A DNA stretch of 64,000 nucleotides. Source: a virus. The notes under the pieces were generated by a model, which saw only the letters and a program-made list of their open reading frames with translations, was not told the DNA's origin and did not search any database. The stretch lies in IMG/VR virus record IMGVR_UViG_3300045988_045053, positions 87,161-151,160 of that record; one strand, 5' to 3'. Each line of letters starts with the position of its first letter. The stretch's first letter is position 1. The translations under genes and the position numbers were made by a program. Shown here piece after piece: positions 1 to 64,000 of this stretch.

Positions 1-306
1 AAATCATTAACAGCTCCCATACATTCTAAGCAGTCATACGTAGGGTCCACATTCCAGCTTTCACCGTCAAAGATAGGCGGGTTGTCATAATACCAACCCT
101 GCCCATCTTTATCTATTGCACATTACTAAGAGTCACAGTTCCCTCAAACTTGTACAATCAGTGTAACTTACTAGGGTTGGAACATCTACAGGCTTTCCTG
201 AATGCTTAAGAAGCCAAATATAACCATTGTGCATTAGGATGCCAATATTTCCAAGCTCGTCTATTACTAGGTCTCCTGCTTTTGGCATTTCTATTCACTT
301 CAACTT

Positions 307-714
307 TCATTCCTTCAAGTCTCCCATTACGTTACGGTTAAGCCTGTCATCAATTCTTTCCTTACAAGCATCAAGATAAGCTTCAAGTGCAGTAACTTGT
401 TTGGCATTTTGCTCACAAGGAAACTTCTCATTCAGCTTCTTCACTCTATCAAGTAGGATAATGGCAAGTTGTTCTGATTGCCACCCTGGAGTTACTGTAC
501 CGTCTTCGTGCTTGTGAACAAACTGAATTGTGTCAGTAGCATCCACATACTTGGTTTTGCCATTAACAAAGCCAGCACACATTTGGGCACGGTAACGATG
601 AGCTCCATTGAATCCATCATCGGGAATTACTTCAATAGTTTCCTTATTACTAGGATACACCTTTAAGTCCTTAACTGGAACATACTTCTTTCTGCTACTA
701 ATAATTTTAGCCAT
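307..714 (-). CDS. hypothetical protein
   Basis: 135-aa ORF in the track; no motif recognised. Confidence 0.4.
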   Translation of the reverse strand: MAKIISSRKKYVPVKDLKVYPSNKETIEVIPDDGFNGAHRYRAQMCAGFVNGKTKYVDATDTIQFVHKHEDGTVTPGWQSEQLAIILLDRVKKLNEKFPCEQNAKQVTALEAYLDACKERIDDRLNRNVMGDLKE

Positions 715-1117
715 AATACTTATTCTTTATAAATGTCCAACAATTCACTAAATTCGTTGATAGTCTCACACAAATGCTCTATGCAATTTATGAGAGCTCC
801 TTTCTCCAGTCCTTCTAGCCATTTAAGTCTAGTTTCTGGAGTGCAATCTTCGAGACAAGTAGGAGTAGGCTTCTCCTCTCCTTCTAACTTATCGAAGATA
901 AATATTCCACTAAGATTTCTGCGTAACCTCATACGTCATTTCAAGCTTTACCGGTTCATTATCCCAAGTAATCTGAGGGACTTCTACATTACTAAACAAC
1001 TTGTCTCTAACAGAATATACTTCTCCCTGACTACCCCATATATTAGTGTAGTCAGCTCTGTAAGGTTCATCTGTATAGAAGTATCCTTCTCCGTCTTGGT
1101 CAACGGCATACCAAAGT

Positions 1118-1708
1118 TCAATTGTCTCCATTCACTTGCTTATTAATTATACATTTAACTTGAGCATAAGATACAGGAGTGTAATTATTATTATCAACTC
1201 CTACATCATACTGGGTTGGAAGTAAATAAGGCAGTCTAGCTGCATCAGCTCCAGCACTATTTGGGCCTGAATGTACATGTCCAAATAGCTGCCATACGGC
1301 ATCCTCTGGTTTACGATATATTCCACCATAACACAGAAACGGATAGTGATTTAAGTATATACTACGATTCTCTACCTGTATCTGCATCTGAGGAACCACT
1401 ACCTCAAATTTACCCATGTAACCTTGTCTTATGTTCTTCCTATCATGGTTTCCCAATATGAGGTAAATCTTGCCTTTTAGACGAGACAAGACATTACTCC
1501 ATACTGCACTACCACCTAGAGCAAAATCTCCCAAATGGAAGACTGTATCATCGTCAGAGACCACATTATTCCAGTTTTCAACTAACATATCATTCATATG
1601 ATTAACGTCTTTAAATGGACGATTGCATAGATTGATAATGTTAGCATGACCAAAATGTGTATCTGACGTAAAGAACGTATGCTCTGGGTCAAATTTAAAA
1701 TCACTCAT
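1118..1708 (-). CDS. calcineurin-like metallophosphoesterase
   Basis: Motifs SDTHFGH, GDF, GNHD, GHVH in the order typical of Mre11/YfcE-type phosphoesterases. Confidence 0.75.
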   Translation of the reverse strand: MSDFKFDPEHTFFTSDTHFGHANIINLCNRPFKDVNHMNDMLVENWNNVVSDDDTVFHLGDFALGGSAVWSNVLSRLKGKIYLILGNHDRKNIRQGYMGKFEVVVPQMQIQVENRSIYLNHYPFLCYGGIYRKPEDAVWQLFGHVHSGPNSAGADAARLPYLLPTQYDVGVDNNNYTPVSYAQVKCIINKQVNGDN

Positions 1709-2031
1709 TATTTACCACAACAATGTTTATATTTCTTGCCACTGCCGCATGGGGCATTACGACCTATCTTCGGATAAGGTCTAACATATGGTTCTCTTCT
1801 TAGGAAGTTAGCAAGATGTTTCCTTAGCAATGCTTCTTCCTCCTTTGACAATTCCTTGTCCATGTCTAGTGTGTCCTGCATTCTGAATGTGATTAGATAC
1901 TTTAAGAATAATATAAATCTGATAACTAAGTGCATCTTGTAGTCTAGGAGTTTCACCTCTTCCTTATGAAGTTCTCGCTTATATCTCCTAGTATCTGTTC
2001 GATACTTGTAGATTCCCTTCTGCATCAACAT
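1708..2031 (-). CDS. SEC-C metal-binding motif protein
   Basis: C-terminus ...RNAPCGSGKKYKHCCGK matches the SecA C-terminal zinc-binding SEC-C motif. Confidence 0.55.
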   Translation of the reverse strand: MLMQKGIYKYRTDTRRYKRELHKEEVKLLDYKMHLVIRFILFLKYLITFRMQDTLDMDKELSKEEEALLRKHLANFLRREPYVRPYPKIGRNAPCGSGKKYKHCCGK

Positions 2032-2458
2032 CTATATAATTATCCAATAGTAATCTATCTCGTAATTCAATTGCAAGTTCTCTTGCCTGCGGATGAGCAT
2101 CATTTGCACATCTCAATTTCAAGAACTCTATCCATTGTTCAACAGTGCCAGTCATTATTAATTCTGTCTTTAGTGCTAAAGGTAGTACATTTCTAGCCTG
2201 TTGAGCAGGCTCGCCCTCTGTCAACAATCCGAAATATGTACTTTCTGCCTCACACATAGCTTGTATCCATGCAGCTTCAGTTCGAGATAATCCTTCAGAT
2301 ATAGTTAAATCATAAGTATGACATAGTTCTATATTATATGAATTACCCTCGAACATATTCTTATACCAGCACGGTATTATACAATTTAATTCCTTACCAA
2401 ACTTAGCCTTAGAGTAATTGCAATACCTAGTACTTTCTTGAGCGAAGCTAAATAGTCT
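1988..2458 (-). CDS. thyX: FAD-dependent thymidylate synthase ThyX, exon 2 (C-terminal part)
   Basis: Begins RLFSFAQESTRY, the second half of the ThyX RHRxxxxxxxS motif, and continues ...ARNVLPLALKTELIMTG...LRC. Exon starts at 2458, right after an intron-terminal G. Confidence 0.8.
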   Translation of the reverse strand, partial: RLFSFAQESTRYCNYSKAKFGKELNCIIPCWYKNMFEGNSYNIELCHTYDLTISEGLSRTEAAWIQAMCEAESTYFGLLTEGEPAQQARNVLPLALKTELIMTGTVEQWIEFLKLRCANDAHPQARELAIELRDRLLLDNYIDVDAEGNLQVSNRY

Positions 2459-3352
2459 CATTTGTTATGTTAATGCTCTTTATCATTAACTCTCCTCGTT
2501 TCCAAGGAGTATCGGACTATATCATCATCCTTTACAGGATGCCCAGCACTCGTGTCAGTACTATATTCTATGTGTAGTATAAGGGACTCGAACCCTTGTA
2601 GTAGCTAACTCTCTTCCAGCATAGTAGTAGGTCTACCTATTAATGTAGTTCGCATACAACTACCTCTTACCACATATAGTTTCAACTGTTAGTCTCTGAA
2701 CCTTCCAACTTTGTTAAAGGTTGGCTTGGCTGCTGATTAGCATGATTTAATACATCTTTACAAAATTGATACAATTCTTCCATTGTCATAGTGTGTTTAC
2801 TCACATTAGCTTGATAAGTAGTCCATTGTACGTTCCCCTCTATATATCCCTTAGATGAGTCTATCCTATCCAAAGATGCCTCATCTATAGAGTTGATGTG
2901 CCTGCCAGTTATTGCACATATATGGTTCTGAGATTCGTACAGATTACTTAGATATTCTAAAGATACTAGGAACTCTATGTTTCTTTTCTCAGCTGAACGT
3001 TGTAATTTAGTAAATCTAGTTAGAGTTAGTTCTCCTACCTTACCATTACGTTCTGCTTGGGCAGCTCCTCTTTCCTTAGCAGCACATTTAGCGCATTTAA
3101 AGTTGCGGTTAGGATTAGTAAGTTCATTAGCCTGAACCCATTTTACAGTGCCACAATCACATTGTACTTCGTATAACTGGCTACCATAATCAGATAATTT
3201 TGGTCCTCCAATTACTGTCCAGCTTTTATATTTGTCTCCAATTTTAATTGAAGCACTCTATCAAATTTTGTTAATAAATATTAAATTTTAGCTTTCCAGC
3301 AATTCACTGGGTTATTGCCCTAATGTTACCATTAGGCGGCACAAAGTAATTT
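2459..3352 (-). other. group I-like intron interrupting thyX (carries an HNH ORF)
   Basis: Exon 1 ends ...GTA AGG CAT with the upstream exon's last base a U. The insertion ends ...CAAATG, a terminal G. Rejoining gives EYVRH|RLFSFAQESTRY, which restores the ThyX RHR motif. The ORF-track stop of exon 1 lies inside the insertion. Confidence 0.55.
2682..3250 (-). CDS. HNH-family homing endonuclease (intron-encoded; start codon unclear)
   Basis: Open frame ...KSWTVIGGPKLSDYGSQLYEVQCDCGTVKWVQANELTNPNRNFKCAKCAAKERG...IDRIDSSKGYIEGNVQWTT. The Cys-pair motif and the GY..GNVQ tail are typical of phage HNH endonucleases. Only the last 63 aa are preceded by an ATG, so a non-ATG start is possible. Confidence 0.6.
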
Positions 3353-3829
3353 ATGCCTTACATACTCATGACTTACACCTCTATCACATATAAATCTTAC
3401 AGTGACACGTTTAACGTGATATTCTGTAGGTTCACACAAGTATTGCAAGTCATCAAGCCAACCATTTTGGAGTAATACTCTATAGTTAGTAGTTATAGCT
3501 ACAAAGCCATCAGGTATACCCGGGACTGGTTGTGCTTGTACAGCTTCCGAGTACTGATTCTCATTATACTTACTCCAAAGTCTGTAAGCAATGGGATTAG
3601 AATCATCATTAGCCTTAAAGTCATATCTAAGATACACAGTACCATGCTCTAGCATAGCAGTATGTCCTCTAGCTATAATGACATTATTAATAAACTTCTT
3701 AGCACTGTCTTCTGTTATCTTGTCTTCAGACTTATAACAAGTCCTTGCACACAGTTCCATGTGTTTGAACAAACCTTCAACACCTGGCTCCTGGTTAATA
3801 AGTTCTACTTTCGGTTTGATTAGGCGCAT
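3353..3829 (-). CDS. thyX: ThyX, exon 1 (N-terminal part)
   Basis: MRLIKPKVELI...RGHTAMLEHGTVYL (ThyX N-terminal signature), ending ...SHEYVRH. Confidence 0.8.
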
Positions 3830-4007
3830 TAAGCTTTAATTCTACTTCTTTAGATTTGCAATGAACATAATCTCTTAGTAGATGATAAGTTTTGGTACTT
3901 ATCTCCATCTTCCAATCGTTAACAAACCTTACAAATTCATCATTGAAGTAAGCAACTGCGTCTAAATTAATTGCAAACCCGTCATCAGCTTCAACGAAAT
4001 AAGCCAT

Positions 4008-4415
4008 TTAATAGAATTTTACTTCTTTAGAACTATATTCATCTTGTTCGGAGACAAAGTCATTATCATTGACTATCTCCTCCTGACAAGTATCTTTCTC
4101 TCTATCCCATATACATACCAGGTCGAGCATACTGTCAAGATGTTTTAAACTGTGGGGTGCTCTGTGATTTTGGTCAAAGTTATCATATACTCTCTTAAAT
4201 ACCTTCATTATATCCCATTCCCGATAACGTTCATCATCAGTATTCATGAGCATATTAAAAGTATATGACGTACCTTGCATATAACCACCCTGGCTCAAGA
4301 ATACAATGTCTTTATTCTTAGAAGCATTAGGTGGTAAACAATCAGTGATTACTAGATATAGTTGTTGATTTCTCATCTGAACAACCATTGTATTCTCTAA
4401 ATCATTCAGAGTCAT
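4008..4415 (-). CDS. hypothetical protein
   Basis: 135-aa ORF. Confidence 0.4.
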   Translation of the reverse strand: MTLNDLENTMVVQMRNQQLYLVITDCLPPNASKNKDIVFLSQGGYMQGTSYTFNMLMNTDDERYREWDIMKVFKRVYDNFDQNHRAPHSLKHLDSMLDLVCIWDREKDTCQEEIVNDNDFVSEQDEYSSKEVKFY

Positions 4416-4911
4416 CGTCCCAGTTCATATAAGGGTTAGACGCGAGGTTATAGTTATAATACTTAGTATCTTCTGTAACCTCTTCTCCTACAAAGTCAGG
4501 CAGAGGAGGATTTAGAGTTGCCTGTGATAACTCACACTCGGCAATTACTAACCCTTCATTCTCTCCTAAGAACTCATCAATTTCCCATTTGTTACCCATG
4601 TGATATACTATGTAGCGTACCTTACGGATAATATTAGGACAGAACTTTAGAAGCTCCTGTGCTTCATACAATGGGATTTCTTGTTGCCATTCAAAACGAC
4701 TAAGGGTTCCCTTAGCTTTAATAAATAGCCAACCATGATTGTCCCTAATAGCTATCCTAGTTTCAGAGAGAGGATTGTCTCCAAGATAACCCTGGACTAT
4801 CAATCCTGCTCTTTGAGCCTGCATTTTATAGCTATTGTTTTTCACTAAATACTTTCTTTCAACTTCAATCATATTAATGTACCCAATGGTCTTCAATTGA
4901 TATATCAGCAC
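4402..4911 (-). CDS. CYTH-domain protein (triphosphate tunnel metalloenzyme / class IV adenylate cyclase-like)
   Basis: IEVERKYLV near the N-terminus and EIDEFLGENEGLVIAECEL, the CYTH signature glutamates. Confidence 0.55.
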   Translation of the reverse strand: MLIYQLKTIGYINMIEVERKYLVKNNSYKMQAQRAGLIVQGYLGDNPLSETRIAIRDNHGWLFIKAKGTLSRFEWQQEIPLYEAQELLKFCPNIIRKVRYIVYHMGNKWEIDEFLGENEGLVIAECELSQATLNPPLPDFVGEEVTEDTKYYNYNLASNPYMNWDDDSE

Positions 4912-7012
4912 CTAAATGAGCACGTACACAAAATGGTTCGCCTCCACTTTCCATACATTTAACTAGTACATTACCTACTTCTTCAGCAATATCATCCGGT
5001 GCTTCAACATTATGTTCATCATGTACGGGAACACAATATTTAACTATAAATAGCAGATTGTTCTTCCTTAGCCAATTGAAGAACTTAATTGCAGACAACT
5101 TGAAACACATAGAACCAGCATGTTGTATCGGATAGTTAATAGATTGCTTCATGGAATCAGATAACCTTCTTCTCAAATGCTGTGAGCTTGTTTTATAATA
5201 ATTGTCCCCATTACGCCCTAGCATATACTTAGCTTCTGGAGACCCAAGTTCACTGTCGATTTTACACAGATTGTCCCAGTCATATATAAATGCCTTATGC
5301 TTAGTAATAGGATTAAGAAGGATATATCCCTTATCAAGGACATCTTCTCTCCTAAACTCCTGATATCTCTTTAGTCCAGAGAAACCAGACATATAGTTAT
5401 TATATACTTCTTGAGCTCTTGCCTTAGTAAGACCGTAATTCTTCATTAAAGTGTTCCAATCTCCACCATAATTAAAACAAAATTCATACCCTTTAGCAGC
5501 ATCTCTAAGAGGTTTGTATTTAGCTTTAACTTCAGATAGTGGAGTATCATCGGGGATGTCTGTAAATACTATTCTGGCAGTTAGACTGTGTAAGTCACCA
5601 CTACCATAGATAAGCTCTTCCAACATCGCCTTATCATTGGCAATAGATGCCATTAAGAAGGATTCCTGCCCTTTATAATCACAACTAATCCATTTATATC
5701 CAGAATCTGCTATAAAACAACTTCTAGTAAATGGATCATGTGGCAAATTCATTAAAGACGGGTTAGTAGCGGATAACCGCCCAGTATCGGCTCCTAATTG
5801 AAAATAGTCTGGATGAATCCTACCACTTACTGGATTAATTTTATCTATGAACTTCTGTCCAAAGGTATCAACTAGAATTTTAGCCTTCTTATATTCTACA
5901 TAAAGAGGAACTATACTACACTTATGTGCTTGTGGCTTTATCAACTTAATATCAGCAGATTTCTTCTTCTGCTTAGTTTTAGCATCAATGGTAGTACAAT
6001 TAAGTCCCAACATTTCAAATAGTGGAACTACTTGTTGACTACTAGACCAGTTAATGTTACACTTAGCTGAAGCGTCAAATCCACTGAATAAATCGCCTTG
6101 TAGATTCTTGGTAACATATGGGAAAGGTTTGTCATATTCATAGTGAATTAATCCGGTTTGCGGATTACAAACTCTCTTTATTTGTCCCATATGAGGACCT
6201 ACTTTGTCAAATAGTTGATTCTCATGCATAATGTCCACTTCCTCTGTGCAGGCTTTAACATAACCTTCAGAAGATTTATGTTCATTATAATAATTTTCAA
6301 CCCATTCGTTAAGCTTAGCTTCTGCTTTATTAACCTCCTCTTTATCTCGAATCATCTTCTGCTTCCATTTTACTGGGTCAAGTTTAGCCCCACAATATTC
6401 CATATAGGCAATTACTGGAGTAAACTTCATTTCAAATTCAGCAGCTTTAGTTAACTCCTTCTTCTCTAGTTCTGCATCTTGCTTCTCCTTAATCTTAGTA
6501 AGATACATAACATCACCGGCAGCATATTGTACCACTGGTATAGTTAATCCTTGAGTGATAATCTGCCCTCGAACAGTTTTATCAATATCTATACCAAGAT
6601 AGTTATCAGCTGCTGCTTTTAAAGAAAGACTATGAAACTGGGGAGGATAGCCAAGATAGAGTAACTTCTCAGCAATCATTCCATCCCATACATTATAAGG
6701 AACTATTTTATGGTGATATAGAAACCTTAAATCAAATGCAATATTCCAACCTAAGAAAGTCTTAGTAGGGTCTTCAAGGACACATTTAAGCTTCTCAATT
6801 GGAATAGTTACATTATCAACGACTATTTGGTCTTCCCCTAAACCATACTGAGTACACAGTAATGGTTTTGTATAGGGGTCTAAACCAGCAGTTTCTGAAT
6901 CATATTCTACCCAACTATGTGGCATAATCATGTCTATAGCATCAGATAGAGATAATTCCTTATAAGCGTCAGTTTCAAATAGTGACCTTTGATTACTGAC
7001 TAGATATATCAT
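4874..7012 (-). CDS. DNA polymerase, family A, with 3'-5' exonuclease domain
   Basis: Exo motifs EYDSETAG, WNIAFDLRFL, YAAGDV. Polymerase motif B RDAAKGYEFCFNYGG and motif C VPVHDEHNVE. Confidence 0.9.
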   Translation of the reverse strand: MIYLVSNQRSLFETDAYKELSLSDAIDMIMPHSWVEYDSETAGLDPYTKPLLCTQYGLGEDQIVVDNVTIPIEKLKCVLEDPTKTFLGWNIAFDLRFLYHHKIVPYNVWDGMIAEKLLYLGYPPQFHSLSLKAAADNYLGIDIDKTVRGQIITQGLTIPVVQYAAGDVMYLTKIKEKQDAELEKKELTKAAEFEMKFTPVIAYMEYCGAKLDPVKWKQKMIRDKEEVNKAEAKLNEWVENYYNEHKSSEGYVKACTEEVDIMHENQLFDKVGPHMGQIKRVCNPQTGLIHYEYDKPFPYVTKNLQGDLFSGFDASAKCNINWSSSQQVVPLFEMLGLNCTTIDAKTKQKKKSADIKLIKPQAHKCSIVPLYVEYKKAKILVDTFGQKFIDKINPVSGRIHPDYFQLGADTGRLSATNPSLMNLPHDPFTRSCFIADSGYKWISCDYKGQESFLMASIANDKAMLEELIYGSGDLHSLTARIVFTDIPDDTPLSEVKAKYKPLRDAAKGYEFCFNYGGDWNTLMKNYGLTKARAQEVYNNYMSGFSGLKRYQEFRREDVLDKGYILLNPITKHKAFIYDWDNLCKIDSELGSPEAKYMLGRNGDNYYKTSSQHLRRRLSDSMKQSINYPIQHAGSMCFKLSAIKFFNWLRKNNLLFIVKYCVPVHDEHNVEAPDDIAEEVGNVLVKCMESGGEPFCVRAHLGADISIEDHWVH

Positions 7013-7293
7013 GAAACCTCAATATCAACAGTACTAATATCAACATCTCCTAAGCTACTAAGTGCGGCTTGTATTCTGCTCTTAATAGCTTCTATGGCTT
7101 CATCTATATCCAAATGTCCGTAATATTCATACCATGCTAATCCCTTAGCATTTATGTCAACTTTGAAGACTTTCTCTTCCACATTATAAGGAGCAAATGG
7201 GTCACGTTCTGCTCCAGCTGGTAAATTACTCATTAATTAATAGCTGTTAGAATTAATAATAAGTAATCTGTCCACAGACCTCGTCACCGAGTC

Positions 7294-7917
7294 TTAATCA
7301 GCTGTATCGAAATACAGCAACGTTGGGTTATCTTTCTGTATATCTATAGAATCCAGATTCCTAATAGCTAGCTGTTGAGCGAACTGATTAGTATCAAACC
7401 CTATCGTTATAAGATGATAACCATGTGCAGTTGGAATTACATGTTTAACTTTGATGTCTTGTGCACCTCTACAACTATTAACAATTTCTATGATTGTGTT
7501 AAGATAGTTCTCGTCCTTACTATCAACATCCACAACCCATAGTGGCTTGTAGCCTCTAGCTCTAGTATGTCCACAAGACGAATCCCAAATGCGATATCCT
7601 TGATAGCAATTACCTTCTTGGATTAGTTTGGCATACTCTTGTATAGCAGTACATGCCACTTCTTCAGCATTACGTCTATTCAAGGTAATGTATGCTCTTG
7701 CATGATTACTCTGGCACAATTCAGTAATTTTAGCTCTTTTGCGCTCTAGCTGTTCCCTACTGAATATATAGTAAGTTTTAACGGTCCTATATCCGTTATT
7801 ACCAGTATCAGTAACACAGCCGTCTTTCTTGCGTTGTATAATTTGCAAGAAATAGAACTCATCTGAATTATTAAATTCCAGAATGTCTAGTATTTGGTCA
7901 AAATTATCTATTACCAT
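7294..7917 (-). CDS. hypothetical protein (weak primase-polymerase-like DxD / H motifs)
   Basis: WVVDVDSKD and PTAHGYHLI resemble AEP motifs I and II, but the match is weak. Confidence 0.3.
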   Translation of the reverse strand: MVIDNFDQILDILEFNNSDEFYFLQIIQRKKDGCVTDTGNNGYRTVKTYYIFSREQLERKRAKITELCQSNHARAYITLNRRNAEEVACTAIQEYAKLIQEGNCYQGYRIWDSSCGHTRARGYKPLWVVDVDSKDENYLNTIIEIVNSCRGAQDIKVKHVIPTAHGYHLITIGFDTNQFAQQLAIRNLDSIDIQKDNPTLLYFDTAD

Positions 7918-8137
7918 TCCTCTCGTCTTTAATTTCGTAATACCTGTCTATGGTAATGAAGAACAGAGCTAAACAGAAACATTCTGCCATTAAAACAGGA
8001 CATGTAAACAGAGCTACAAGCCCAACTATCATTCCTATTAACATCCAAGGTGCTGCCATAGCAAGCAAATTGCGTACAGTAGAATCATCGAAATTACTTC
8101 TTAGCCATTTGTTCATATCGCTTATCCCTTTCTTCAA
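7904..8137 (-). CDS. small membrane protein
   Basis: Two hydrophobic segments (LLAMAAPWMLIGMIVGLVALF, CFCLALFFITI). Confidence 0.4.
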   Translation of the reverse strand: MKKGISDMNKWLRSNFDDSTVRNLLAMAAPWMLIGMIVGLVALFTCPVLMAECFCLALFFITIDRYYEIKDERNGNR

Positions 8138-8568
8138 TTACTGATAATGGTGATACTCCAGGTTCTAAGGTTTCAATAAGTACAAATCCATTCTCTGGTG
8201 TAATCATTGATTCCTTCTCACTTACACTGCCCTTATACTTCTCACCATAATCTCCCTCTACCTTCTTAGTAGCGGGATTGATATCTCCCCAATCTGAATG
8301 TCCTCCGATTGGTTCAACATAGTATTTTCCTACCAGTCACTAATGATTGATATATAAATCTACCAGTGTTCTTTAGAAATCGTTTCTCTAAATCAGTCAT
8401 TTGGAACTACATCTAAATCTGTCAAATAAAATGCATTGTCGTTTAAATCTCTTTGTACGAAGTATCCGTTAACTTCGACAGTTTCTCCTTTAAGAGTATG
8501 TATAGTTACTTCTCTGTCTAGGTCATACTTTTGGAGAATTTCAATCAGTTGTCCTACAAGTATTGCCA

Positions 8569-9363
8569 TTAGAACTTACCCTCATTCGGTTGTAGACAAA
8601 TCAAGCCTTCATTTCTCCACATCTCCACACACTTACAATTGTCTTCAAGTACGAAAGGTATATAGAACTTGCCTTTGATATTGTCCTCATACAGTTTCTT
8701 CTTACATATAGGACCAGCAGTAAAGCTCTCAGCAGGACGCATGAGAAGTATGTCAGGATGCAACCAATTGTTCTCTAACCACTGTTCCGTAGCTTTACGA
8801 ACTTCAGGAGTGTCTTCTCTACCAGTTAGGATTATTAACTTAGCTGGATAGTTATCACAGAAATTTCTAATAAGCTCAATGACAGGAGTAATAGGCTCAT
8901 CAGTAAGCATACCTTCAGCTGCACCTTCTCCATAGAAAGGACGACCACTAGTATTTAAACATACAGTTGCATCCATATCTACTATGATTGCTGCTGGTAG
9001 GTTAGTATCTTGAACTAATGACTTAGCTTTGGCTGCCATAATTTCTTCATGGATTATGAAGTCCTTATAACGCCTCCAAGTTTGCCTAATAACCTTCTCT
9101 CCAATTGGATTAGGTCTCATGGCATCCCGGCGAATACATTCTTCAACAGGAGTCCAAAAGTCCTTATACTCTATATCAACATGTATTCCCTTGTCCTTCT
9201 CTATATTGGCACATAGAGTTCTAATCCATTCATCCTCTTTGGGATTCAGATTCATATTATCAACTACTACATCGTAACCTTTAACCAAAGCAAACGTTAT
9301 CATGTTAGCTTTAGCTTCAGTAACTAGCTTCTCCCTATTAGGAACCCAGTAATCACCTAACAT
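8569..9363 (-). CDS. pnk: polynucleotide 5'-kinase / 3'-phosphatase (Pnk), portion in the main frame
   Basis: HAD phosphatase part (DMDATVCLNTSGRP...LTGREDTPEV) and T4 Pnk-like kinase region. The Walker A region lies upstream in another frame. Confidence 0.75.
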   Translation of the reverse strand: MLGDYWVPNREKLVTEAKANMITFALVKGYDVVVDNMNLNPKEDEWIRTLCANIEKDKGIHVDIEYKDFWTPVEECIRRDAMRPNPIGEKVIRQTWRRYKDFIIHEEIMAAKAKSLVQDTNLPAAIIVDMDATVCLNTSGRPFYGEGAAEGMLTDEPITPVIELIRNFCDNYPAKLIILTGREDTPEVRKATEQWLENNWLHPDILLMRPAESFTAGPICKKKLYEDNIKGKFYIPFVLEDNCKCVEMWRNEGLICLQPNEGKF

Positions 9364-9472
9364 GTTACGAATATCATCATTGTTAAATCTTACTCTGTGC
9401 TCTGGGTCTTCGTGACACCATTGTTTAGCCCAAGTAGACTTTCCCGACCCCTGTCACTGGAGCCCTCTGCAT
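9364..9472 (-). pseudogene. pnk: pnk 5' segment, out of frame with the body (frameshift at C4 run 9448-9451)
   Basis: The ATG at 9472 opens MQRAPVTG and then stops. Frame -1 reads ...GSGKSTWAKQW..., the T4 Pnk P-loop, continuous with the 8569..9363 ORF. Removing one C from the CCCC run restores a ~300-aa Pnk. Confidence 0.6.
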
Positions 9473-9782
9473 ATAATTAGCTTTCGTTGGCAGAGGGCTC
9501 CTTTATCATTAGTTTGTTCCATTTACGTTTCAAATGAAATAAGTTATTATTAGTTATTACATCTTGTAACAACTGTAGTATCTCTCTTCTGCATATCCTG
9601 ATAGTTATAGAACCTTCCCTATTTGATATGTGCTCTGGAATATCAAGCGTCTCCATCTTCTTCATAATAGTCGTTGTCCTCTATTCTAGTAATGGCATCC
9701 TCGACACCTTCTGCCTGAATCTTTACATGCTCTTTAAGTGCCACTCTTGCTATTGATGTTACTACAAACTCAAATGTTTCCA

Positions 9783-10181
9783 TTAATCAATATTACATAA
9801 GACATCACTGAATCCACTATAATCTAAATCAGTTAAAACGTCCCGTATAAACGATATATAATCTCTTGTGCTTTGCAAATCTCGTATATACTCTTTAGTG
9901 GATATTATCTCCTCTATAGATTCGGGATTACCATAACAGAATTTCTCGTATTCTGTACGTCTAGTTTCTGCTTTAGTAATGTCAGCATCAATGTCTTGAA
10001 TTACTGATTCAACATCACTAATAGTGAGTTTAGTATACTTCTCCTCATTACCAGCATATGCTATATTGAGATTGTCAGAGAATCTCTGATATACCTCGTT
10101 AGACCTACTAAATGATTGAAGTAGTAACTTCTCCTCCGGATGTGCCCTAGGCACTAAGTAAAATGATAAATAACTACTCAT
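9783..10181 (-). CDS. hypothetical protein
   Basis: 132-aa ORF. Confidence 0.4.
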   Translation of the reverse strand: MSSYLSFYLVPRAHPEEKLLLQSFSRSNEVYQRFSDNLNIAYAGNEEKYTKLTISDVESVIQDIDADITKAETRRTEYEKFCYGNPESIEEIISTKEYIRDLQSTRDYISFIRDVLTDLDYSGFSDVLCNID

Positions 10182-10939
10182 TTCTCGTTAGTTGGCTTAA
10201 GCCATAAATTAGTGTTCTTAAAAATGTAATCTCTAAGTCTTGGAAGGTAATCAAGATATGTTAAGGTTCTAATGGTATTGCATCTAAAACACTTAATCAG
10301 TTCCTCTCTAATTCTCTCCTCTGACACTACTGGCATTTTAGAATCATAATCATATAACACTATAGCTTGCCAAGTTGTTTGCTCTATTGTGAATCTCTTA
10401 GTAACCGCAAACCTAATGGCTCTAAGTATCCTAAGAGGGTCATCATCGAATGTTGTTACAGGGTCGAGGGGAGTTCTTATCAAAGCATTCGTTATATCAT
10501 GCTTACCATAAAAGTAGTCAATGATTTCTCCAGTATCAGGGTCTTTAGCCATAGCATTAACAGTGAAATCTCTACGTGATAAATCATCATACAAGTTACC
10601 TGGTTCTACTATGGGAATCCTAGTGCCTGGGACATATCCTACTTCCTTTCTAGCCATTACGAAGTCTGCCACACCTTGATACTTGTATCCTTCTGGGAAC
10701 TTAGCACGTATAGTATAGCACTTTGGAGTTACTAAGAAGATTTCAAACTTCTGCTCTTCTAAGTAGCTCTTTAATGCTTTGAACATTAGTTGAGCTGGAC
10801 TAAGCTGAGCTTCACATGGGTGAATTTTACTATAGACTGCCTCTGTAGGCACAGCTACATAATCAACATCCTTATTGGTAAGACCTAGGAGTTCATCTCT
10901 AATCTTACCGCCTACTTCATAAAATTTAAAATCTTCCAT
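10178..10939 (-). CDS. cca: tRNA nucleotidyltransferase (CCA-adding enzyme / poly(A) polymerase family)
   Basis: GGKIRDELLG...DVDYV head motif, RRDFTVNAMA, DDPLRILRAIRFA. Confidence 0.75.
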   Translation of the reverse strand: MEDFKFYEVGGKIRDELLGLTNKDVDYVAVPTEAVYSKIHPCEAQLSPAQLMFKALKSYLEEQKFEIFLVTPKCYTIRAKFPEGYKYQGVADFVMARKEVGYVPGTRIPIVEPGNLYDDLSRRDFTVNAMAKDPDTGEIIDYFYGKHDITNALIRTPLDPVTTFDDDPLRILRAIRFAVTKRFTIEQTTWQAIVLYDYDSKMPVVSEERIREELIKCFRCNTIRTLTYLDYLPRLRDYIFKNTNLWLKPTNEK

Positions 10940-11206
10940 TAATAAAAATAATCTGATTCAACTTTCTGAATAATCTTCTCTCTGCTTCCTTTTAGACTAT
11001 AGCCACTACGTTCGTAACAACTAAAGTATTCTAAAACTTCATGTACTAAAAGATTAAAACTATGATTCTCGAAGTGATGCTCATCCACATCAATAGACCA
11101 ACCACATCCATCTAACCACCTATACACATTTAGATGCTTACCATTAACATGGTTTGGAAGGTTTGCTAATAGTGACAGATTATCCATTCTCTAATATTAT
11201 AACAAT

Positions 11207-11599
11207 TTACCAGTCATACACACAACCGATTACTTGCTTCTCTTTAACGAACTCATATAGTTCATTAATAGCTTCATCCCACGTTAGGTCAGGAAATTGG
11301 GCATACTGTGATACATTACCATCTTCATCCTTGAAATCGGCTATGTCTAAGTAGTTCATATACTTGATTGTTGAATACCTATTAAAGTAATCACAGCCAT
11401 CCATGAAAGTAGGAAGTTTTATCCAAGGAGCTATTGGTAATAAATCATAGGCAGTCAGCAGGTCAAGAGCTACCTCCTTAGAGATAGCTCCTTCATCTGC
11501 CTTCTTAAATATTTCTTTAGCGAACTCAGCCTTGAACTGGTTCAATTTCTCCCTCATCGACTCTAGGGTCCGAATTTCTTTGTCTAAGTCTTCCATCAT
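11207..11599 (-). CDS. hypothetical protein
   Basis: 130-aa ORF. Confidence 0.35.
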   Translation of the reverse strand: MMEDLDKEIRTLESMREKLNQFKAEFAKEIFKKADEGAISKEVALDLLTAYDLLPIAPWIKLPTFMDGCDYFNRYSTIKYMNYLDIADFKDEDGNVSQYAQFPDLTWDEAINELYEFVKEKQVIGCVYDW

Positions 11600-11900
11600 A
11601 TATTAATACGAGTTTATCAAATTCTTCATCTGTTCCTTCATAAGGAGTAATTTTATAGTTGTAGTAATCTTCCCACTCGATACTATCAACTACCTGTCTT
11701 ATAGCTTCTTCAGTCATGTTATGATATTCATAACCTTCTGTAGTAACTATAAACGAATCTGGAACTATACCAACTGCGATTTCGAAAGCATATGCATCAG
11801 CTGCATTGTTCATGTCTTCATCAAACAAGCTCTCTGCGTATGCAGCATATCCACTATATGTTTCGAAATCATTAATGCAAGTTATAATATACCTGTTCAT
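11526..11900 (-). CDS. hypothetical protein
   Basis: 124-aa ORF. Confidence 0.35.
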   Translation of the reverse strand: MNRYIITCINDFETYSGYAAYAESLFDEDMNNAADAYAFEIAVGIVPDSFIVTTEGYEYHNMTEEAIRQVVDSIEWEDYYNYKITPYEGTDEEFDKLVLIYDGRLRQRNSDPRVDEGEIEPVQG

Positions 11901-13270
11901 TGGTCAGATTCTATATCAACTTCACCTTTATCTAATGCTTTAGATTCTGCAAATAAGAATCTATTACATTTTAACTTATATGCCCCAGACAGACCGTCTT
12001 CTATACGAATTACTATACCTTCATGTGGCACATCATTGTGACACTCCGGAGATAGTTCTTCCATGAAGAAATTCTTGTCCTCGGCTAATCTTTGTATGAA
12101 ATTCTCATTCCAGTGTTCAGATATATCCGGATATAAATCCTTCGCATATCCATAATACAGTTCTGTTACCGGAGTGAGGCCCTTATCTTTACACCATTGT
12201 TGCACTTGTCTAGCACTAAATTCATACACTATTCCGTCAGGATTAGTATAAGTAATACGGTACACTCTGATACCAAAATGCACATTATACTTATATGGAG
12301 TAGTAGGGTCCCATATCGGCATATCGTAACCATAATCATAAGCTTTACCTCCCATTGACTGAATTGCTCCTCCAGTAGGAAGCCAGCCTATAATTTCATA
12401 ATAAAGAGTTAATCCTTTAGTTAAAAATGGCTGTAATACTTTATGAGCTTCTCCCCACACATCACAGCCATAGTAACCCTCACTAACTTCCTTATTATAA
12501 TATTGGTTCTTTACAACCTTTCTAGAGGACCACAGATAGTCGTATGCAGTGTCAGGTACATAGGTAAGCCAGCCAGCCACCTTGTCTTTCCACTTCAATT
12601 GCCTTTTGCATAACACATCTGCTGATATTCCAGACGTGCCATGAACTTTACTAGTAATACTAATAATGTCGTTTGGCTTAATTATCCATGGACACTTCTT
12701 AATAAGAATAGTATCATAGTGGAATCTAAACTGATTGTCAACTAACTTGCTCAACCCTTTAGGCTGTTTACCAGTTCTAGTTTTATTGCTGGAGCCAGAA
12801 GTTCTATTCTTTAATACGTACTTCTTACAAATAAACAGGTTTCCTACCCTATCAAATTCAGTGCCGGCATCTATTCCAGTTACAGCTTCGGTATGTCCAA
12901 GAGAGCTTATCCATTTAGTAATGGACTCTATAGACATAATAAATCCTTCTGAAACATGGCCCTGCAACTTAATAATCTTCACTCTTCCGTTATCTTCGAA
13001 ATACCCAGGTGCTGCTTCCTTGTCAGCATTCAGCTCAATATGTCTGAACTGGTTATTAGCTGACAAGAAAGAATAGTCAATAGCACATCCTATAGGGAAA
13101 TACACATACATTCCAGGTTCTGTATCTTTACTAACCGAAATAGTATATCCGTCTATATGAGCACATTTAAGACGCTCGCACTTAGGGTTTGGGTGTGGTG
13201 TAAAATCGTGGATTTCCACAATCTTAGCACAATAGTTAATATTGATTTTAGGTGATTGATTTAATTGCAT
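11897..13270 (-). CDS. RNA ligase (Rnl2-like nucleotidyltransferase) with N-terminal extension
   Basis: Motif I SKVHGTSGI (KxHGT is Rnl2-type), EGIVIR (motif IV), KLK (motif V). Sits close to pnk and cca. Confidence 0.6.
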   Translation of the reverse strand: MQLNQSPKININYCAKIVEIHDFTPHPNPKCERLKCAHIDGYTISVSKDTEPGMYVYFPIGCAIDYSFLSANNQFRHIELNADKEAAPGYFEDNGRVKIIKLQGHVSEGFIMSIESITKWISSLGHTEAVTGIDAGTEFDRVGNLFICKKYVLKNRTSGSSNKTRTGKQPKGLSKLVDNQFRFHYDTILIKKCPWIIKPNDIISITSKVHGTSGISADVLCKRQLKWKDKVAGWLTYVPDTAYDYLWSSRKVVKNQYYNKEVSEGYYGCDVWGEAHKVLQPFLTKGLTLYYEIIGWLPTGGAIQSMGGKAYDYGYDMPIWDPTTPYKYNVHFGIRVYRITYTNPDGIVYEFSARQVQQWCKDKGLTPVTELYYGYAKDLYPDISEHWNENFIQRLAEDKNFFMEELSPECHNDVPHEGIVIRIEDGLSGAYKLKCNRFLFAESKALDKGEVDIESDQ

Positions 13271-14262
13271 TCAAAACTAGTCAATAATTGCTTACAGCTA
13301 ATCTTCAGCTAGACTCCAATCTTGACTTAAAACGGCATCAGGAAACCACTTAGTAACAACGTAGTACTGGTTAGAACCAGATATAGGAAGACAGATGATA
13401 TTGCCTTCCTTCATTCTGTAACGTCTCTTACTTAAGTTGATAACTGTCATACCTGCTCTCATCATAGATAGAGCTTCTCCAAAGTCAAATGTCTCGTTCA
13501 TAATCTTATAAATTAAAATTAAACAATCTTGTAGGATGATTCAACATATTCGTAAAGCTCATCCAATGTGCTTATAATTTCTTTACCCTCTTCGTCATAG
13601 GCTTTTATATCTGGGTCTCCGGCTTTCTCGTAAACCCACCACATAATCCAGTCTATGCCTTCGTCAGTATAGTTCTCTTTAAATATAGCCATGGCTATAC
13701 ATTCAGCATTACTGACTATATCACTGTCAGCAATATCAATTCCCATTTCAGACAATTTGAAACATCTGGAGTTGATAGCTTCCAATGAATTTACTACTTC
13801 TATAAAGTTCCCTTTTACCATATTACACCTTTTAATTGTTCTTGAATTTCATTAATAGTCTCACTGTCATAACCTCTAAGAAGGTCTCTATAGAAATCAA
13901 ATACAGTTTCATATAGCTGACTTTTATCCTCCTCTGATAGAGTGTTCCCTACCAGAGAAGTCAATAAGTCTGCCACCTTAGCGCTTATAGATATTGAAGT
14001 TTTGTTAATCACAGATACATCAATGCGTTAGATAGTATTTTAATTAACTCTGCATCAGAGAAATCATCTACATTTAATAGTGTTTCTCTAATAACAAAGA
14101 CATCATCATCTGGTTGATAATGCTTCCGCATAATATCAATCACATCATCTTCATTCCTAATTAATGTACTTCTTTTATATGCAACGTCTGATTCGTCGCG
14201 ATATTTAAAGAACTCCATTTTAGGTTCGCCTTGCTGCCTATATACTACAATGTAATTCATAC

Positions 14263-15471
14263 TTATTCATAGTCTCGGATGCACTTAAGTACTGGTTGTA
14301 ATGGTCTGCCATCGTCAGAGTAGTAGAAATACTTGACAGTAGCCATTTTACCGATAAGTTCATCCATTCTGTCTAGATATTCATACTTAAGTTCTCTAGG
14401 TCCCATAGGCTTGGCTTCAAATTCCTTACCAGCCTGAGTCTTACATATGAACACCATATCTTCAGGACGTAATCCGTCACTATAGCCAACAATCTCAAAC
14501 TCGTCGTCTTGATACATTTTGACTTTAATCATGGCATTAGTACGTCCTCCATAGTTATATGGTTTGTCCGGGTCTCTAATAACTATACCTTCAAACCCTT
14601 CGCTGACATATTTATCATGAAGCTTCTGAATGTTAGTCCACCCTACTACTCCCTCTTCTGGAACTATTCTAACCTTCAGGTCATCTTCATTCCAATTAGC
14701 ATTAGGGTCAAAATCCACAATTCCAAGTATAGGAGCTATTTCGTCAGATATATAATTCCACCTTTCCTGTGCTGTCATATTAGCATCCATGGTATCATAG
14801 ATGTAATATTCCAATTCATTACAGCGGGATTCTCCAGATTCTAATCTTGCTGTACCACTTATATACTGCAAGCTTCGACCGTGAATGTAAAGTTCACCAT
14901 CGAGAACCAAATCTGGCATCTTATTAAATAACTCTATCATCTTGGGATGTGTTCTTAGGTGTACTGTAGAAGCGTCATAATCGCCACCTCCCCGACTAGC
15001 AGATACTATCTCTCCGTCCTTTAGATAGAAAGAACATCTGACACCGTCTATCTTACGAGAACCTAGCCAGTACTTGATTTTATCAAATACCTTAGTAGCT
15101 ACCTCCTCGTACTTCTTGGCTTTCATATGCTTCTTAAATCCATTTGAATCAGTAACACCCTCACCTAGGTGTTCTTCAACAAATGCTGCAACTGCCTTCG
15201 CATCCTCTATGTTAACAGAGGATGGAAGTAGCTTATAACCCTTATCTGTATACTTCTTTAGATGAGAATTGTACTCTAACTTAGCCTGTTCTGCAACAGT
15301 CCTTTTGGCTTTGCCTTGGAATATCCATATCTCTGGCTGCACAGTTACTTTGCCACCATACTGATAAGTCTTTCTTCTTATAACAAAGCCATGTTGGGCA
15401 TCATCCCATTTGCAACTAATCTCGACTACTCTAGTTTTACCCTTGTTGTCTTTAGTTACTAATTTATCCAT
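14263..15471 (-). CDS. ATP-dependent DNA ligase
   Basis: Motif I RKIDGVR (KxDGxR), DGELY, EGIVIRD, IKVK. Confidence 0.8.
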   Translation of the reverse strand: MDKLVTKDNKGKTRVVEISCKWDDAQHGFVIRRKTYQYGGKVTVQPEIWIFQGKAKRTVAEQAKLEYNSHLKKYTDKGYKLLPSSVNIEDAKAVAAFVEEHLGEGVTDSNGFKKHMKAKKYEEVATKVFDKIKYWLGSRKIDGVRCSFYLKDGEIVSASRGGGDYDASTVHLRTHPKMIELFNKMPDLVLDGELYIHGRSLQYISGTARLESGESRCNELEYYIYDTMDANMTAQERWNYISDEIAPILGIVDFDPNANWNEDDLKVRIVPEEGVVGWTNIQKLHDKYVSEGFEGIVIRDPDKPYNYGGRTNAMIKVKMYQDDEFEIVGYSDGLRPEDMVFICKTQAGKEFEAKPMGPRELKYEYLDRMDELIGKMATVKYFYYSDDGRPLQPVLKCIRDYE

Positions 15472-15851
15472 TTAAGATTTCAAAAGCCCTCATTGCACCT
15501 TCGATATAATCTGCGGCAATTGCTTCCACTGCATCATCATGTTCATCTGCATCACACACGCAAGATTTAGCATACTGTTCAGCGTCTTTCTCAATGGTTT
15601 CTACAAATTCTTCGTAATTCATAATTTGTTGTTTTATACGTCAGTGTCTAAATCATCTACAGTTAAAGGCTTATTACACTCTTGAATAAGGTTTCTAGCC
15701 AATTCATCCTGTTTAGCTTTCAATTCCTTAATCTTCTCCATAGTCTCACTCATCGCCTTCGCATGATTAGCATAGGCATTATTAAGTGTCTGGATTTCCA
15801 ATCCTATATCGGATATGGCTTTACTCTTCTCGATTACTTCTACTGTACTTA

Positions 15852-16379
15852 TCATTTCTCACCGGTATGCCCAAATCCACCTTTACGCTCTGTTTCATCT
15901 AATCTAGCAACTTCTTCCCATTCAGCCTTAGCTACAGTTGTGAATACCAATTGAGCTATACGTTCTTTATCCTCAATCCATACTGCTTCATGTCCTTGAT
16001 TAATAAGAATAACGTGTATTTCATTCCTATAATCTGCATCTACAGTGCCAGGTGTATTTAATACAGTAATTCCCTTCTTTAAAGCTAAGCCACTCCTAGG
16101 TCTTACTTGGCACTCATAAATAAACTCGCAATCTGAATCAGTAGTGGGGAGAGCAATCTTTAATCCAGTCGGGATAAGTGCTCTAGCTCCTGGGTCTAAA
16201 CGCAGCATTGTGACTTTATTAACATCAGACTTAAAGAGAATTTCGCAATCACCATAAGCTTTAATAGGATTGTCAACTGTTACTCTACTGAAGTCTGCAC
16301 GTATATCCATACCTGCTGACATAGGAGTTTCATACTGGGGAAGTTTGTTATTCGATAGATTAATTACTTGAACTTTCAT
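15852..16379 (-). CDS. dut: dUTP diphosphatase
   Basis: [31 protein letters not shown], the dUTPase motifs. Confidence 0.9.
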
Positions 16380-16884
16380 TGAACGTAAATGAATAAATTG
16401 AGTTTATAGTTGTGAATCTTTTATTCTCCCAGTCAATCTCAATTACATTAGATGTCTTGAACCATCTATCATTCGAATTAAGTTCTAAAGGAGCACCTTC
16501 TATAAATGCTTTAGTATATCCAGACTCCTTATGACCTTCTTCAATTCTAACGTTATTGGTTCCCAACACTTTGGTGATAGTCATAAAGCCCTTCTTACCA
16601 TTGGTAGCAAAGTAGTCTTGCAGCCAAGTATGTACATGATTTGCATTACATTCACCAGCTTCTGTATAGAAAGCTTTGATTAATGTATCGTTATCATCAT
16701 ATACAGCCAAGAAAGGATTCTCTCTAGCACTACAGCTCCCTTTAATCTTGAAAGCCTTCTTACGTTCCTTATAATGATTCACGTCATAAGTTTCAAAATT
16801 AAATACGTAACCGTTCATTGTTGATAGTGCGTCCTTAAATGCATCAGGACGTTGGCTATCATAAACATACTTAAATGTTAGCAT
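16360..16884 (-). CDS. hypothetical protein
   Basis: 174-aa ORF. Confidence 0.4.
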
Positions 16885-17276
16885 TCAACAATATAGTATT
16901 TAGGAAATAATATTCCATCTAGTTCCAGCTCTACTTCTTGAACAACATCAAATACATCAAATATGTCATTATAGTAAGCTGCTGCCATTTCCTCATCAGT
17001 GATTCTAGTAATGGCATTATCTATCGACTGGTCAGCTAATTTGCTAGCTAACATTCTACGATAGTTATCAACGATTCTACATGCCTCGTGTTCAGTTAAT
17101 ATGTAGAATATCTTACCATTTATATGATATTCATATATTCCTGGCCATATGCTCTCTTCCTCTGTACAAAGAGTGTATACTTCTGGCATGTCTAGTTTAT
17201 AAGCTACCATGTATAATCGTTCTGGATGTTCAAATCCTCTACATAGAGCTTCGTTTACAAAATCTGAGTAATTCAT
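16878..17276 (-). CDS. hypothetical protein
   Basis: 132-aa ORF. Confidence 0.4.
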   Translation of the reverse strand: MNYSDFVNEALCRGFEHPERLYMVAYKLDMPEVYTLCTEEESIWPGIYEYHINGKIFYILTEHEACRIVDNYRRMLASKLADQSIDNAITRITDEEMAAAYYNDIFDVFDVVQEVELELDGILFPKYYIVEC

Positions 17277-17281
17277 AGGTA

Positions 17282-18646
17282 TTAAGTCAATACATAAGCA
17301 TCTGTTTTAGTTCTTGATAAAGATACATATTGAAGCTGTCGTAGTTCTAATAAGTCTCTATCCAACTTAAGATTACCGGTATCTACAAACACATTATTGT
17401 AAGAGCTGCCTTGACTCCTATGTGCTGTTATAGCGTATCCATAATCAAAAGTTTGTGGCTTAATTACTCTATTATCAAATAACAGTGGTACTGGGGTTGC
17501 AAAGGACTTAGTCATGTCAAAATACTTACCCCATAAATATCCAGATTTAGTTCTATTACCCCACCTTTTCGCCTGTATAGCATCTAGCCTTATAGACTCA
17601 ATCTGTTGTGCCAAAGTTTGCAGGTAGTCTGGATTTATGTCTGTTGGGTCTATTATGAATACGTCTAATAGCCGTCTATCAACGCTATCATATAATCCCA
17701 ATTCGAACCCTGGAAGTCTAGTAAAATGAGGTACATTCCTAGTGGTTCTTCTAATGCTTGTAATTATATAGTCTGAAGAGTTAAAGAACATTTCTCCATT
17801 ATATTCAAAGTTCTCACAGCCAGTTAGAAACTCGAATTTATGATAAGGTTCATTGTCATTGTATAGTATTCTGCGTATACAATCATTGAATCCTTTAACT
17901 CGCTTATTAGTATAAGCTATCAGCTTAGTATAATTTACATCATTATGCTTTATTCCATGATTAATCTTATTAGCTGCATCAACCATAAACTGCTTAGTGT
18001 CATTATAACAAATGAGAGAACCCTTCTCTCCCATTCGAGTTTCGAATTTAGATATAGGATTCTCTCTTAATGTTAATAATATTGGTGCTAATGCTGTATT
18101 CTCGTCTTGCCTAAATATCTTGGTTAGACGGACAACATTTTCATGACTAAACACTTTACTAAGACCTCCGTTCTTAACTGGGGCAATCTGTGCAACATCC
18201 CCTATAAATAAGATTTTGCACTGATGTGTTTCACAATAGTCTACAAGTAAATCATAAAGTTCATCACTAACCATAGATGCCTCATCAATGATTATTAGTC
18301 CTTTGTTTGGAATGTCTCCCATACCATCGGAATAGAACTTCAAGTCTTTATAGTCTAAATTAAATATATCCAGTTTAGGGGAAAGTGCTAGCAGTTTATG
18401 TAATGTAGTAGCTCTGTAGCCGGTAGCCATTTCAAGTACTGCTTTGGCTTTATGAGTAGGAGCACACAACTTAAAGAATCTACAACCTCTAGTACTATCT
18501 AGATATTGTACAAATTCATTCATAACAGCTGTCTTACCTACTCCTGCATAGCCAGTAAGAACTAATATCCTATCTGGACTATCTAAAAACCTAATCATTC
18601 TATCTATAGCATATAGCTGTTCGTCTGACCAAGCTATTGTACTCAT
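17282..18646 (-). CDS. SF1 DNA helicase, Dda/RecD/Pif1-like
   Basis: Walker A GYAGVGKT, LIIIDEASMV, ILFIGDVAQIAP, AITAHRSQGSSY. Confidence 0.8.
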   Translation of the reverse strand: MSTIAWSDEQLYAIDRMIRFLDSPDRILVLTGYAGVGKTAVMNEFVQYLDSTRGCRFFKLCAPTHKAKAVLEMATGYRATTLHKLLALSPKLDIFNLDYKDLKFYSDGMGDIPNKGLIIIDEASMVSDELYDLLVDYCETHQCKILFIGDVAQIAPVKNGGLSKVFSHENVVRLTKIFRQDENTALAPILLTLRENPISKFETRMGEKGSLICYNDTKQFMVDAANKINHGIKHNDVNYTKLIAYTNKRVKGFNDCIRRILYNDNEPYHKFEFLTGCENFEYNGEMFFNSSDYIITSIRRTTRNVPHFTRLPGFELGLYDSVDRRLLDVFIIDPTDINPDYLQTLAQQIESIRLDAIQAKRWGNRTKSGYLWGKYFDMTKSFATPVPLLFDNRVIKPQTFDYGYAITAHRSQGSSYNNVFVDTGNLKLDRDLLELRQLQYVSLSRTKTDAYVLT

Positions 18647-19224
18647 AGTTCTCTATTCCAAAATCTAAAGGTAATATCCTTTAATTTAGGACCGTCATCA
18701 GTCATTATCGTTTTATATAATCTCTGATTGGTATTTGGATTATCAAGTGGTCCACATTCCTCTATGTAAGGTCCTAACTTGATGTAATCGAAATTGTGCA
18801 AATCAATTTCATCTGCCAATGTAACTCTACCACTATACCACCCAATCTTTATATCAAGTGGTACTGTTTGCTGCCATTCCATTTCTGTTTCGGCAGGAAT
18901 GGATACTTTGGGAAACCTAATTTCCTTATGAATAGTAAACTTATCAGCCGTTTTAGTGGTAGTTAACGTCCTTACTAATCCAGCATAGTGATTAATGAGC
19001 TTAGGGTCGTTATCGCCACCCATAAAGCAAATGGCAGTAATTCCCTTATTCTCATTAATAAGCTTCTCTATTCTAGTAATAGTCAGGACTTCCCCAACGT
19101 CTCCTGCCAAGTAAGAGCTATGACAGCCGTTGCAGTGACATGGACAATTGGATATGTTTATGGCTAGTGTAGTCTCGTCAGGAATTTCCCTGAAGACTAT
19201 ATCGAAACCTACATATTTAAGCAT
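18643..19224 (-). CDS. nrdG: anaerobic ribonucleotide reductase activating enzyme (radical SAM)
   Basis: CPCHCNGCHS cysteine cluster; immediately downstream of nrdD. Confidence 0.8.
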   Translation of the reverse strand: MLKYVGFDIVFREIPDETTLAINISNCPCHCNGCHSSYLAGDVGEVLTITRIEKLINENKGITAICFMGGDNDPKLINHYAGLVRTLTTTKTADKFTIHKEIRFPKVSIPAETEMEWQQTVPLDIKIGWYSGRVTLADEIDLHNFDYIKLGPYIEECGPLDNPNTNQRLYKTIMTDDGPKLKDITFRFWNREL

Positions 19225-21283
19225 GAGTATAAAATCTTCTACTAGCTTCCTCTTGCCTTGCTTGGCTAAAGTTACTAATACGTTTCAAATAACCAATAAC
19301 TCTAGTAGCATAATCAACGTTCTTACTCCCACATTTTGGACATTCCTTGAGATACCTCTTATCAATATGTCCACAATCATTACAAATAGTATTTGGAATA
19401 TTAAATGTGAAATAATTAGTACCATTGACTGCTGCCACTCTCAACAAGTTACGATACTGTTCCTTACTAAGATGTTCATCGAGATTCATATGCAATGCAC
19501 TACCTCCGTCTAAGTATTGTACATATTCCTTGCCATGTAATTTGAACTTGTCAAGTACGGTAAGAGATGTGTCTTCAACAGCATAGAAATAGCTATTATA
19601 GCAATCTCTAGGAACTACATAACCTGCTTTCCTGTCCCAATTAGCATGTTTAACCCCAAGGTTCTCTGCTGGAACAAATTCTGTGTTAAACATTAACTCC
19701 TTAGTTCTCGCTTTACGATTTTCATCACTGATAGTTTTAAGGATAGATTGCATAAACTCTCTATAAGTTGGATTATCATTAACTGGGATTCCTAAGAACT
19801 CCGCAGCCTCAATAACTCCATTAACACCTATAGTCAAATACTGCTTCTTCATATCAATGAATCCAGCTGTATATACAGTAAGCAACCCGTCTTTTAAATA
19901 GTCTTTAAGCAATTCATTATATGCTGTTTGGAACTTATGAACTTTCTTCACATTCTCACGCAAATACTCAATCATATCATACCCATTATTAACTGCATCC
20001 TGAACTAGCCTATTGATATTTAAGGTCATTACTGACTTACTACCAGTAGCAATACCACCAGCTCCAAGAGAATAACTGAATTGATTATCAGTAACCTCAT
20101 TACGAAGTCTGCAACAGGAAGATAAGGAATCAGGACTATCGGACATATAAGTAAAGAACGAGTGTCCTTTGCTATACATCTCTGCTGTAAAGTCTGCATA
20201 CTCTTCATCAACAACATCCTCTCCGTTAGTTAGAAGCGCCATGGTCTCAACAGGGAATGTAAGAATACACTTAGTACGTTCCTCATTAAACCATTTAGCA
20301 AATTTCTTCTGCAACCAACTAAGAGATTCCCATTGAGGTTGTGTACCGTCTGGGAAATAGAACTCTCCAAAGATACCTTCAAAGTAGTTCTTATCAAAAT
20401 AACTGATATTCCAGAATACTGATTGGAAGTTACGAGCAGCTGCTGGCTGATTGATTGAATATACAATCTGCTGGAACTTCTGTTCAATAGTCTTATCAAT
20501 ATTTCTATGTTTGTCAACCATTTCCTCTGGACGTTTCCAGTAATCATCACCCCACTCTTTACGAGCAAAGTAATCAAAGTACATTAGAAACTCTCCAGTT
20601 GCTACTGCACCTGCAAATTGAGAACTAATCGCAAATACCAGATTAACGAACATGCCACAGAAAGAATCCAGATTCTTAGGCTTGGCAGACAAACCTCCAA
20701 TTGGCTGTAACCCCTCCAATAGAAAGGGATACATAGTGATAGCCACGCAGTAGGGCATAATCGATGTTTCATCATGCTTATAAAGTAAATGTTGTTCCAG
20801 CATACGGATATATTCCTTAGCTAACTCCTCTCCATATAACTCTCTGATTTTATCAGTAAGAATTGCACGATTTACCTTAATAACATCACCTTTGAACAAT
20901 TCTCCATTTAAGGTTACAATGTTCTTCTCGGTAACATTAGCATTAGCATCGTATTTACTACCAGTTGCGGCATTCTTGGCTTTAGCATAGTCTTTAATGA
21001 ATTGTTTCTTTTCATTTAAAGCCCTGCTCTCTGCCCTTTTACGCCTGTACAAGATGAATGCCTTAGCAACATCATAATAATCACATGCCATAAGAGCTTT
21101 CTCTAACTGGTCTTGAAGCTCCTCAACTGAAACTATGTTGTTAATATACAACTCATCTTTAATATCCTGAAGAATATCAGAATCAATTGGCTCGTTAACA
21201 GCGTTAAATGCCTTAGTAATTGCGGCATCAATCTTATTAACGTCGAAAGGTTCTACTTTTTTGTCTCTCTTAATTACTAACAT
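19217..21283 (-). CDS. nrdD: anaerobic ribonucleoside-triphosphate reductase
   Basis: C-terminal glycyl-radical motif ATRVIGYL and Zn-ribbon CNDCGH...CPKCGS; 688 aa. Confidence 0.9.
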   Translation of the reverse strand: MLVIKRDKKVEPFDVNKIDAAITKAFNAVNEPIDSDILQDIKDELYINNIVSVEELQDQLEKALMACDYYDVAKAFILYRRKRAESRALNEKKQFIKDYAKAKNAATGSKYDANANVTEKNIVTLNGELFKGDVIKVNRAILTDKIRELYGEELAKEYIRMLEQHLLYKHDETSIMPYCVAITMYPFLLEGLQPIGGLSAKPKNLDSFCGMFVNLVFAISSQFAGAVATGEFLMYFDYFARKEWGDDYWKRPEEMVDKHRNIDKTIEQKFQQIVYSINQPAAARNFQSVFWNISYFDKNYFEGIFGEFYFPDGTQPQWESLSWLQKKFAKWFNEERTKCILTFPVETMALLTNGEDVVDEEYADFTAEMYSKGHSFFTYMSDSPDSLSSCCRLRNEVTDNQFSYSLGAGGIATGSKSVMTLNINRLVQDAVNNGYDMIEYLRENVKKVHKFQTAYNELLKDYLKDGLLTVYTAGFIDMKKQYLTIGVNGVIEAAEFLGIPVNDNPTYREFMQSILKTISDENRKARTKELMFNTEFVPAENLGVKHANWDRKAGYVVPRDCYNSYFYAVEDTSLTVLDKFKLHGKEYVQYLDGGSALHMNLDEHLSKEQYRNLLRVAAVNGTNYFTFNIPNTICNDCGHIDKRYLKECPKCGSKNVDYATRVIGYLKRISNFSQARQEEASRRFYTHA

Positions 21284-21286
21284 TAA

Positions 21287-22066
21287 TTAGAAGTTTAATA
21301 TGTTTCTTAGTAATAGAGTCTTCTCTGCTCTATTCATCAAATCTTTACCCTTGTCATTACTAATTAGCTGCGTAAATGCATTGTACACAGTAAACATATC
21401 CACCTCATTACCCACTCCAATATAATATGAAGAATCTGGGTCCTCAAACATAGAACTATACGCCTTAGTAACAAGGTCTGTTCCTATCTTGACATCTCCA
21501 TAACCTACATTATAAACCATATGCATAGCATTTCTTTGCCATTTGCCTAAGTTTAAACTTACTAAATCGTCTTCAGCTTTCCATGTAGTATTATGAAGAT
21601 TCTCCAACATCAGCTTTATATCAGAAGTCTGACTTAATAAATACTCTACAGCTTTATAATTCAAGGCTTCTTCTGGATTAACTGGCTGCATTTGAAGAAA
21701 TTCTGGGTCAAATACACAGAGATTTGTACATGCTCTGTTAAGTGCCCCTCTATAAATCTTGGCTACTGGCTTACGAACATCTAGTCCGTAGACCATGCCA
21801 ATAACTTCATCATGATTGTCAAAGCTGCAACTCTCTGGCATTACAGCTTGAATCAATACACGATTATATGTAATATCATCTGCATTAACATCTCCATCGA
21901 CTGTCCTAGTGACCTGTTTAGGCAATTCTACTTCAACTATAAAGTCTTTAGTAAACTTGGACATTCTTTCAATAAAAGGCTCTACATAGGCAGCAGTTGG
22001 TAAATATGCTCTCTTACCTATTCTAGTAGCCTTACCATTCATGAGTTGGTCAATACTTATTTGCAT
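21287..22066 (-). CDS. hypothetical protein
   Basis: 259-aa ORF. Confidence 0.4.
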   Translation of the reverse strand: MQISIDQLMNGKATRIGKRAYLPTAAYVEPFIERMSKFTKDFIVEVELPKQVTRTVDGDVNADDITYNRVLIQAVMPESCSFDNHDEVIGMVYGLDVRKPVAKIYRGALNRACTNLCVFDPEFLQMQPVNPEEALNYKAVEYLLSQTSDIKLMLENLHNTTWKAEDDLVSLNLGKWQRNAMHMVYNVGYGDVKIGTDLVTKAYSSMFEDPDSSYYIGVGNEVDMFTVYNAFTQLISNDKGKDLMNRAEKTLLLRNILNF

Positions 22067-22070
22067 TTAA

Positions 22071-22820
22071 TTACAAGTAATATATAGTCATTGTTTCTAA
22101 TAACTTGACTGCTTCCGCAAGCTTAGCTATAATTCTAATAGCTGCTCCATTACCTCCTGCCAATATATCAGCAGCAGCTAATTCCTTCATTGTTAACTTT
22201 CCATTAGATGCATCATATAACGTCAATGCATTATGTAAGGCATCAGCATTATATATTCTGTCCTTGTTCTTCTTTAAGAGCTCAAGGTACGGGTGTAATA
22301 TGGAATAGCCTATTGGTTTATAATCTTCTCCATAAAACACTTTCCCATCAAACTTTATTATCCTAACCTTTCTATTGGTAAAGGCACTTGAAAACAAACT
22401 AACGGACAAATCCAAGTGGTCAGCTGGTCTGAATTTCTCTAATGGAGTTTTAACTTTACCTTTAAGGTAATATACCTCATCTTCAGACACTACTATAATA
22501 CCACCATCTTTACAAAGGAACTCTTCCTTAGAGGATGTTTCATCCTTAGAGAATACCTCATCTAGAAGAGAATCAACACGTTGATTTATAGACTTGGCTT
22601 CTCCTTTACCAATAATTGGAATCTTTCCGATAGAAGTATCTATAGCTTTAGAGCAATCAATTTCTATGGTTAAACATTTCCTAAATTCCGATTCGGCTGC
22701 CTTCTGCTTAAGTCTTGCTTCCTGTAACAGACTGGTCAGTCTGTCTACTTCTAGAGTACATTCCTTATACTTGGAAGCAGAATCTAGTACATGTTGGGCA
22801 AATTCCGGTGTTAAATCCAT
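22071..22820 (-). CDS. hypothetical protein
   Basis: 249-aa ORF. Confidence 0.4.
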   Translation of the reverse strand: MDLTPEFAQHVLDSASKYKECTLEVDRLTSLLQEARLKQKAAESEFRKCLTIEIDCSKAIDTSIGKIPIIGKGEAKSINQRVDSLLDEVFSKDETSSKEEFLCKDGGIIVVSEDEVYYLKGKVKTPLEKFRPADHLDLSVSLFSSAFTNRKVRIIKFDGKVFYGEDYKPIGYSILHPYLELLKKNKDRIYNADALHNALTLYDASNGKLTMKELAAADILAGGNGAAIRIIAKLAEAVKLLETMTIYYL

Positions 22821-22830
22821 AAATTATAGT

Positions 22831-24399
22831 TTATTGTAACACGATACGACCATCTGTAATGTTCTTTCCATCTACAATACTATAATCACAACATGCAAGT
22901 GTATTTCCAAAATTCTTGTGAATCCATTCGGAACTTCCAAATAATGAACCAACTGACTTATAGGTAAATCTTCTACCATAAGTAGTGGCTGACTGATGTA
23001 AATCTCCTTTTACAAAGACTACATTACCAGTGATGCCCTTATTGTCCAAATATTCATTGATGAAATTCTCTGTCTTCACGTCAAGAGTTAATGGTAGATT
23101 CTTAAACATGTCTTTATTATCTTTACCATGACACATTACATAGGTAGTTTCATTAAGAGTAAACTCTCCTATGAACTTGTCAAATACTTGACATTTAACA
23201 TCAAACTGTTCTAATACAGCAGCTAATGCTAAGTTAGCAGCATAACCAAAATCACCATCATGATTGGACTCGCCAACACAATAATAATACATATTGGTAT
23301 GCTTTACATTCTCTATCAGAGATTTAACAAAGCTAGTCATTAACTTAATATAAGTTTGCAATTGCTCCTTATTGCTCATGTTTTGAGCCAGTTCATGACC
23401 ACCTCTTGTAGTTTGTCCATTATATCCGTCAAGAGAATCTCCAAGATTGCAGATAACTATATTCTCAAACCCACCACCAATGTAATAAGCTTCAGTATAT
23501 ACTCTCTTTATAATCATGTCAAATCTCTTCTTCATTTCTTCTTCGTTATAAGGATTCTGATAAATAGATAGAGGAGACACTGTGGCTCCAGTATGAATAT
23601 CAGACAACCATATGATTAGGTCTTTGCCGTTAGAAATTGTCGGCATACGTCCCCAGTCATACAGATTATTGAAGTCTAGCCCTTCTATAAGAGCTTTGCC
23701 GTCAGCTATTTTAGCTTTCAGTTCGGCATTCTCCATGGCATACTTCTTAAGTAGTCGCTCGTTATTCTTGATGCGTTCTGCTTCTATGCCCCTTAGGAAG
23801 TCATTCTCCTTCTCCCTTAGTTGCATATCTTTAAGCTCGTCAATAGTATTCTCCTCAATAACATGAGGAGCAAATGGTGCTGCGGCTTTAGTAATATTGA
23901 AGACTTTGAGAATCTTCTTAAACTCCTCTAGAGAATATTCAGGGAAGCTACGACTTACTTCTCTTTGTGTTATGGATGAACCATAATAAGAGTAAAGTCT
24001 ATGAATCATATTCATTTCATCCCTAGTAAGACTGCCAGTAAATGGTGCTTTGTCTCTTAGCGGGATAGTGAATTGATACTTAACAATCTTACCTTCATCA
24101 TTTCTGACCAATGTAATCTTGCCAGTACTAGTTTCCTCCTCTTCAGAGGATGTCACTTCTTCCGATTTAGAACGACGTATAATACCTCTCTTGCTAACCT
24201 TGTCATACAGACTCATTATCATGTCGTAGGATTCCTTGTCGATACTGCCATCAGCTATATCTTTGTTTACTACCTGTTTCTTTACCCAGAAGTAATTCTG
24301 TGGAAGACCTACTTGTTCTGCATATGCATTTAAACTAATGTTCTGTTTTAAAACTTCTTGTAAGTGATTGATTAGCTTGGTAATTGTTGTTTCTCTCAT
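22831..24399 (-). CDS. metallophosphoesterase-domain protein (SbcD/Mre11-like C-terminal domain)
   Basis: GDSLDG, GESNHDG, CHGKD, GDLH in the C-terminal half; N-terminal ~270 aa are coiled-coil. Confidence 0.55.
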   Translation of the reverse strand: MRETTITKLINHLQEVLKQNISLNAYAEQVGLPQNYFWVKKQVVNKDIADGSIDKESYDMIMSLYDKVSKRGIIRRSKSEEVTSSEEEETSTGKITLVRNDEGKIVKYQFTIPLRDKAPFTGSLTRDEMNMIHRLYSYYGSSITQREVSRSFPEYSLEEFKKILKVFNITKAAAPFAPHVIEENTIDELKDMQLREKENDFLRGIEAERIKNNERLLKKYAMENAELKAKIADGKALIEGLDFNNLYDWGRMPTISNGKDLIIWLSDIHTGATVSPLSIYQNPYNEEEMKKRFDMIIKRVYTEAYYIGGGFENIVICNLGDSLDGYNGQTTRGGHELAQNMSNKEQLQTYIKLMTSFVKSLIENVKHTNMYYYCVGESNHDGDFGYAANLALAAVLEQFDVKCQVFDKFIGEFTLNETTYVMCHGKDNKDMFKNLPLTLDVKTENFINEYLDNKGITGNVVFVKGDLHQSATTYGRRFTYKSVGSLFGSSEWIHKNFGNTLACCDYSIVDGKNITDGRIVLQ

Positions 24400-24470
24400 T
24401 TCTGAGTTAAAATTAGATAACCTTTCGGCGCTTATATAAAATCTAATCTCTTTTAGTTATGCACATCTGA

Positions 24471-24515
24471 ATAAAAAGAAAAGGGACTACCTTATTCACA
24501 TAAGATAATCCCTTT
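24471..24515 (-). terminator. rho-independent terminator candidate
   Basis: 7-bp stem AAAGGGA/TCCCTTT with a 22-nt loop, followed on the minus strand by TCTTTTTAT, just downstream of the 24544 gene stop. Confidence 0.45.
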
Positions 24516-24543
24516 GATATTTAAAGTCAATAGAAGTTAAATT

Positions 24544-25080
24544 TTATCCTTCGACCCCAAAGCAGATGTATGTACCCATCTTAGCTGATTTTGACGGAGT
24601 GTGTTTTACTTCAAAAGCACCGTCTTCGCCTTCAACTACAGCCTTGATGTACTTGCAATAGATATCGCCAGTATAACCTTTCTTAGTGTAAAGTTCCTTA
24701 GCGATTTCTTTGGCTTTAGTTTTAGTTTCAAAGTTCAAGAACAATACTTCACCAGTTGCAGGATTGATTCCCTGATAGCCAGTTTTGTATTTACGTTTAC
24801 CTTTCTCGTTCTTGATGTCACGCATAGTATAAGGACGTTCACGAGTATCAGCAGAACCTGCTTCAAATGTGATAGAACATCCGATGCCAGCAGCAAACTT
24901 AGTATGCTTAGCCAGATACTCTGCTTCAAATTCTTTCAAAGCTTTCTCTGAAATAGGTTTACCAGCTGTCTTCCATGCCTGAGTTGCATCACGAATTACT
25001 TGGAAAGGTGCTTGTGCGATTGCTTCTTGTTTAGTATAACCTTTTACTTCTACGTTCTTAAAATTTACTTGGTTTGTCAT
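24544..25080 (-). CDS. hypothetical protein (probably highly expressed; start trimmed to internal ATG)
   Basis: The track ORF extends to 25281 through an AT-rich leader. The plausible start is MTNQVNFK at 25080, preceded by a promoter-like motif and followed by a terminator. Confidence 0.45.
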   Translation of the reverse strand: MTNQVNFKNVEVKGYTKQEAIAQAPFQVIRDATQAWKTAGKPISEKALKEFEAEYLAKHTKFAAGIGCSITFEAGSADTRERPYTMRDIKNEKGKRKYKTGYQGINPATGEVLFLNFETKTKAKEIAKELYTKKGYTGDIYCKYIKAVVEGEDGAFEVKHTPSKSAKMGTYICFGVEG

Positions 25081-25135
25081 AATTAATTGGAATTTAAACA
25101 TTAGTTCATTGTCATATCTCTTTGTTATTGTATTA

Positions 25136-25167
25136 CAAAGGTACTGCTTTAATAGTAAACTACCAAA
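25136..25167 (-). promoter_or_regulatory. Bacteroidota-type promoter candidate (-7 TAnnTTTG, -33 TTTG)
   Basis: Minus strand reads TACCTTTG (25143..25136) with TTTG about 20 nt upstream (25167..25164), roughly 55 nt before the ATG at 25080. Confidence 0.3.
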
Positions 25168-25523
25168 CAGTTCTAATGCAAAATAATCTAAATTTAATTC
25201 TATTAATCTGACTCTCCTTCGAGAGGAAAGCGTTACAAAGATACTACATTTCTTGTAACTACACAAGTAAATTGCCAACAATTAGTGAGTTAATAAGATT
25301 TAACTATTATCGTTTGGCGGAAAGCAAAATTCATTTTTAGTCATTTGCTTCCATGTGTCTCGACTTTCCTCGTAGAACTTGTCCACGATTTCGTCAGAGC
25401 GTTTCTCTATTAATCCTGCTGCCCATAACAGCTGGTGGAAACGCATATCGGGATGTTTCCTGGCTAATACTTCCAAACTATGAATTATAGCCATGTTATT
25501 CAAATATCTGTCATGTACCATAA

Positions 25524-25916
25524 TTAAAATGGCGTTTCTGGCGTAGTAGGTTCCCAAGGAAGCTCTTTATCAAGAATTTCATTAATCTTAGCAACCATAT
25601 CTTTAGCCGATTTTAAATCAAATGTCAAGAACTCGGTAGTGTTTCTCATAAAATCATCACATATAACTGCGAGACCTTTAAGAAGACCCTCCGAATTATG
25701 ACTTTCTTTGCCCTGTCTAATCTTCTGGATTACTTGCCAAGTAGTTGCGTTAGGAGTTTTGTTCCTAGCTTGCTTAGTAAGAAAGCATATTAGTGATATT
25801 AAAGCAAACTTAGTCCCTATATCACAGGCCAGACATCCTAAACTGAAGTACTGCTTGTAATATTCCTTCAAATCATTCATAGTAGGCTCATAGTATTCCA
25901 TCAGCATCGTATCCAT
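25524..25916 (-). CDS. hypothetical protein
   Basis: 130-aa ORF. Confidence 0.35.
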   Translation of the reverse strand: MDTMLMEYYEPTMNDLKEYYKQYFSLGCLACDIGTKFALISLICFLTKQARNKTPNATTWQVIQKIRQGKESHNSEGLLKGLAVICDDFMRNTTEFLTFDLKSAKDMVAKINEILDKELPWEPTTPETPF

Positions 25917-26925
25917 AAAGCTCGTAATATGCTACACGCCTCAACAATGTAGTAAATTCAGTAAAACCCGACAACATATGACCATTATTAACAGGAAACA
26001 CTCCAGACCTAAAATCCGGAACTGTTGATACCACTAGCATATTAGCCTTAAGTGTGGGCTTTGCCTTATATTCATTCTCTATGTACAATTTCAGCATCCA
26101 CATATACATAGCCATTTGCCTAGCATAGTGATACTTATCAAAGCTCTCATGAAACTTAGTGAGATAATGTCCACTAGTCTTCAAGTCATTGAGAACTAAT
26201 TCATTCGACTCTGGACTGTATGTAAAATTATCCAACTTAGCTTTTAGTTTGAGAACCTTACTAAGACCATTATGCTCAACAAGCACATCTATTAATAGTA
26301 CAGACTCATTCTTGGAGATTGGCTTCTCTAATAAATAGTCTGGATTCAATAAGGATTGTATTTGTGGATTACATTCAACTGATACAATACATTCTCGTAG
26401 TTTGTCTCTAGATTTAGCATCAAGATAAATTGGAACCTTATCTGCAACATATTTGCTGCCCCACTCATAAGCTGTGCGTTGAGCATAATAGTTCTCGCAT
26501 TTTATGCGCAGAGCATCCATTTTGTCTTCATCCATTTTACCTTTATAATAGCTAATCTTGTCAGACGCTACTACTATCTCATCCTTAGTAACAACACCAT
26601 TAGCTATAAATAAAGGATACAGCTCATCAGCCATAAATCCTGCTTTGGCTGTGGGTCTGTTGACAGAATCTACAAGAATAAAAGACTCTGGTTGCAGTAC
26701 TAATTCATGTACTGCCGAACCAAAGTACAGCGAATCGGAGTATCTTCCATCAGCACCCAGTCCCGCTAAATAAGCTTCTGGGCTACCTCCTTGTTCTGGG
26801 TTTATAAGCTTCAATCTAGAATTACTAATGTAATCAGAATAAGCTTCACTGAAATACTCCTCATCACTTATCTCAAGGAACTTGATAGTTTCAATTAGTG
26901 GTGTAATTTTAATGTCTTTAAGCAT
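25888..26925 (-). CDS. putative PD-(D/E)XK-family nuclease (YqaJ/lambda-exo-like)
   Basis: LIDVLVEHNG...ELVLNDLKTSG...YHYARQMAMY resembles the D..E.K + QxxxY arrangement; weak. Confidence 0.35.
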   Translation of the reverse strand: MLKDIKITPLIETIKFLEISDEEYFSEAYSDYISNSRLKLINPEQGGSPEAYLAGLGADGRYSDSLYFGSAVHELVLQPESFILVDSVNRPTAKAGFMADELYPLFIANGVVTKDEIVVASDKISYYKGKMDEDKMDALRIKCENYYAQRTAYEWGSKYVADKVPIYLDAKSRDKLRECIVSVECNPQIQSLLNPDYLLEKPISKNESVLLIDVLVEHNGLSKVLKLKAKLDNFTYSPESNELVLNDLKTSGHYLTKFHESFDKYHYARQMAMYMWMLKLYIENEYKAKPTLKANMLVVSTVPDFRSGVFPVNNGHMLSGFTEFTTLLRRVAYYELYGYDADGIL

Positions 26926-27421
26926 AACTCCTCATGAATTGATAAGCATCTATAATCTCATCTTTACATAAGGAGAATACTTTAAACATAGGAAAGTCAA
27001 TAGTCCTTTCTGTATGCATTAATAATGCAGGCAGTCCAGAACGTTGACATTTTAGTACGTTACTTAAAGAATCGTCAATAAAGACATCCACTTTACCTTT
27101 AATCATATCAGCCTTATTACCGTGTTGGTAATACATTTGATAGACTGGTCTATCTGGGAATCCATTTCGTCTTAGCCATTCTTTAGTCCAAGTTTTATTG
27201 TTTACACGTTTAGTGCAATATAATTCCGGAACAAAATCAGGTCTGTTAACTACTTTGAGATTTAACCAGAAGTCTCTGTCCTTACTAAGAATACGTTGTA
27301 CATTCCTAGTAATCATGCTATCTTCAAGCATACGTGGATTACTAGCTGTATCGAAGTACTCACAGTAAGCACCCCAAAAGTCAGCTAGACAATCGTCAAT
27401 ATCTAAACCTATTCTAAACAT
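26918..27421 (-). CDS. HAD-family 5'(3')-deoxyribonucleotidase
   Basis: N-terminal MFRIGLDIDDCLADF (DxDx motif). Confidence 0.6.
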   Translation of the reverse strand: MFRIGLDIDDCLADFWGAYCEYFDTASNPRMLEDSMITRNVQRILSKDRDFWLNLKVVNRPDFVPELYCTKRVNNKTWTKEWLRRNGFPDRPVYQMYYQHGNKADMIKGKVDVFIDDSLSNVLKCQRSGLPALLMHTERTIDFPMFKVFSLCKDEIIDAYQFMRSYA

Positions 27422-27773
27422 TCATTGTCATCTTGTACGACTAGAACTCTTCTATATCGTATATGTCACCAATAATTATCTCTTTGTCTTTAGCCATAGT
27501 ACCTGCCAGTTCATCATAATCACCTGGAGGGTCTATGTCATAATCTGTAATGAATAAGTCAATAAACTTATCCTCAGCTTCTGTAAAGCTTCTAGCTCTT
27601 ACCTTCTCTAGCCATAAATCACCGTCGTCCAGACTATAACAAGGCAGAATATAAGTGTTCATCAGCAGATATAATAATTAAATGATTCAAGATTTAGTAA
27701 GTCAAGATGTGAATATATCAAATTTGCCATAGGATATTCTAATCAAGCATTACTAAACAAAGAAAGCCACAGA

Positions 27774-28169
27774 TTACTCCGTAGCCTTCTTAATAAGTTC
27801 ATAAAAGAAATCTTTACTCATCATAACGTATTCTCCGTCAGAGCCCATGTTTACTCCCTTGTCAATCTGCTTGTTCCAGATTATTACTAAGGGTCTATCT
27901 TTACGACCACATGTTTTGATAATTTCAGCAATAGACGGTGTGTTCTTAGTACATTTACATTGTACGTAACATGGCAATTTGTCCTCGGTTTCAGCTATGT
28001 CAATTTTAGCATCGTCCAGATTCTTGGACTCACTACGAGATGACTTTAGGCCTTTATAACCAAGTCCTATCAATTCCTTAATAATCTTAAGTTCATAATT
28101 ATTACCTTTACGTTTAGCATATGCACCGTTACGTTTCTTCTTCGGTTTTACTTCTTCAGTGTTCTCCAT
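27774..28169 (-). CDS. hypothetical basic protein (possible Hjc-like resolvase/nuclease)
   Basis: RKGNNYELKII...IDIAE...YVQCK loosely resembles the Hjc/PD-(D/E)XK E..K pattern. Confidence 0.25.
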   Translation of the reverse strand: MENTEEVKPKKKRNGAYAKRKGNNYELKIIKELIGLGYKGLKSSRSESKNLDDAKIDIAETEDKLPCYVQCKCTKNTPSIAEIIKTCGRKDRPLVIIWNKQIDKGVNMGSDGEYVMMSKDFFYELIKKATE

Positions 28170-29152
28170 GCTTCGTTAATTAAGTTAAGTGTTGCATCTC
28201 TACCATATTTAGCATGAAAGTCAGATATATCTTTAGCTCCATAAGACCTAGGAATGAAGATGCAGTCTATGTTAAACTTCTTTCTTATCTGGTTCATGTT
28301 ATGAATGCCAGGCAAGTCGTTATCATAGAATACAACTATCTTCTTAAATCTTTTACTCAACTTCTCGAATTGAGATTCAGTTAAGAATAAATTCTCTGAA
28401 TTAGGAGCTATTGCAGTAATTCCTAAAGAATATAGACACATAACGTCTTTCATACTCTTAGTAACTACTAACAAATCGCCTTCTGCCGGAAGCTGATGTG
28501 CTCCCTGTAACATGATAGACTTCCAGTTAGATAGAAACCGTGTAGTTCCTCTTTCTCTAAATGGAAAGTAGATTCTCCATAACTCAACCCCTTTATCGTT
28601 CTTACCACGATAATAGCCAAACATGGGATTCTGTGGACCAGTAGTGGCATAATAACTGCCATTTAAATAGACAGCCTTGCAAGAATAGACTCTGAATCTC
28701 TTCAGAATCTCCTTAGTAATGCCATATTGTGCCCACCACTGTAGTTCAGATTCAGTGAATTCTTGTACATCAGCTCTTATAATCGCAGGTCCATCGTCCT
28801 TAAATTCAGACTTACTTGCGACTACAGGCTTATTGTTCTTAGGTAACGTTTTATGAGTTATATAGCCAAAGTCGTTAGCAATTATTTGCAATGCCTTATA
28901 ATAAGTACAACTATACTTATACATAACCACACTAATGAAATTACCATAGAACTGTCCGCTGAAGTCATTGAATATGATGTCTCCAGACGCATTCCTATAA
29001 AAGGAACACGTAGGAGAATTATCATTTCTCAACGGAGATTTAAACAACCCTTTCTTAACTGGGATTCCTAGATAATACTCAAGATAAGTTTCCTGAGTCT
29101 GCCTTTCAAGTAAATACTTCTTAGTAATTTTAGGTTCATATTCCAATATCAT
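28148..29152 (-). CDS. DnaG-like DNA primase (zinc-binding + TOPRIM)
   Basis: N-terminal CHC2-like region (PTCSF) and TOPRIM KIVVFYDNDLPG. Confidence 0.65.
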   Translation of the reverse strand: MILEYEPKITKKYLLERQTQETYLEYYLGIPVKKGLFKSPLRNDNSPTCSFYRNASGDIIFNDFSGQFYGNFISVVMYKYSCTYYKALQIIANDFGYITHKTLPKNNKPVVASKSEFKDDGPAIIRADVQEFTESELQWWAQYGITKEILKRFRVYSCKAVYLNGSYYATTGPQNPMFGYYRGKNDKGVELWRIYFPFRERGTTRFLSNWKSIMLQGAHQLPAEGDLLVVTKSMKDVMCLYSLGITAIAPNSENLFLTESQFEKLSKRFKKIVVFYDNDLPGIHNMNQIRKKFNIDCIFIPRSYGAKDISDFHAKYGRDATLNLINEAWRTLKK

Positions 29153-29199
29153 ATTATTTCAATGTTTAATGTTTGAACCTCAAATTTACTAATTAATTA

Positions 29200-29883
29200 T
29201 TACACTTCAAAGTCAAGGTCTGCGTTATCTGTGGCTGCATCATTAGATGTTGCAAAATCGTCAGAACTTGTACCAGGCATGTCAGTAGGGCCGTTACTCT
29301 TCTGTTTATTCATCTGACTGATTTCATAGTCAGAGAAGAATACTTTGTCTCCTAACCAGTTGTTAGAGATATATGCATCACCTGCTTTACTGATATTGAC
29401 GAAATAAGGCAGACAAGGTTCGCCTTTCTTATTAGCAATCAGCTTCAGATTAGTATGCTTATTAACTGCATCCTTAGTGATGTCGGCAAATGTCTTTACC
29501 AATTTCTCAAACTCTTCCGGAAGGGCAAAAGTTTTAGTTTTAAATGCTTCATATTTCTTAGGAGCAAGTTGTTCTCCAATATGAGCTAACATAAATTTAA
29601 ACTTCTCAAAGTTGGACGGACTTTCACGTTCAACTCCATTGTTAGAGCTTACTTGTCTTACATCATCTCCCTCTTTAGGACAGAATACTGTTTCTTCATA
29701 AACACCATTCTCATTCTCGAATGAAATTCTCATGGTTTTGTACACTGCGTCAGGGTCTTTCTTACCCTTAAACTCATTAAATGTTATTCCCTTGAAGATA
29801 ACATCGTGGATTTCCCATGGTTTCAGTCTTGGTTTAATAGATGATGTACCGTTCGTGTTTGTTAAGTTGAAATTCATTGACAT
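29200..29883 (-). CDS. hypothetical protein (possible ssDNA-binding protein)
   Basis: Acidic C-terminal tail DDFATSNDAATDNADLDFEV as in SSBs; sits between primase and helicase genes. Confidence 0.3.
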   Translation of the reverse strand: MSMNFNLTNTNGTSSIKPRLKPWEIHDVIFKGITFNEFKGKKDPDAVYKTMRISFENENGVYEETVFCPKEGDDVRQVSSNNGVERESPSNFEKFKFMLAHIGEQLAPKKYEAFKTKTFALPEEFEKLVKTFADITKDAVNKHTNLKLIANKKGEPCLPYFVNISKAGDAYISNNWLGDKVFFSDYEISQMNKQKSNGPTDMPGTSSDDFATSNDAATDNADLDFEV

Positions 29884-29895
29884 AGTTTATAAGTA

Positions 29896-30447
29896 TTAAA
29901 GTTCAAAAGTTAATGGGTCAATCTCTTTAGCTGACTCATCTCCAATCTCTGTGTCTAACGGCAAATCAATGTTGTCGCTTTCATCTTCCAATACTTCTAT
30001 GTTATCTACTTCAGGCCTTTCAGCATTACCAACTAATACGAAGAGGTCATCCTGGCCTTTCATCGTAGTTACTGTAAATGTATCGCCATACTGACGTAGC
30101 ATGTCATTAGCTTTCCCTCTACAGCTGACAGACAGACTCTTAGTAAGTTTGTTTCCACCCTTAGTTCCAAAGGCTTCATCAGTTCCTATAACGGGGAAAG
30201 TGATTCCGTCAATTTTCTGATATTTAATACTAAGTCTATCTTCCCAAGCAACTCCCATTAATTGGGCAGCTGCTTTATTAAGTATGTACTTGTTAGGGTC
30301 TAGGGTAATTTGCGGTTCAGATGTCTCTGGAACCTCTTCCTTGACTGTTCTAGTCTTTACTTCTTCTTTGACAATTTCCTGCTTTAGAGATTTATACTCT
30401 CCAGTAGCTGGGTCAAAGTCCAAAGTTAACAGCATTTTAACTATCAT
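29896..30447 (-). CDS. hypothetical protein
   Basis: 183-aa ORF with acidic C-terminus. Confidence 0.35.
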   Translation of the reverse strand: MIVKMLLTLDFDPATGEYKSLKQEIVKEEVKTRTVKEEVPETSEPQITLDPNKYILNKAAAQLMGVAWEDRLSIKYQKIDGITFPVIGTDEAFGTKGGNKLTKSLSVSCRGKANDMLRQYGDTFTVTTMKGQDDLFVLVGNAERPEVDNIEVLEDESDNIDLPLDTEIGDESAKEIDPLTFEL

Positions 30448-31136
30448 TCTCCGTATTCAAATTTATTGATTGTGTCAATCACCATCTTCATATTAGGTTC
30501 AACATATAAATCAGGGAAACATCCTGCGGTACTTCTACAAGTATCTGGACCAAGTGACCTTGTTCTGAATTTATAGTCAACCTCTTCATCATTTACAATC
30601 TTCTCTGCATACAGCAAATAATTAAACAGTCCATCTATATTAACAGACCTATCCAACATCTTTCCAGTAGTAAATAACTTATATTTAGGGTCATAGTCGT
30701 TACCGTCATTTACAATATGAGATATGAACACTACAATTAAATCCTCTCTAAGAGTCATAGCCTTCATTATTAAATCATAATAGTGCTTTGCAAAGTCAAT
30801 ATGCTTATCATATCCTTTCTCCGCACTTCTAGACATCACCTCTTGTGAAAGAAGATAATTACTATCGTCAATTACTAAGACCTTAATCTCTGGCATTTTA
30901 ACATTAACTACATTCATGATGTTCATCACTTTGGCAAATTCATTGCTGAAATACCAATTTCCAACATAGTTCTTGTCTTTGTCCTGAGTTAGCTTCTTGT
31001 AATTCTTCCTAAATCCTGGAATTGATAATTGTTTAGGAGTACAGCTAATGATAAATGTCTCCTTTGGGTTTAAATACTGTAGGGAACTAGACTTACCACT
31101 TCCCGAAAATCCTCCAAGTCCTATAATTTGGCTCAT
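30444..31136 (-). CDS. P-loop NTPase
   Basis: Walker A GGFSGSGKSS and Walker B-like VLVIDDS. Confidence 0.5.
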   Translation of the reverse strand: MSQIIGLGGFSGSGKSSSLQYLNPKETFIISCTPKQLSIPGFRKNYKKLTQDKDKNYVGNWYFSNEFAKVMNIMNVVNVKMPEIKVLVIDDSNYLLSQEVMSRSAEKGYDKHIDFAKHYYDLIMKAMTLREDLIVVFISHIVNDGNDYDPKYKLFTTGKMLDRSVNIDGLFNYLLYAEKIVNDEEVDYKFRTRSLGPDTCRSTAGCFPDLYVEPNMKMVIDTINKFEYGE

Positions 31137-31140
31137 TAAA

Positions 31141-32232
31141 TCATAATGTTATGGTTACGCGTAAATCATCTTTCTTAGTTCGTTCTATCTCGACTTCCCT
31201 GTCTGGGAAATCAATAATAGTCCAATCTGGATTCTTATACTTGTCATAATCATTGATTTCAGATGGAATAGGTAATTCTTTAAAGATACCACATCTACCA
31301 TAAAATCCTACACCAATGGCTACGTCAGACGCACCAAATCTATTCTTAAGAACCAATAATGACCTGAAACCATCCTTTAGCTCTTTAATGCAATATCCTC
31401 TATATGTAGACAATTTGCTTCTAAATGGATTAAATAATACCAATACTACATTGGCATCCTCACTCGGAGAACCACTCTCTTTTAAATCTGACAAATCAGG
31501 TTCTTGCAAGCCTTGTTTTAGTCGTTCTGCATTATTAGCATTTCTATTGAACTGCATAATATTGATTGGAGATATCTTACATTTATTTCTAAATGAGACA
31601 CCATATGCCGATATTGTATCAATCTCCTCTTTCTTGCTACGACCCAACTGTGGTCTCACTAAGCCTAAGTGGTCAGTAATTACTGCGATAATTTGTTTCG
31701 GATTATTAAGTTCATAAGTATCTTCATCAACAAAGGTTCCAAATTTCTTTAAATCCTCTATGATTAGAGACTTATACTTCTCTGAATTGAGAGTGCCGTC
31801 ATGTATTATTAGTCTGTCCTCTATAGATTCTAGCCATGGAATACATTCCTGTACTAACTCATAATCCTCATTAGAGAGTGTAGAGTCCTTGCCTCTAGAC
31901 AATAACTCTTTAAAAGATATTTGTTTACCATATGTCTCATATATATGAAGAGAGAGCAATTTAGCAAGTAACTGCTCAGCACTCATCTCCAAAGAGAATA
32001 TAATAAACTGAACATCCTTATCAGAATCAGAGTCCAGTAGAGCCTTATATATAAAGGAGTGAAGCACGAAACTAGTCTTACCGTTACCAGTTCCTGCGGC
32101 AATCAGGTAATAGGTCTCTTGAGTTAATCCGTCAATTATATGCTCCAGCTTAGGCATTCCAAGTGATAATCCTTGATTGTCACCTTCTCTGCCTCTTTTG
32201 ATAAGTTCGATTAGTCTGCTAGTATATGTCAT
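31141..32232 (-). CDS. DnaB-like replicative helicase
   Basis: Walker A AGTGNGKTSF, ITDHLGLV, MQFNRN (DnaB H3/H4-like). Confidence 0.7.
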   Translation of the reverse strand: MTYTSRLIELIKRGREGDNQGLSLGMPKLEHIIDGLTQETYYLIAAGTGNGKTSFVLHSFIYKALLDSDSDKDVQFIIFSLEMSAEQLLAKLLSLHIYETYGKQISFKELLSRGKDSTLSNEDYELVQECIPWLESIEDRLIIHDGTLNSEKYKSLIIEDLKKFGTFVDEDTYELNNPKQIIAVITDHLGLVRPQLGRSKKEEIDTISAYGVSFRNKCKISPINIMQFNRNANNAERLKQGLQEPDLSDLKESGSPSEDANVVLVLFNPFRSKLSTYRGYCIKELKDGFRSLLVLKNRFGASDVAIGVGFYGRCGIFKELPIPSEINDYDKYKNPDWTIIDFPDREVEIERTKKDDLRVTITL

Positions 32233-32852
32233 AGTTCCGTCATAGTATCAAACACTAATTCTTCATATGTTCCATCTTTAAACTTCTCGATGCCTTCCCA
32301 AGCCTTAGACATTATAAAGTCAGCAATGTTGACATTTATCAGATTACATTTGTTCTGCTTAGCCCAATTGACTAACTCTATCACTCTTTTATGATTCTCA
32401 AGTTTCCATCCTATATTCTTGCCATATCTAAAGAACATATCTTCCAAAGTGTTAAACTTCTTAGACCAGTTCTTTAAACTATACTCCCTACCATTAATAA
32501 TGACAATATCTGGGTATGCTTCCCAGAACTCTCCTCCCAGGTCTCCGGAATACTTTCTATAATTCTTAATGAAGTTTTCATTAAAGATTACAGATTCAGG
32601 GTCAAACGTCTGACCCTCTGCGGGAATTTTATACTTCTTAGTAATGACTCCCTTCACCTGTAGACTTAATAATACGTCTCTAAGGCGGGTTTTAGTTATT
32701 GGCATTCCCAGATATCGGATGAGGGAGTCTTTATGTCCCTCTTCTGGTTGTGCCAAGAATAGCAACTCAATCATTAACAACTCCTCAGCAGTAAGCCTAT
32801 ACTGCTCCATTATTAACAACTGATTCTCTATTGTTAAACTTAATTTCTCCAA
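32229..32852 (-). CDS. hypothetical protein
   Basis: 207-aa ORF. Confidence 0.4.
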   Translation of the reverse strand: MEKLSLTIENQLLIMEQYRLTAEELLMIELLFLAQPEEGHKDSLIRYLGMPITKTRLRDVLLSLQVKGVITKKYKIPAEGQTFDPESVIFNENFIKNYRKYSGDLGGEFWEAYPDIVIINGREYSLKNWSKKFNTLEDMFFRYGKNIGWKLENHKRVIELVNWAKQNKCNLINVNIADFIMSKAWEGIEKFKDGTYEELVFDTMTEL

Positions 32853-33390
32853 GCGTATTGATTAATAAGTAAATAACTTACTAATCTATCAGCTGTGATA
32901 CTTTGTTATTCTGATTTCTCAGTGTCCTCAATCACATAAGCTTCGCCTGCTACTTCGTAAGGAGCTATAAACTCTTTAAAGAGTTCTGTCTGCCTTGCTA
33001 CCATAGCCTTGACGTCATAGATTCCACCTTCAAATTCAATTTCACCGCTTTCGTTGACACCACTAGCATGAATGATACTATCAAACGTGTTAGTAAGCAT
33101 TACAAGTTCAAGCAATCTTTCAGTTGTCATGTAATTTTGACCGTTAAGGATTACAAAGATACGATAATCTTGTTACATTTCAAAACGAATCTACTTAAAT
33201 TTCAGGCTCGTAATAAGACTCTGCACATCTAGAGGGCTACGCTCTAAATGCACAGACATCATGCAAATACGATGCTCTGAATGCTTCTCTAACAGCTCTA
33301 ATAGCTTAACAGCATCAACATCAGTAGATACTGTTGAAGTTCTATCAGGCTGCCCTTCAGCACCTATGTTGCAATATAACACTCTAAACA

Positions 33391-34665
33391 TTAGAACCTA
33401 AATATCATTTTAGTTTCTTTGTTCTTCTTAGGAGTAAATTCTCGCCCTTCTAGTAGATTTAATAAATCAGAATCGGCTATAGTGATATAATCCTTACTAC
33501 CAGTACTCTTGCGAAACCATTCTTCTTCAACGGTTCCCTTGATTACTAAAGTAAAGACTTCCGCTACTTTATTCTCTGCCTTTCTAATAACTCTACCTAT
33601 TCTCTGCGTCTTAGACGTAGGACTGGAATCATATCCAAGAATAACGGCTACTGACAGTCCTGGTATGTCAGCTCCTTCATCTAACATCTTAGAAGTATTA
33701 AGTACTCCCACAGATGCTGATTTAAACTCCTCTAAAGTCATCCTTCCCTTCTTCTTAGTTTCCTTACTAGATAGTACCTTACCATACTTGATTTGTTCGG
33801 CAATCTTGATTGTCTTACTAAAAGTAATACATTTCTTGTCTTGCCTATGCTCAAGTATCATATTTGTAAGTTCTATCTTTTTAGGATGTTCATAAATGAA
33901 CTTCTTCCTTGCCTGTAAAGTCCTATTGAAACCCATAGCATGAATTAGAATGGTCTTATTAAGAGCTTTCCATTCATCTGGTTTCTTGTCAAAGTCGGGA
34001 AGCATGGTTTTAGCTAGCTCAATTCTCTTCTGCCATTTAGTAGCACAAGCCATAGCAAGTGTAAAATCATGACCGAAGAAAGCAAAATGCTCATAAAACT
34101 CTCTATTTAACTCATAGTATTTGTCTAGATTGTCTACTTCTACCATGACTTTGTATTCCCTATAAGGAGATAACCAGCCTCTAGCAGTAGCTTCACTAAC
34201 ATCTACTCTATCAACTACTGGACAATACTTCTTGATATAACTATCCTTACCGTCTAGTCGTTCCATAGTTGCAGTTAAACCTAGAATTATTTTATACTTG
34301 ACTACTTCAAATACCTTTCCAAACAGGTCGGAAGCATATTTATGACATTCATCAAGTACTAGCAAATCACATGTCCACTCATGTTTCACAACAGAGTTTA
34401 TTATTAGTACCTCGTACACCATTGGGACTTGCTGCTCTGTTAAATCACTAAGCCATTGTCTCTGTAGTGCACCAGTAGGTACTACTATTATAATTCTTCT
34501 ACCAGAATTCTTAGCCAAGAATCTTTTCATACACATAATGGCAGTTCTAGTCTTACCGAAACCGGTACAATAGACTAAAGAACCACGCAACTTATTATCT
34601 ACCCAACGTTGAACACCAATTGCTTGGCGTTCATCTCTGCTTACGTTTCCGAATAAGTCTGCCAC
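33391..34665 (-). CDS. SF2 (DEAD/DEAH-like) helicase
   Basis: Motif I TGFGKT, II DECHKY, VI QRIGRVIR. Confidence 0.75.
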   Translation of the reverse strand: MADLFGNVSRDERQAIGVQRWVDNKLRGSLVYCTGFGKTRTAIMCMKRFLAKNSGRRIIIVVPTGALQRQWLSDLTEQQVPMVYEVLIINSVVKHEWTCDLLVLDECHKYASDLFGKVFEVVKYKIILGLTATMERLDGKDSYIKKYCPVVDRVDVSEATARGWLSPYREYKVMVEVDNLDKYYELNREFYEHFAFFGHDFTLAMACATKWQKRIELAKTMLPDFDKKPDEWKALNKTILIHAMGFNRTLQARKKFIYEHPKKIELTNMILEHRQDKKCITFSKTIKIAEQIKYGKVLSSKETKKKGRMTLEEFKSASVGVLNTSKMLDEGADIPGLSVAVILGYDSSPTSKTQRIGRVIRKAENKVAEVFTLVIKGTVEEEWFRKSTGSKDYITIADSDLLNLLEGREFTPKKNKETKMIFRF

Positions 34666-34818
34666 TTGTTGTAGGCTAAGCCCTTAATTAATAACTCATT
34701 TGAATCTATTACCTTGAACCCTGTTATTTAATATTAGTAAATTCTCACAAGTTACGTTAAGCAGCTTATACCTACTACATAGTAATCTGGATTAACTGTG
34801 GTCAGCATCCAGAGTACA

Positions 34819-35661
34819 TTATAAAGTATAGCCTTTAGCATCACATACTAATTTAATTTGGTTCTTGCGAGTTTCCCACTGAGATATATGGAACTTCACT
34901 TCATCTTCCAAAGAATACAAGATTCTATTTCTAAGAACCTTTAATTGGTCAGTAGTTAGTTCTGTATACTTCTTACTCTTCAAATTAACCATAGAACGAA
35001 GCTGTGAATAGCTAAGTCCTTTAGGAGTAACATAAAGAGGCATTGTGGGCTTCAGACCTAGTCTTTCCTTCGCCACTTCAATCTTATCTCTTATCTGACC
35101 TGTCTTAGGGTCTTTCTCCACTAAGTCCTTGCTCTCTTGAGCAGTGAACCATAGACCTTGCTTGAGAATAAATGTAAGAGTAATGTGTTGTTTGTTGAAC
35201 TTTCCCAGTCTGTCCAAACAACCTTCGCGTACCGTCTCTGTTGGAATGTCTCCAAACTCTTTAGGACAGCCGCACATAGTTCCTTCAATTGGATACTCTT
35301 TCGGGTCTATACCGTCCTTATTAATATCCAAGAAAGAGACTAACGCCTCTAGGAACTTAAACCTTGGCATATGCTGCTCCTGTTCTAACCAGCGCAAGAA
35401 CAATTCTGCGTTACAACGCTGACGCTGGTCTTTAATAATGTCCAATAGAACATAACGACCAGGATAGTCCTTGTTAGTATTATAGAGCATAGAATCACAA
35501 TGTGCATAGAAATTACGAAGTTCTTCTTCAGTACAATCAACCAAGCGTTTCTCCTCTTGTACTAAAGCTCCATTTACTTCTTGCTTACGACCCTTCCAAA
35601 TGAAAGAGTTGATGTCATTATTCTTTCTATCGATAGCTGATGCCAATTTCTCTCTGAACAT
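34819..35661 (-). CDS. hypothetical protein
   Basis: 280-aa ORF. Confidence 0.4.
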   Translation of the reverse strand: MFREKLASAIDRKNNDINSFIWKGRKQEVNGALVQEEKRLVDCTEEELRNFYAHCDSMLYNTNKDYPGRYVLLDIIKDQRQRCNAELFLRWLEQEQHMPRFKFLEALVSFLDINKDGIDPKEYPIEGTMCGCPKEFGDIPTETVREGCLDRLGKFNKQHITLTFILKQGLWFTAQESKDLVEKDPKTGQIRDKIEVAKERLGLKPTMPLYVTPKGLSYSQLRSMVNLKSKKYTELTTDQLKVLRNRILYSLEDEVKFHISQWETRKNQIKLVCDAKGYTL

Positions 35662-36255
35662 AGATATATCATATTAATTTTAGATAATGGTCTAATCTCG
35701 TTAATTTAGATAATCTTTTACAGTATAATCTCACCTTCTGGTGGTTTCTCATAAACAAAGTCTTCGAAATATATATCGGTATATTTATACTTCTCAAAGG
35801 AGTCAGTGATGGGATTATACCATGTGTCTTCCCCTGCATATACTTCCTTACATTTCAAATACCCGATGTCACCAACTCTTAAGAATGGACCTTCCCAGTT
35901 AGGACATCGGGTACACATTTTATATGTGCCGTTTGACAAATCTTTGAATGCATAGACTATATAACCACCAGCATCTTCCTTACTAGCTAGTAATTCAACG
36001 CGTATGGTATATTGAATCATCATTCCGAGCCCACCAGCTCATTTTGTCGTTTATTAACCCCACCGTCTTTATAATGCACACAACCATACTTGGCGAAATC
36101 ACAAACACTGCGCTCAATACCTCTGAAACAGGGATATCTAGAACAGTCTTTGCAAGTTCTCTCGGGGTATTTGTACTTTACTCCATCTCTGTCCTTATCA
36201 AAACTGTCAGATAGTTTGTTCGCCATGTTCCGAATAGTAGTTTGCCAAGAATTTG

Positions 36256-36669
36256 CTATTTAATCAGTAAGGCTAATAATAAGCCTACACTGATAGCAAA
36301 TCCTCCTATTGACAATGTAGTTAATCTCTTGTTCTTTTTGTTCATCTTAGCTATCTGCTCCCGTTGCTTACTAATAGCTTCATCATACATCTGCATTTGC
36401 AATTCTGCTCGTGCTAGTTGTTGAAGTCTTATACTATCAGTTTTAGCATAGTTAGCAGTTAGTAATTCATAAGATGTAAGCTGTTTATTGAGTTCAAACC
36501 TCTCTAGCTTAAGCTTCTTATGCTCCAGAAATATAAGGTTACTAGCCTTTAATTGCTGTGGAGTAATCACAACTAAAGAGTCATCTACCAGCTTGGGATA
36601 CATATTCTGCGAAGAAAGATGCATCAGCGGCAATAGACTGATTAGTAATATCAATAAGCTCCTTTTCAT
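36256..36669 (-). CDS. secreted/membrane coiled-coil protein
   Basis: N-terminal signal-like MKRSLLILLISLLPLMHLSS, central coiled coil, C-terminal TM segment. Confidence 0.4.
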   Translation of the reverse strand: MKRSLLILLISLLPLMHLSSQNMYPKLVDDSLVVITPQQLKASNLIFLEHKKLKLERFELNKQLTSYELLTANYAKTDSIRLQQLARAELQMQMYDEAISKQREQIAKMNKKNKRLTTLSIGGFAISVGLLLALLIK

Positions 36670-36898
36670 ACCAATTATTAATAGTGTCTATCTTACCTTT
36701 AGAATTGGTAATGACACTAATTAGACTGTCGTTAGTAATTTCTAACTTCCTTACTTCCTTATTGAGCGAGTCTATAGCTTGCTCATATTTAGTGTTGTCA
36801 GGAATAACTACTGTGTTTCTATCCTTGCAAGCCCATGCTATACCAAGGCATATAGCAGCAGCAATCACACCTCCAACGAAAGCATCCTTAAATTTCAT
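36581..36898 (-). CDS. N-terminally anchored membrane protein (overlaps previous gene out of frame)
   Basis: TM segment VGGVIAAAICLGIAWAC, then a soluble domain; 89-nt overlap with 36256..36669. Confidence 0.35.
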   Translation of the reverse strand: MKFKDAFVGGVIAAAICLGIAWACKDRNTVVIPDNTKYEQAIDSLNKEVRKLEITNDSLISVITNSKGKIDTINNWYEKELIDITNQSIAADASFFAEYVSQAGR

Positions 36899-37413
36899 TT
36901 CTGAGACTGATAGTAGTTATAGATAACATTCACTCTATCATTCTTAGAAGTTAATAAGGTATCCAAGCATGTACGTTCTTCATCAGATAGTGATGCTTCT
37001 AGTTCAACCATTTTACGTCCTTCTTCATAGATAGCCTTAGCTGTATCATATCCTTTCAGATACTTGCCAGGGCATTGTTTGAAGAATGCTACTTCCTGGT
37101 CAAGAAGAGCATTAACTACACCACGGTTAATCAATCCGGGGTCAGTACTGTACAGAGCATGATTATGTAGTTTACGAGCCTTACCAAGAGCTATTTGAAC
37201 TCCCATATTCTCATCAAACTCATCTTCTGGTTGACATACAGATACGCCAATAGACAGACATTTATCACTTAAGAGTGCATCTTCATCCCAGTTCTCTGTA
37301 TCTGGGTCAATTTCAGCACATACTTCTTGTGACAATGCAACCATTACGAACTTACGTTCCATGCCAGTAAAATCAACAAAACTGTCAACTCTATACTCAA
37401 CTCTTTCTTTCAT
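36895..37413 (-). CDS. hypothetical protein
   Basis: 172-aa ORF. Confidence 0.4.
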   Translation of the reverse strand: MKERVEYRVDSFVDFTGMERKFVMVALSQEVCAEIDPDTENWDEDALLSDKCLSIGVSVCQPEDEFDENMGVQIALGKARKLHNHALYSTDPGLINRGVVNALLDQEVAFFKQCPGKYLKGYDTAKAIYEEGRKMVELEASLSDEERTCLDTLLTSKNDRVNVIYNYYQSQK

Positions 37414-37477
37414 AAACTTGTAGATTAAATGTTTCCAAATGTAATCTCTTTAGATAAGTTAATCTGATTATAGGCAA

Positions 37478-38119
37478 TTACTTGCGACCTAGACCATTAT
37501 AGAAATCAAGTATTGCATTCTCTTTACGAAGCCAAGTAGCCTGTTCTTTAGCCATATCAAGAATAGTACGACTAATAGATTCTTCTTCTACTTGCTCTTT
37601 AACTAACATACCTTCATCCTCATCCTCTCCATTCAACCATTGGAATGTAGCCCAATCACTCTCTTTTTGAGCTTGGTCTACAATCTTATTAATACCACGA
37701 GTAGTCTCAATCTCCCTATCTACTGTGGCAGCAAAGGGCATGACTCTATCAGTGATTTCAACATTAATGGCTGGAACAGGCGGATATTGGAACAGAGCAT
37801 CGTTAGTGGTTAGATATTCAAATATCCAAGAATGATGCAAATATTCTTCCTTAGCACGACCTCTCCAGTAAATACCTAGCTTTGGTAAACCCTCTACTTC
37901 AAAGTAATTGGCAAAGGTCATATACAGAGCATGGTTGGCAAGTTCGGCTGACATCTGTTTTACCAACATCTCAACCATTACAGTTGATAGTGGGCAAACA
38001 CGTCTAGACTTATCAATCACCTGCTCTGTATACTTCATAGTAGGTTCAGCGCCTATGGTTTGAACTCCTTCGCTTGTCTTCTCCTGTATTGGATTTCCGT
38101 CTTTGTCTAGCATTCTCAC
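37478..38119 (-). CDS. ferritin-like protein
   Basis: VEMLVKQMSAELANHALYMTFANYFE...GRAKEEYLHHSW parallels the FtnA pattern LNxQxNxExxSSxxYLxMxxW...AxEExxHA. Confidence 0.5.
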   Translation of the reverse strand: MRMLDKDGNPIQEKTSEGVQTIGAEPTMKYTEQVIDKSRRVCPLSTVMVEMLVKQMSAELANHALYMTFANYFEVEGLPKLGIYWRGRAKEEYLHHSWIFEYLTTNDALFQYPPVPAINVEITDRVMPFAATVDREIETTRGINKIVDQAQKESDWATFQWLNGEDEDEGMLVKEQVEEESISRTILDMAKEQATWLRKENAILDFYNGLGRK

Positions 38120-38343
38120 GTTCTAACACTTTAAAATTGTTGTTCATTAAATAATCTAGGGGAGCTGCTAGCCAAGTAATATACTTAGCACATGTAATCT
38201 CATCGTCGACTTTAATAAACTGCGATTCCCTTACCTTAATAGGCTTATCAGTAGTATAGAACTTAGAACCTACACATTCTACCCTATCCTTCCTAATGAG
38301 GTATAGTTGTACTTCATATAGAAAGGAAGGATATACTGTTAGT

Positions 38344-38802
38344 TTAACGTCCCCAGAATGGTAGACAGTCGGGGGCGTAGGTTTTGCCATTCCAAGAATA
38401 TTTAGTAACCTGGGACTTCTCTGTCTTATATTTACTTAATAAGAAAGGGATGTCAGATTGAATACATTTATGGCTAAATGTGTTCTTTGGTATAGGTTTG
38501 TTGGTCTTTGGATTCATTTTACCAGTAGTAAAGTTACCACCCTTTACATACACGACCAGAGTTCCAGGAATAGGAATAGATTTGGCAGGAGCCGGCCATT
38601 GATAGCTTGGGGCAGGGAATCGTCTATAGCGTTTCCACAACTTACGTTCTTTAGGAGTTTTACTCCACACACTTGGGTCACGTGGTGTTACAGACGGCTG
38701 TCTTAAATGCTCTGCCACCATGAAAGCATCATCGGTCAAATCCTTGATTCTTAGTCTTTTGAATCTCTCCTCTGGAGTCTCTTTGATAGTTTCCTTCTTC
38801 AT
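38344..38802 (-). CDS. hypothetical basic protein
   Basis: 152-aa ORF, Lys/Arg-rich. Confidence 0.35.
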   Translation of the reverse strand: MKKETIKETPEERFKRLRIKDLTDDAFMVAEHLRQPSVTPRDPSVWSKTPKERKLWKRYRRFPAPSYQWPAPAKSIPIPGTLVVYVKGGNFTTGKMNPKTNKPIPKNTFSHKCIQSDIPFLLSKYKTEKSQVTKYSWNGKTYAPDCLPFWGR

Positions 38803-38833
38803 TACTGATAAGTTTTAATGAGTTAAATATTAG

Positions 38834-39010
38834 TTATTTACCACGTTTGGTATAAACTGCCCCACAGACATTACATTTATAAAGCCTGTTGTCATAATCG
38901 AACAGCGTGTGAGTAGTATCTCTACCACACCTTGCACAATTCATTAACTTAACAGATTCATACACCTTCTTCGGCTTATGAGGTGCCGTACCTTTCTTAC
39001 GTGAAGCCAT
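38834..39010 (-). CDS. small zinc-ribbon protein (58 aa; below the track cutoff)
   Basis: ATG at 39010; MASRKKGTAPHKPKK...CARCGR...CNVCG, two CxxC pairs; TAA at 38834. Confidence 0.35.
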   Translation of the reverse strand: MASRKKGTAPHKPKKVYESVKLMNCARCGRDTTHTLFDYDNRLYKCNVCGAVYTKRGK

Positions 39011-39524
39011 AGCTTAAATTCCTTTAGTTAACTCTTCTAATCTAGTTACTTCTTGTTTGTAATCTTGAATATATTCTTTCAGAGACATGGCATCTGGGTG
39101 CTTACACTCTATTCTATAATCCGCTATTCTTTGAAGACATACAGATATGGGAAGTCCATAACCAATTACTTTAAACTCCTGACGTTCTCCGTCCTTAGAT
39201 TTAATAGTCTTTAGTATAGATAGGTCCCAGAAGTGTAAATTGTCACCTACAGATTCCATTCTAAAGTCAGCTTCTTCAATAATCATACTTGATTATCCGT
39301 AAAGTTAGTATTAGTTTAATCTGATTGTTCTTCTAATACCTTACCTATTAGCCATAAGTATAAGAATGGTGATATGACTGGACATGTCATCCACCAACCT
39401 ACATCCTCCTCTACGACTTCCCAGAAGTATTCTTCATCCAAGTCGTAGTATGCAAGCATGTAGTTCAGTACAATGTTTAGTAAGTAAGACACACCATACA
39501 GTGCGAGCACTATTAATATTACAA

Positions 39525-40001
39525 TCACAATTTCTCTTTCTCTACTCTAAATTGACAACATAGTTTCTGCAACTCGAGTATGACGGGTTCTAAGGTACTA
39601 ACACCCTTAACCAACACTGCTCGTTGGTCTACCGTCCTTCTAGCTAAATGAGATTGGACGCTGGAAACAGCATCTTCGTATCTCTTCTTAATAAGGTCTC
39701 TATTCTCGAAATACTTGGGAATTTTACCATGCAGATATATTAAAGCATCTAATGCCTTAATAAGTTCCTTATGGCTCATAGAAGTAGATATTCTGTCATA
39801 AATAAATACATATCTATCAACTCCGTCTGGAATGATATTTATATATTTATCAGTTTCAGTTCCTTCTCTTCCTACATGGTCTGCTAACCTCACAGTAGCA
39901 GAGAATCCGTTCAATGTGTAGTACTCCGAATCTCCCTTATAATTAGTAGAAGTAAATCCCTTCCTCTTCAGCCACGCTTTTAGTTTGCTCAACCCTCTCA
40001 T
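39525..40001 (-). CDS. hypothetical protein
   Basis: 158-aa ORF. Confidence 0.4.
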   Translation of the reverse strand: MRGLSKLKAWLKRKGFTSTNYKGDSEYYTLNGFSATVRLADHVGREGTETDKYINIIPDGVDRYVFIYDRISTSMSHKELIKALDALIYLHGKIPKYFENRDLIKKRYEDAVSSVQSHLARRTVDQRAVLVKGVSTLEPVILELQKLCCQFRVEKEKL

Positions 40002-40524
40002 CTTGTTTAATCTTCTTTTCCACCTTTCGAAATATCAGGTTTTCGTAAAGTGGACATCTACTCTCCATAGTACAGTCATCATTCCTGTCACGAAAGTAAC
40101 AACCAGCACATCCAGGGCCCCAGTCAATTACTTCCACGAGTTTGTCGTTTACAGTGATAAGGTCTCCTGCCTGTAAAATGGGTATTAATTCATTGTCTTC
40201 GTACTTAAATTTCTGCATATCTAAAGTTAAAAAAGAAGGGCCAAACCCAGACAATCACTAGAGTAGACCTTACCTCATTAGAAGTAAAGAATAATCTAAT
40301 AACTAATCTGAATTTGACCCTAAACGGCAGTACGAATATCGTTCTGCGCGATTAGCACTACATTAAATATAACGTAGCCTAAAGTCCGTTATCATAGATG
40401 ATAACAATAATACCAAGGATTGGCATTAGGTGTGTTGCTAGGAGCAACGAAGAGGAGCCTACACCCCCCCCAGTGATATTCTGGCTGGAATGTCTATTCC
40501 ATAACCTATCACCATACATAAGAA

Positions 40525-40893
40525 CTATTCAAAGTAGTCTGGGAACTTATCTTTTAATATTTCAGATATGTCCACGCCAGTCAGTTCAGCCATAGATAAT
40601 TCTTCCAACATTGCGTCTTCAGAATCGTCCACACTACCGTCAGCGCTATCAATAAGATTGAGCAGTAATTGAGCTTTCTCATCAGTCAGCCCGTCTTGCG
40701 CCCATTTACTTACTACTTCTGCAAAGAATTCATCGAACTCATAAGAAGTTTGCTCGTCTTCATCAGCGATTGCATTCTTCTTGGCAAACAGTTCTTTGAT
40801 GTCTTCATCTGTAATAGTTCCGGCTTTATCATAAGCCGCGTTCAATGACTCTATAAGAGAGTCTTGTTCATCGAATGTCATTGTTGTTAACAA
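40525..40893 (-). CDS. hypothetical acidic protein
   Basis: 122-aa ORF, very acidic. Confidence 0.4.
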   Translation of the reverse strand: MLTTMTFDEQDSLIESLNAAYDKAGTITDEDIKELFAKKNAIADEDEQTSYEFDEFFAEVVSKWAQDGLTDEKAQLLLNLIDSADGSVDDSEDAMLEELSMAELTGVDISEILKDKFPDYFE

Positions 40894-41046
40894 TTAATGT
40901 TAAGAACATGTGAATAGTCTATTCACACCAACCCTCAAGGGCTTAAGATAATGTATGGTAATCAAATCACCATTACAGCAGTGGGGACTGCTTAAACAGG
41001 CATTTCACTCTCAATTATGCCTGTGGTTATGTTAGAATAAAGAAAT

Positions 41047-41409
41047 TCACTTCTTCCAGGATATGAATAGATATTCTCCAACTAAGCCAGGATATCCTTC
41101 TTTATCAATAACCTTAACGAAGAATCGTTTATCTTCGTAGTATTTAAGGATTTCATCCTTGGCTTTAGCTACATCATCATTCAAATCCATAACAAGACTA
41201 AAGTAATTGTTCTCACTCTTAGCCTTAATAAGTTGGTCAGTAGTATCTAGAAACCTCTTAATTAGAGTCTCTTGTGTCACCACTTCATTGTAAGTGGCAA
41301 CTGAATATGCCTCGTCCGCATTCATAGATTCACCTTCCAACAATTTACCAAAATTAAAGATATTCTTCATAATAACTAATAATTGGTTTGTGGTCCAGAC
41401 GAGATTCAA
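41047..41409 (-). CDS. hypothetical protein (start probably internal; track start overlaps the tRNA)
   Basis: The track N-terminus overlaps the tRNA-Arg 3' end; an internal Met at ~41370 is more likely. Confidence 0.4.
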   Translation of the reverse strand: MNLVWTTNQLLVIMKNIFNFGKLLEGESMNADEAYSVATYNEVVTQETLIKRFLDTTDQLIKAKSENNYFSLVMDLNDDVAKAKDEILKYYEDKRFFVKVIDKEGYPGLVGEYLFISWKK

Positions 41410-41464
41410 ACTCGTGACCTTCCCTTTAGGAGAGGGACGCTCTATTCTACTGAGCTACTAGACC
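41391..41464 (-). tRNA. tRNA-Arg(CCT)
   Basis: Cloverleaf GGTCTAG..GCTC AGTAGAATA GAGC..TCCCT CTCCTAA AGGGA..CGAG TTTGAAT CTCG..CCA; anticodon CCT; CCA encoded. Confidence 0.8.
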
Positions 41465-41472
41465 CCTTTACG

Positions 41473-41838
41473 TTATACGTTAATATTCCCAGTGTGTCTG
41501 CCTTTTACTTTAACAGAGTTAGCATCAATGTCTCCTTGTACATTACCACCAACCTCAATACTGTTAGCTTCTATAGAACCTCCCACATTGCCTTTAACTT
41601 TAACACTATTACCATGTACAGCAAATGCGTCTCCGTCAATATCACATGTGTTGCAGTTAAGCTCTTTTACGTTACCAGTAAAACTGATATGTACACTATC
41701 CTTATTCGTTTCAGATATTAATTTACCATTTACGTAAATTTTACGCTTGATTTGTGAGATAGTGATATTGTCCTCTTCAATGTTATAGGACTCATTATCA
41801 ATAAATAACTTATTCATGATTCTTTTTATCCAGTTCAT
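41473..41838 (-). CDS. repeat protein, bactofilin-like beta-helical repeats
   Basis: C-terminal half VKGNVGGSIEANSIEVGGNVQGDIDANSVKVKG, repetitive G.V/I pattern. Confidence 0.3.
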   Translation of the reverse strand: MNWIKRIMNKLFIDNESYNIEEDNITISQIKRKIYVNGKLISETNKDSVHISFTGNVKELNCNTCDIDGDAFAVHGNSVKVKGNVGGSIEANSIEVGGNVQGDIDANSVKVKGRHTGNINV

Positions 41839-42437
41839 CTTCCTTCGTAATACTTAATCAGTTTATCAAATGCTTCAATCCTAGCATTGTGACCCTTCTC
41901 GTCATCGGGAGTCCACCAAAATGCCTTACCATACCTGTCTTTAGGTGCACCTAAGAACTCTCTATTGAACTCCGGAAACATAGCAACTACATCACGTTCA
42001 TCATAGATGTTGATTCCTCTTTCTGTGCCAGCCATAGCATGTTCAATGCAGAAACACATTCCCCAGTATTCTGAATGGTCTTCAAACAGCTTCTTAGCTT
42101 TTAGTAAGATAGTGTGCTTATTGGTTCTTTCTGTGTACCAATGGATGAGTTTATCGAAGGCTATAAGCCTGTGTTTCTTCTCATCTACGGGCCACCAAAA
42201 GACCAGCCTAGCTACTTCTTCTTGTTTGACATTACCTCCTAGAAACTCTGGGTTAAACTCCGGAATTAATGCCACTAATTCATTATAAGAGGGAGGTATT
42301 CCTTCTTTAAACACTCCGTTGAATGCTTGCTTCATATAGTGGCACATACCACCATTCTTATCACTACCTGGCTTTGTATCTTTATCGTACAAGTCTTTAG
42401 CAATCTTTAATCTTTTAATAATTTCTAAGTTAGTCAT
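41835..42437 (-). CDS. hypothetical protein with internal duplication
   Basis: Two ~95-aa halves share FPEFN(P/R)EFLG...FWW(P/T)(V/P)DEK...FDKLI..Y. Confidence 0.45.
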   Translation of the reverse strand: MTNLEIIKRLKIAKDLYDKDTKPGSDKNGGMCHYMKQAFNGVFKEGIPPSYNELVALIPEFNPEFLGGNVKQEEVARLVFWWPVDEKKHRLIAFDKLIHWYTERTNKHTILLKAKKLFEDHSEYWGMCFCIEHAMAGTERGINIYDERDVVAMFPEFNREFLGAPKDRYGKAFWWTPDDEKGHNARIEAFDKLIKYYEGR

Positions 42438-42457
42438 CTCTTTCCTTATTAAGTTAG

Positions 42458-42529
42458 TAGTCCCAGGCAGAGTCGAACTGCCATTTCAGGTTCCGTAGAC
42501 CAGCGTTCTATCCATTGAACTATGGGACC
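42458..42529 (-). tRNA. tRNA-Arg(ACG)
   Basis: GGTCCCA..GTTC AATGGATA GAAC..CTGGT CTACGGA ACCTG (one U-U mismatch)..GGCAG TTCGACT CTGCC..TGGGACT A. Confidence 0.7.
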
Positions 42530-42676
42530 ATACAGGAAGCAATTCCGATTTAACGGCCGCCCTTGCCAGTATCACGTACTGGGCTTTTCACGTGGACGGT
42601 CTGTCAGCATAACTCACAGTATTACTTACATGCTTCCTTTAAAGTTTAGCCTCTTCCAGCGCAAGAGCACTTATAG

Positions 42677-42943
42677 TCACTCTTCGCCATAGTACATCAA
42701 GTATAGCACCTGCTGACGCAAACCATATCTACGTGTAACCACGTTAGCTTCCGCTCTCCTGGAAAGCGCAGCATTGATACTCCTCTTGAGTTTATCGGCA
42801 TCAAATAGCAAACCAGTTACTCCTACTAATCCATTAGGCTCATCAGCGCAGATGTAATCTACTGCTTCAAAGAGCTGGGCTTTAGTTTCAGAACTGTTCA
42901 CCTTCTGCCATTTCTTTATTTCTTTCTCAAAGTCCATAATCAA
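42677..42943 (-). CDS. hypothetical protein
   Basis: 88-aa ORF. Confidence 0.35.
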   Translation of the reverse strand: MIMDFEKEIKKWQKVNSSETKAQLFEAVDYICADEPNGLVGVTGLLFDADKLKRSINAALSRRAEANVVTRRYGLRQQVLYLMYYGEE

Positions 42944-43314
42944 TTAAGTGCTTCAAGTTCTTTAGCTAATTCTTCCAGAGATTTGCCTTCGAGTTCAGCG
43001 TCTTGTTTCTTAGCCATAAGGTCAAGAATCTTCTGACGCTTAGCTTTCTTCTCACTTTCAAGTAGACGGTCTTCCTGTTCTTGCAACTTAACATCAATAA
43101 TGTGTTTTGCAATATTGAATTTCAGTTCAAGTTCGGTAGTGTCTTTAGTCCGGGTTTTGATGAAGCTTTCAGTTTTAGACTCTTGCAATTTCTTGTTAAG
43201 AGCAATTGCAATATTGTCAAGTTGAATTAAGGGTAAATCCCACAAGTCTTCAACAGAAAGAACTCCACGTTGCGTGTTAAAACGCAATTTCATTCTAGAT
43301 GCTTTCTCAAACAT
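42940..43314 (-). CDS. hypothetical coiled-coil protein
   Basis: 124-aa ORF, charged and helical. Confidence 0.4.
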   Translation of the reverse strand: MFEKASRMKLRFNTQRGVLSVEDLWDLPLIQLDNIAIALNKKLQESKTESFIKTRTKDTTELELKFNIAKHIIDVKLQEQEDRLLESEKKAKRQKILDLMAKKQDAELEGKSLEELAKELEALN

Positions 43315-43329
43315 AATTATAGCATTAAA

Positions 43330-43696
43330 TTGTTAATACGTTTATATTCTTCAAACACTTTGTCCTCTGATTCTTCTCCCCACATACTGTGAATGAGAAT
43401 ACCATAAGCACAAGGCTGGTACACAAGAGGGTCTACTGCCTTCTTAGTGATTGTAACCTCTGGATTGTCTAATTGACTAGGAGGGCAAGCTACAAATAGC
43501 TCATTTCTACCTAGCCCAACGTGTTGTATTCTCTTACTAATGTATCTCTATTAGGAATATCAACTGATGTCTTGGAAACAGAACGTAGATATTCCTCCAT
43601 ACATAAAGCAAGAGCCATAGCTATGTTGGACTGAATAGTCATCACCGGCACGTCAACCACTTCTGGAGTTATAACTTCAGAATCATTGCGTTTTTA
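43330..43696 (-). pseudogene. disrupted ORF (two overlapping frame fragments, ~60 and ~80 codons)
   Basis: Frame A ...VMTIQSNIAMALALCMEEYLRSV...NTLG* and frame C ...RNELFVACPPSQLDNPEVTITKKAVDPLVYQPCAYGILIHSMWGEESEDKVFEEYKRINNLML* overlap. Both look protein-like. No intact ORF spans this otherwise ~390-bp ORF-free stretch. Confidence 0.35.
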
Positions 43697-43708
43697 GAAA
43701 TCTGAACA

Positions 43709-45721
43709 TCAGAAATTGACTTTTAAAGTTCTACTAAATGTTCCGTCCACTTTAACAATAACGGAATTACGCATAGTAGATGAGAATCCTAATCCACTCA
43801 ATTGATGTTCTTGGTAAGGAGTCTTCATCTTATCAGCTAGAACCTCAAATACCTTACGGTGAGGAGTTAGCTCACTGTTAAGATATTCGTTAAAGAATCC
43901 ACGAACAGGCTCCGGATTCTTGCAATCATCCAACATAAAGAAGTAATGTTTATTGCCAATACCCTGCTCATCCCAATAATTGGGAGACAGCATCATCACG
44001 TTCACCTTATGGAACTTGTTAGTATCAATATTCCATATGCCTATTGACGAATTGCTAGTACTGGGTATTAGCTCTCTTATTTGGATGTCTTTAGATTTAC
44101 TGTAAGTAATCTCGGCAACCATGACATTCTCTTTATGTTTAACGGGTTTGTCATAGACAAATTGTCGAACTTCTCCATTATATTCTATTTCCAATGTAAA
44201 GCCTGTGTCAACAGATTCTCTACAACAGAAGTTATTAACATATACGGTGTAATTGCCTTCAAGCATCTTACGTTCGTCAACCCATATGATGTTCTCAACG
44301 GGTTTACGAGTTTTGCCATATCCAGCATTTTCATCCACGTCTAGCTTACCGCCACTTTTACCAGTTCTGTTAGAATAGTAGATTTCGTTGTATGAAGGTT
44401 CAACGACATGCAAATCCAAGTCATCATAGTTAGACCATGCCAACGAACATCTTAAGAAACCTTCAGTCTGACCACCAGCAGCTCTTACTTTCTCTTTAAT
44501 AGAATCAGCTACTCCTCCATTATATGTCCAAGCAAAGTTGTTTGGCCATTTAAATAGATTCTTTGCATCCTTATTAACAGGAGCTGTAAGAGTTACTAAG
44601 TTATTAGACAGTCTACTTTCCATTAACACTTCTATGTTAGTGGCAGTAGGTACTACATTAGCAATGAAATCATCAATGCTAATTTCAGTTAACTTGTCAA
44701 ACTTCTTAGGATTGACTTTAGTGTCTGCGGCTAGTTCTTCGAATATATTTCCAGCCATTACCTTCTTGGCATCACGATTAGCGAATATAACATTGTTAAC
44801 TGTTATATCCTCTAAGGCAGCATGTCTACGAGGTAGAGAATCCATAAGACCTAGTTCCTGCACTTTCTTCTGTGCTTCCTCAATCATTCTTTTAGTAACA
44901 ATTGACTTAGGTCTTTGATAATTAGCAGGAGCTACTATTCTTTCGTAGGCACTAACACTGGCATCGAGATCACGTCCATTAGTAATATCTACAAGTAGAG
45001 TACCTATAGCAGTATTCCTAATACGTCCTACATATCCAACTTTAGCAGATTCAACCCAGCAGAAATTATCACGTTCCTCACGAGGAACTACTTCATATTT
45101 CTTCTTGAGTGCAACAAATGCCTCTAGATCGGATTTATACTGGTCTCCACGATACAAAGAACCCTGTGAAATCAAATCCAGAACAATGTCAAAAGCATCC
45201 ATGGATAACTCATCCAAAGCCCGCTTCAATACTGTTTTATTGATACGAAGTGCTCCTTGTACTGCTTCTTCAGAATCAGATACTGCACAAAGTAAATGAT
45301 TAGGAAGCTTGTAAAATAAATGATTCCATGTATGTACGTGTCTCGTAGGAGTTTCTATCCACACATTGTTCTTATCTGTACCCAGTTTAACCACCTTACT
45401 AACAAATACGTCACATACTGGTTTAGATTTAACAAGTTGGGCTAAGTTTCTGGCTACTGTAGCATAAGGTTCATCTAACACTAAGGAATCCCAAATACTT
45501 ACTAACTTGTTATTAACTATTGCAACTACATTGCCATAAGGTTTGATAAATTGACGACAGCAATTACATGTATGTGATTGTCTCTCGTCTTCTGGATAAG
45601 AATCTATGTAACAATCCCACAGCTCATCCTTATTAACATTAGTTAAATACAATCTATCAGCATTATTAGCTAAGGCATCAAATTGCTTATAAACTGCTCG
45701 TTTAAAATCAATAAATTCCAC
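43709..45721 (-). CDS. hypothetical protein (670 aa)
   Basis: Long ORF with a Cys cluster HTCNCCRQF near the N-terminus; no family recognised. Confidence 0.5.
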   Translation of the reverse strand: MEFIDFKRAVYKQFDALANNADRLYLTNVNKDELWDCYIDSYPEDERQSHTCNCCRQFIKPYGNVVAIVNNKLVSIWDSLVLDEPYATVARNLAQLVKSKPVCDVFVSKVVKLGTDKNNVWIETPTRHVHTWNHLFYKLPNHLLCAVSDSEEAVQGALRINKTVLKRALDELSMDAFDIVLDLISQGSLYRGDQYKSDLEAFVALKKKYEVVPREERDNFCWVESAKVGYVGRIRNTAIGTLLVDITNGRDLDASVSAYERIVAPANYQRPKSIVTKRMIEEAQKKVQELGLMDSLPRRHAALEDITVNNVIFANRDAKKVMAGNIFEELAADTKVNPKKFDKLTEISIDDFIANVVPTATNIEVLMESRLSNNLVTLTAPVNKDAKNLFKWPNNFAWTYNGGVADSIKEKVRAAGGQTEGFLRCSLAWSNYDDLDLHVVEPSYNEIYYSNRTGKSGGKLDVDENAGYGKTRKPVENIIWVDERKMLEGNYTVYVNNFCCRESVDTGFTLEIEYNGEVRQFVYDKPVKHKENVMVAEITYSKSKDIQIRELIPSTSNSSIGIWNIDTNKFHKVNVMMLSPNYWDEQGIGNKHYFFMLDDCKNPEPVRGFFNEYLNSELTPHRKVFEVLADKMKTPYQEHQLSGLGFSSTMRNSVIVKVDGTFSRTLKVNF

Positions 45722-45733
45722 GATAATTAAATT

Positions 45734-46555
45734 TTATAAAGGTTTTACATTATCAAAGATAGCATCACTGGCTTCTTCTCCCCATTTAGAATAGATAACA
45801 ACACCTATTGGGGTCACTTGGAATACAAACGGATCAATACTTCGTGGTATTACTCTTATCTCAGTTTCAGTAAAAGATACCAGTTGTTGCATATCGTCTA
45901 CTGGTGCAGCTATAAATAAGTCTGTAGATTTACAGGCAATATGAGACATAGTTACTCCCTTAGTTCTTCCATTCCAATACTTGGCAAATGGATACGCTAG
46001 AAGTTCTTTCTTGTGGTATTGTAAGAATATTAGACCTTCGGGAACAGGCTCTTCACGATAAAAGTTATAGTGAGAGTATGGATTTGGGGTACTAATCCTT
46101 CTGACATTGACTTTTACGTTAGTAATAAGAGCATTATCACGATTAGAGTATTTATTATCCGTTAACGAGTCTAGTGTAGTCTTAGTAGCCAAGATTTCAT
46201 CCAGATTATCTTCTGGTATATCACCTTTATAATACGATAGTGGCCCGGATACCAATCCATACTTAACATTCAGATTAATAAAATCTTCCTCTTTGAGTAT
46301 AATGCATCCAGGGAAGTTCTGCGAGAAGAAGTTATAGCATTTAAAAGTCTCTAAGTTATTCATATACTTCTCGGCATCTGTAATAACTGAAGAGTGATCA
46401 AACCCTAGTAACTTAGCTTTCTCAGCTTTCTCAATTGCAACATGATTCATCTCTAAGCTTCTGGTTTGTTGCAACCAGTTTAAGCTAGCTAATATATAAG
46501 CTTGATGAATCTCTAGAGCTCCTATTTGGGGTCTAGTACCAATTTGTGTGTCCAT
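45734..46555 (-). CDS. hypothetical protein
   Basis: 273-aa ORF. Confidence 0.45.
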   Translation of the reverse strand: MDTQIGTRPQIGALEIHQAYILASLNWLQQTRSLEMNHVAIEKAEKAKLLGFDHSSVITDAEKYMNNLETFKCYNFFSQNFPGCIILKEEDFINLNVKYGLVSGPLSYYKGDIPEDNLDEILATKTTLDSLTDNKYSNRDNALITNVKVNVRRISTPNPYSHYNFYREEPVPEGLIFLQYHKKELLAYPFAKYWNGRTKGVTMSHIACKSTDLFIAAPVDDMQQLVSFTETEIRVIPRSIDPFVFQVTPIGVVIYSKWGEEASDAIFDNVKPL

Positions 46556-46681
46556 AATCTTTATGCTTTCTTTTTAACTGAACCTGGTCTGGTAGTAGCT
46601 CTCTTAAATGAATCAGATTGCTTATCCCACCAAGCCTGTCGGTCTTTAAGACGTTGTACTTTCTTCTTGTATTTCATAGGT

Positions 46682-47155
46682 TTATCCTATTTCGTTACTA
46701 GCATTATAAGCAAGCTTGTCGGCTTCCTTATTATGTTCATCACTTGCGTGACCTTTACACCACTCAACAGACACTACTTTATGCCTGTTCACAGCCTTAT
46801 CAAGACGTTCCCACAAATCAGTATTGGCTTTCCTCTTCCACCCTTTAGTAAGAGTTCCTACAATATACATAGAATCTGTTACTATTGTAATTTCAGAAGG
46901 TTCCTTTATGGATTCCAGGGCAACTATGGCAGCCATTTGCTCCATTCGCTGATTGGTGCTGTTCTTATACATCTTACTGTATTGGAATATCTTCTTGTCA
47001 TCCTCTAAAATGACAAAGCCTATTCCCCCTTGATTTCTCGCAGGAGAATAGGCACCATCACAGTATATTCTGTACTTATGCGTCGGCATTAGGATTCTCA
47101 ACAAAATCCTCATCATCCTCATCTTCTTCTGTTTCGGATATGACATCTTCATCAA
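46682..47155 (-). CDS. rnhA: ribonuclease H
   Basis: CDGAYSP..GGIGFV, TNQRMEQMAAIVAL, TDSMY, WCKGHASDEHNKEADKLA. Confidence 0.85.
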   Translation of the reverse strand: MMKMSYPKQKKMRMMRILLRILMPTHKYRIYCDGAYSPARNQGGIGFVILEDDKKIFQYSKMYKNSTNQRMEQMAAIVALESIKEPSEITIVTDSMYIVGTLTKGWKRKANTDLWERLDKAVNRHKVVSVEWCKGHASDEHNKEADKLAYNASNEIG

Positions 47156-47606
47156 TAAGATGCTTAACCCACATACCTAAGATAAAGATGACATAGAATT
47201 TGTCTTCCTCCTGTTTGTAGTTAACCTTGTCAGAGACTTCATTAACTACATCTAACATTGTGAACTCCTCTTTAGCCATAGCATCATCAGCTATAGCAGA
47301 CATTTCTTCTACATAAGGTCTAGCCTTCTGCATCGCTTCGTCAAAACTCTTTACTAAGGCTATGCCTTCATCACCTCTAATTTGCATAGCAACAGATAGA
47401 GGTTGTTGCAATTCATTTCTAAAGAAGCCCAAATAGAAAGCTTTCTCTACATCTCCGTTTACGAAGTCATTGAAAGATTTAGCTTTCATTACTTCCTCCA
47501 CTTTGAAATCAATTTCTGATACGTCTCTGATTTTGTCCATAATGTTATGATAGCAACCCACCAATCTTCTCGGCCATGGCTGTTGCTTTGTTAGAAACTG
47601 CTTCAA
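47076..47606 (-). CDS. hypothetical protein (acidic C-terminus)
   Basis: 176-aa ORF. Confidence 0.4.
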   Translation of the reverse strand: MKQFLTKQQPWPRRLVGCYHNIMDKIRDVSEIDFKVEEVMKAKSFNDFVNGDVEKAFYLGFFRNELQQPLSVAMQIRGDEGIALVKSFDEAMQKARPYVEEMSAIADDAMAKEEFTMLDVVNEVSDKVNYKQEEDKFYVIFILGMWVKHLIDEDVISETEEDEDDEDFVENPNADA

Positions 47607-47827
47607 GGTTTGCAGCTTCAGTTTGTAATTCGATAATCTCTTGTTCTCTAACCTCTTTCTCTGCTTGAGCTCTAGATGCTACCTCTTTAAGATTGGTAAC
47701 AGCTTTCTCAAATACATCAATAATCTTAGCTGATTCCTCGGCTAGTGAGGTACTTGTTACTTTAGCCGGTTCGGCTGATTGTTTCTTTCCAAACATCTTA
47801 TAGGATTAGAATTACAGGGTTCAGGGT

Positions 47828-47909
47828 GAGCGGCTGTCGGGAATCGAACCCAATCTATCACTTGTGCGCATACTAAAATTAGTGATGTGCCCTCCTTTAC
47901 ACTACAACC
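47828..47909 (-). tRNA. tRNA-like gene with an expanded 18-nt anticodon loop (isotype unresolved)
   Basis: Good acceptor (GCGGTTG/CAGCCGC), D arm (GTGT..GCAC), T arm (TTGGG TTCGATT CCCGA). The anticodon stem TCACT/AGTGA encloses AATTTTAGTATGCGCACA instead of 7 nt. Confidence 0.45.
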
Positions 47910-48194
47910 GCATGGAGCAGTGGTTAGAATACTAATAGTCAAACACTAATAGTCATTCCTAAAGAGGTGTTCTGCAACCACCCCACAGTCAGCGCTAAAC
48001 TGCACGTCTTATTACATACGCTCAACTCTGCTTTAGTTGTCATCGCTGGACTTTATTTAACCCAGATTCCAGCCTGGTCTATACTCGTTTCCTTTTAAGC
48101 TTACCACACTTGGAACATACTAGTAAGTATCTGTTACAATCAGTATAGCTAGTTTTTGCTATTATAGTCCATTCATGCCTACATGCTAGTTTCT

Positions 48195-48506
48195 CTAGCC
48201 ATTTCTTGAATAGTTCTTTCCAGGTCTAAAGAGTTGCTGGTACGTATCGACTTTAACTACTTCTCTAGTCCCAGGAAGTCTGCCTTGCTTGCCGTCTAAC
48301 CACCACCTTATATAGTCACGCACATGATATACTGGCAACTCAACTGGAGTACCATTAACCATACACCAATAATGACCTAGCAACCTCGGTCTATAAAAGT
48401 CAGAGTCTGTTCCATTGGAGTCAGGATTAGAATTGGCAAATCCATAACAGTAATCATAATAGTCTGCTGCTTTATGAGGTTTAGCAATCTTACCAAACTT
48501 GGGCAA
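48195..48506 (-). CDS. hypothetical protein (TTG start in the track)
   Basis: 103-aa ORF; overlaps 48377..48691 by 130 nt in another frame. Confidence 0.35.
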   Translation of the reverse strand: MPKFGKIAKPHKAADYYDYCYGFANSNPDSNGTDSDFYRPRLLGHYWCMVNGTPVELPVYHVRDYIRWWLDGKQGRLPGTREVVKVDTYQQLFRPGKNYSRNG

Positions 48507-48691
48507 AGCATGATTCCTGTTCTCCTTCCATTGCTTAGTACTAATGTTGTATCACCTACCTCTACATCGCTAAGATTTATAGGACTCAAGACATGCTCTT
48601 GGCCAGATTTGATTAGAGGAGTCATAGAGTTTCCCTTCTCTGAGGTTCTGAAGGATTTTCCTTCGGTCAATAGTCTCTCCTTGTAATGCAT
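48377..48691 (-). CDS. hypothetical protein (C-terminal third likely out-of-frame read-through)
   Basis: The N-terminal ~55 aa look protein-like; the tail is low-complexity and overlaps the next ORF. Confidence 0.3.
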   Translation of the reverse strand: MHYKERLLTEGKSFRTSEKGNSMTPLIKSGQEHVLSPINLSDVEVGDTTLVLSNGRRTGIMLCPSLVRLLNLIKQQTIMITVMDLPILILTPMEQTLTFIDRGC

Positions 48692-49061
48692 CGGCTTTAG
48701 ACATTAAATATACAAAGTTTAATCTCTCTTCCATGGTAGAGCCATTACTTATCCTTTCAAACAAGGTTAACTCTTGCCCATTCTTGTAGTTATAGTAAGA
48801 TATCAACTCATTATATCTGACAGTTTTACTATTCAACGAAGCTATAGTCATTGGATATCTTCTTAGCACTACTCCCCTATATAAATCAACAAGTTCACCC
48901 AATGAGTTGGCAATCTTTAATAACCTAACTACATTGGGTGAACCGTGTTTCTTGTACCTAATAGCATAATTCTCCAGAGCAGCATCCCAATCATGGAACA
49001 CGTGTTGAGCTTGAGTTAAATCAATCTCAACTATTTTACGCAGGAACTCTTCTATAGTCAT
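48570..49061 (-). CDS. hypothetical protein
   Basis: 163-aa ORF. Confidence 0.4.
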   Translation of the reverse strand: MTIEEFLRKIVEIDLTQAQHVFHDWDAALENYAIRYKKHGSPNVVRLLKIANSLGELVDLYRGVVLRRYPMTIASLNSKTVRYNELISYYNYKNGQELTLFERISNGSTMEERLNFVYLMSKADALQGETIDRRKILQNLREGKLYDSSNQIWPRACLESYKS

Positions 49062-49064
49062 ATT

Positions 49065-49239
49065 AATTAGATATTGTAGGTGATGTTAACTTGTCAATTA
49101 GATTCTTCATTGCTTCTTCACCAGCAGCAAAACCTTCAGAATACCCGATTTTATATGCCTTCTCTATAGATACAGCAACAGCTTCCATGACGCTATTGCC
49201 CTCATACTGTTTCTTTAATTCTTCTAATAGTTCTTTCAT
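49065..49239 (-). CDS. small hypothetical protein (~58 aa)
   Basis: ATG at 49239 preceded by AGGAAGGAGGATT (SD-like); MKELLEELKKQYEGNSVMEAVAV... Confidence 0.3.
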
Positions 49240-49264
49240 AAATCCTCCTTCCTTTAATTATTAG

Positions 49265-49343
49265 TAGCTTGAGTGGGCCCACACGTCCATTTCTGGACAC
49301 CAGAGCTTAAATCTGGGGCGTCTACCAATTTCGCCATCAAGCC
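49265..49343 (-). tRNA. tRNA-Leu(TAA)-like, T-loop missing (probable pseudogene)
   Basis: Type II layout: GGCTTGA..GCG AAATTGGTAGA CGC..CCAGA TTTAAGC TCTGG..variable arm GTCCA GAAA TGGAC. The T stem halves GTGGG|CCCAC are directly juxtaposed with no 7-nt loop. Confidence 0.45.
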
Positions 49344-49816
49344 ATACCCTTATACTGACATCATGACCTTGATTGTAACTACAATTATCATTCCTATAGT
49401 ACTTATAGCAGCTATACTTAAGAATATCTTAACCCATTTAAAGTCACAATCCCATATAGTTAGTAACATAGCTATTAATGCAGCCACAAATGCAATGACT
49501 ACAGTAATCATTAATGCTGTTTCCATATCAATCTCTTACTAAGTCTATCCAATTAATTAGGATATGATACAACCACCTCATAATACGTAATCGCAATAAG
49601 TGTCAACAAAATCCTTAGCTTCTTTTAAACCACATTTAGCAGATTCTTTTACATGCTTAACTGCTTGCAGTTTGGAACCAGTCTGTACAAACTGTTTCAT
49701 CTTAAAGAAGTCTTCACATGACAAATCAATTGTATTATTCCAACGCTTCCTGTATGCAAGCATTGCATCACTATACTCTTGAGGATGTTCTGTCCAGGTA
49801 ATTTGTTGGTCTCATA

Positions 49817-49981
49817 TCAACAATTGTCGGCATCCTCTGTCAGTAATTTAGTTGCTTTATCCATTCCTAACTCGTAAGCTTCAGCAATTAATACTGCCGC
49901 ACTTGCTATAGAAAGCTTACCACCGTTGTCCTCTGCTACGTTAGCTGCATTTTCAAGCAGCTCACTTAAAGTTTCTACCAT
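49817..49981 (-). CDS. small hypothetical protein (54 aa)
   Basis: ATG at 49981; MVETLSELLENAANVAEDNGGKLSIASAAVLIAEAYELGMDKATKLL... Confidence 0.3.
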   Translation of the reverse strand: MVETLSELLENAANVAEDNGGKLSIASAAVLIAEAYELGMDKATKLLTEDADNC

Positions 49982-50012
49982 AATTAAATACATTTAATAG
50001 TTAATAATCTAG

Positions 50013-50094
50013 TAGGGTAGGTGAGACTCGAACTCACACGAGCTTAGCTCATTGGTTCCTAAGACCAACGCGGCTACCGTTACGCCACTACCCC
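50013..50094 (-). tRNA. tRNA-Leu(TAG)
   Basis: Type II: GGGGTAG..GCG TAACGGTAGC CGC..TTGGT CTTAGGA ACCAA..variable GAGC TAA GCTC..GTGAG TTCGAGT CTCAC. Confidence 0.8.
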
Positions 50095-50098
50095 ATTG

Positions 50099-50317
50099 TT
50101 ACTTCATCAAATTGATAAATTCATCTTCATGTCCTCTATAGTATCGCTGAAGATATGCAATATACACGGCTTCGTCCTTAACTATTTGAGGGAATTTGGA
50201 TTCAAATTGTTCTACTTTCTCTTCTCCTACTATACTTACATGAAAGTCTCTAGGTGTGTTATCCACCTTAGTTGCAGACATTAATAAGACTAATAGGAAT
50301 ATCAATAAATGTTTCAT
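50099..50317 (-). CDS. small secreted protein
   Basis: Signal-peptide-like MKHLLIFLLVLLMSATKV. Confidence 0.4.
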   Translation of the reverse strand: MKHLLIFLLVLLMSATKVDNTPRDFHVSIVGEEKVEQFESKFPQIVKDEAVYIAYLQRYYRGHEDEFINLMK

Positions 50318-50324
50318 TTAGTTG

Positions 50325-50358
50325 TTAATAAAAGGAGAGCGAGATTGCTCTCGCCCTC
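50325..50358 (-). terminator. rho-independent terminator
   Basis: Stem GAGAGC/GCTCTC (loop GAGATT) followed on the minus strand by CTTTTATT, immediately after the AAA+ ATPase stop. Confidence 0.55.
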
Positions 50359-50364
50359 CAAGGT

Positions 50365-51822
50365 TTATTTGTTGTCTTTCTTCTCCGTAGAATAGTCCTT
50401 ACGGTCGAGTTCCCACTGATACTCACACATCTGAGTAATTGCTTCAAGCTTCTCTGTACCCAGAACGAGTTTGAGAGCATTTACCAATCTTTCAGCCGGA
50501 GTTTCCACAACAGCTTTCTTGGATGCAAGTCCAAGTTGACGTTGATAAGATTCAACGCTAGCTTTGATATGGAACGATGTTACATGGGTTTCTTCTGTAA
50601 AGATAAGTTTGGATTTGGTTGATTCAACGATTTCAGCCATAAATGCCGGAGCAATTTCAGCTTCTTGAATATAGTTACATACTTCACTCAAATCATCGTC
50701 GATTGTATATCCTTCTTCAGCGGTGAAAGTAGAACGGATGAATTTCTCCGCAGTTTCAGCGTCCAGACAGTCCATAGTAATCACAGAGCCGATTCTCTTA
50801 CCTCTCAAGAAGGTAGGTTCAATCAATTCAATGTGATTAGTAGTGAACAAGGTGATTACGTTCATGTCTTTGGTATCACCACCGTCCAGAGTATTCAGGA
50901 TGTCTTGCATAGCAGCATCTCTGTTACCTCTAGTTACTTGGTCAATATCTTCAACAAATACGACAACACCATGGCCCGAACGGTCAACAACTTTACACAT
51001 GCGCAGAGTTTCTGCAAGAAGAGAAGGATTCTTCAAATACACGAATGACCAGCCGTTTGTCACAGCATCTTTAGCCAGCTTAAATGCCAGCAAGGTCTTA
51101 CCTGTACCATATTTACCTTCCAGCAAACAACCGTACTTCAATGGAATACCTTTAGCCAGACATTTCTCCGGATACAAGATTCTTGAACGTAGCGGTTGCA
51201 ATTCAAATTCAGTCTTCTTAGAAAGAACCATGAATTGTTTCTCAATGCCGGCAAGTGTCATGATAGTAGGTTCAGACAGATTGCTGATTTCCAGTGCTTG
51301 ATTCTTGTAGATAGACTCCGATGCTAACAGCTCTTTAGTTCTGTCAACAATATCATCAATCAATGACTGATATTTGAACTGGCATTGTCCCTTAATAAGG
51401 AGCAAATGACGGTCATTGTCATAGTTGATGTTGATTTCAGAATCTTCTCCCAATTCTTCAAGGCTGATTTTACCAAACGGAACCTTGGTACGAGAACCGT
51501 CTGCCAGAACAACGTCTACGGTATCAATATTGCTGTTTCCAGAAGGACTGTTATCCTCCTTACTAACGGCAGAACCGAAGATTTCATTGATTGCTCTGTT
51601 CAACTGATATACACCGTCCGGTTTCCAACAAAGCAGCGAGTATTTGAAACTTGCCATTTTCTTGGACTGTTTGATTTCACCTTCGATGAATCCCAGAGCA
51701 TCAGCATACTTCACGTTGCTTTGGAGCACTTCAATCATTCTCTGTTTCTGAGTTTCCTCGTACTTGTTAACTCTCTGCTTAATAGCAGCTGTAGTTCCTT
51801 GCGGAATAATGTTCTTTGCCAT
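50365..51822 (-). CDS. AAA+ ATPase
   Basis: Walker A GKYGTGKTLLA, Walker B VVFVEDID, sensor TNH; N-terminal ~200-aa domain unassigned. Confidence 0.7.
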   Translation of the reverse strand: MAKNIIPQGTTAAIKQRVNKYEETQKQRMIEVLQSNVKYADALGFIEGEIKQSKKMASFKYSLLCWKPDGVYQLNRAINEIFGSAVSKEDNSPSGNSNIDTVDVVLADGSRTKVPFGKISLEELGEDSEININYDNDRHLLLIKGQCQFKYQSLIDDIVDRTKELLASESIYKNQALEISNLSEPTIMTLAGIEKQFMVLSKKTEFELQPLRSRILYPEKCLAKGIPLKYGCLLEGKYGTGKTLLAFKLAKDAVTNGWSFVYLKNPSLLAETLRMCKVVDRSGHGVVVFVEDIDQVTRGNRDAAMQDILNTLDGGDTKDMNVITLFTTNHIELIEPTFLRGKRIGSVITMDCLDAETAEKFIRSTFTAEEGYTIDDDLSEVCNYIQEAEIAPAFMAEIVESTKSKLIFTEETHVTSFHIKASVESYQRQLGLASKKAVVETPAERLVNALKLVLGTEKLEAITQMCEYQWELDRKDYSTEKKDNK

Positions 51823-51825
51823 TAC

Positions 51826-52098
51826 TTAATTAGGTTTATTAATCTTATTTACTTCTTTAATGATTGCCTCACAATTCTCTCTTGTTGTAGTTAAACAACC
51901 AAGTTGAATAATAGAACCGTCTTGAGTGATAGTCAGGTTCTTCTCTTCGATTGTTTCCCTACATAGACCTCCTCTGATAATTCTTTTAATGAGTGGAAAG
52001 GGTAATATAGTATTCTTACAGAATATCATATTCTTGCCTTCCACATAAATGACATCGTAGCCGTCAATGCTACCTACTACCTTACTCATTCGATTCAA
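51826..52098 (-). CDS. hypothetical protein
   Basis: 90-aa ORF. Confidence 0.35.
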   Translation of the reverse strand: MNRMSKVVGSIDGYDVIYVEGKNMIFCKNTILPFPLIKRIIRGGLCRETIEEKNLTITQDGSIIQLGCLTTTRENCEAIIKEVNKINKPN

Positions 52099-52687
52099 CT
52101 ATTAACTGTGTGGGCCCGGCCGGACTTGAACCGACAACCTCCTGATTTGAATCTTTGGCTCGTATTCTTTGTATCACTCTCCTAGAAATGCCATAATGCG
52201 ATGCAACTTTCTCCCATGTCCCTAGTAGTTTATATTGCTCTTCTACTTCGGACTTAGTGGGATAGTGTTTATTGGTTTCCCTACATTCCTTAGAACAGAA
52301 TGTCTTACCAGTAACTTTTGGAAATCGTTTACCACATACAGGGCAGACACTGCCAAATTCAGAACTAAACGAGTTTTTATCACAAGAACTTGTTAAAATA
52401 GTTACATTTGACATGTCATAATCAGGGTAGTGATGCTCCCTATGACAATTAGCACAGAGTAATTCACATTTATCTAATTCATCTTTTAATTTATCTAAAC
52501 TAGTATTTGAGAATACTCTCATATCTATCTGAAACTCTTTAGTAAGAGGATTACGATGATGAAAGTCAAGAGCTGCTAAATTAGCAGAATAGCCACATCG
52601 TTCGCACTTACCACCACGTGCTTGAACGGCTTCATACTTCCGTTTCATTCCGCGTAGTTTTTGTTGTGGATAGTTATTATTGTTCAT
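52082..52687 (-). CDS. HNH endonuclease (inside the tRNA-interrupting insertion)
   Basis: CERCGYS..LDFHHRNP..CANCHREHH. The C-terminal ~35 aa (QEVVGSSPAGPTQ...) are a read-through of the tRNA 3' exon. Confidence 0.7.
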   Translation of the reverse strand: MNNNNYPQQKLRGMKRKYEAVQARGGKCERCGYSANLAALDFHHRNPLTKEFQIDMRVFSNTSLDKLKDELDKCELLCANCHREHHYPDYDMSNVTILTSSCDKNSFSSEFGSVCPVCGKRFPKVTGKTFCSKECRETNKHYPTKSEVEEQYKLLGTWEKVASHYGISRRVIQRIRAKDSNQEVVGSSPAGPTQLIVESNE

Positions 52688-52815
52688 AGAGTGGGGACGG
52701 TGGGGATTGAACCCACATGTAACCTATTACCCTTTCAACAGCGTATAAGGCAGAGGGGATACGTCCCTATAAACAAATATTCATCAGTTTCTCTAACCGA
52801 TTGAGATACGGGCCC
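52111..52815 (-). tRNA. split tRNA, anticodon UCA (would read UGA): exons 52783..52815 and 52111..52151, ~633-nt insertion
   Basis: 5' exon GGGCCCG TA TCTC AATCGGTTA GAGA A ACTGA T. 3' exon TTCAAA TCAGG AGGTT GTCGG TTCAAGT CCGGC CGGGCCC A. The acceptor halves GGGCCCG/CGGGCCC are perfectly complementary. The anticodon arm ACTGA/TCAGG gives loop xTTCAAA, anticodon TCA. The alternative stem CTGAT/ATCAG would instead give a TTC (Glu) anticodon but needs a non-standard position-26 insertion and a 6-nt variable loop. Confidence 0.55.
52690..52767 (-). ncRNA. tRNA-like element inside the insertion (acceptor + T arm, no canonical D or anticodon arms)
   Basis: AGGGACG ... GTGGG TTCAATC CCCAC CGTCCCC A; the interior (TCCCCTCTGCC...AGGGTAATAGG) does not fold as a D or anticodon arm. 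Confidence 0.35.
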
Positions 52816-52911
52816 CGAACGCCCATGTTTACTCACAATTAACAGTTCTCAAAGAGTAGTGTTGTTAGTGACTTCATGATAAATTCTATTTTAAACTGAA
52901 ATAATTAGTAG

Positions 52912-52982
52912 TTGGGCTACCAGGATTCGAACTTGGACAAACAGAACCAAAACCTGTTGTGCTACCATTACACCATAGCCCA
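52912..52982 (-). tRNA. tRNA-Gln(TTG)
   Basis: U1:A72 acceptor TGGGCTA/TAGCCCA as in bacterial tRNA-Gln, GTGT AATGGTA GCAC, ACAGG TTTTGGT TCTGT, T arm CCAAG TTCGAAT CCTGG (one mismatch). Confidence 0.7.
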
Positions 52983-53003
52983 GTAAAAGGAGTCCGAAGA
53001 CTC

Positions 53004-54071
53004 CTAAACTAACTTATCGAATATCATGGGTTGTATTGACATCCATAAATTCGCTAGCATTTCTTGCTCTGCGTCAGATGCTTCATCCCAATGTGATACG
53101 TACAATTTCTCCGTTCGTTCATTCCTATAAGGAACTTTAAATGAACGGTTAATGCGTACACTGTGTGCGAATAGGTCTTTGTCGAAATCAATAGCCCTAA
53201 GCGTCTTCTGGAAATCGTTGAACTTATTATTAGGGTCATCGACATCCCTAACAGACATTCCAGAAGGAAATGGGCCGTTACCATGCCTTGTTATATAAGG
53301 ACGAGTTACATAACAAGTTTGGATTTCTTTACGTATACCTGCTTTCCGCAACAGCTCGTAAGCGTTTTGTGAAGTTGTATTAGACGGAGTACAATAAGGC
53401 ATTATGCCGAATCTTTGGTCAAGCAATATTCCCTGTGAACCTTCAAACACTAGGTTATCATAATTCAACAAGCAATCTTCATTAACCGTACCTGTATGTA
53501 AGAAATAAGCATGTGCTAACCTACACCAGTTGTCTAGGTCTATCGAAGGATATTTACTAGACATGTTGTAATAGTTATCCACTATGGCATTTAGTTTCTC
53601 ACGTAGTATGTAAGGATTCATACAATCTACAACTGTTAAGCTGTATCCTGCCTTAACTCGGTCCAAACAAGCTTTAAACCCTGTACCTACAGTACCATGT
53701 CGTAAGTTCTCTTCGTTATTAACTTGGGAATAGACATCGAAGGGAATTACAACTTGGCAGTGAGGGTGATACTGAACAATGGGATGAACTCCCATTTTAG
53801 CTAAGTCTGCACCCTCTAACATAGAGGTAATTGGGTCTACAGTACAGTATTCGGACCAATACGTCGGCACTCCAAGTAAGGTTCCGCTGCCAAAGTTACT
53901 AAAGGTGTGCATCATGTCTCCATGCTTTACAGTATGTCCTACTTGATGTCCACCACTAAACCTGACTACTAATACAGACTCTCGCTTACCTATGTACTTG
54001 TTACATAAGTTGTGAACTGTCTGTCCCTTACCTTCGTCTCCAAAGAATGTTCCTAATACAATACTAATCAT
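53004..54071 (-). CDS. adenylosuccinate synthetase (PurA) family enzyme, C-terminally shortened; PurZ-like candidate
   Basis: P-loop GTFFGDEGKGQ, catalytic GGHQVGHTV, GTVGTGFKA, FEGSQGILLD, TRHGNGPFPS. 355 aa versus ~430 aa for cellular PurA. Lacks the C-terminal ...TTGRRRR..GWLD segment. Confidence 0.6.
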   Translation of the reverse strand: MISIVLGTFFGDEGKGQTVHNLCNKYIGKRESVLVVRFSGGHQVGHTVKHGDMMHTFSNFGSGTLLGVPTYWSEYCTVDPITSMLEGADLAKMGVHPIVQYHPHCQVVIPFDVYSQVNNEENLRHGTVGTGFKACLDRVKAGYSLTVVDCMNPYILREKLNAIVDNYYNMSSKYPSIDLDNWCRLAHAYFLHTGTVNEDCLLNYDNLVFEGSQGILLDQRFGIMPYCTPSNTTSQNAYELLRKAGIRKEIQTCYVTRPYITRHGNGPFPSGMSVRDVDDPNNKFNDFQKTLRAIDFDKDLFAHSVRINRSFKVPYRNERTEKLYVSHWDEASDAEQEMLANLWMSIQPMIFDKLV

Positions 54072-54077
54072 TTCAGT

Positions 54078-55010
54078 TTAATAAAATTTGTCATTACTAT
54101 CAGACGGCACATCTTGCCATTCTTGACTAACAGAAGCACTAGGAGCTAAACCTTCAGCAGGCTCCTCATAGTTCTCTTTAATTGCGGTGACAATCACCTT
54201 GTCTACTTCTCCAGATGCACATGTTAATACATTCTGTCCAAGTAAAGTCTTCCAAGATTCAGCAACCCTTGAGCCATGACTGGCATTAGTAATGTGAATG
54301 TGGAATACATGGTACTGTTCCTTTGCTTTGTCAAGAGCTTCTTGACAAGTAATGGTTTTAGCACCTTTTTGATACCCTAGAACACGTTCTAAGTAACACC
54401 CCTCTACCTTATCGAGATTTGGTTCATCTCCAATAGTAAATAGGAATCCCTTAGTGTGTCTTTCAAACCAGGAATCAGTTTCGGTATGATAACCTGCCAC
54501 AATATGAGCTAGTAGATAGCTTTCGCCTCTATTACCTCCTCCTCCACCTTCAATCACGAACGATTGTAAAGTGTCAAGAATTTTAGCTGTATCAGACTCA
54601 AACTGCCCAATTTGAATTGGATATCGGTCATAAACGTGGTCCCCAACTGCCATAAACATGATTTGTGGGTCACACACACCTAGTTGAATGAGAGAGTCCA
54701 TAATCTTAGGGAATTGGTCTCTAATCATTTCATAAGGTGTGTCCATCATTGAACCAGTAACGTCTAGCGCAATGATTATCGGAGTAGAGAAAGGATGTTC
54801 TTTAGAATCACGAGATTCACGAACACCCACGTTAACCATTTCTTGCCTTATCTGCGTGTTATACTGCCTAACATTGTTGTTAAGCGATGCAGCAGTATTA
54901 CATGCATTAATGGCATGGCTACTAAAGAGTTCATCCCTAGTAGAAGTGTACAAACCTCTACTGCTGGCCTCTACATCATAAGCCATTCTAGAATAACTAC
55001 CTGCTCCCAT
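54078..55010 (-). CDS. von Willebrand factor A (vWA) domain protein
   Basis: MIDAS-like IIIALDVTGSMMD. Confidence 0.55.
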   Translation of the reverse strand: MGAGSYSRMAYDVEASSRGLYTSTRDELFSSHAINACNTAASLNNNVRQYNTQIRQEMVNVGVRESRDSKEHPFSTPIIIALDVTGSMMDTPYEMIRDQFPKIMDSLIQLGVCDPQIMFMAVGDHVYDRYPIQIGQFESDTAKILDTLQSFVIEGGGGGNRGESYLLAHIVAGYHTETDSWFERHTKGFLFTIGDEPNLDKVEGCYLERVLGYQKGAKTITCQEALDKAKEQYHVFHIHITNASHGSRVAESWKTLLGQNVLTCASGEVDKVIVTAIKENYEEPAEGLAPSASVSQEWQDVPSDSNDKFY

Positions 55011-55013
55011 AAA

Positions 55014-55394
55014 TTACTCATTTACAGTTGCAGCAGCGTCATCTTTCACGTCATCCAAATTAATGGATTCTGATGCATCAGCGGGAAATTCTTCTGCATC
55101 GACTTGCATAGCCAGAGCAAGCTCAATCTTTGCAACACGTAGTTTACGTGCCAATTCATGTCTTGTTCTTACCCATTCAGCCGGATTCAGTCCTTCTCCC
55201 GGATTCAAAGAGTCTCTTGATTTAACAGCTAGGTCATTGTGTTTGTTGATTTCTCCCTGAATGCGAAGTACTTTCAACTTACAATCCTGAACAAATCTGT
55301 CTTCCTCGATTTTAGCCAATTCATACAGATTCTGCGCTCTTGCATCAAGTACACTTTGTCCACTCTTACTTAATTTCTCTTTAAAACTGCTCAT
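55014..55394 (-). CDS. hypothetical coiled-coil protein
   Basis: 126-aa ORF. Confidence 0.4.
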   Translation of the reverse strand: MSSFKEKLSKSGQSVLDARAQNLYELAKIEEDRFVQDCKLKVLRIQGEINKHNDLAVKSRDSLNPGEGLNPAEWVRTRHELARKLRVAKIELALAMQVDAEEFPADASESINLDDVKDDAAATVNE

Positions 55395-55480
55395 TTACAC
55401 TTACATTTAACATGTTAAATTCAATAAGCATCTCTGTGTGGTAATTTATAATCTAACTGTAATCATCTAGGATTACAATC

Positions 55481-55563
55481 GAGCCGACTGTCAGATTCGA
55501 ACTGACGTGGAGTTTCCTCTCGTGATTACAAGTCACGTGCAATCAACCACTATGCGAAGTCGG
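55481..55563 (-). tRNA. tRNA, type II-like with anticodon TGT (long variable arm; isotype uncertain)
   Basis: GCCGACT..GCA TAGTGGTTGAT TGC..CGTGA CTTGTAA TCACG..14-nt variable arm (GGA AAC TCC)..GTCAG TTCGAAT CTGAC..AGTCGGC T. A UGU anticodon with a long variable arm is atypical. Confidence 0.55.
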
Positions 55564-55621
55564 CATAAACAGGAGACGATGTTACTAAGTGTGCTGACAT
55601 CTCCTTCGTAAATCAAAGAAA

Positions 55622-55693
55622 GCGGTGCATACGGGATTCAAACCCGTGGTCTCCTCATAGACAGTGAGGCATCCTATCACTGAACGAATGCAC
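55622..55693 (-). tRNA. tRNA-Asp(GTC)
   Basis: GGTGCAT..GTTC AGTGATA GGAT (2 G-U)..CCTCA CTGTCTA TGAGG..ACGGG TTTGAAT CCCGT..ATGCACC G. Confidence 0.75.
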
Positions 55694-55988
55694 CATGAAG
55701 CTTGCTTAACCTACCCTCTAAACCTATGCTTGGACTTGCAGTCAGTTATTCAGATATTGTCCCTTCCCGCTAGCTGAGTCATTCTCTTACTGTAACCGTG
55801 TGTCCAACTCACAATTACTATTCAGATGTGCCAAATGGGACATGGCAATTCATAGAAAGTGGGTGCTAGCCGTTTCTATCCCACCATTGCGTACTACAGT
55901 GCTAGCTACCGTCTAAGCTTCCATCCCTTACGTTGCCTTAGAGTGTACATGATTATTATTGCCTAACCAGTTACCTGATTGGAAGGAT

Positions 55989-56061
55989 TATGTACGAGGT
56001 ACAGCTAACGGGACTCGAACCCGTATTTTATGCTTGAGAGGCATATTACCTAACCAGTTAG
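55989..56061 (-). tRNA. tRNA-Glu(CTC)
   Basis: ACAGCTA..TACT AACTGGTTA GGTA..TATGC CTCTCAA GCATA..ACGGG TTCGAGT CCCGT..TAGCTGT A. Confidence 0.7.
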
Positions 56062-56355
56062 TAGATAGCTGTGTGTTAAATAGTCGTGAGTAGTTAATTG
56101 CAACTATGACAAAATTAAGATTAAAGTCAAAGACCAGCCTATTGCTATCTAGGGCAAAGTCAAAGGAATTTTGTAACTTCGCAATAGACTGACAGGGTTT
56201 GAATTAATAATACTTAATTATGCTGGAAATCGTCCCTGTATGAAATACAGAACACGATTAATTTGTCGACAATGCATCGACTAGAGTCTTTGATGCAATT
56301 CATACTACTCACGCAAAGCTATGTTAGAATCCAATGAGATTCAAGACTATAGCAC

Positions 56356-57249
56356 CTATTTATCTGGATTGGAAATCTTAGTTAGCAATTCATAAGTTGC
56401 TTGTAACTCATTAGGAATTACTATCTTAAGTTCCAATAGTTTCTTACGTTCTTCAACTTTCCAAGTTTCACATTGTTGAGACAGGGTTTTGGCATCCAAA
56501 TTGAATCTATCAACAGCTTGTTTATAAGCCTGATTGACTTCATATTCAGAATCCTTTACCATTTTATCAATCTTAAACTTAATCTTATTAAGTCTGGCTG
56601 ATATGTCTCTGTGTTTCTGCTGTAATGCAAAGAATGTATTCTCTACCTTATCGCTACTAACAGACGGGTCATACGAGTACACGATTGTGTCAGTACCAGA
56701 ACCTTCAACTTTAGTAGGATTAGTATAGGCATCCATTAAAGCTCTACGGGCATTTGCAAACGGACGCATCGGATGAATATACTTACCAATAGCAGATGCT
56801 TCTGCTTCTAGTCTGTAATATTCCATACGTTCTGCAATGCTCAATGAAGCAATTGCTTCCTCTTCGGTAAGGATATGACCCTTAATCGGGGTGTCCAACT
56901 TGAATCCAGCTACGTCTGTAGCATATAAATCCCATGTGTACCTGTTAATAATTTCAAGTTCTTCTTCTCTAGCCTTAATAGCTTCACGAATCCATGCACA
57001 GAAGGCATTCATATTAGCAACTTCTTGAAGTAATGTGGGCACATTATCAAGATATGCCTCATTTCTACCTGTCTTCACAGTCCTAGAGTTACCTCCACTT
57101 AGCAAGCTAATATTGACATTCACAAACCCTACAGAATCTAAAGCTTGTCTATTAGATTCTACTGTTTCCTTAGCTATATTAGCCAGGTGATTGGCAGAAG
57201 TTTGGGTTAATCCCTTCTCGCCAAAGAATACTTTGTTACATTCTTTCAT
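56356..57249 (-). CDS. hypothetical protein
   Basis: 297-aa ORF. Confidence 0.45.
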   Translation of the reverse strand: MKECNKVFFGEKGLTQTSANHLANIAKETVESNRQALDSVGFVNVNISLLSGGNSRTVKTGRNEAYLDNVPTLLQEVANMNAFCAWIREAIKAREEELEIINRYTWDLYATDVAGFKLDTPIKGHILTEEEAIASLSIAERMEYYRLEAEASAIGKYIHPMRPFANARRALMDAYTNPTKVEGSGTDTIVYSYDPSVSSDKVENTFFALQQKHRDISARLNKIKFKIDKMVKDSEYEVNQAYKQAVDRFNLDAKTLSQQCETWKVEERKKLLELKIVIPNELQATYELLTKISNPDK

Positions 57250-57280
57250 AAGCTGTAATTATTAATTCATTACTAATGCA

Positions 57281-57346
57281 CTGGATAGGGGATTCGAACC
57301 CCCGCATAGAAAGTGCGTCGACCTAAACCACTAGTCGAATCCAGTA
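57281..57346 (-). tRNA. short tRNA-like gene (~66 nt; no room for a variable loop; loop CTTTCTA)
   Basis: Acceptor ACTGGAT/ATCCAG(G), D arm GACT AGTGGTTTA GGTC, anticodon arm ACGCA CTTTCTA TGCG(G), T arm GGGG(G) TTCGAAT CCCC(T). The arms abut with no variable region. Probable degenerate or non-canonical tRNA. Confidence 0.35.
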
Positions 57347-57353
57347 TACCTTA

Positions 57354-57641
57354 TTAAGCTTTCCAGAATACAAACTTATTGCCTTCTGGACATCTTACAT
57401 ACTTCACATCAAAACCATTCTCTCGATATAGAGGTTCTACATCTAACCAATGGTTCTTAATTACTTCTTCTTCAGTTAAACCTTCAGATGCTACATAGGC
57501 TATTACATCTGATTGCTTAAATTCAGAAGCTTTACCACTCCAGTTCTTAACTATTAAAGTATTAAAAGCTAAGATAACTGCATCAGGAATAGATTTTAAA
57601 TCTATACTCCTCAATTCTCTTGAATTTAATACCTTCACCAT
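57354..57641 (-). CDS. hypothetical protein
   Basis: 95-aa ORF. Confidence 0.4.
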   Translation of the reverse strand: MVKVLNSRELRSIDLKSIPDAVILAFNTLIVKNWSGKASEFKQSDVIAYVASEGLTEEEVIKNHWLDVEPLYRENGFDVKYVRCPEGNKFVFWKA

Positions 57642-57693
57642 AATTCTAATAATTAGGTTAATAATGATTTTCGCAAACTCTTATTAGCCAGCG

Positions 57694-57781
57694 CGGAGAG
57701 TGCTGGATTCGAACCAGCGGAACCCTTTTGAGGTTCGGTCCCTTAGCGGGGGACTGGTTTAAGCCACTCACCCAACTCTTC
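57694..57781 (-). tRNA. tRNA-Ser(GCT)
   Basis: Type II: GAAGAGT..GGT GAGTGGCTTAA ACC..GTCCC CCGCTAA GGGAC..variable GAACC TCAAAA GGTTC..GCTGG TTCGAAT CCAGC..ACTCTCC G. Confidence 0.75.
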
Positions 57782-57868
57782 AATCCACAGAAGACTTATT
57801 TATGCTATATCAATCGCTTATGATTACCTTAGTGCTGTAAGTCTTCTTAGAAATTCACTGTAAAAGGA

Positions 57869-59830
57869 TTACTTTACAGGAGGAAAATTATCACCTTTAG
57901 CTGGTGATTCTTCTGGCTTCTTGCCAGTGATTATTTGCCTAAGCGAATCTGCAATAGGCAAATTACGGGCAATCTCCAAGCTAGGAGCAAGATTCTTAGC
58001 CATATTAGCCATGAACTGTCCAGCAGTGTTGGAATCACCATACACAGTAACATTACCAAGCTGGATATGTTCAAATACCTTAGCGTTGGCTTCAGCAACT
58101 TCCTTCCACCTGTCGGTCATTGCATATTGAACGATTGCTTCAGGATGCATACCTGATTTAATCATATGTTCAACTGCAAGAGCCGGAGCCATTTCCATTG
58201 CCTGTTTCTGTTCAGCTTCTGCCATTAAAGATGCTTTCTTACCTTCAGCTTCGGCAAGAAGTTTCTTCTTAGTACCTTCAGCTTCTGCTTCCAGTTGCAT
58301 CTTAGTAGCATTTGCTTTAGCTTCTGCTGCTTTCAAGATTTTAGCTGCTTCCGCTTCTGCTTCAAGAATGGCTACACTCTTAACAGCTTCTGCTTCAATC
58401 TTAGCTTTCTCTTTGGCCTTCTCGGCAGGTATAATCACTTCGGCTTTAAGCTTAGCTTCTTCAGCTTTAGCTTTAGCTTCATTAACTTCTACCTGACGTT
58501 CTTGCTCTGTTTTAGCAACTGCCATTTGAGCTTCAACTTTGGAAGTACCAGCTACTCTTTCAGCTTCAGCTTTAGCTTTCTCTGCTTCTCCCTTAGCTTT
58601 GGAAACTTCAATAGTAGCTTTCTGTTCAGCTACTCCTGCTGCTTTCTCTGCTTCAGCTGCCTTTTGACGGGCTTCTGATTCATACTGTGCAGTTTTAGCT
58701 TCTTTCTCCTGCTGTGCTTTAACAGTTTCAGCTTCTTGGTTTTGTGCTGCTACTGCCATACGAACTTCCTTCTCTGCTTCTGCTTCTGCCTTAGCGGCTT
58801 CAGCTTTGGCAGTAAATTCTGCTTCTTTAGCAGTTGCATAAGCTTGCTGCTCTGCAATCTTGGCAGCTTTCAATGCTTCTTGCTCGGCAACTTTGGAAGC
58901 TTCTTCAGTTTGGGCTGTAGCCACACCAATTTCACGTTCCTTTCTTTGCTCTGCAACAGCAATTTGTTGTTCCTTATGCTGCTCGGCCAATTGAGTTTCT
59001 TTCTCTTTAGTGGTCTTAGCAATAGCAACTTCTTTCTCCCTGTTAGTTTCAGCCACTATAGTTTCTTGCTCCTTAGTAGCTGCTGCAATTGCAATCTCCT
59101 TCTCTCTCGTAGTTTGAGCTATCTGGATTGCTCCTTTCTTCTCTTCTTCTGCGATATCAGCTTGTGATTGCGCTCTTGCTTTAGTCTCTTCTTTCTTACC
59201 AAGATTATCAATATATTGAGCAGCATCTTGAATGTCACTGATATTGATATTCATCAGATAAAGACCAAGTTTGTTCAATTCCGTATTGATATTGTCTCTA
59301 GCTTGAGCTAGGAACTTGTCTCTGTCAGAGTTAAGCTCTTCAATAGTCATCGAAGCAATAACAAGCCTCATCTGACCATAAACAATATCTGAAATCAAAC
59401 TTTCTTTAACGTCATCATCAGCACCTAGTAAGCGATTAGCAGCATTCTGCATAATCAGCGGTTCTTGGCTAATAGCAACAGTTACAGTAGTAGGAATAGT
59501 TACACGAATATTTTGAGCTGACAAAGCATTCTTCAATACAAGATTCAATTGAATCGGTTGCATTGACATTACTTCATAACCCTGTATAATCGGCCATACA
59601 AAAGCTGCACCACCATGATAAACCTTGGCAGTTTTAATTTCAACTTCTCTGTCAACCAGATTACCTTTAGCGTCGCGTTCGCTAACTTTCTCTTTGTGAG
59701 AGCCTGTTTTACCATAAACTACCAACAATTCGTCAGATTTACATTTACGGTAGCGGGATAGAATCCCAATGATAGTGATGATTGCAACTAGTACAACTAC
59801 ACCAACGATAATTAATGATGTCATTTCCAT
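57869..59830 (-). CDS. SPFH/band-7 (flotillin-like) membrane protein with long EA-rich coiled coil
   Basis: N-terminal TM helix, SPFH-like domain, then ~350 aa of AEAEKAKAE-type repeats. Confidence 0.65.
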   Translation of the reverse strand: MEMTSLIIVGVVVLVAIITIIGILSRYRKCKSDELLVVYGKTGSHKEKVSERDAKGNLVDREVEIKTAKVYHGGAAFVWPIIQGYEVMSMQPIQLNLVLKNALSAQNIRVTIPTTVTVAISQEPLIMQNAANRLLGADDDVKESLISDIVYGQMRLVIASMTIEELNSDRDKFLAQARDNINTELNKLGLYLMNINISDIQDAAQYIDNLGKKEETKARAQSQADIAEEEKKGAIQIAQTTREKEIAIAAATKEQETIVAETNREKEVAIAKTTKEKETQLAEQHKEQQIAVAEQRKEREIGVATAQTEEASKVAEQEALKAAKIAEQQAYATAKEAEFTAKAEAAKAEAEAEKEVRMAVAAQNQEAETVKAQQEKEAKTAQYESEARQKAAEAEKAAGVAEQKATIEVSKAKGEAEKAKAEAERVAGTSKVEAQMAVAKTEQERQVEVNEAKAKAEEAKLKAEVIIPAEKAKEKAKIEAEAVKSVAILEAEAEAAKILKAAEAKANATKMQLEAEAEGTKKKLLAEAEGKKASLMAEAEQKQAMEMAPALAVEHMIKSGMHPEAIVQYAMTDRWKEVAEANAKVFEHIQLGNVTVYGDSNTAGQFMANMAKNLAPSLEIARNLPIADSLRQIITGKKPEESPAKGDNFPPVK

Positions 59831-59843
59831 CTTGAAATTGGTA

Positions 59844-60365
59844 TTAATCTATGTATAATTTATTGTCTTCGTATTTACGAATCGTTACTGGCTCATTGAC
59901 AGGATATATCTTCTTATTAAGAGATACAACTTCTACTTCTCTCAATGCTCCACTTATGTTCACGGATGCCAAATGGCGCCCTTCACCTAAATGTACATAG
60001 ATAGTAGCAGTTCTGCCAACTAAGTTAGTCTTCGGTTCGTCTTTAGGAAGGTTCTGCAATTTCATACAGAACTTATATAAATGATACAGCATAAATACAA
60101 ATACAAGACCTATAAAGAATCCTATTAACCAATCAATCCAGGTTACTTCATAACCTAATAATTGCTTAATAGATGTCCATCCTCCGAATCCCATGAAGAA
60201 ATGGATAAATCCTTTAAAGGATACAACATCACTGACATCAAAGTCAGCATCACCATCAAAGTCTACGTCGACATCGAACTCCCCAGCAACCCATGATATT
60301 ATGAATTGTAGGATAAATATACCATAGGCGATGCCTCCTAAGATATAATACAAGTTATTGTCCAT
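59844..60365 (-). CDS. NfeD-like membrane protein (partner of the SPFH protein)
   Basis: Multi-TM N-terminal region and C-terminal OB-fold-like LVGRTATIYVHLGEGRHLASVNISGALREVEVVSL; directly downstream of the SPFH gene. Confidence 0.55.
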   Translation of the reverse strand: MDNNLYYILGGIAYGIFILQFIISWVAGEFDVDVDFDGDADFDVSDVVSFKGFIHFFMGFGGWTSIKQLLGYEVTWIDWLIGFFIGLVFVFMLYHLYKFCMKLQNLPKDEPKTNLVGRTATIYVHLGEGRHLASVNISGALREVEVVSLNKKIYPVNEPVTIRKYEDNKLYID

Positions 60366-60393
60366 CTTACTAATAATTATTTAATCTATTAAA

Positions 60394-60465
60394 GTGGGGC
60401 AAGGAGGAATCGAACCTCCAACGCCAGGCTCTTCAGACCTGCGCTCTACCATTGAGCTACCGCCC
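60394..60465 (-). tRNA. tRNA-Phe(GAA)
   Basis: GGGGCGG..GCTC AATGGTA GAGC..CAGGT CTGAAGA GCCTG..GGAGG TTCGATT CCTCC..TTGCCCC A. Confidence 0.8.
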
Positions 60466-60765
60466 CATACTGCCTACACGTACGTCTTCACTGGATTTTA
60501 TGCTTTATTACGCCAGTTGCTTTGGACAGTCTAAATCCTTCGGTGCTGTACAGCCATACATATATTAGTGAGGCCTCCACTTTAATTAAGCTGCCATCGC
60601 ACCTACTCCCATTACTTCGTCACGCAACGTACCCTACATTCCACTTTAGGATTTTCACCTAACCACATCCTCGGCATTCCGTTTCAAGATAAAATATAAC
60701 TCTGCTGAATAAGTCAAACCAAACAGGAAGATTTATGATACGTTTATACCTAAACAGCAGAATTG

Positions 60766-60839
60766 GGTGACATACGAGACTTGAACTCGTAACCCTTAGA
60801 ACCACAACCTAATGCTCTGCCAATTGAGCTAATGCCACC
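60766..60839 (-). tRNA. tRNA-His(GTG) with encoded G-1
   Basis: G-1 + GTGGCAT..GCTC AATTGGCA GAGC..TTAGG TTGTGGT TCTAA..ACGAG TTCAAGT CTCGT..ATGTCAC C73. Confidence 0.8.
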
Positions 60840-60847
60840 ATATTGAG

Positions 60848-61411
60848 TTATTGCAACTCTAATCCTTCTTTTAGTGCCCTAGTATATGCCATTCTAGCAA
60901 AGAATAGTTCAGCCACAGCCATAACTACTGGCTCTGCTAACTCTTCGGCTCTTTCTTCTTTGGGCTTAGATTCTACATATTCTAGTAATTCCAACACAGC
61001 TCTATTAGCTTCGACCAGGCGACTATAAGCAATGCGAACTTGTTTATAGTTCTTATATCTTTCTCGATATGGTCTTATTGCATTCCATGAATATGAAGCA
61101 GCTACTATTATTGATATGGCACATAGTACCATAAATCCGAAGGGTTCTCCTTTAGACCATGCTGAATAGATTTGACACAATACAGCACCCAAACATAGAT
61201 TCTGTCCTATAAAGAGGGACAATAAGAACCAATAAGCTGAAAAGGCTTTCTTTGCTTCATCAAGTAATGATGCTGACTCCTTTAGCTTCTCTTGTTCAGC
61301 TTTTAATGAGTCAACTGACACTTCCATAGCTTCCCCTTCTCCGTCTGAATCTTTAAGGCGTTCATATTCCTCTTCACTAATCTTAGTTATTTTCAAATCT
61401 TCTCGATTCAT
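60848..61411 (-). CDS. membrane-anchored coiled-coil protein
   Basis: Charged coiled-coil N-terminal region, then two hydrophobic helices. Confidence 0.4.
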   Translation of the reverse strand: MNREDLKITKISEEEYERLKDSDGEGEAMEVSVDSLKAEQEKLKESASLLDEAKKAFSAYWFLLSLFIGQNLCLGAVLCQIYSAWSKGEPFGFMVLCAISIIVAASYSWNAIRPYRERYKNYKQVRIAYSRLVEANRAVLELLEYVESKPKEERAEELAEPVVMAVAELFFARMAYTRALKEGLELQ

Positions 61412-61450
61412 TACCTTTCAATTTAAGTTCAACAATCTGTTGACCTGATG

Positions 61451-61511
61451 AGACTCGAACTCGGGTCTTTAGCGTGCAAAACTAACATAATTGCCACTAT
61501 ACTATGCCCCC
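61451..61511 (-). tRNA. tRNA-Ala(TGC)-like 5' two-thirds with non-matching 3' end (fragment or pseudogene)
   Basis: GGGGGCA TA GTAT AGTGGCAA..TTAGT TTTGCAC GCTAA..CCGAG TTCGAGT. The downstream sequence (CTCATCAGGTCA...) cannot pair with the T stem or acceptor 5' strand. Confidence 0.4.
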
Positions 61512-61680
61512 ATATTTAGCCACACTATCGTAGGGCTATCAGCTCCCAACGTCCGACTGATTACGGAAGAATCTATGAAATGCACAATTACTTAGTCATA
61601 CCCCAACTGTTCTTGTCAGTCTCCGACTCCAACCCATAGCATGTTGTAGAACTCTACATGCATACCCTCCTCATTGTGCA

Positions 61681-61992
61681 CTATTTTAAACCTATCATTT
61701 CAGCAATTTCTTCAAATGAATAATTCAGGAACAGTCTATCCATATCTGCATCAGATTTAACCCATTTAGGTCTAGGATATATAAGAGTAGGAGAATGTCC
61801 TCTCTCATGTAATCCATACACTACTTCCTTCTTACCTTTAATAAGACGAAGGTCAATATGCTCTGACATAGAAGAATAAAATCCTATATTAGAATCCTCT
61901 ACATATGTAGAACCCTTCTTAGACATTACCTTGCGATAAGGTTTATACCCTTTACTAATTAAATACTCTATGAACCCAATCATGTTAACCAC
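61681..61992 (-). CDS. hypothetical protein
   Basis: 103-aa ORF. Confidence 0.4.
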   Translation of the reverse strand: MVNMIGFIEYLISKGYKPYRKVMSKKGSTYVEDSNIGFYSSMSEHIDLRLIKGKKEVVYGLHERGHSPTLIYPRPKWVKSDADMDRLFLNYSFEEIAEMIGLK

Positions 61993-62038
61993 TATTAGTA
62001 CTCCAAGTAGGATTCAAACCTACGACCCGCACATTAGA

Positions 62039-62070
62039 ATGAATACCAGGATTCGAACCTAGTTATTCAC
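62039..62070 (-). ncRNA. tRNA minihelix-like hairpin (acceptor + T arm only) at the 3' end of the insertion
   Basis: GTGAATA A CTAGG TTCGAAT CCTGG TATTCAT; overlaps the HNH stop codon. Confidence 0.35.
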
Positions 62071-62671
62071 AATTAAGCATCTCTTCTTCCTTATGGTAGC
62101 GATAATAAGAACGCTCTCCACACTTGTTCTTAGACTTATACGTGTCTAATTGTGAATCGCAATTAGGACAAATACATCTGAGATTACCTCTCTTATTATT
62201 AGATGCATGACCATCAATATGGTCAATGACAAAGACCAGTTCTTTACCATTCCATACAGGTTTCATACCACAAATAGCACAGATTCCTCCTTGTTCATTT
62301 AAGATGTCATCTCTAAATGGTTGCGGGGAATAGTTAGCTCTCATTATACTAGAATCACCTTCCAGTATCTTTTGATACGCTAACTTATGTCTATGCTCTG
62401 CTTGACATTTGTTGCTGCAATACTTACCATAAGAACCATTGTAACTAATTAATTCCTTACCACAGTTTATGCACTGCTTGTGGACTCTGTTAAATGTTTC
62501 ACTAGGGTTTATACTACGTCTAGCAGGTAATTCAATACCTATTCTACGTGCAACATTCTTAATATTTGAACCTGTACATCCATATCTTCTTCCTATCTCT
62601 TCATAGCTAAGCTTATCTACTAAAATCAGTTGCTCTAGATTTGATTTCTCGTCAATCCATTTACTTGTCAT
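62063..62671 (-). CDS. HNH endonuclease (inside the tRNA-Arg-interrupting insertion)
   Basis: Zn-finger CINCGKE...CSNKC, then HNH VIDHIDGHASNNKRGNLRCICPNCD. Confidence 0.7.
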   Translation of the reverse strand: MTSKWIDEKSNLEQLILVDKLSYEEIGRRYGCTGSNIKNVARRIGIELPARRSINPSETFNRVHKQCINCGKELISYNGSYGKYCSNKCQAEHRHKLAYQKILEGDSSIMRANYSPQPFRDDILNEQGGICAICGMKPVWNGKELVFVIDHIDGHASNNKRGNLRCICPNCDSQLDTYKSKNKCGERSYYRYHKEEEMLNCE

Positions 62672-62880
62672 AATTCGTATTCATTTATTGATACGAATAA
62701 TTAATGAATTAAACAAGTGGCAACCAATTTTAGTAGTAAGGTGCTTAATGGTGATTTACGGCTCACCAACCGTGTGAAGTGTGCTGCTCTATTCACTGAG
62801 CTATTGGAGCATCATCAGAAGGCAAATTGAACTACATGACACAGTAAAAGTACTGATGCCTTCTTATATTACCCATTCAG

Positions 62881-63231
62881 TTATTCTGGATTAAGTAATT
62901 CTCTTGTCTCTTTCTTAAACTGTCTCCTATTATAGCGTTCTCCTTTACATATAGGACAACTACAAGGAGTACTGGTTGTTTTATAGGCAAACGTATATTT
63001 AGAATTATATAATTCTGTCCAATGTCTACCTCTTGCCGTTTTATCTGGATTATACCAGTAGGCAGCGTGGAGTTTAATCCTAGTAATATACTTCTGGTCT
63101 TTCTTTAGGTTCCTCCACCTTTTGTTTCTTTGGATTAGTGAATCCTTTAGTTTCTCCGTTCTTAGTTCTTCCATCGTCTCTACCATTAGTGTTAATAATG
63201 TCTTGAAACGGGTTGTAGCCGGTTCCAACAA
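62881..63231 (-). CDS. hypothetical basic protein with Cys motif
   Basis: CSCPICKGERYNRRQ; 116 aa. Confidence 0.4.
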   Translation of the reverse strand: MLEPATTRFKTLLTLMVETMEELRTEKLKDSLIQRNKRWRNLKKDQKYITRIKLHAAYWYNPDKTARGRHWTELYNSKYTFAYKTTSTPCSCPICKGERYNRRQFKKETRELLNPE

Positions 63232-63280
63232 ACTTCTTCATGTCCAATCCTGTTAAATTAATTCCTTTCATACGATAATT

Positions 63281-63628
63281 TTACAATCTATTAAATACTG
63301 CATGTTCCTTTAACCACTCTTGATAGAGCTTATCATCATAGTTCCCTGAATACTCCCAATGAAATCTACTACATTCTATAGTCTTTAGTAAGAACTTCAT
63401 CACAGACCTTGTATTAGCCTTCTTTGATATAGATGAAATGTAAAACTTCTCTTTATCAAAATCATAGTATCCTCGTAATACCACTCGGCGAGAATTTTGT
63501 CTATTTAAGTAAATTCTTGCCAACAACTTGGAGTTATTGTCTACATATCGAGTAGGTATGAATTTATAAGCCATCTGATTCAGCCAGCAATAAAGTAATA
63601 CCAATACAATAGGCATTATTAACTGCAT
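63281..63628 (-). CDS. hypothetical protein
   Basis: 115-aa ORF. Confidence 0.35.
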   Translation of the reverse strand: MQLIMPIVLVLLYCWLNQMAYKFIPTRYVDNNSKLLARIYLNRQNSRRVVLRGYYDFDKEKFYISSISKKANTRSVMKFLLKTIECSRFHWEYSGNYDDKLYQEWLKEHAVFNRL

Positions 63629-63887
63629 TCAGCCTCTTCTTAAGTTCCTTCTTAGCCTTTCTGGGCAACTTAGGATACTCTGCATATAAATCCTGTTCAG
63701 CGGCTCTACTTGCTTCGCTTAATTGCTCAAGTAAAGCATTAACATCTTCTTTAGTTTTGTAATCCTTAAGAAGGACTCTAACTAATGTGGGACGTTTTAC
63801 CATTTCTCGCATTCCAGATTCGTACACTCTACAAATTTGGTTTCTACTTAACGTAGACACTCTCCTTAATTTCACTTTAAACTTCAT
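63564..63887 (-). CDS. hypothetical protein
   Basis: 107-aa ORF. Confidence 0.35.
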   Translation of the reverse strand: MKFKVKLRRVSTLSRNQICRVYESGMREMVKRPTLVRVLLKDYKTKEDVNALLEQLSEASRAAEQDLYAEYPKLPRKAKKELKKRLNAVNNAYCIGITLLLAESDGL

Positions 63888-63906
63888 AATACATTCAAAT
63901 TAGTTG

Positions 63907-63960
63907 AGGAAGCAGAGGGATTCGAACCCCCGTGCCCTTGCGGGCAAACGGTTTTCAAGT
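63907..63960 (-). tRNA. 3' portion of a type II tRNA (Ser-TGA-like); 5' partner not adjacent (window edge)
   Basis: (C)TTGAAA ACCGT..variable GCCC GCAA GGGC..GGGGG TTCGAAT CCCTC..TGCTTCC T. The sequence immediately 5' (GGGATAAAA...) cannot pair with ACCGT, so the gene is either interrupted like the other two or truncated. Confidence 0.35.
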
Positions 63961-64000
63961 TTTATCCCGCGTCTGTTGCCTGCCGGTTGTTAGTGCTTTT

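Follow-up and report, generated by a model that had tools for sequence, protein, structure and literature searches.

The window analysed here is a 64,000-nt stretch of viral DNA (positions 87,161 to 151,160 of IMG/VR record IMGVR_UViG_3300045988_045053), and near its end lies a tRNA-Arg(UCU) gene whose two halves, on the minus strand at 62810-62777 and 62037-61999, are 739 nt apart. Run in intron mode, ARAGORN predicts a tRNA-Arg(tct) at c[61998,62810] that contains an intron of 739 nt, bearing out an earlier sequence-only reading, in which an HNH-bearing insertion of ~740 nt interrupts the anticodon loop of an Arg-TCT tRNA. The other parts named in that reading (exons that restore a tRNA, a Zn-finger HNH ORF, an 8-bp hairpin and a minihelix) are all present on the minus strand. 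From the 5' exon to the 3' exon, the features are:

62777..62810, minus strand: tRNA-Arg(UCU) 5' exon GCTCCAATAGCTCAGTGAATAGAGCAGCACACTT, comprising the acceptor 5' strand, D arm, anticodon-stem 5' strand GCACA and loop CUU
62749..62776, minus strand: 5' boundary module, C-AC and then an H-type pseudoknot, with covariation over 13 rows
62699..62748, minus strand: spacer with ACTTGTTTAATTC, conserved in the related loci L098 and L101
62673..62698, minus strand: 8-bp hairpin just upstream of the HNH ATG, arms ATTCGTAT (62698-62691) and ATACGAAT (62680-62673)
62063..62671, minus strand: HNH homing endonuclease gene, 202 aa, ATG at 62671-62669 and stop codon at 62065-62063
62038..62070, minus strand: 3' boundary module, a tRNA-like minihelix whose paired part occupies 62070-62039
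61999..62037, minus strand: tRNA-Arg(UCU) 3' exon CTAATGTGCGGGTCGTAGGTTTGAATCCTACTTGGAGTA, comprising CUAA, the anticodon-stem 3' strand UGUGC, variable loop, T arm, acceptor 3' strand and discriminator A

The trinucleotide TTC occurs at both junctions, so the 5' exon may end at C32, U33, U34 or C35 (62779 to 62776); genomes with an empty site fix the boundaries of the insertion. An uninterrupted tRNA-Arg(TCT) with identical D arm, anticodon arm and variable loop occurs in 19 IMG/VR contigs, and the acceptor and T stems of these homologues differ from those of the split gene by compensatory changes only, which argues against a chance pairing of unrelated halves. On this comparison the split gene is a genuine, canonical tRNA-Arg(UCU) interrupted within the anticodon loop. 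The C at 61998 directly follows its discriminator A, and the base after the discriminator is C in 13/13 tRNA genes of the window, none of which (0/13) encodes CCA. Arg is encoded by AGA in 48.8% of cases, more often than by any other codon, and there is no second tRNA-Arg(UCU) gene within the 64-kb window.

Each end of the insertion bears a structured module. At the 5' end, S1 pairs ACGG (62773-62770) with CCGT (62761-62758) and S2 pairs TGGTGA (62768-62763) with TCACCA (62754-62749), with AAA as the connecting loop. At the 3' end, the minihelix mimics a tRNA acceptor/T arm, with a 7-bp acceptor-like stem (GTGAATA/TATTCAT), a bulged A, a T stem (CTAGG/CCTGG), a T loop (TTCGAAT) and a discriminator-like T at 62038; it overlaps the HNH stop codon (62065-62063) and folds with an MFE of -11.7 kcal/mol (z = -4.2). 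Because a loose regular expression for the pseudoknot was unspecific (96 matches vs 60 in shuffled sequence), the set was restricted to matches directly after a tRNA 5' half. This NN-ACRG pseudoknot follows the 5' half of tRNA-Arg, tRNA-Ile2 and tRNA-Asn genes in 13 aligned rows (~11 variants), begins 2-3 nt past the 5' exon in all family members and, among the loci examined, is located solely at intron starts. The acceptor/T-arm mimic, in ten variants, ends 1-2 nt ahead of the 3' exon and is followed by N-C, as tRNA discriminators are followed by C. In alignments hand-built to fit the proposed structures, 95.3% of pseudoknot cells are paired vs 68.5% when shuffled (0/500 shuffles as good; 37 cells altered on both sides), and 98.3% of minihelix cells are paired, with 11/12 pairs covarying and again 0/500 shuffles as good. 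This covariation indicates that pseudoknot and minihelix are RNA modules under selection. Both the minihelix and the hairpin upstream of the HNH gene, which had been mentioned in passing in the sequence-only reading, are conserved modules.

Some family members have no ORF. They are 101-136 nt long, keep both the pseudoknot and a tRNA-like module, and lie in tRNA genes of three kinds that are otherwise intact (Arg, Ile2 and Asn); with the Rfam tRNA model the latter two score 48-56 bits, and ARAGORN in intron mode calls the Arg gene. In place of the minihelix they have a larger tRNA-like domain, in whose thermodynamic folding the acceptor stem closes and clean cloverleaves do not form. Another pair (L130/L131) has lost the HNH reading frame and retained the boundary modules and exons. 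The order of the family is: 5' exon, 2-3 nt and H-type pseudoknot, optional HNH gene with its hairpin/promoter box, minihelix and 1-2 nt, 3' exon. The sequence-only reading had seen here the same architecture as in another split tRNA gene of the window, and this does not hold: the insertion at 52110-52815 has no 5' pseudoknot, its HNH protein is unrelated and has its domains in the opposite order, its tRNA-like element precedes the ORF, and that ORF continues across the 3' exon.

From N- to C-terminus, the HNH protein has a helix-turn-helix, a zinc finger (CxxC...CxxxC) and the HNH motif. It matches phrog_10822 HNH (E = 5e-20) and, weakly and under their cut-offs, Pfam HNH_3 and Endonuclease_7; DHIDG...N...CxNC is invariant across the family. 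Of the ~100 loci examined that encode a relative, most have it within a tRNA(UCU) gene or right next to one, a distribution by which the enzyme family is dedicated to these genes. Most are free-standing, directly upstream or downstream of an intact tRNA(UCU) gene, with a real tRNA exactly at the position of the minihelix. One HNH gene (L138) lies ~140 nt from an ORF-less intron in tRNA-Arg(UCU), and another (L132) adjoins a 216-nt intron at the same site that ends in G. A scan of GTDB genomes found a single close relative (L177), free-standing beside an intact tRNA-Arg(tct) on a 163-kb contig binned as Bacteroides. The spacer sequence ACTTGTTTAATTC is a putative Bacteroidota-type -33 promoter element of the HNH gene, going by the consensus TTTG / TAnnTTTG. 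The 8-bp hairpin accompanies the HNH gene even where the gene is free-standing, the same ATTCGTAyCTTTG box being found upstream of the gene in L177; the hairpin belongs to the HNH cassette, putatively as an operator or -7 region.

The closest copy of the insertion is in a phage whose backbone is unrelated to that of the window phage (L097). The two introns differ by 0 substitutions over 739 nt and one 14-nt gap (in the hairpin region, 14 nt including TATCTTTG are missing from the window copy); the identity takes in ~25 nt of the 5' exon and ~12 nt of the 3' exon, and the flanking sequences are unrelated. Three loci (L003, L018 and L019) have flanks 95-97% identical to those of L097 and an empty site, GCACACTTCTAATGTGC, so that presence and absence are polymorphic at one precise site. 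On these alignments the 739-nt insertion is a mobile homing-endonuclease cassette, recently transferred. Against its closest relative (L101), the window is 88% identical in the upstream flank, 81% in the downstream flank and 100% in the outer exon parts, while the anticodon stem and intron have diverged (ORF 72%), with the switch inside the anticodon stem; the pattern is that expected of an exon co-conversion tract. The HNH element is thus copied into intron-less or differently occupied alleles of co-infecting phages, and the copying carries along a few exon bases on each side, including both anticodon-stem strands, by way of a predicted cleavage of those alleles. The mobility that the sequence-only reading had proposed is supported, by the L097 copy, the empty sites and the co-conversion tract; the group I nature that it implied is not. 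Megablast of the locus against GenBank phages gave no match, and MT835470.1, whose NrdD and RNA ligase are 98-99.7% identical to those of the window, has no match to the insertion locus; searching IMG/VR with the 5'-junction pattern returned one near-duplicate (L096) and three chance matches only.

The main rival to excision from RNA is that the tRNA gene may simply be dead, inactivated by a selfish HNH cassette and substituted by a host tRNA, with the pseudoknot and minihelix serving the element, for example in releasing or stabilising the HNH mRNA from the tRNA-array transcript by RNase P/Z-type processing. We regard this as less likely than excision, on evidence that points both ways. In the L097/L022 copy, the host tRNA has lost its 3' acceptor strand through a 16-nt deletion, so the function of the host tRNA is not always maintained. 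A transfer so recent means that intact halves need not reflect selection, and co-conversion can hand down complementarity of the anticodon stem across the insertion without selection. No splicing mechanism is known for such an element, and free-standing relatives have a real tRNA at the minihelix position. But the ORF-less members keep both modules in intact tRNA genes with no mRNA to serve; L130/L131 keep the boundary modules and exons after loss of the HNH reading frame; ARAGORN calls a cloverleaf tRNA at every split allele detected (~10 distinct), the 3' end being lost in the L097/L022 allele only; the pseudoknot lies upstream of the presumed HNH promoter; and the gene is the sole tRNA-Arg(UCU) of the window, for the commonest Arg codon.

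A conventional self-splicing group I intron with an HNH gene, as in cyanobacterial, Patescibacteria and Bacteroidota tRNA genes, is a far less likely reading. Its location in the anticodon loop would suit, the 5' exon can end in U, and the window does contain a group I intron, in thyX. Moreover, group I introns bearing homing endonuclease genes are known in Bacteroidota tRNA-Arg(UCU), and RF00028 can miss tRNA introns (PMC13011429). The insertion itself has none of the marks of the class. (i) In the registers compatible with empty-site alleles there is no terminal G (omega-G), the allowed last bases being A62040, T62039, T62038 and C62037; in relatives the last intron base is A or C. (ii) A scan with RF00028 for the conserved group I core (P3-P9) gave no match in 54000-64000 at E <= 10, nor any at the insertion at E <= 1 across the whole window, and in the same scan found the thyX intron (2492-2828, 38.9 bits). 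Candidate G-terminated introns in L132, L175 and L126 also gave no group I match in Rfam (gathering, E <= 5), so we take the silence of RF00028 as supporting evidence. (iii) Non-coding RNA in the insertion amounts to 105 + 25 nt (~130 nt), roughly half of it the HNH promoter/hairpin box, short of the about 200 nt or more expected for a group I core. (iv) By eye, no P1-type guide pairing of exon and intron is consistent across variants, and L110 and L111 have one intron in common with different anticodon stems. With ORF-less relatives of 101-136 nt, we rejected a group I intron.

An archaeal-type intron cut by a BHB splicing endonuclease, or a split tRNA whose halves assemble in trans, is equally improbable. 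The anticodon-loop site would fit either, and the internal promoter-like box could yield a separate 3' transcript. By eye, however, there is no bulge-helix-bulge at the junctions: the 3' junction follows a continuous 12-bp helix and 1-2 nt, and the 5' junction is followed by the pseudoknot, leaving no arrangement of 3-nt bulge, 4-bp helix and 3-nt bulge. The 65 window ORFs scanned include no tRNA-intron splicing-endonuclease domain, and the halves have no complementary leader or trailer.

More probable than these two, and still improbable, is a new ribozyme. By itself, or helped by the anticodon arm or the minihelix, the pseudoknot would self-cleave or self-splice at its own 5' side, much as HDV-like theta ribozymes cut at the 3' ends of tRNAs, and Pnkp would heal the 2',3'-cyclic phosphate before ligation. 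An unpaired NN-A is conserved ahead of S1, the A-rich loop resembles that of a triplex-forming pseudoknot, HDV-like ribozymes adjoin tRNAs in gut Bacteroidota phages (PMC10879173), and the window encodes a Pnkp, whose phosphatase domain is needed for exactly such chemistry. Against this, the 25-30-nt core is below any known natural self-cleaving class, helix lengths vary widely, and no Rfam ribozyme, the HDV family included, matched at E <= 10. An HDV-like or theta ribozyme in particular was rejected. Such ribozymes form a nested double pseudoknot (P1, P1.1, P2, P3, with or without P4), are cut at the first P1 base and have their catalytic C in J4/2; here, with only 8 nt between the S1 strands a P3 hairpin is impossible (there is no P3/L3), 2-3 unpaired nt precede S1, and no catalytic C is conserved. 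An HDV-like descriptor of our own making accepted far too many sequences and was dropped.

The position of the pseudoknot and tRNA-like hairpin at the bounds of the insertion suggests a possibly new way to remove tRNA introns. A tRNA minihelix is the minimal substrate of RNase P, RNase Z and CCA-adding enzyme, and the phage encodes further candidate enzymes:

11897..13270, minus strand: RNA ligase, candidate sealing enzyme (phrog_968 RNA ligase, E = 2e-40; weak match to TIGR02306, DRB0094 family)
8569..9363, minus strand: Pnkp-like polynucleotide kinase/3'-phosphatase, candidate end-healing enzyme (HAD_PNKP, E = 7e-25; phrog_505, E = 1.5e-45)
10178..10939, minus strand: tRNA nucleotidyltransferase of the CCA-adding family (phrog_24229, E = 5e-65; PolyA_pol, E = 1.5e-17)

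In the excision that we envision, the body of the pre-tRNA would fold normally, and the minihelix would show the 3' junction to the activity that trims the 3' ends of all phage tRNAs, which would cut in RNase Z fashion behind the discriminator or behind the C next to it. A second endonucleolytic cut, made by RNase P or by some other nuclease or ribozyme activity, would be placed at the 5' junction by the pseudoknot. Held together by pairing of the acceptor and anticodon stems, the exons would have their ends healed and sealed by the phage Pnkp and RNA ligase. The predicted spliced junction reads GCACACUUCUAAUGUGC in the window-type exon context, or ...GAGCAGCACACUUCUAAUGUGCGGGUCGUAGG..., and a bacterial virus would on this scheme splice a tRNA with the help of proteins.

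No enzyme is known to cleave RNA 2-3 nt ahead of a pseudoknot of this kind, and the combined length of S1 and S2 varies from 7 to 12 bp, a poor fit to a measuring enzyme such as RNase P; a cut by RNase P at the 5' side of the minihelix would delete the HNH stop codon. The genes for Pnkp, CCA-adding enzyme and RNA ligase are context only, lying outside the insertion at 8.5-13.3 kb, and these enzymes have ordinary explanations in repair after anticodon nucleases or in maturation after theta-ribozyme cleavage (PMC10879173). We put at about 45% the account as a whole, i.e. a non-group-I mobile cassette of an undescribed intervening-sequence family, cut at its modules by tRNA end-processing enzymes, with exons joined by the phage Pnkp and RNA ligase. 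More tentative is the proposal of a new, non-self-splicing class of tRNA intron in bacterial viruses, in which a tRNA mimic and a pseudoknot direct host or phage end-processing nucleases, and ligase and Pnkp rejoin the exons; a 160-nt minimal RNase P RNA-like gene, present in the tRNA array of one phage with such an intron (L138, 2831-2990), might provide the 5' cut.

Self-splicing (group I, rarely group II) is the generally accepted route for introns in bacterial and phage tRNA genes, and the splicing of tRNAs by enzymes is considered a feature of archaea and eukaryotes. The elements described here, a mobile one with an HNH gene and its relatives with no ORF, lie in tRNA-Arg, tRNA-Ile2 and tRNA-Asn genes of phages and have no ribozyme core. 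If they are excised from RNA, they represent a new intron class and splicing route, which would explain the Pnkp, RNA ligase and CCA-adding genes of intron-rich gut phages, and tRNA gene finders undercount phage tRNAs. Should the new class be real, protein-dependent tRNA splicing extends beyond archaea and eukaryotes, and phage 'RNA repair' genes gain a housekeeping role. If they are not excised, the locus nevertheless records a clear natural case of homing, in which empty site, occupied site and co-conversion tract can all be seen and the endonuclease family targets a single tRNA anticodon loop.

Among known systems, group I introns with homing-endonuclease genes occur in the anticodon loops of bacterial tRNA genes, including tRNA-fMet (I-Ssp6803I), tRNA-Leu(UAA) and tRNA-Arg(CCU). 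Others are the group I intron with a PD-(D/E)XK endonuclease gene in Bacteroidota tRNA-Arg(UCU) and that with an HNH gene in Patescibacteria tRNA-Asn (PMC13011429). The window insertion shares with these its anticodon-loop location, homing endonuclease gene, allele mobility, exon co-conversion and presence/absence polymorphism; unlike them, it has no terminal G, detectable core or P1-type pairing, has ORF-less relatives of 101-136 nt, and is bounded by an H-type pseudoknot and a tRNA-like minihelix, an architecture for which we found no description in the literature searched.

Free-standing homing endonucleases, such as T4 SegB, also occur in phage tRNA clusters, and a 'collaborative homing' model, reportedly that of Bonocora and Shub in 2009, has endonuclease genes invading introns. 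The HNH family of the window is likewise free-standing beside intact tRNA(UCU) genes in most relatives; in the window, by contrast, the HNH gene lies within the intervening sequence, and the associated intron is not a demonstrated ribozyme.

Archaeal and eukaryotic tRNA splicing uses a splicing endonuclease with RtcB or Trl1, and in T4, Pnkp and Rnl1 repair breaks in anticodon loops; Pnkp and ATP-dependent RNA ligase are the enzyme types that make up fungal Trl1. The proposed scheme resembles these in its structure-defined anticodon-loop cuts followed by healing and sealing, in a phage that encodes Pnkp and RNA ligase, and differs from archaeal and eukaryotic splicing in having no BHB or splicing endonuclease, the cut sites presumably being set by the intron's own tRNA mimic and pseudoknot.

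HDV-like theta ribozymes flank tRNAs in gut Bacteroidota phages (Kienbeck et al. 2024, PMC10879173), in which the DRB0094-type ligase is enriched 140-fold and the CCA enzyme 250-fold. The window likewise has a compact pseudoknotted RNA abutting tRNA sequence in a gut phage with DRB0094-type ligase and CCA-adding genes. Theta ribozymes, however, come after a whole tRNA and, with their catalytic C, take on the nested double-pseudoknot fold of HDV, whereas the window pseudoknot follows a tRNA half and cannot adopt that fold.

Finally, tRNA-like structures draw RNase P and RNase Z to transcripts other than tRNAs, as in MALAT1/mascRNA, and the TYMV tRNA-like structure has a pseudoknot upstream. The insertion resembles these in an acceptor/T-arm mimic positioned for end definition by tRNA-processing enzymes and in its pseudoknot-plus-tRNA-like layout. 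Those elements lie at the 3' ends of mRNAs or genomes and involve no exon ligation, whereas the minihelix of the window lies inside the anticodon loop of a tRNA.

The two halves of a tRNA-Arg(UCU) gene, separated in the anticodon loop by a 739-nt insertion, join into a 73-nt cloverleaf with acceptor stem GCTCCAA/TTGGAGT (including a G1-U72 pair), D arm GCTC/GAGC, anticodon stem GCACA/TGTGC, loop CTTCTAA giving anticodon UCU, and T arm GTAGG/CCTAC. The sequence-only reading had proposed this split, with an ORF, an 8-bp hairpin and a T-arm-like minihelix inside it, and each was found where it had been placed:

62810-62777, minus strand: tRNA 5' half, GCTCCAATAGCTCAGTGAATAGAGCAGCACACTT
62698-62691 and 62680-62673, minus strand: arms of the 8-bp hairpin
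62063-62671, minus strand: HNH ORF, 202 aa
62070-62039, minus strand: T-arm-like minihelix
62037-61999, minus strand: tRNA 3' half, CTAATGTGCGGGTCGTAGGTTTGAATCCTACTTGGAGTA

Standard ARAGORN and an Rfam scan at gathering threshold both miss the gene; the intron-aware prediction that the reading had called for, ARAGORN with introns allowed, gives tRNA-Arg(tct) at c[61998,62810] with a 739-nt intron. The comparison with uninterrupted homologues, likewise proposed there, found tRNA-Arg(TCT) in 19 IMG/VR contigs whose D arm, anticodon arm and variable loop are those of the joined halves and whose acceptor and T stems differ by compensatory changes only; the halves are thus not chance fragments. AGA is the commonest Arg codon (48.8%), and the split gene is the only tRNA-Arg(UCU) gene found in the window. 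All 13 window tRNA genes (e.g. 41391-41464, 60395-60466 and 61999-62810) have a C directly 3' of the discriminator, while none encodes CCA and one has CC. The pattern points to a 3'-end maturation rule peculiar to this phage group; the group also has a CCA-adding enzyme of its own.

The ORF encodes an HNH endonuclease (phrog_10822, E = 5e-20; weak Pfam matches to HNH_3 and Endonuclease_7) with a zinc finger and an N-terminal helix-turn-helix. Its closest GenBank relative, 58% identical, is from crAss-like phage cr116_1, where the gene is free-standing between a tRNA-Leu and an intact tRNA-Arg(tct) that begins 8 nt past the HNH stop codon; the Zeta group of crAss-like phages is intron-rich (Yutin et al., PMC7886860). 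Scans of IMG/VR, metagenomes and GTDB genomes gave about 100 loci (L-numbers below), and in most of those with a callable tRNA the HNH gene lies inside a tRNA with loop CTTCTAA, a few nt upstream of it or 20-120 nt downstream, so the family is dedicated to tRNA(UCU) genes. Beside a free-standing HNH gene, many of the UCU tRNAs have A73, a long variable arm and a length of 84-87 nt (e.g. L109 1352-1436, L103 1395-1479, L122 2128-2212); these are class II, with Leu/Ser/Tyr-like bodies, and might read AGA as a non-Arg codon or be endonuclease-resistant variants.

About half of the insertion's 105-nt non-coding stretch is a box, ACTTGT...ATTCGTAyCTTTG..., which belongs to the HNH gene, since it also lies upstream of free-standing copies. 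It is probably a Bacteroidota-type promoter/operator, a reading based on the Bacteroidota consensus TAnnTTTG. Fourteen nucleotides, ATCTTTGTATTCGA, present in the L097 copy of the insertion, are absent from the window copy (62681-62690); among them is the TATCTTTG box, a conserved element that precedes every HNH gene of the family, and the window HNH gene may therefore have lost its promoter.

That 14-nt gap, in the hairpin, is the sole difference between the window insertion and the L097/L022 copy (OGPS01000006, 232 kb), with no substitutions across all 739 nt. Identity extends past the insertion through roughly 25 nt of the 5' exon and roughly 12 nt of the 3' exon (the flanking tRNA halves), beyond which the flanks are unrelated. 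L003, L018 and L019, of the L097 phage lineage with flanks 95-97% identical, have an uninterrupted site, GCACACTTCTAATGTGC, which fixes the insertion boundaries to within an ambiguity of TTC, present on both sides. The closest relative of the window among the compared loci is L101 (ODLM01000015, 186 kb), identical in the ~65 nt that immediately precede the tRNA and in the outer exon parts, with whole flanks 88% (upstream) and 81% (downstream) identical; its intron has diverged (ORF 72%, 5' leader 54%), and its anticodon stem is ACGCC/GGCGT versus GCACA/TGTGC in the window. From this identity pattern the window combines an L101-type backbone, an L097-type cassette and a co-converted anticodon stem. 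This is a homing signature, and the insertion is a homing element, as its suggested mobility had implied.

The group I nature also implied by the sequence-only reading did not hold up. No register that the empty-site alleles allow puts a G at the intron end; the final base is A, T, T or C, and relatives' introns end in A or C. The insertion has just 105 + 25 nt of non-ORF RNA, and ORF-less family members are 101-136 nt. Rfam gives no match at the insertion at E <= 10; the same scan detects, as a positive control, an intron splitting thyX between two Thy1 (ThyX) ORF fragments:

2492-2828, minus strand: group I intron (RF00028, 38.9 bits, E = 2e-6, below gathering score)

Because some tRNA introns escape RF00028 (PMC13011429), size and the lack of a terminal G carry most of the exclusion; we regard a group I intron as very improbable. 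We give as little credence to a bulge-helix-bulge intron or split tRNA: the junctions do not form such a motif, and no splicing-endonuclease domain was found in the 65 window ORFs scanned.

Conserved RNA structures lie exactly at both insertion boundaries. We compared HNH-bearing tRNA-Arg genes (window, L098/L099, L101/L024, L105, L110/L111, L118, L120) with ORF-less introns in L138/L140 (tRNA-Arg, 136 nt), L144/L149 (tRNA-Asn, 101 nt) and L138 190-365 (101 nt); the last, Gln to ARAGORN, we read as tRNA-Ile2(CAU) from exons giving CUCAUAA and an Ile2-like body. Two modules recur. Directly after the 5' exon comes NN-ACRG, 1-3 nt, a 4-8-nt strand b, 0-1 nt, CYG(U), an A-rich 1-4 nt (counted past the optional U) and strand b', together forming an H-type pseudoknot of helices S1 and S2. 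In a hand-registered alignment 95.3% of its cells are paired, versus 68.5% when shuffled and 24-44% with the partner slid, the 95.3% being inflated by an alignment built to fit the structure, although changes on both sides of a pair are genuine. Six S2 pairs covary and S2 cells are 100% paired; S1 alternates between G-C and A-U among variants. Among all loci collected it occurs at intron starts only. Directly before the 3' exon, a 5-bp T stem (loop TTCGAnT) carries a stacked 7-bp acceptor-like stem, with a single base and a C coming next. In this minihelix 11 of the 12 pairs covary and 98.3% of cells are paired; the folding energy of the window copy is -11.7 kcal/mol (z = -4.2). In ORF-less members it closes a larger tRNA-like domain; the Ile2 and Asn genes reach 48-56 bits against the Rfam tRNA model, and ARAGORN calls the Arg gene in intron mode. 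With only 8 nt between the S1 strands, the pseudoknot cannot take an HDV/theta-ribozyme fold, and the insertion matches no ribozyme family in Rfam; a new small ribozyme seems improbable.

The Asn junction is unambiguous (5' exon ...CUGU; intron AUACAG...CUGAAC). In Arg and Ile2 the C that follows the discriminator-like base may be exon C35 or C34, or else the last intron base; if it is assigned to the intron, one rule, NN-ACRG...acceptor-N73-C74, would serve all three tRNAs. The intron 3' end then resembles the phage's own tRNA 3' ends, with their C after the discriminator, but this is suggestive only, as for Arg and Ile2 the anticodon also explains the C.

The window's other split tRNA, to which the sequence-only reading had ascribed the same architecture, proved to be a different element:

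52110-52815, minus strand: second split tRNA (ttc by ARAGORN, UCA in the sequence-only reading), HNH gene 52082-52687

Its HNH protein is unrelated to that of 62063-62671, with reversed domain order. There is no 5' pseudoknot; a tRNA-like acceptor/T-arm sequence (GGGACG...GTGGGTTCAATCCCCACCGTCCCCA, 13 nt past the 5' half) lies upstream of the ORF, which continues through the 3' exon. G is a possible last base of the intron.

Some further loci are peculiar. (i) L132/L133 2142-2430 is a tRNA-Arg(tct) with a different, ORF-less 216-nt intron at the same site, ending in G (...GAGATAGTCG...AAGAAG), without an Rfam match and with a free-standing HNH gene about 70 nt upstream of it; the pair is a candidate for collaborative homing that involves a true group I intron. 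(ii) In L023 671-1279 a tRNA-Leu(CAA) is interrupted by a 130-aa ORF, resembling by eye I-Ssp6803I-type PD-(D/E)XK endonucleases, and then a complete tRNA-Ser(TGA) whose discriminator abuts the Leu 3' half; the pseudoknot is absent. (iii) L138 2831-2990 (+) (Ga0265299_10009868), 160 nt in a phage tRNA array, matches RF00373 end to end without the specificity domain (41.9 bits, E = 1e-10, below gathering score) and contains GAGGAA..UC and ACAGAA; it looks like a minimal phage RNase P RNA, and neighbouring tRNAs have pseudoknot-type introns. Right after it, a tRNA (3001-3180; Rfam 34.6 bits) has a 121-nt insertion in which the pseudoknot/minihelix pattern was not seen. (iv) L144 3427-3582 (+), also in a phage tRNA array, is a partial tmRNA match (34.8 bits, E = 9e-11) ending at the contig edge.

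Three phage genes for RNA processing cluster at 8569-13270:

8569-9363, minus strand: Pnkp-like kinase/phosphatase
10178-10939, minus strand: CCA-adding enzyme
11897-13270, minus strand: RNA ligase (weak DRB0094-family match; 42-44% identical to Lak megaphage proteins)

We propose, with a probability of roughly 45%, that the tRNA body folds in the pre-tRNA with its halves paired, that the minihelix would bring an RNase Z-type endonuclease, one acting on tRNA 3' ends, to the 3' junction, that the pseudoknot would guide a second cut at the 5' junction, and that the phage Pnkp and RNA ligase would heal and seal the paired exons. Apart from RNase P, no general enzyme is known to cut 5' of a tRNA-like helix, and RNase P fits the 5' cut poorly, given the 2-3-nt offset and variable helix length. 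The main rival, which we hold to be unlikely, is that tRNA-Arg(UCU) has been inactivated and the structures serve the element itself. The L097/L022 copy indeed lies in a tRNA-Arg that, relative to intron-less sisters, has lost its 3' acceptor strand to a 16-nt deletion (GTACGGGGTACTTAAA; L097 2148-2170), seen in two independent assemblies; co-conversion could explain the stem complementarity; and other functions are known for the repair genes, with the ligase and CCA-adding enzyme families reported as enriched in theta-ribozyme phages (PMC10879173). Yet ORF-less members retain both modules in intact Ile2, Asn and Arg genes, and in L130/L131 two deletions have destroyed the HNH frame but left the exons and boundary elements unaltered.

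Phage tRNA clusters are known to harbour free-standing endonucleases, e.g. SegB of T4. Endonuclease-bearing group I introns occur in tRNA anticodon loops, including Bacteroidota tRNA-Arg(UCU) (PMC13011429). In the literature searched we found no description of tRNA intervening sequences bounded by a pseudoknot and a minihelix, and we tentatively raise the possibility of a categorically new, enzyme-dependent intron class. Mobile, endonuclease-bearing tRNA intervening sequences are already known; the new feature here is the RNA scaffold.
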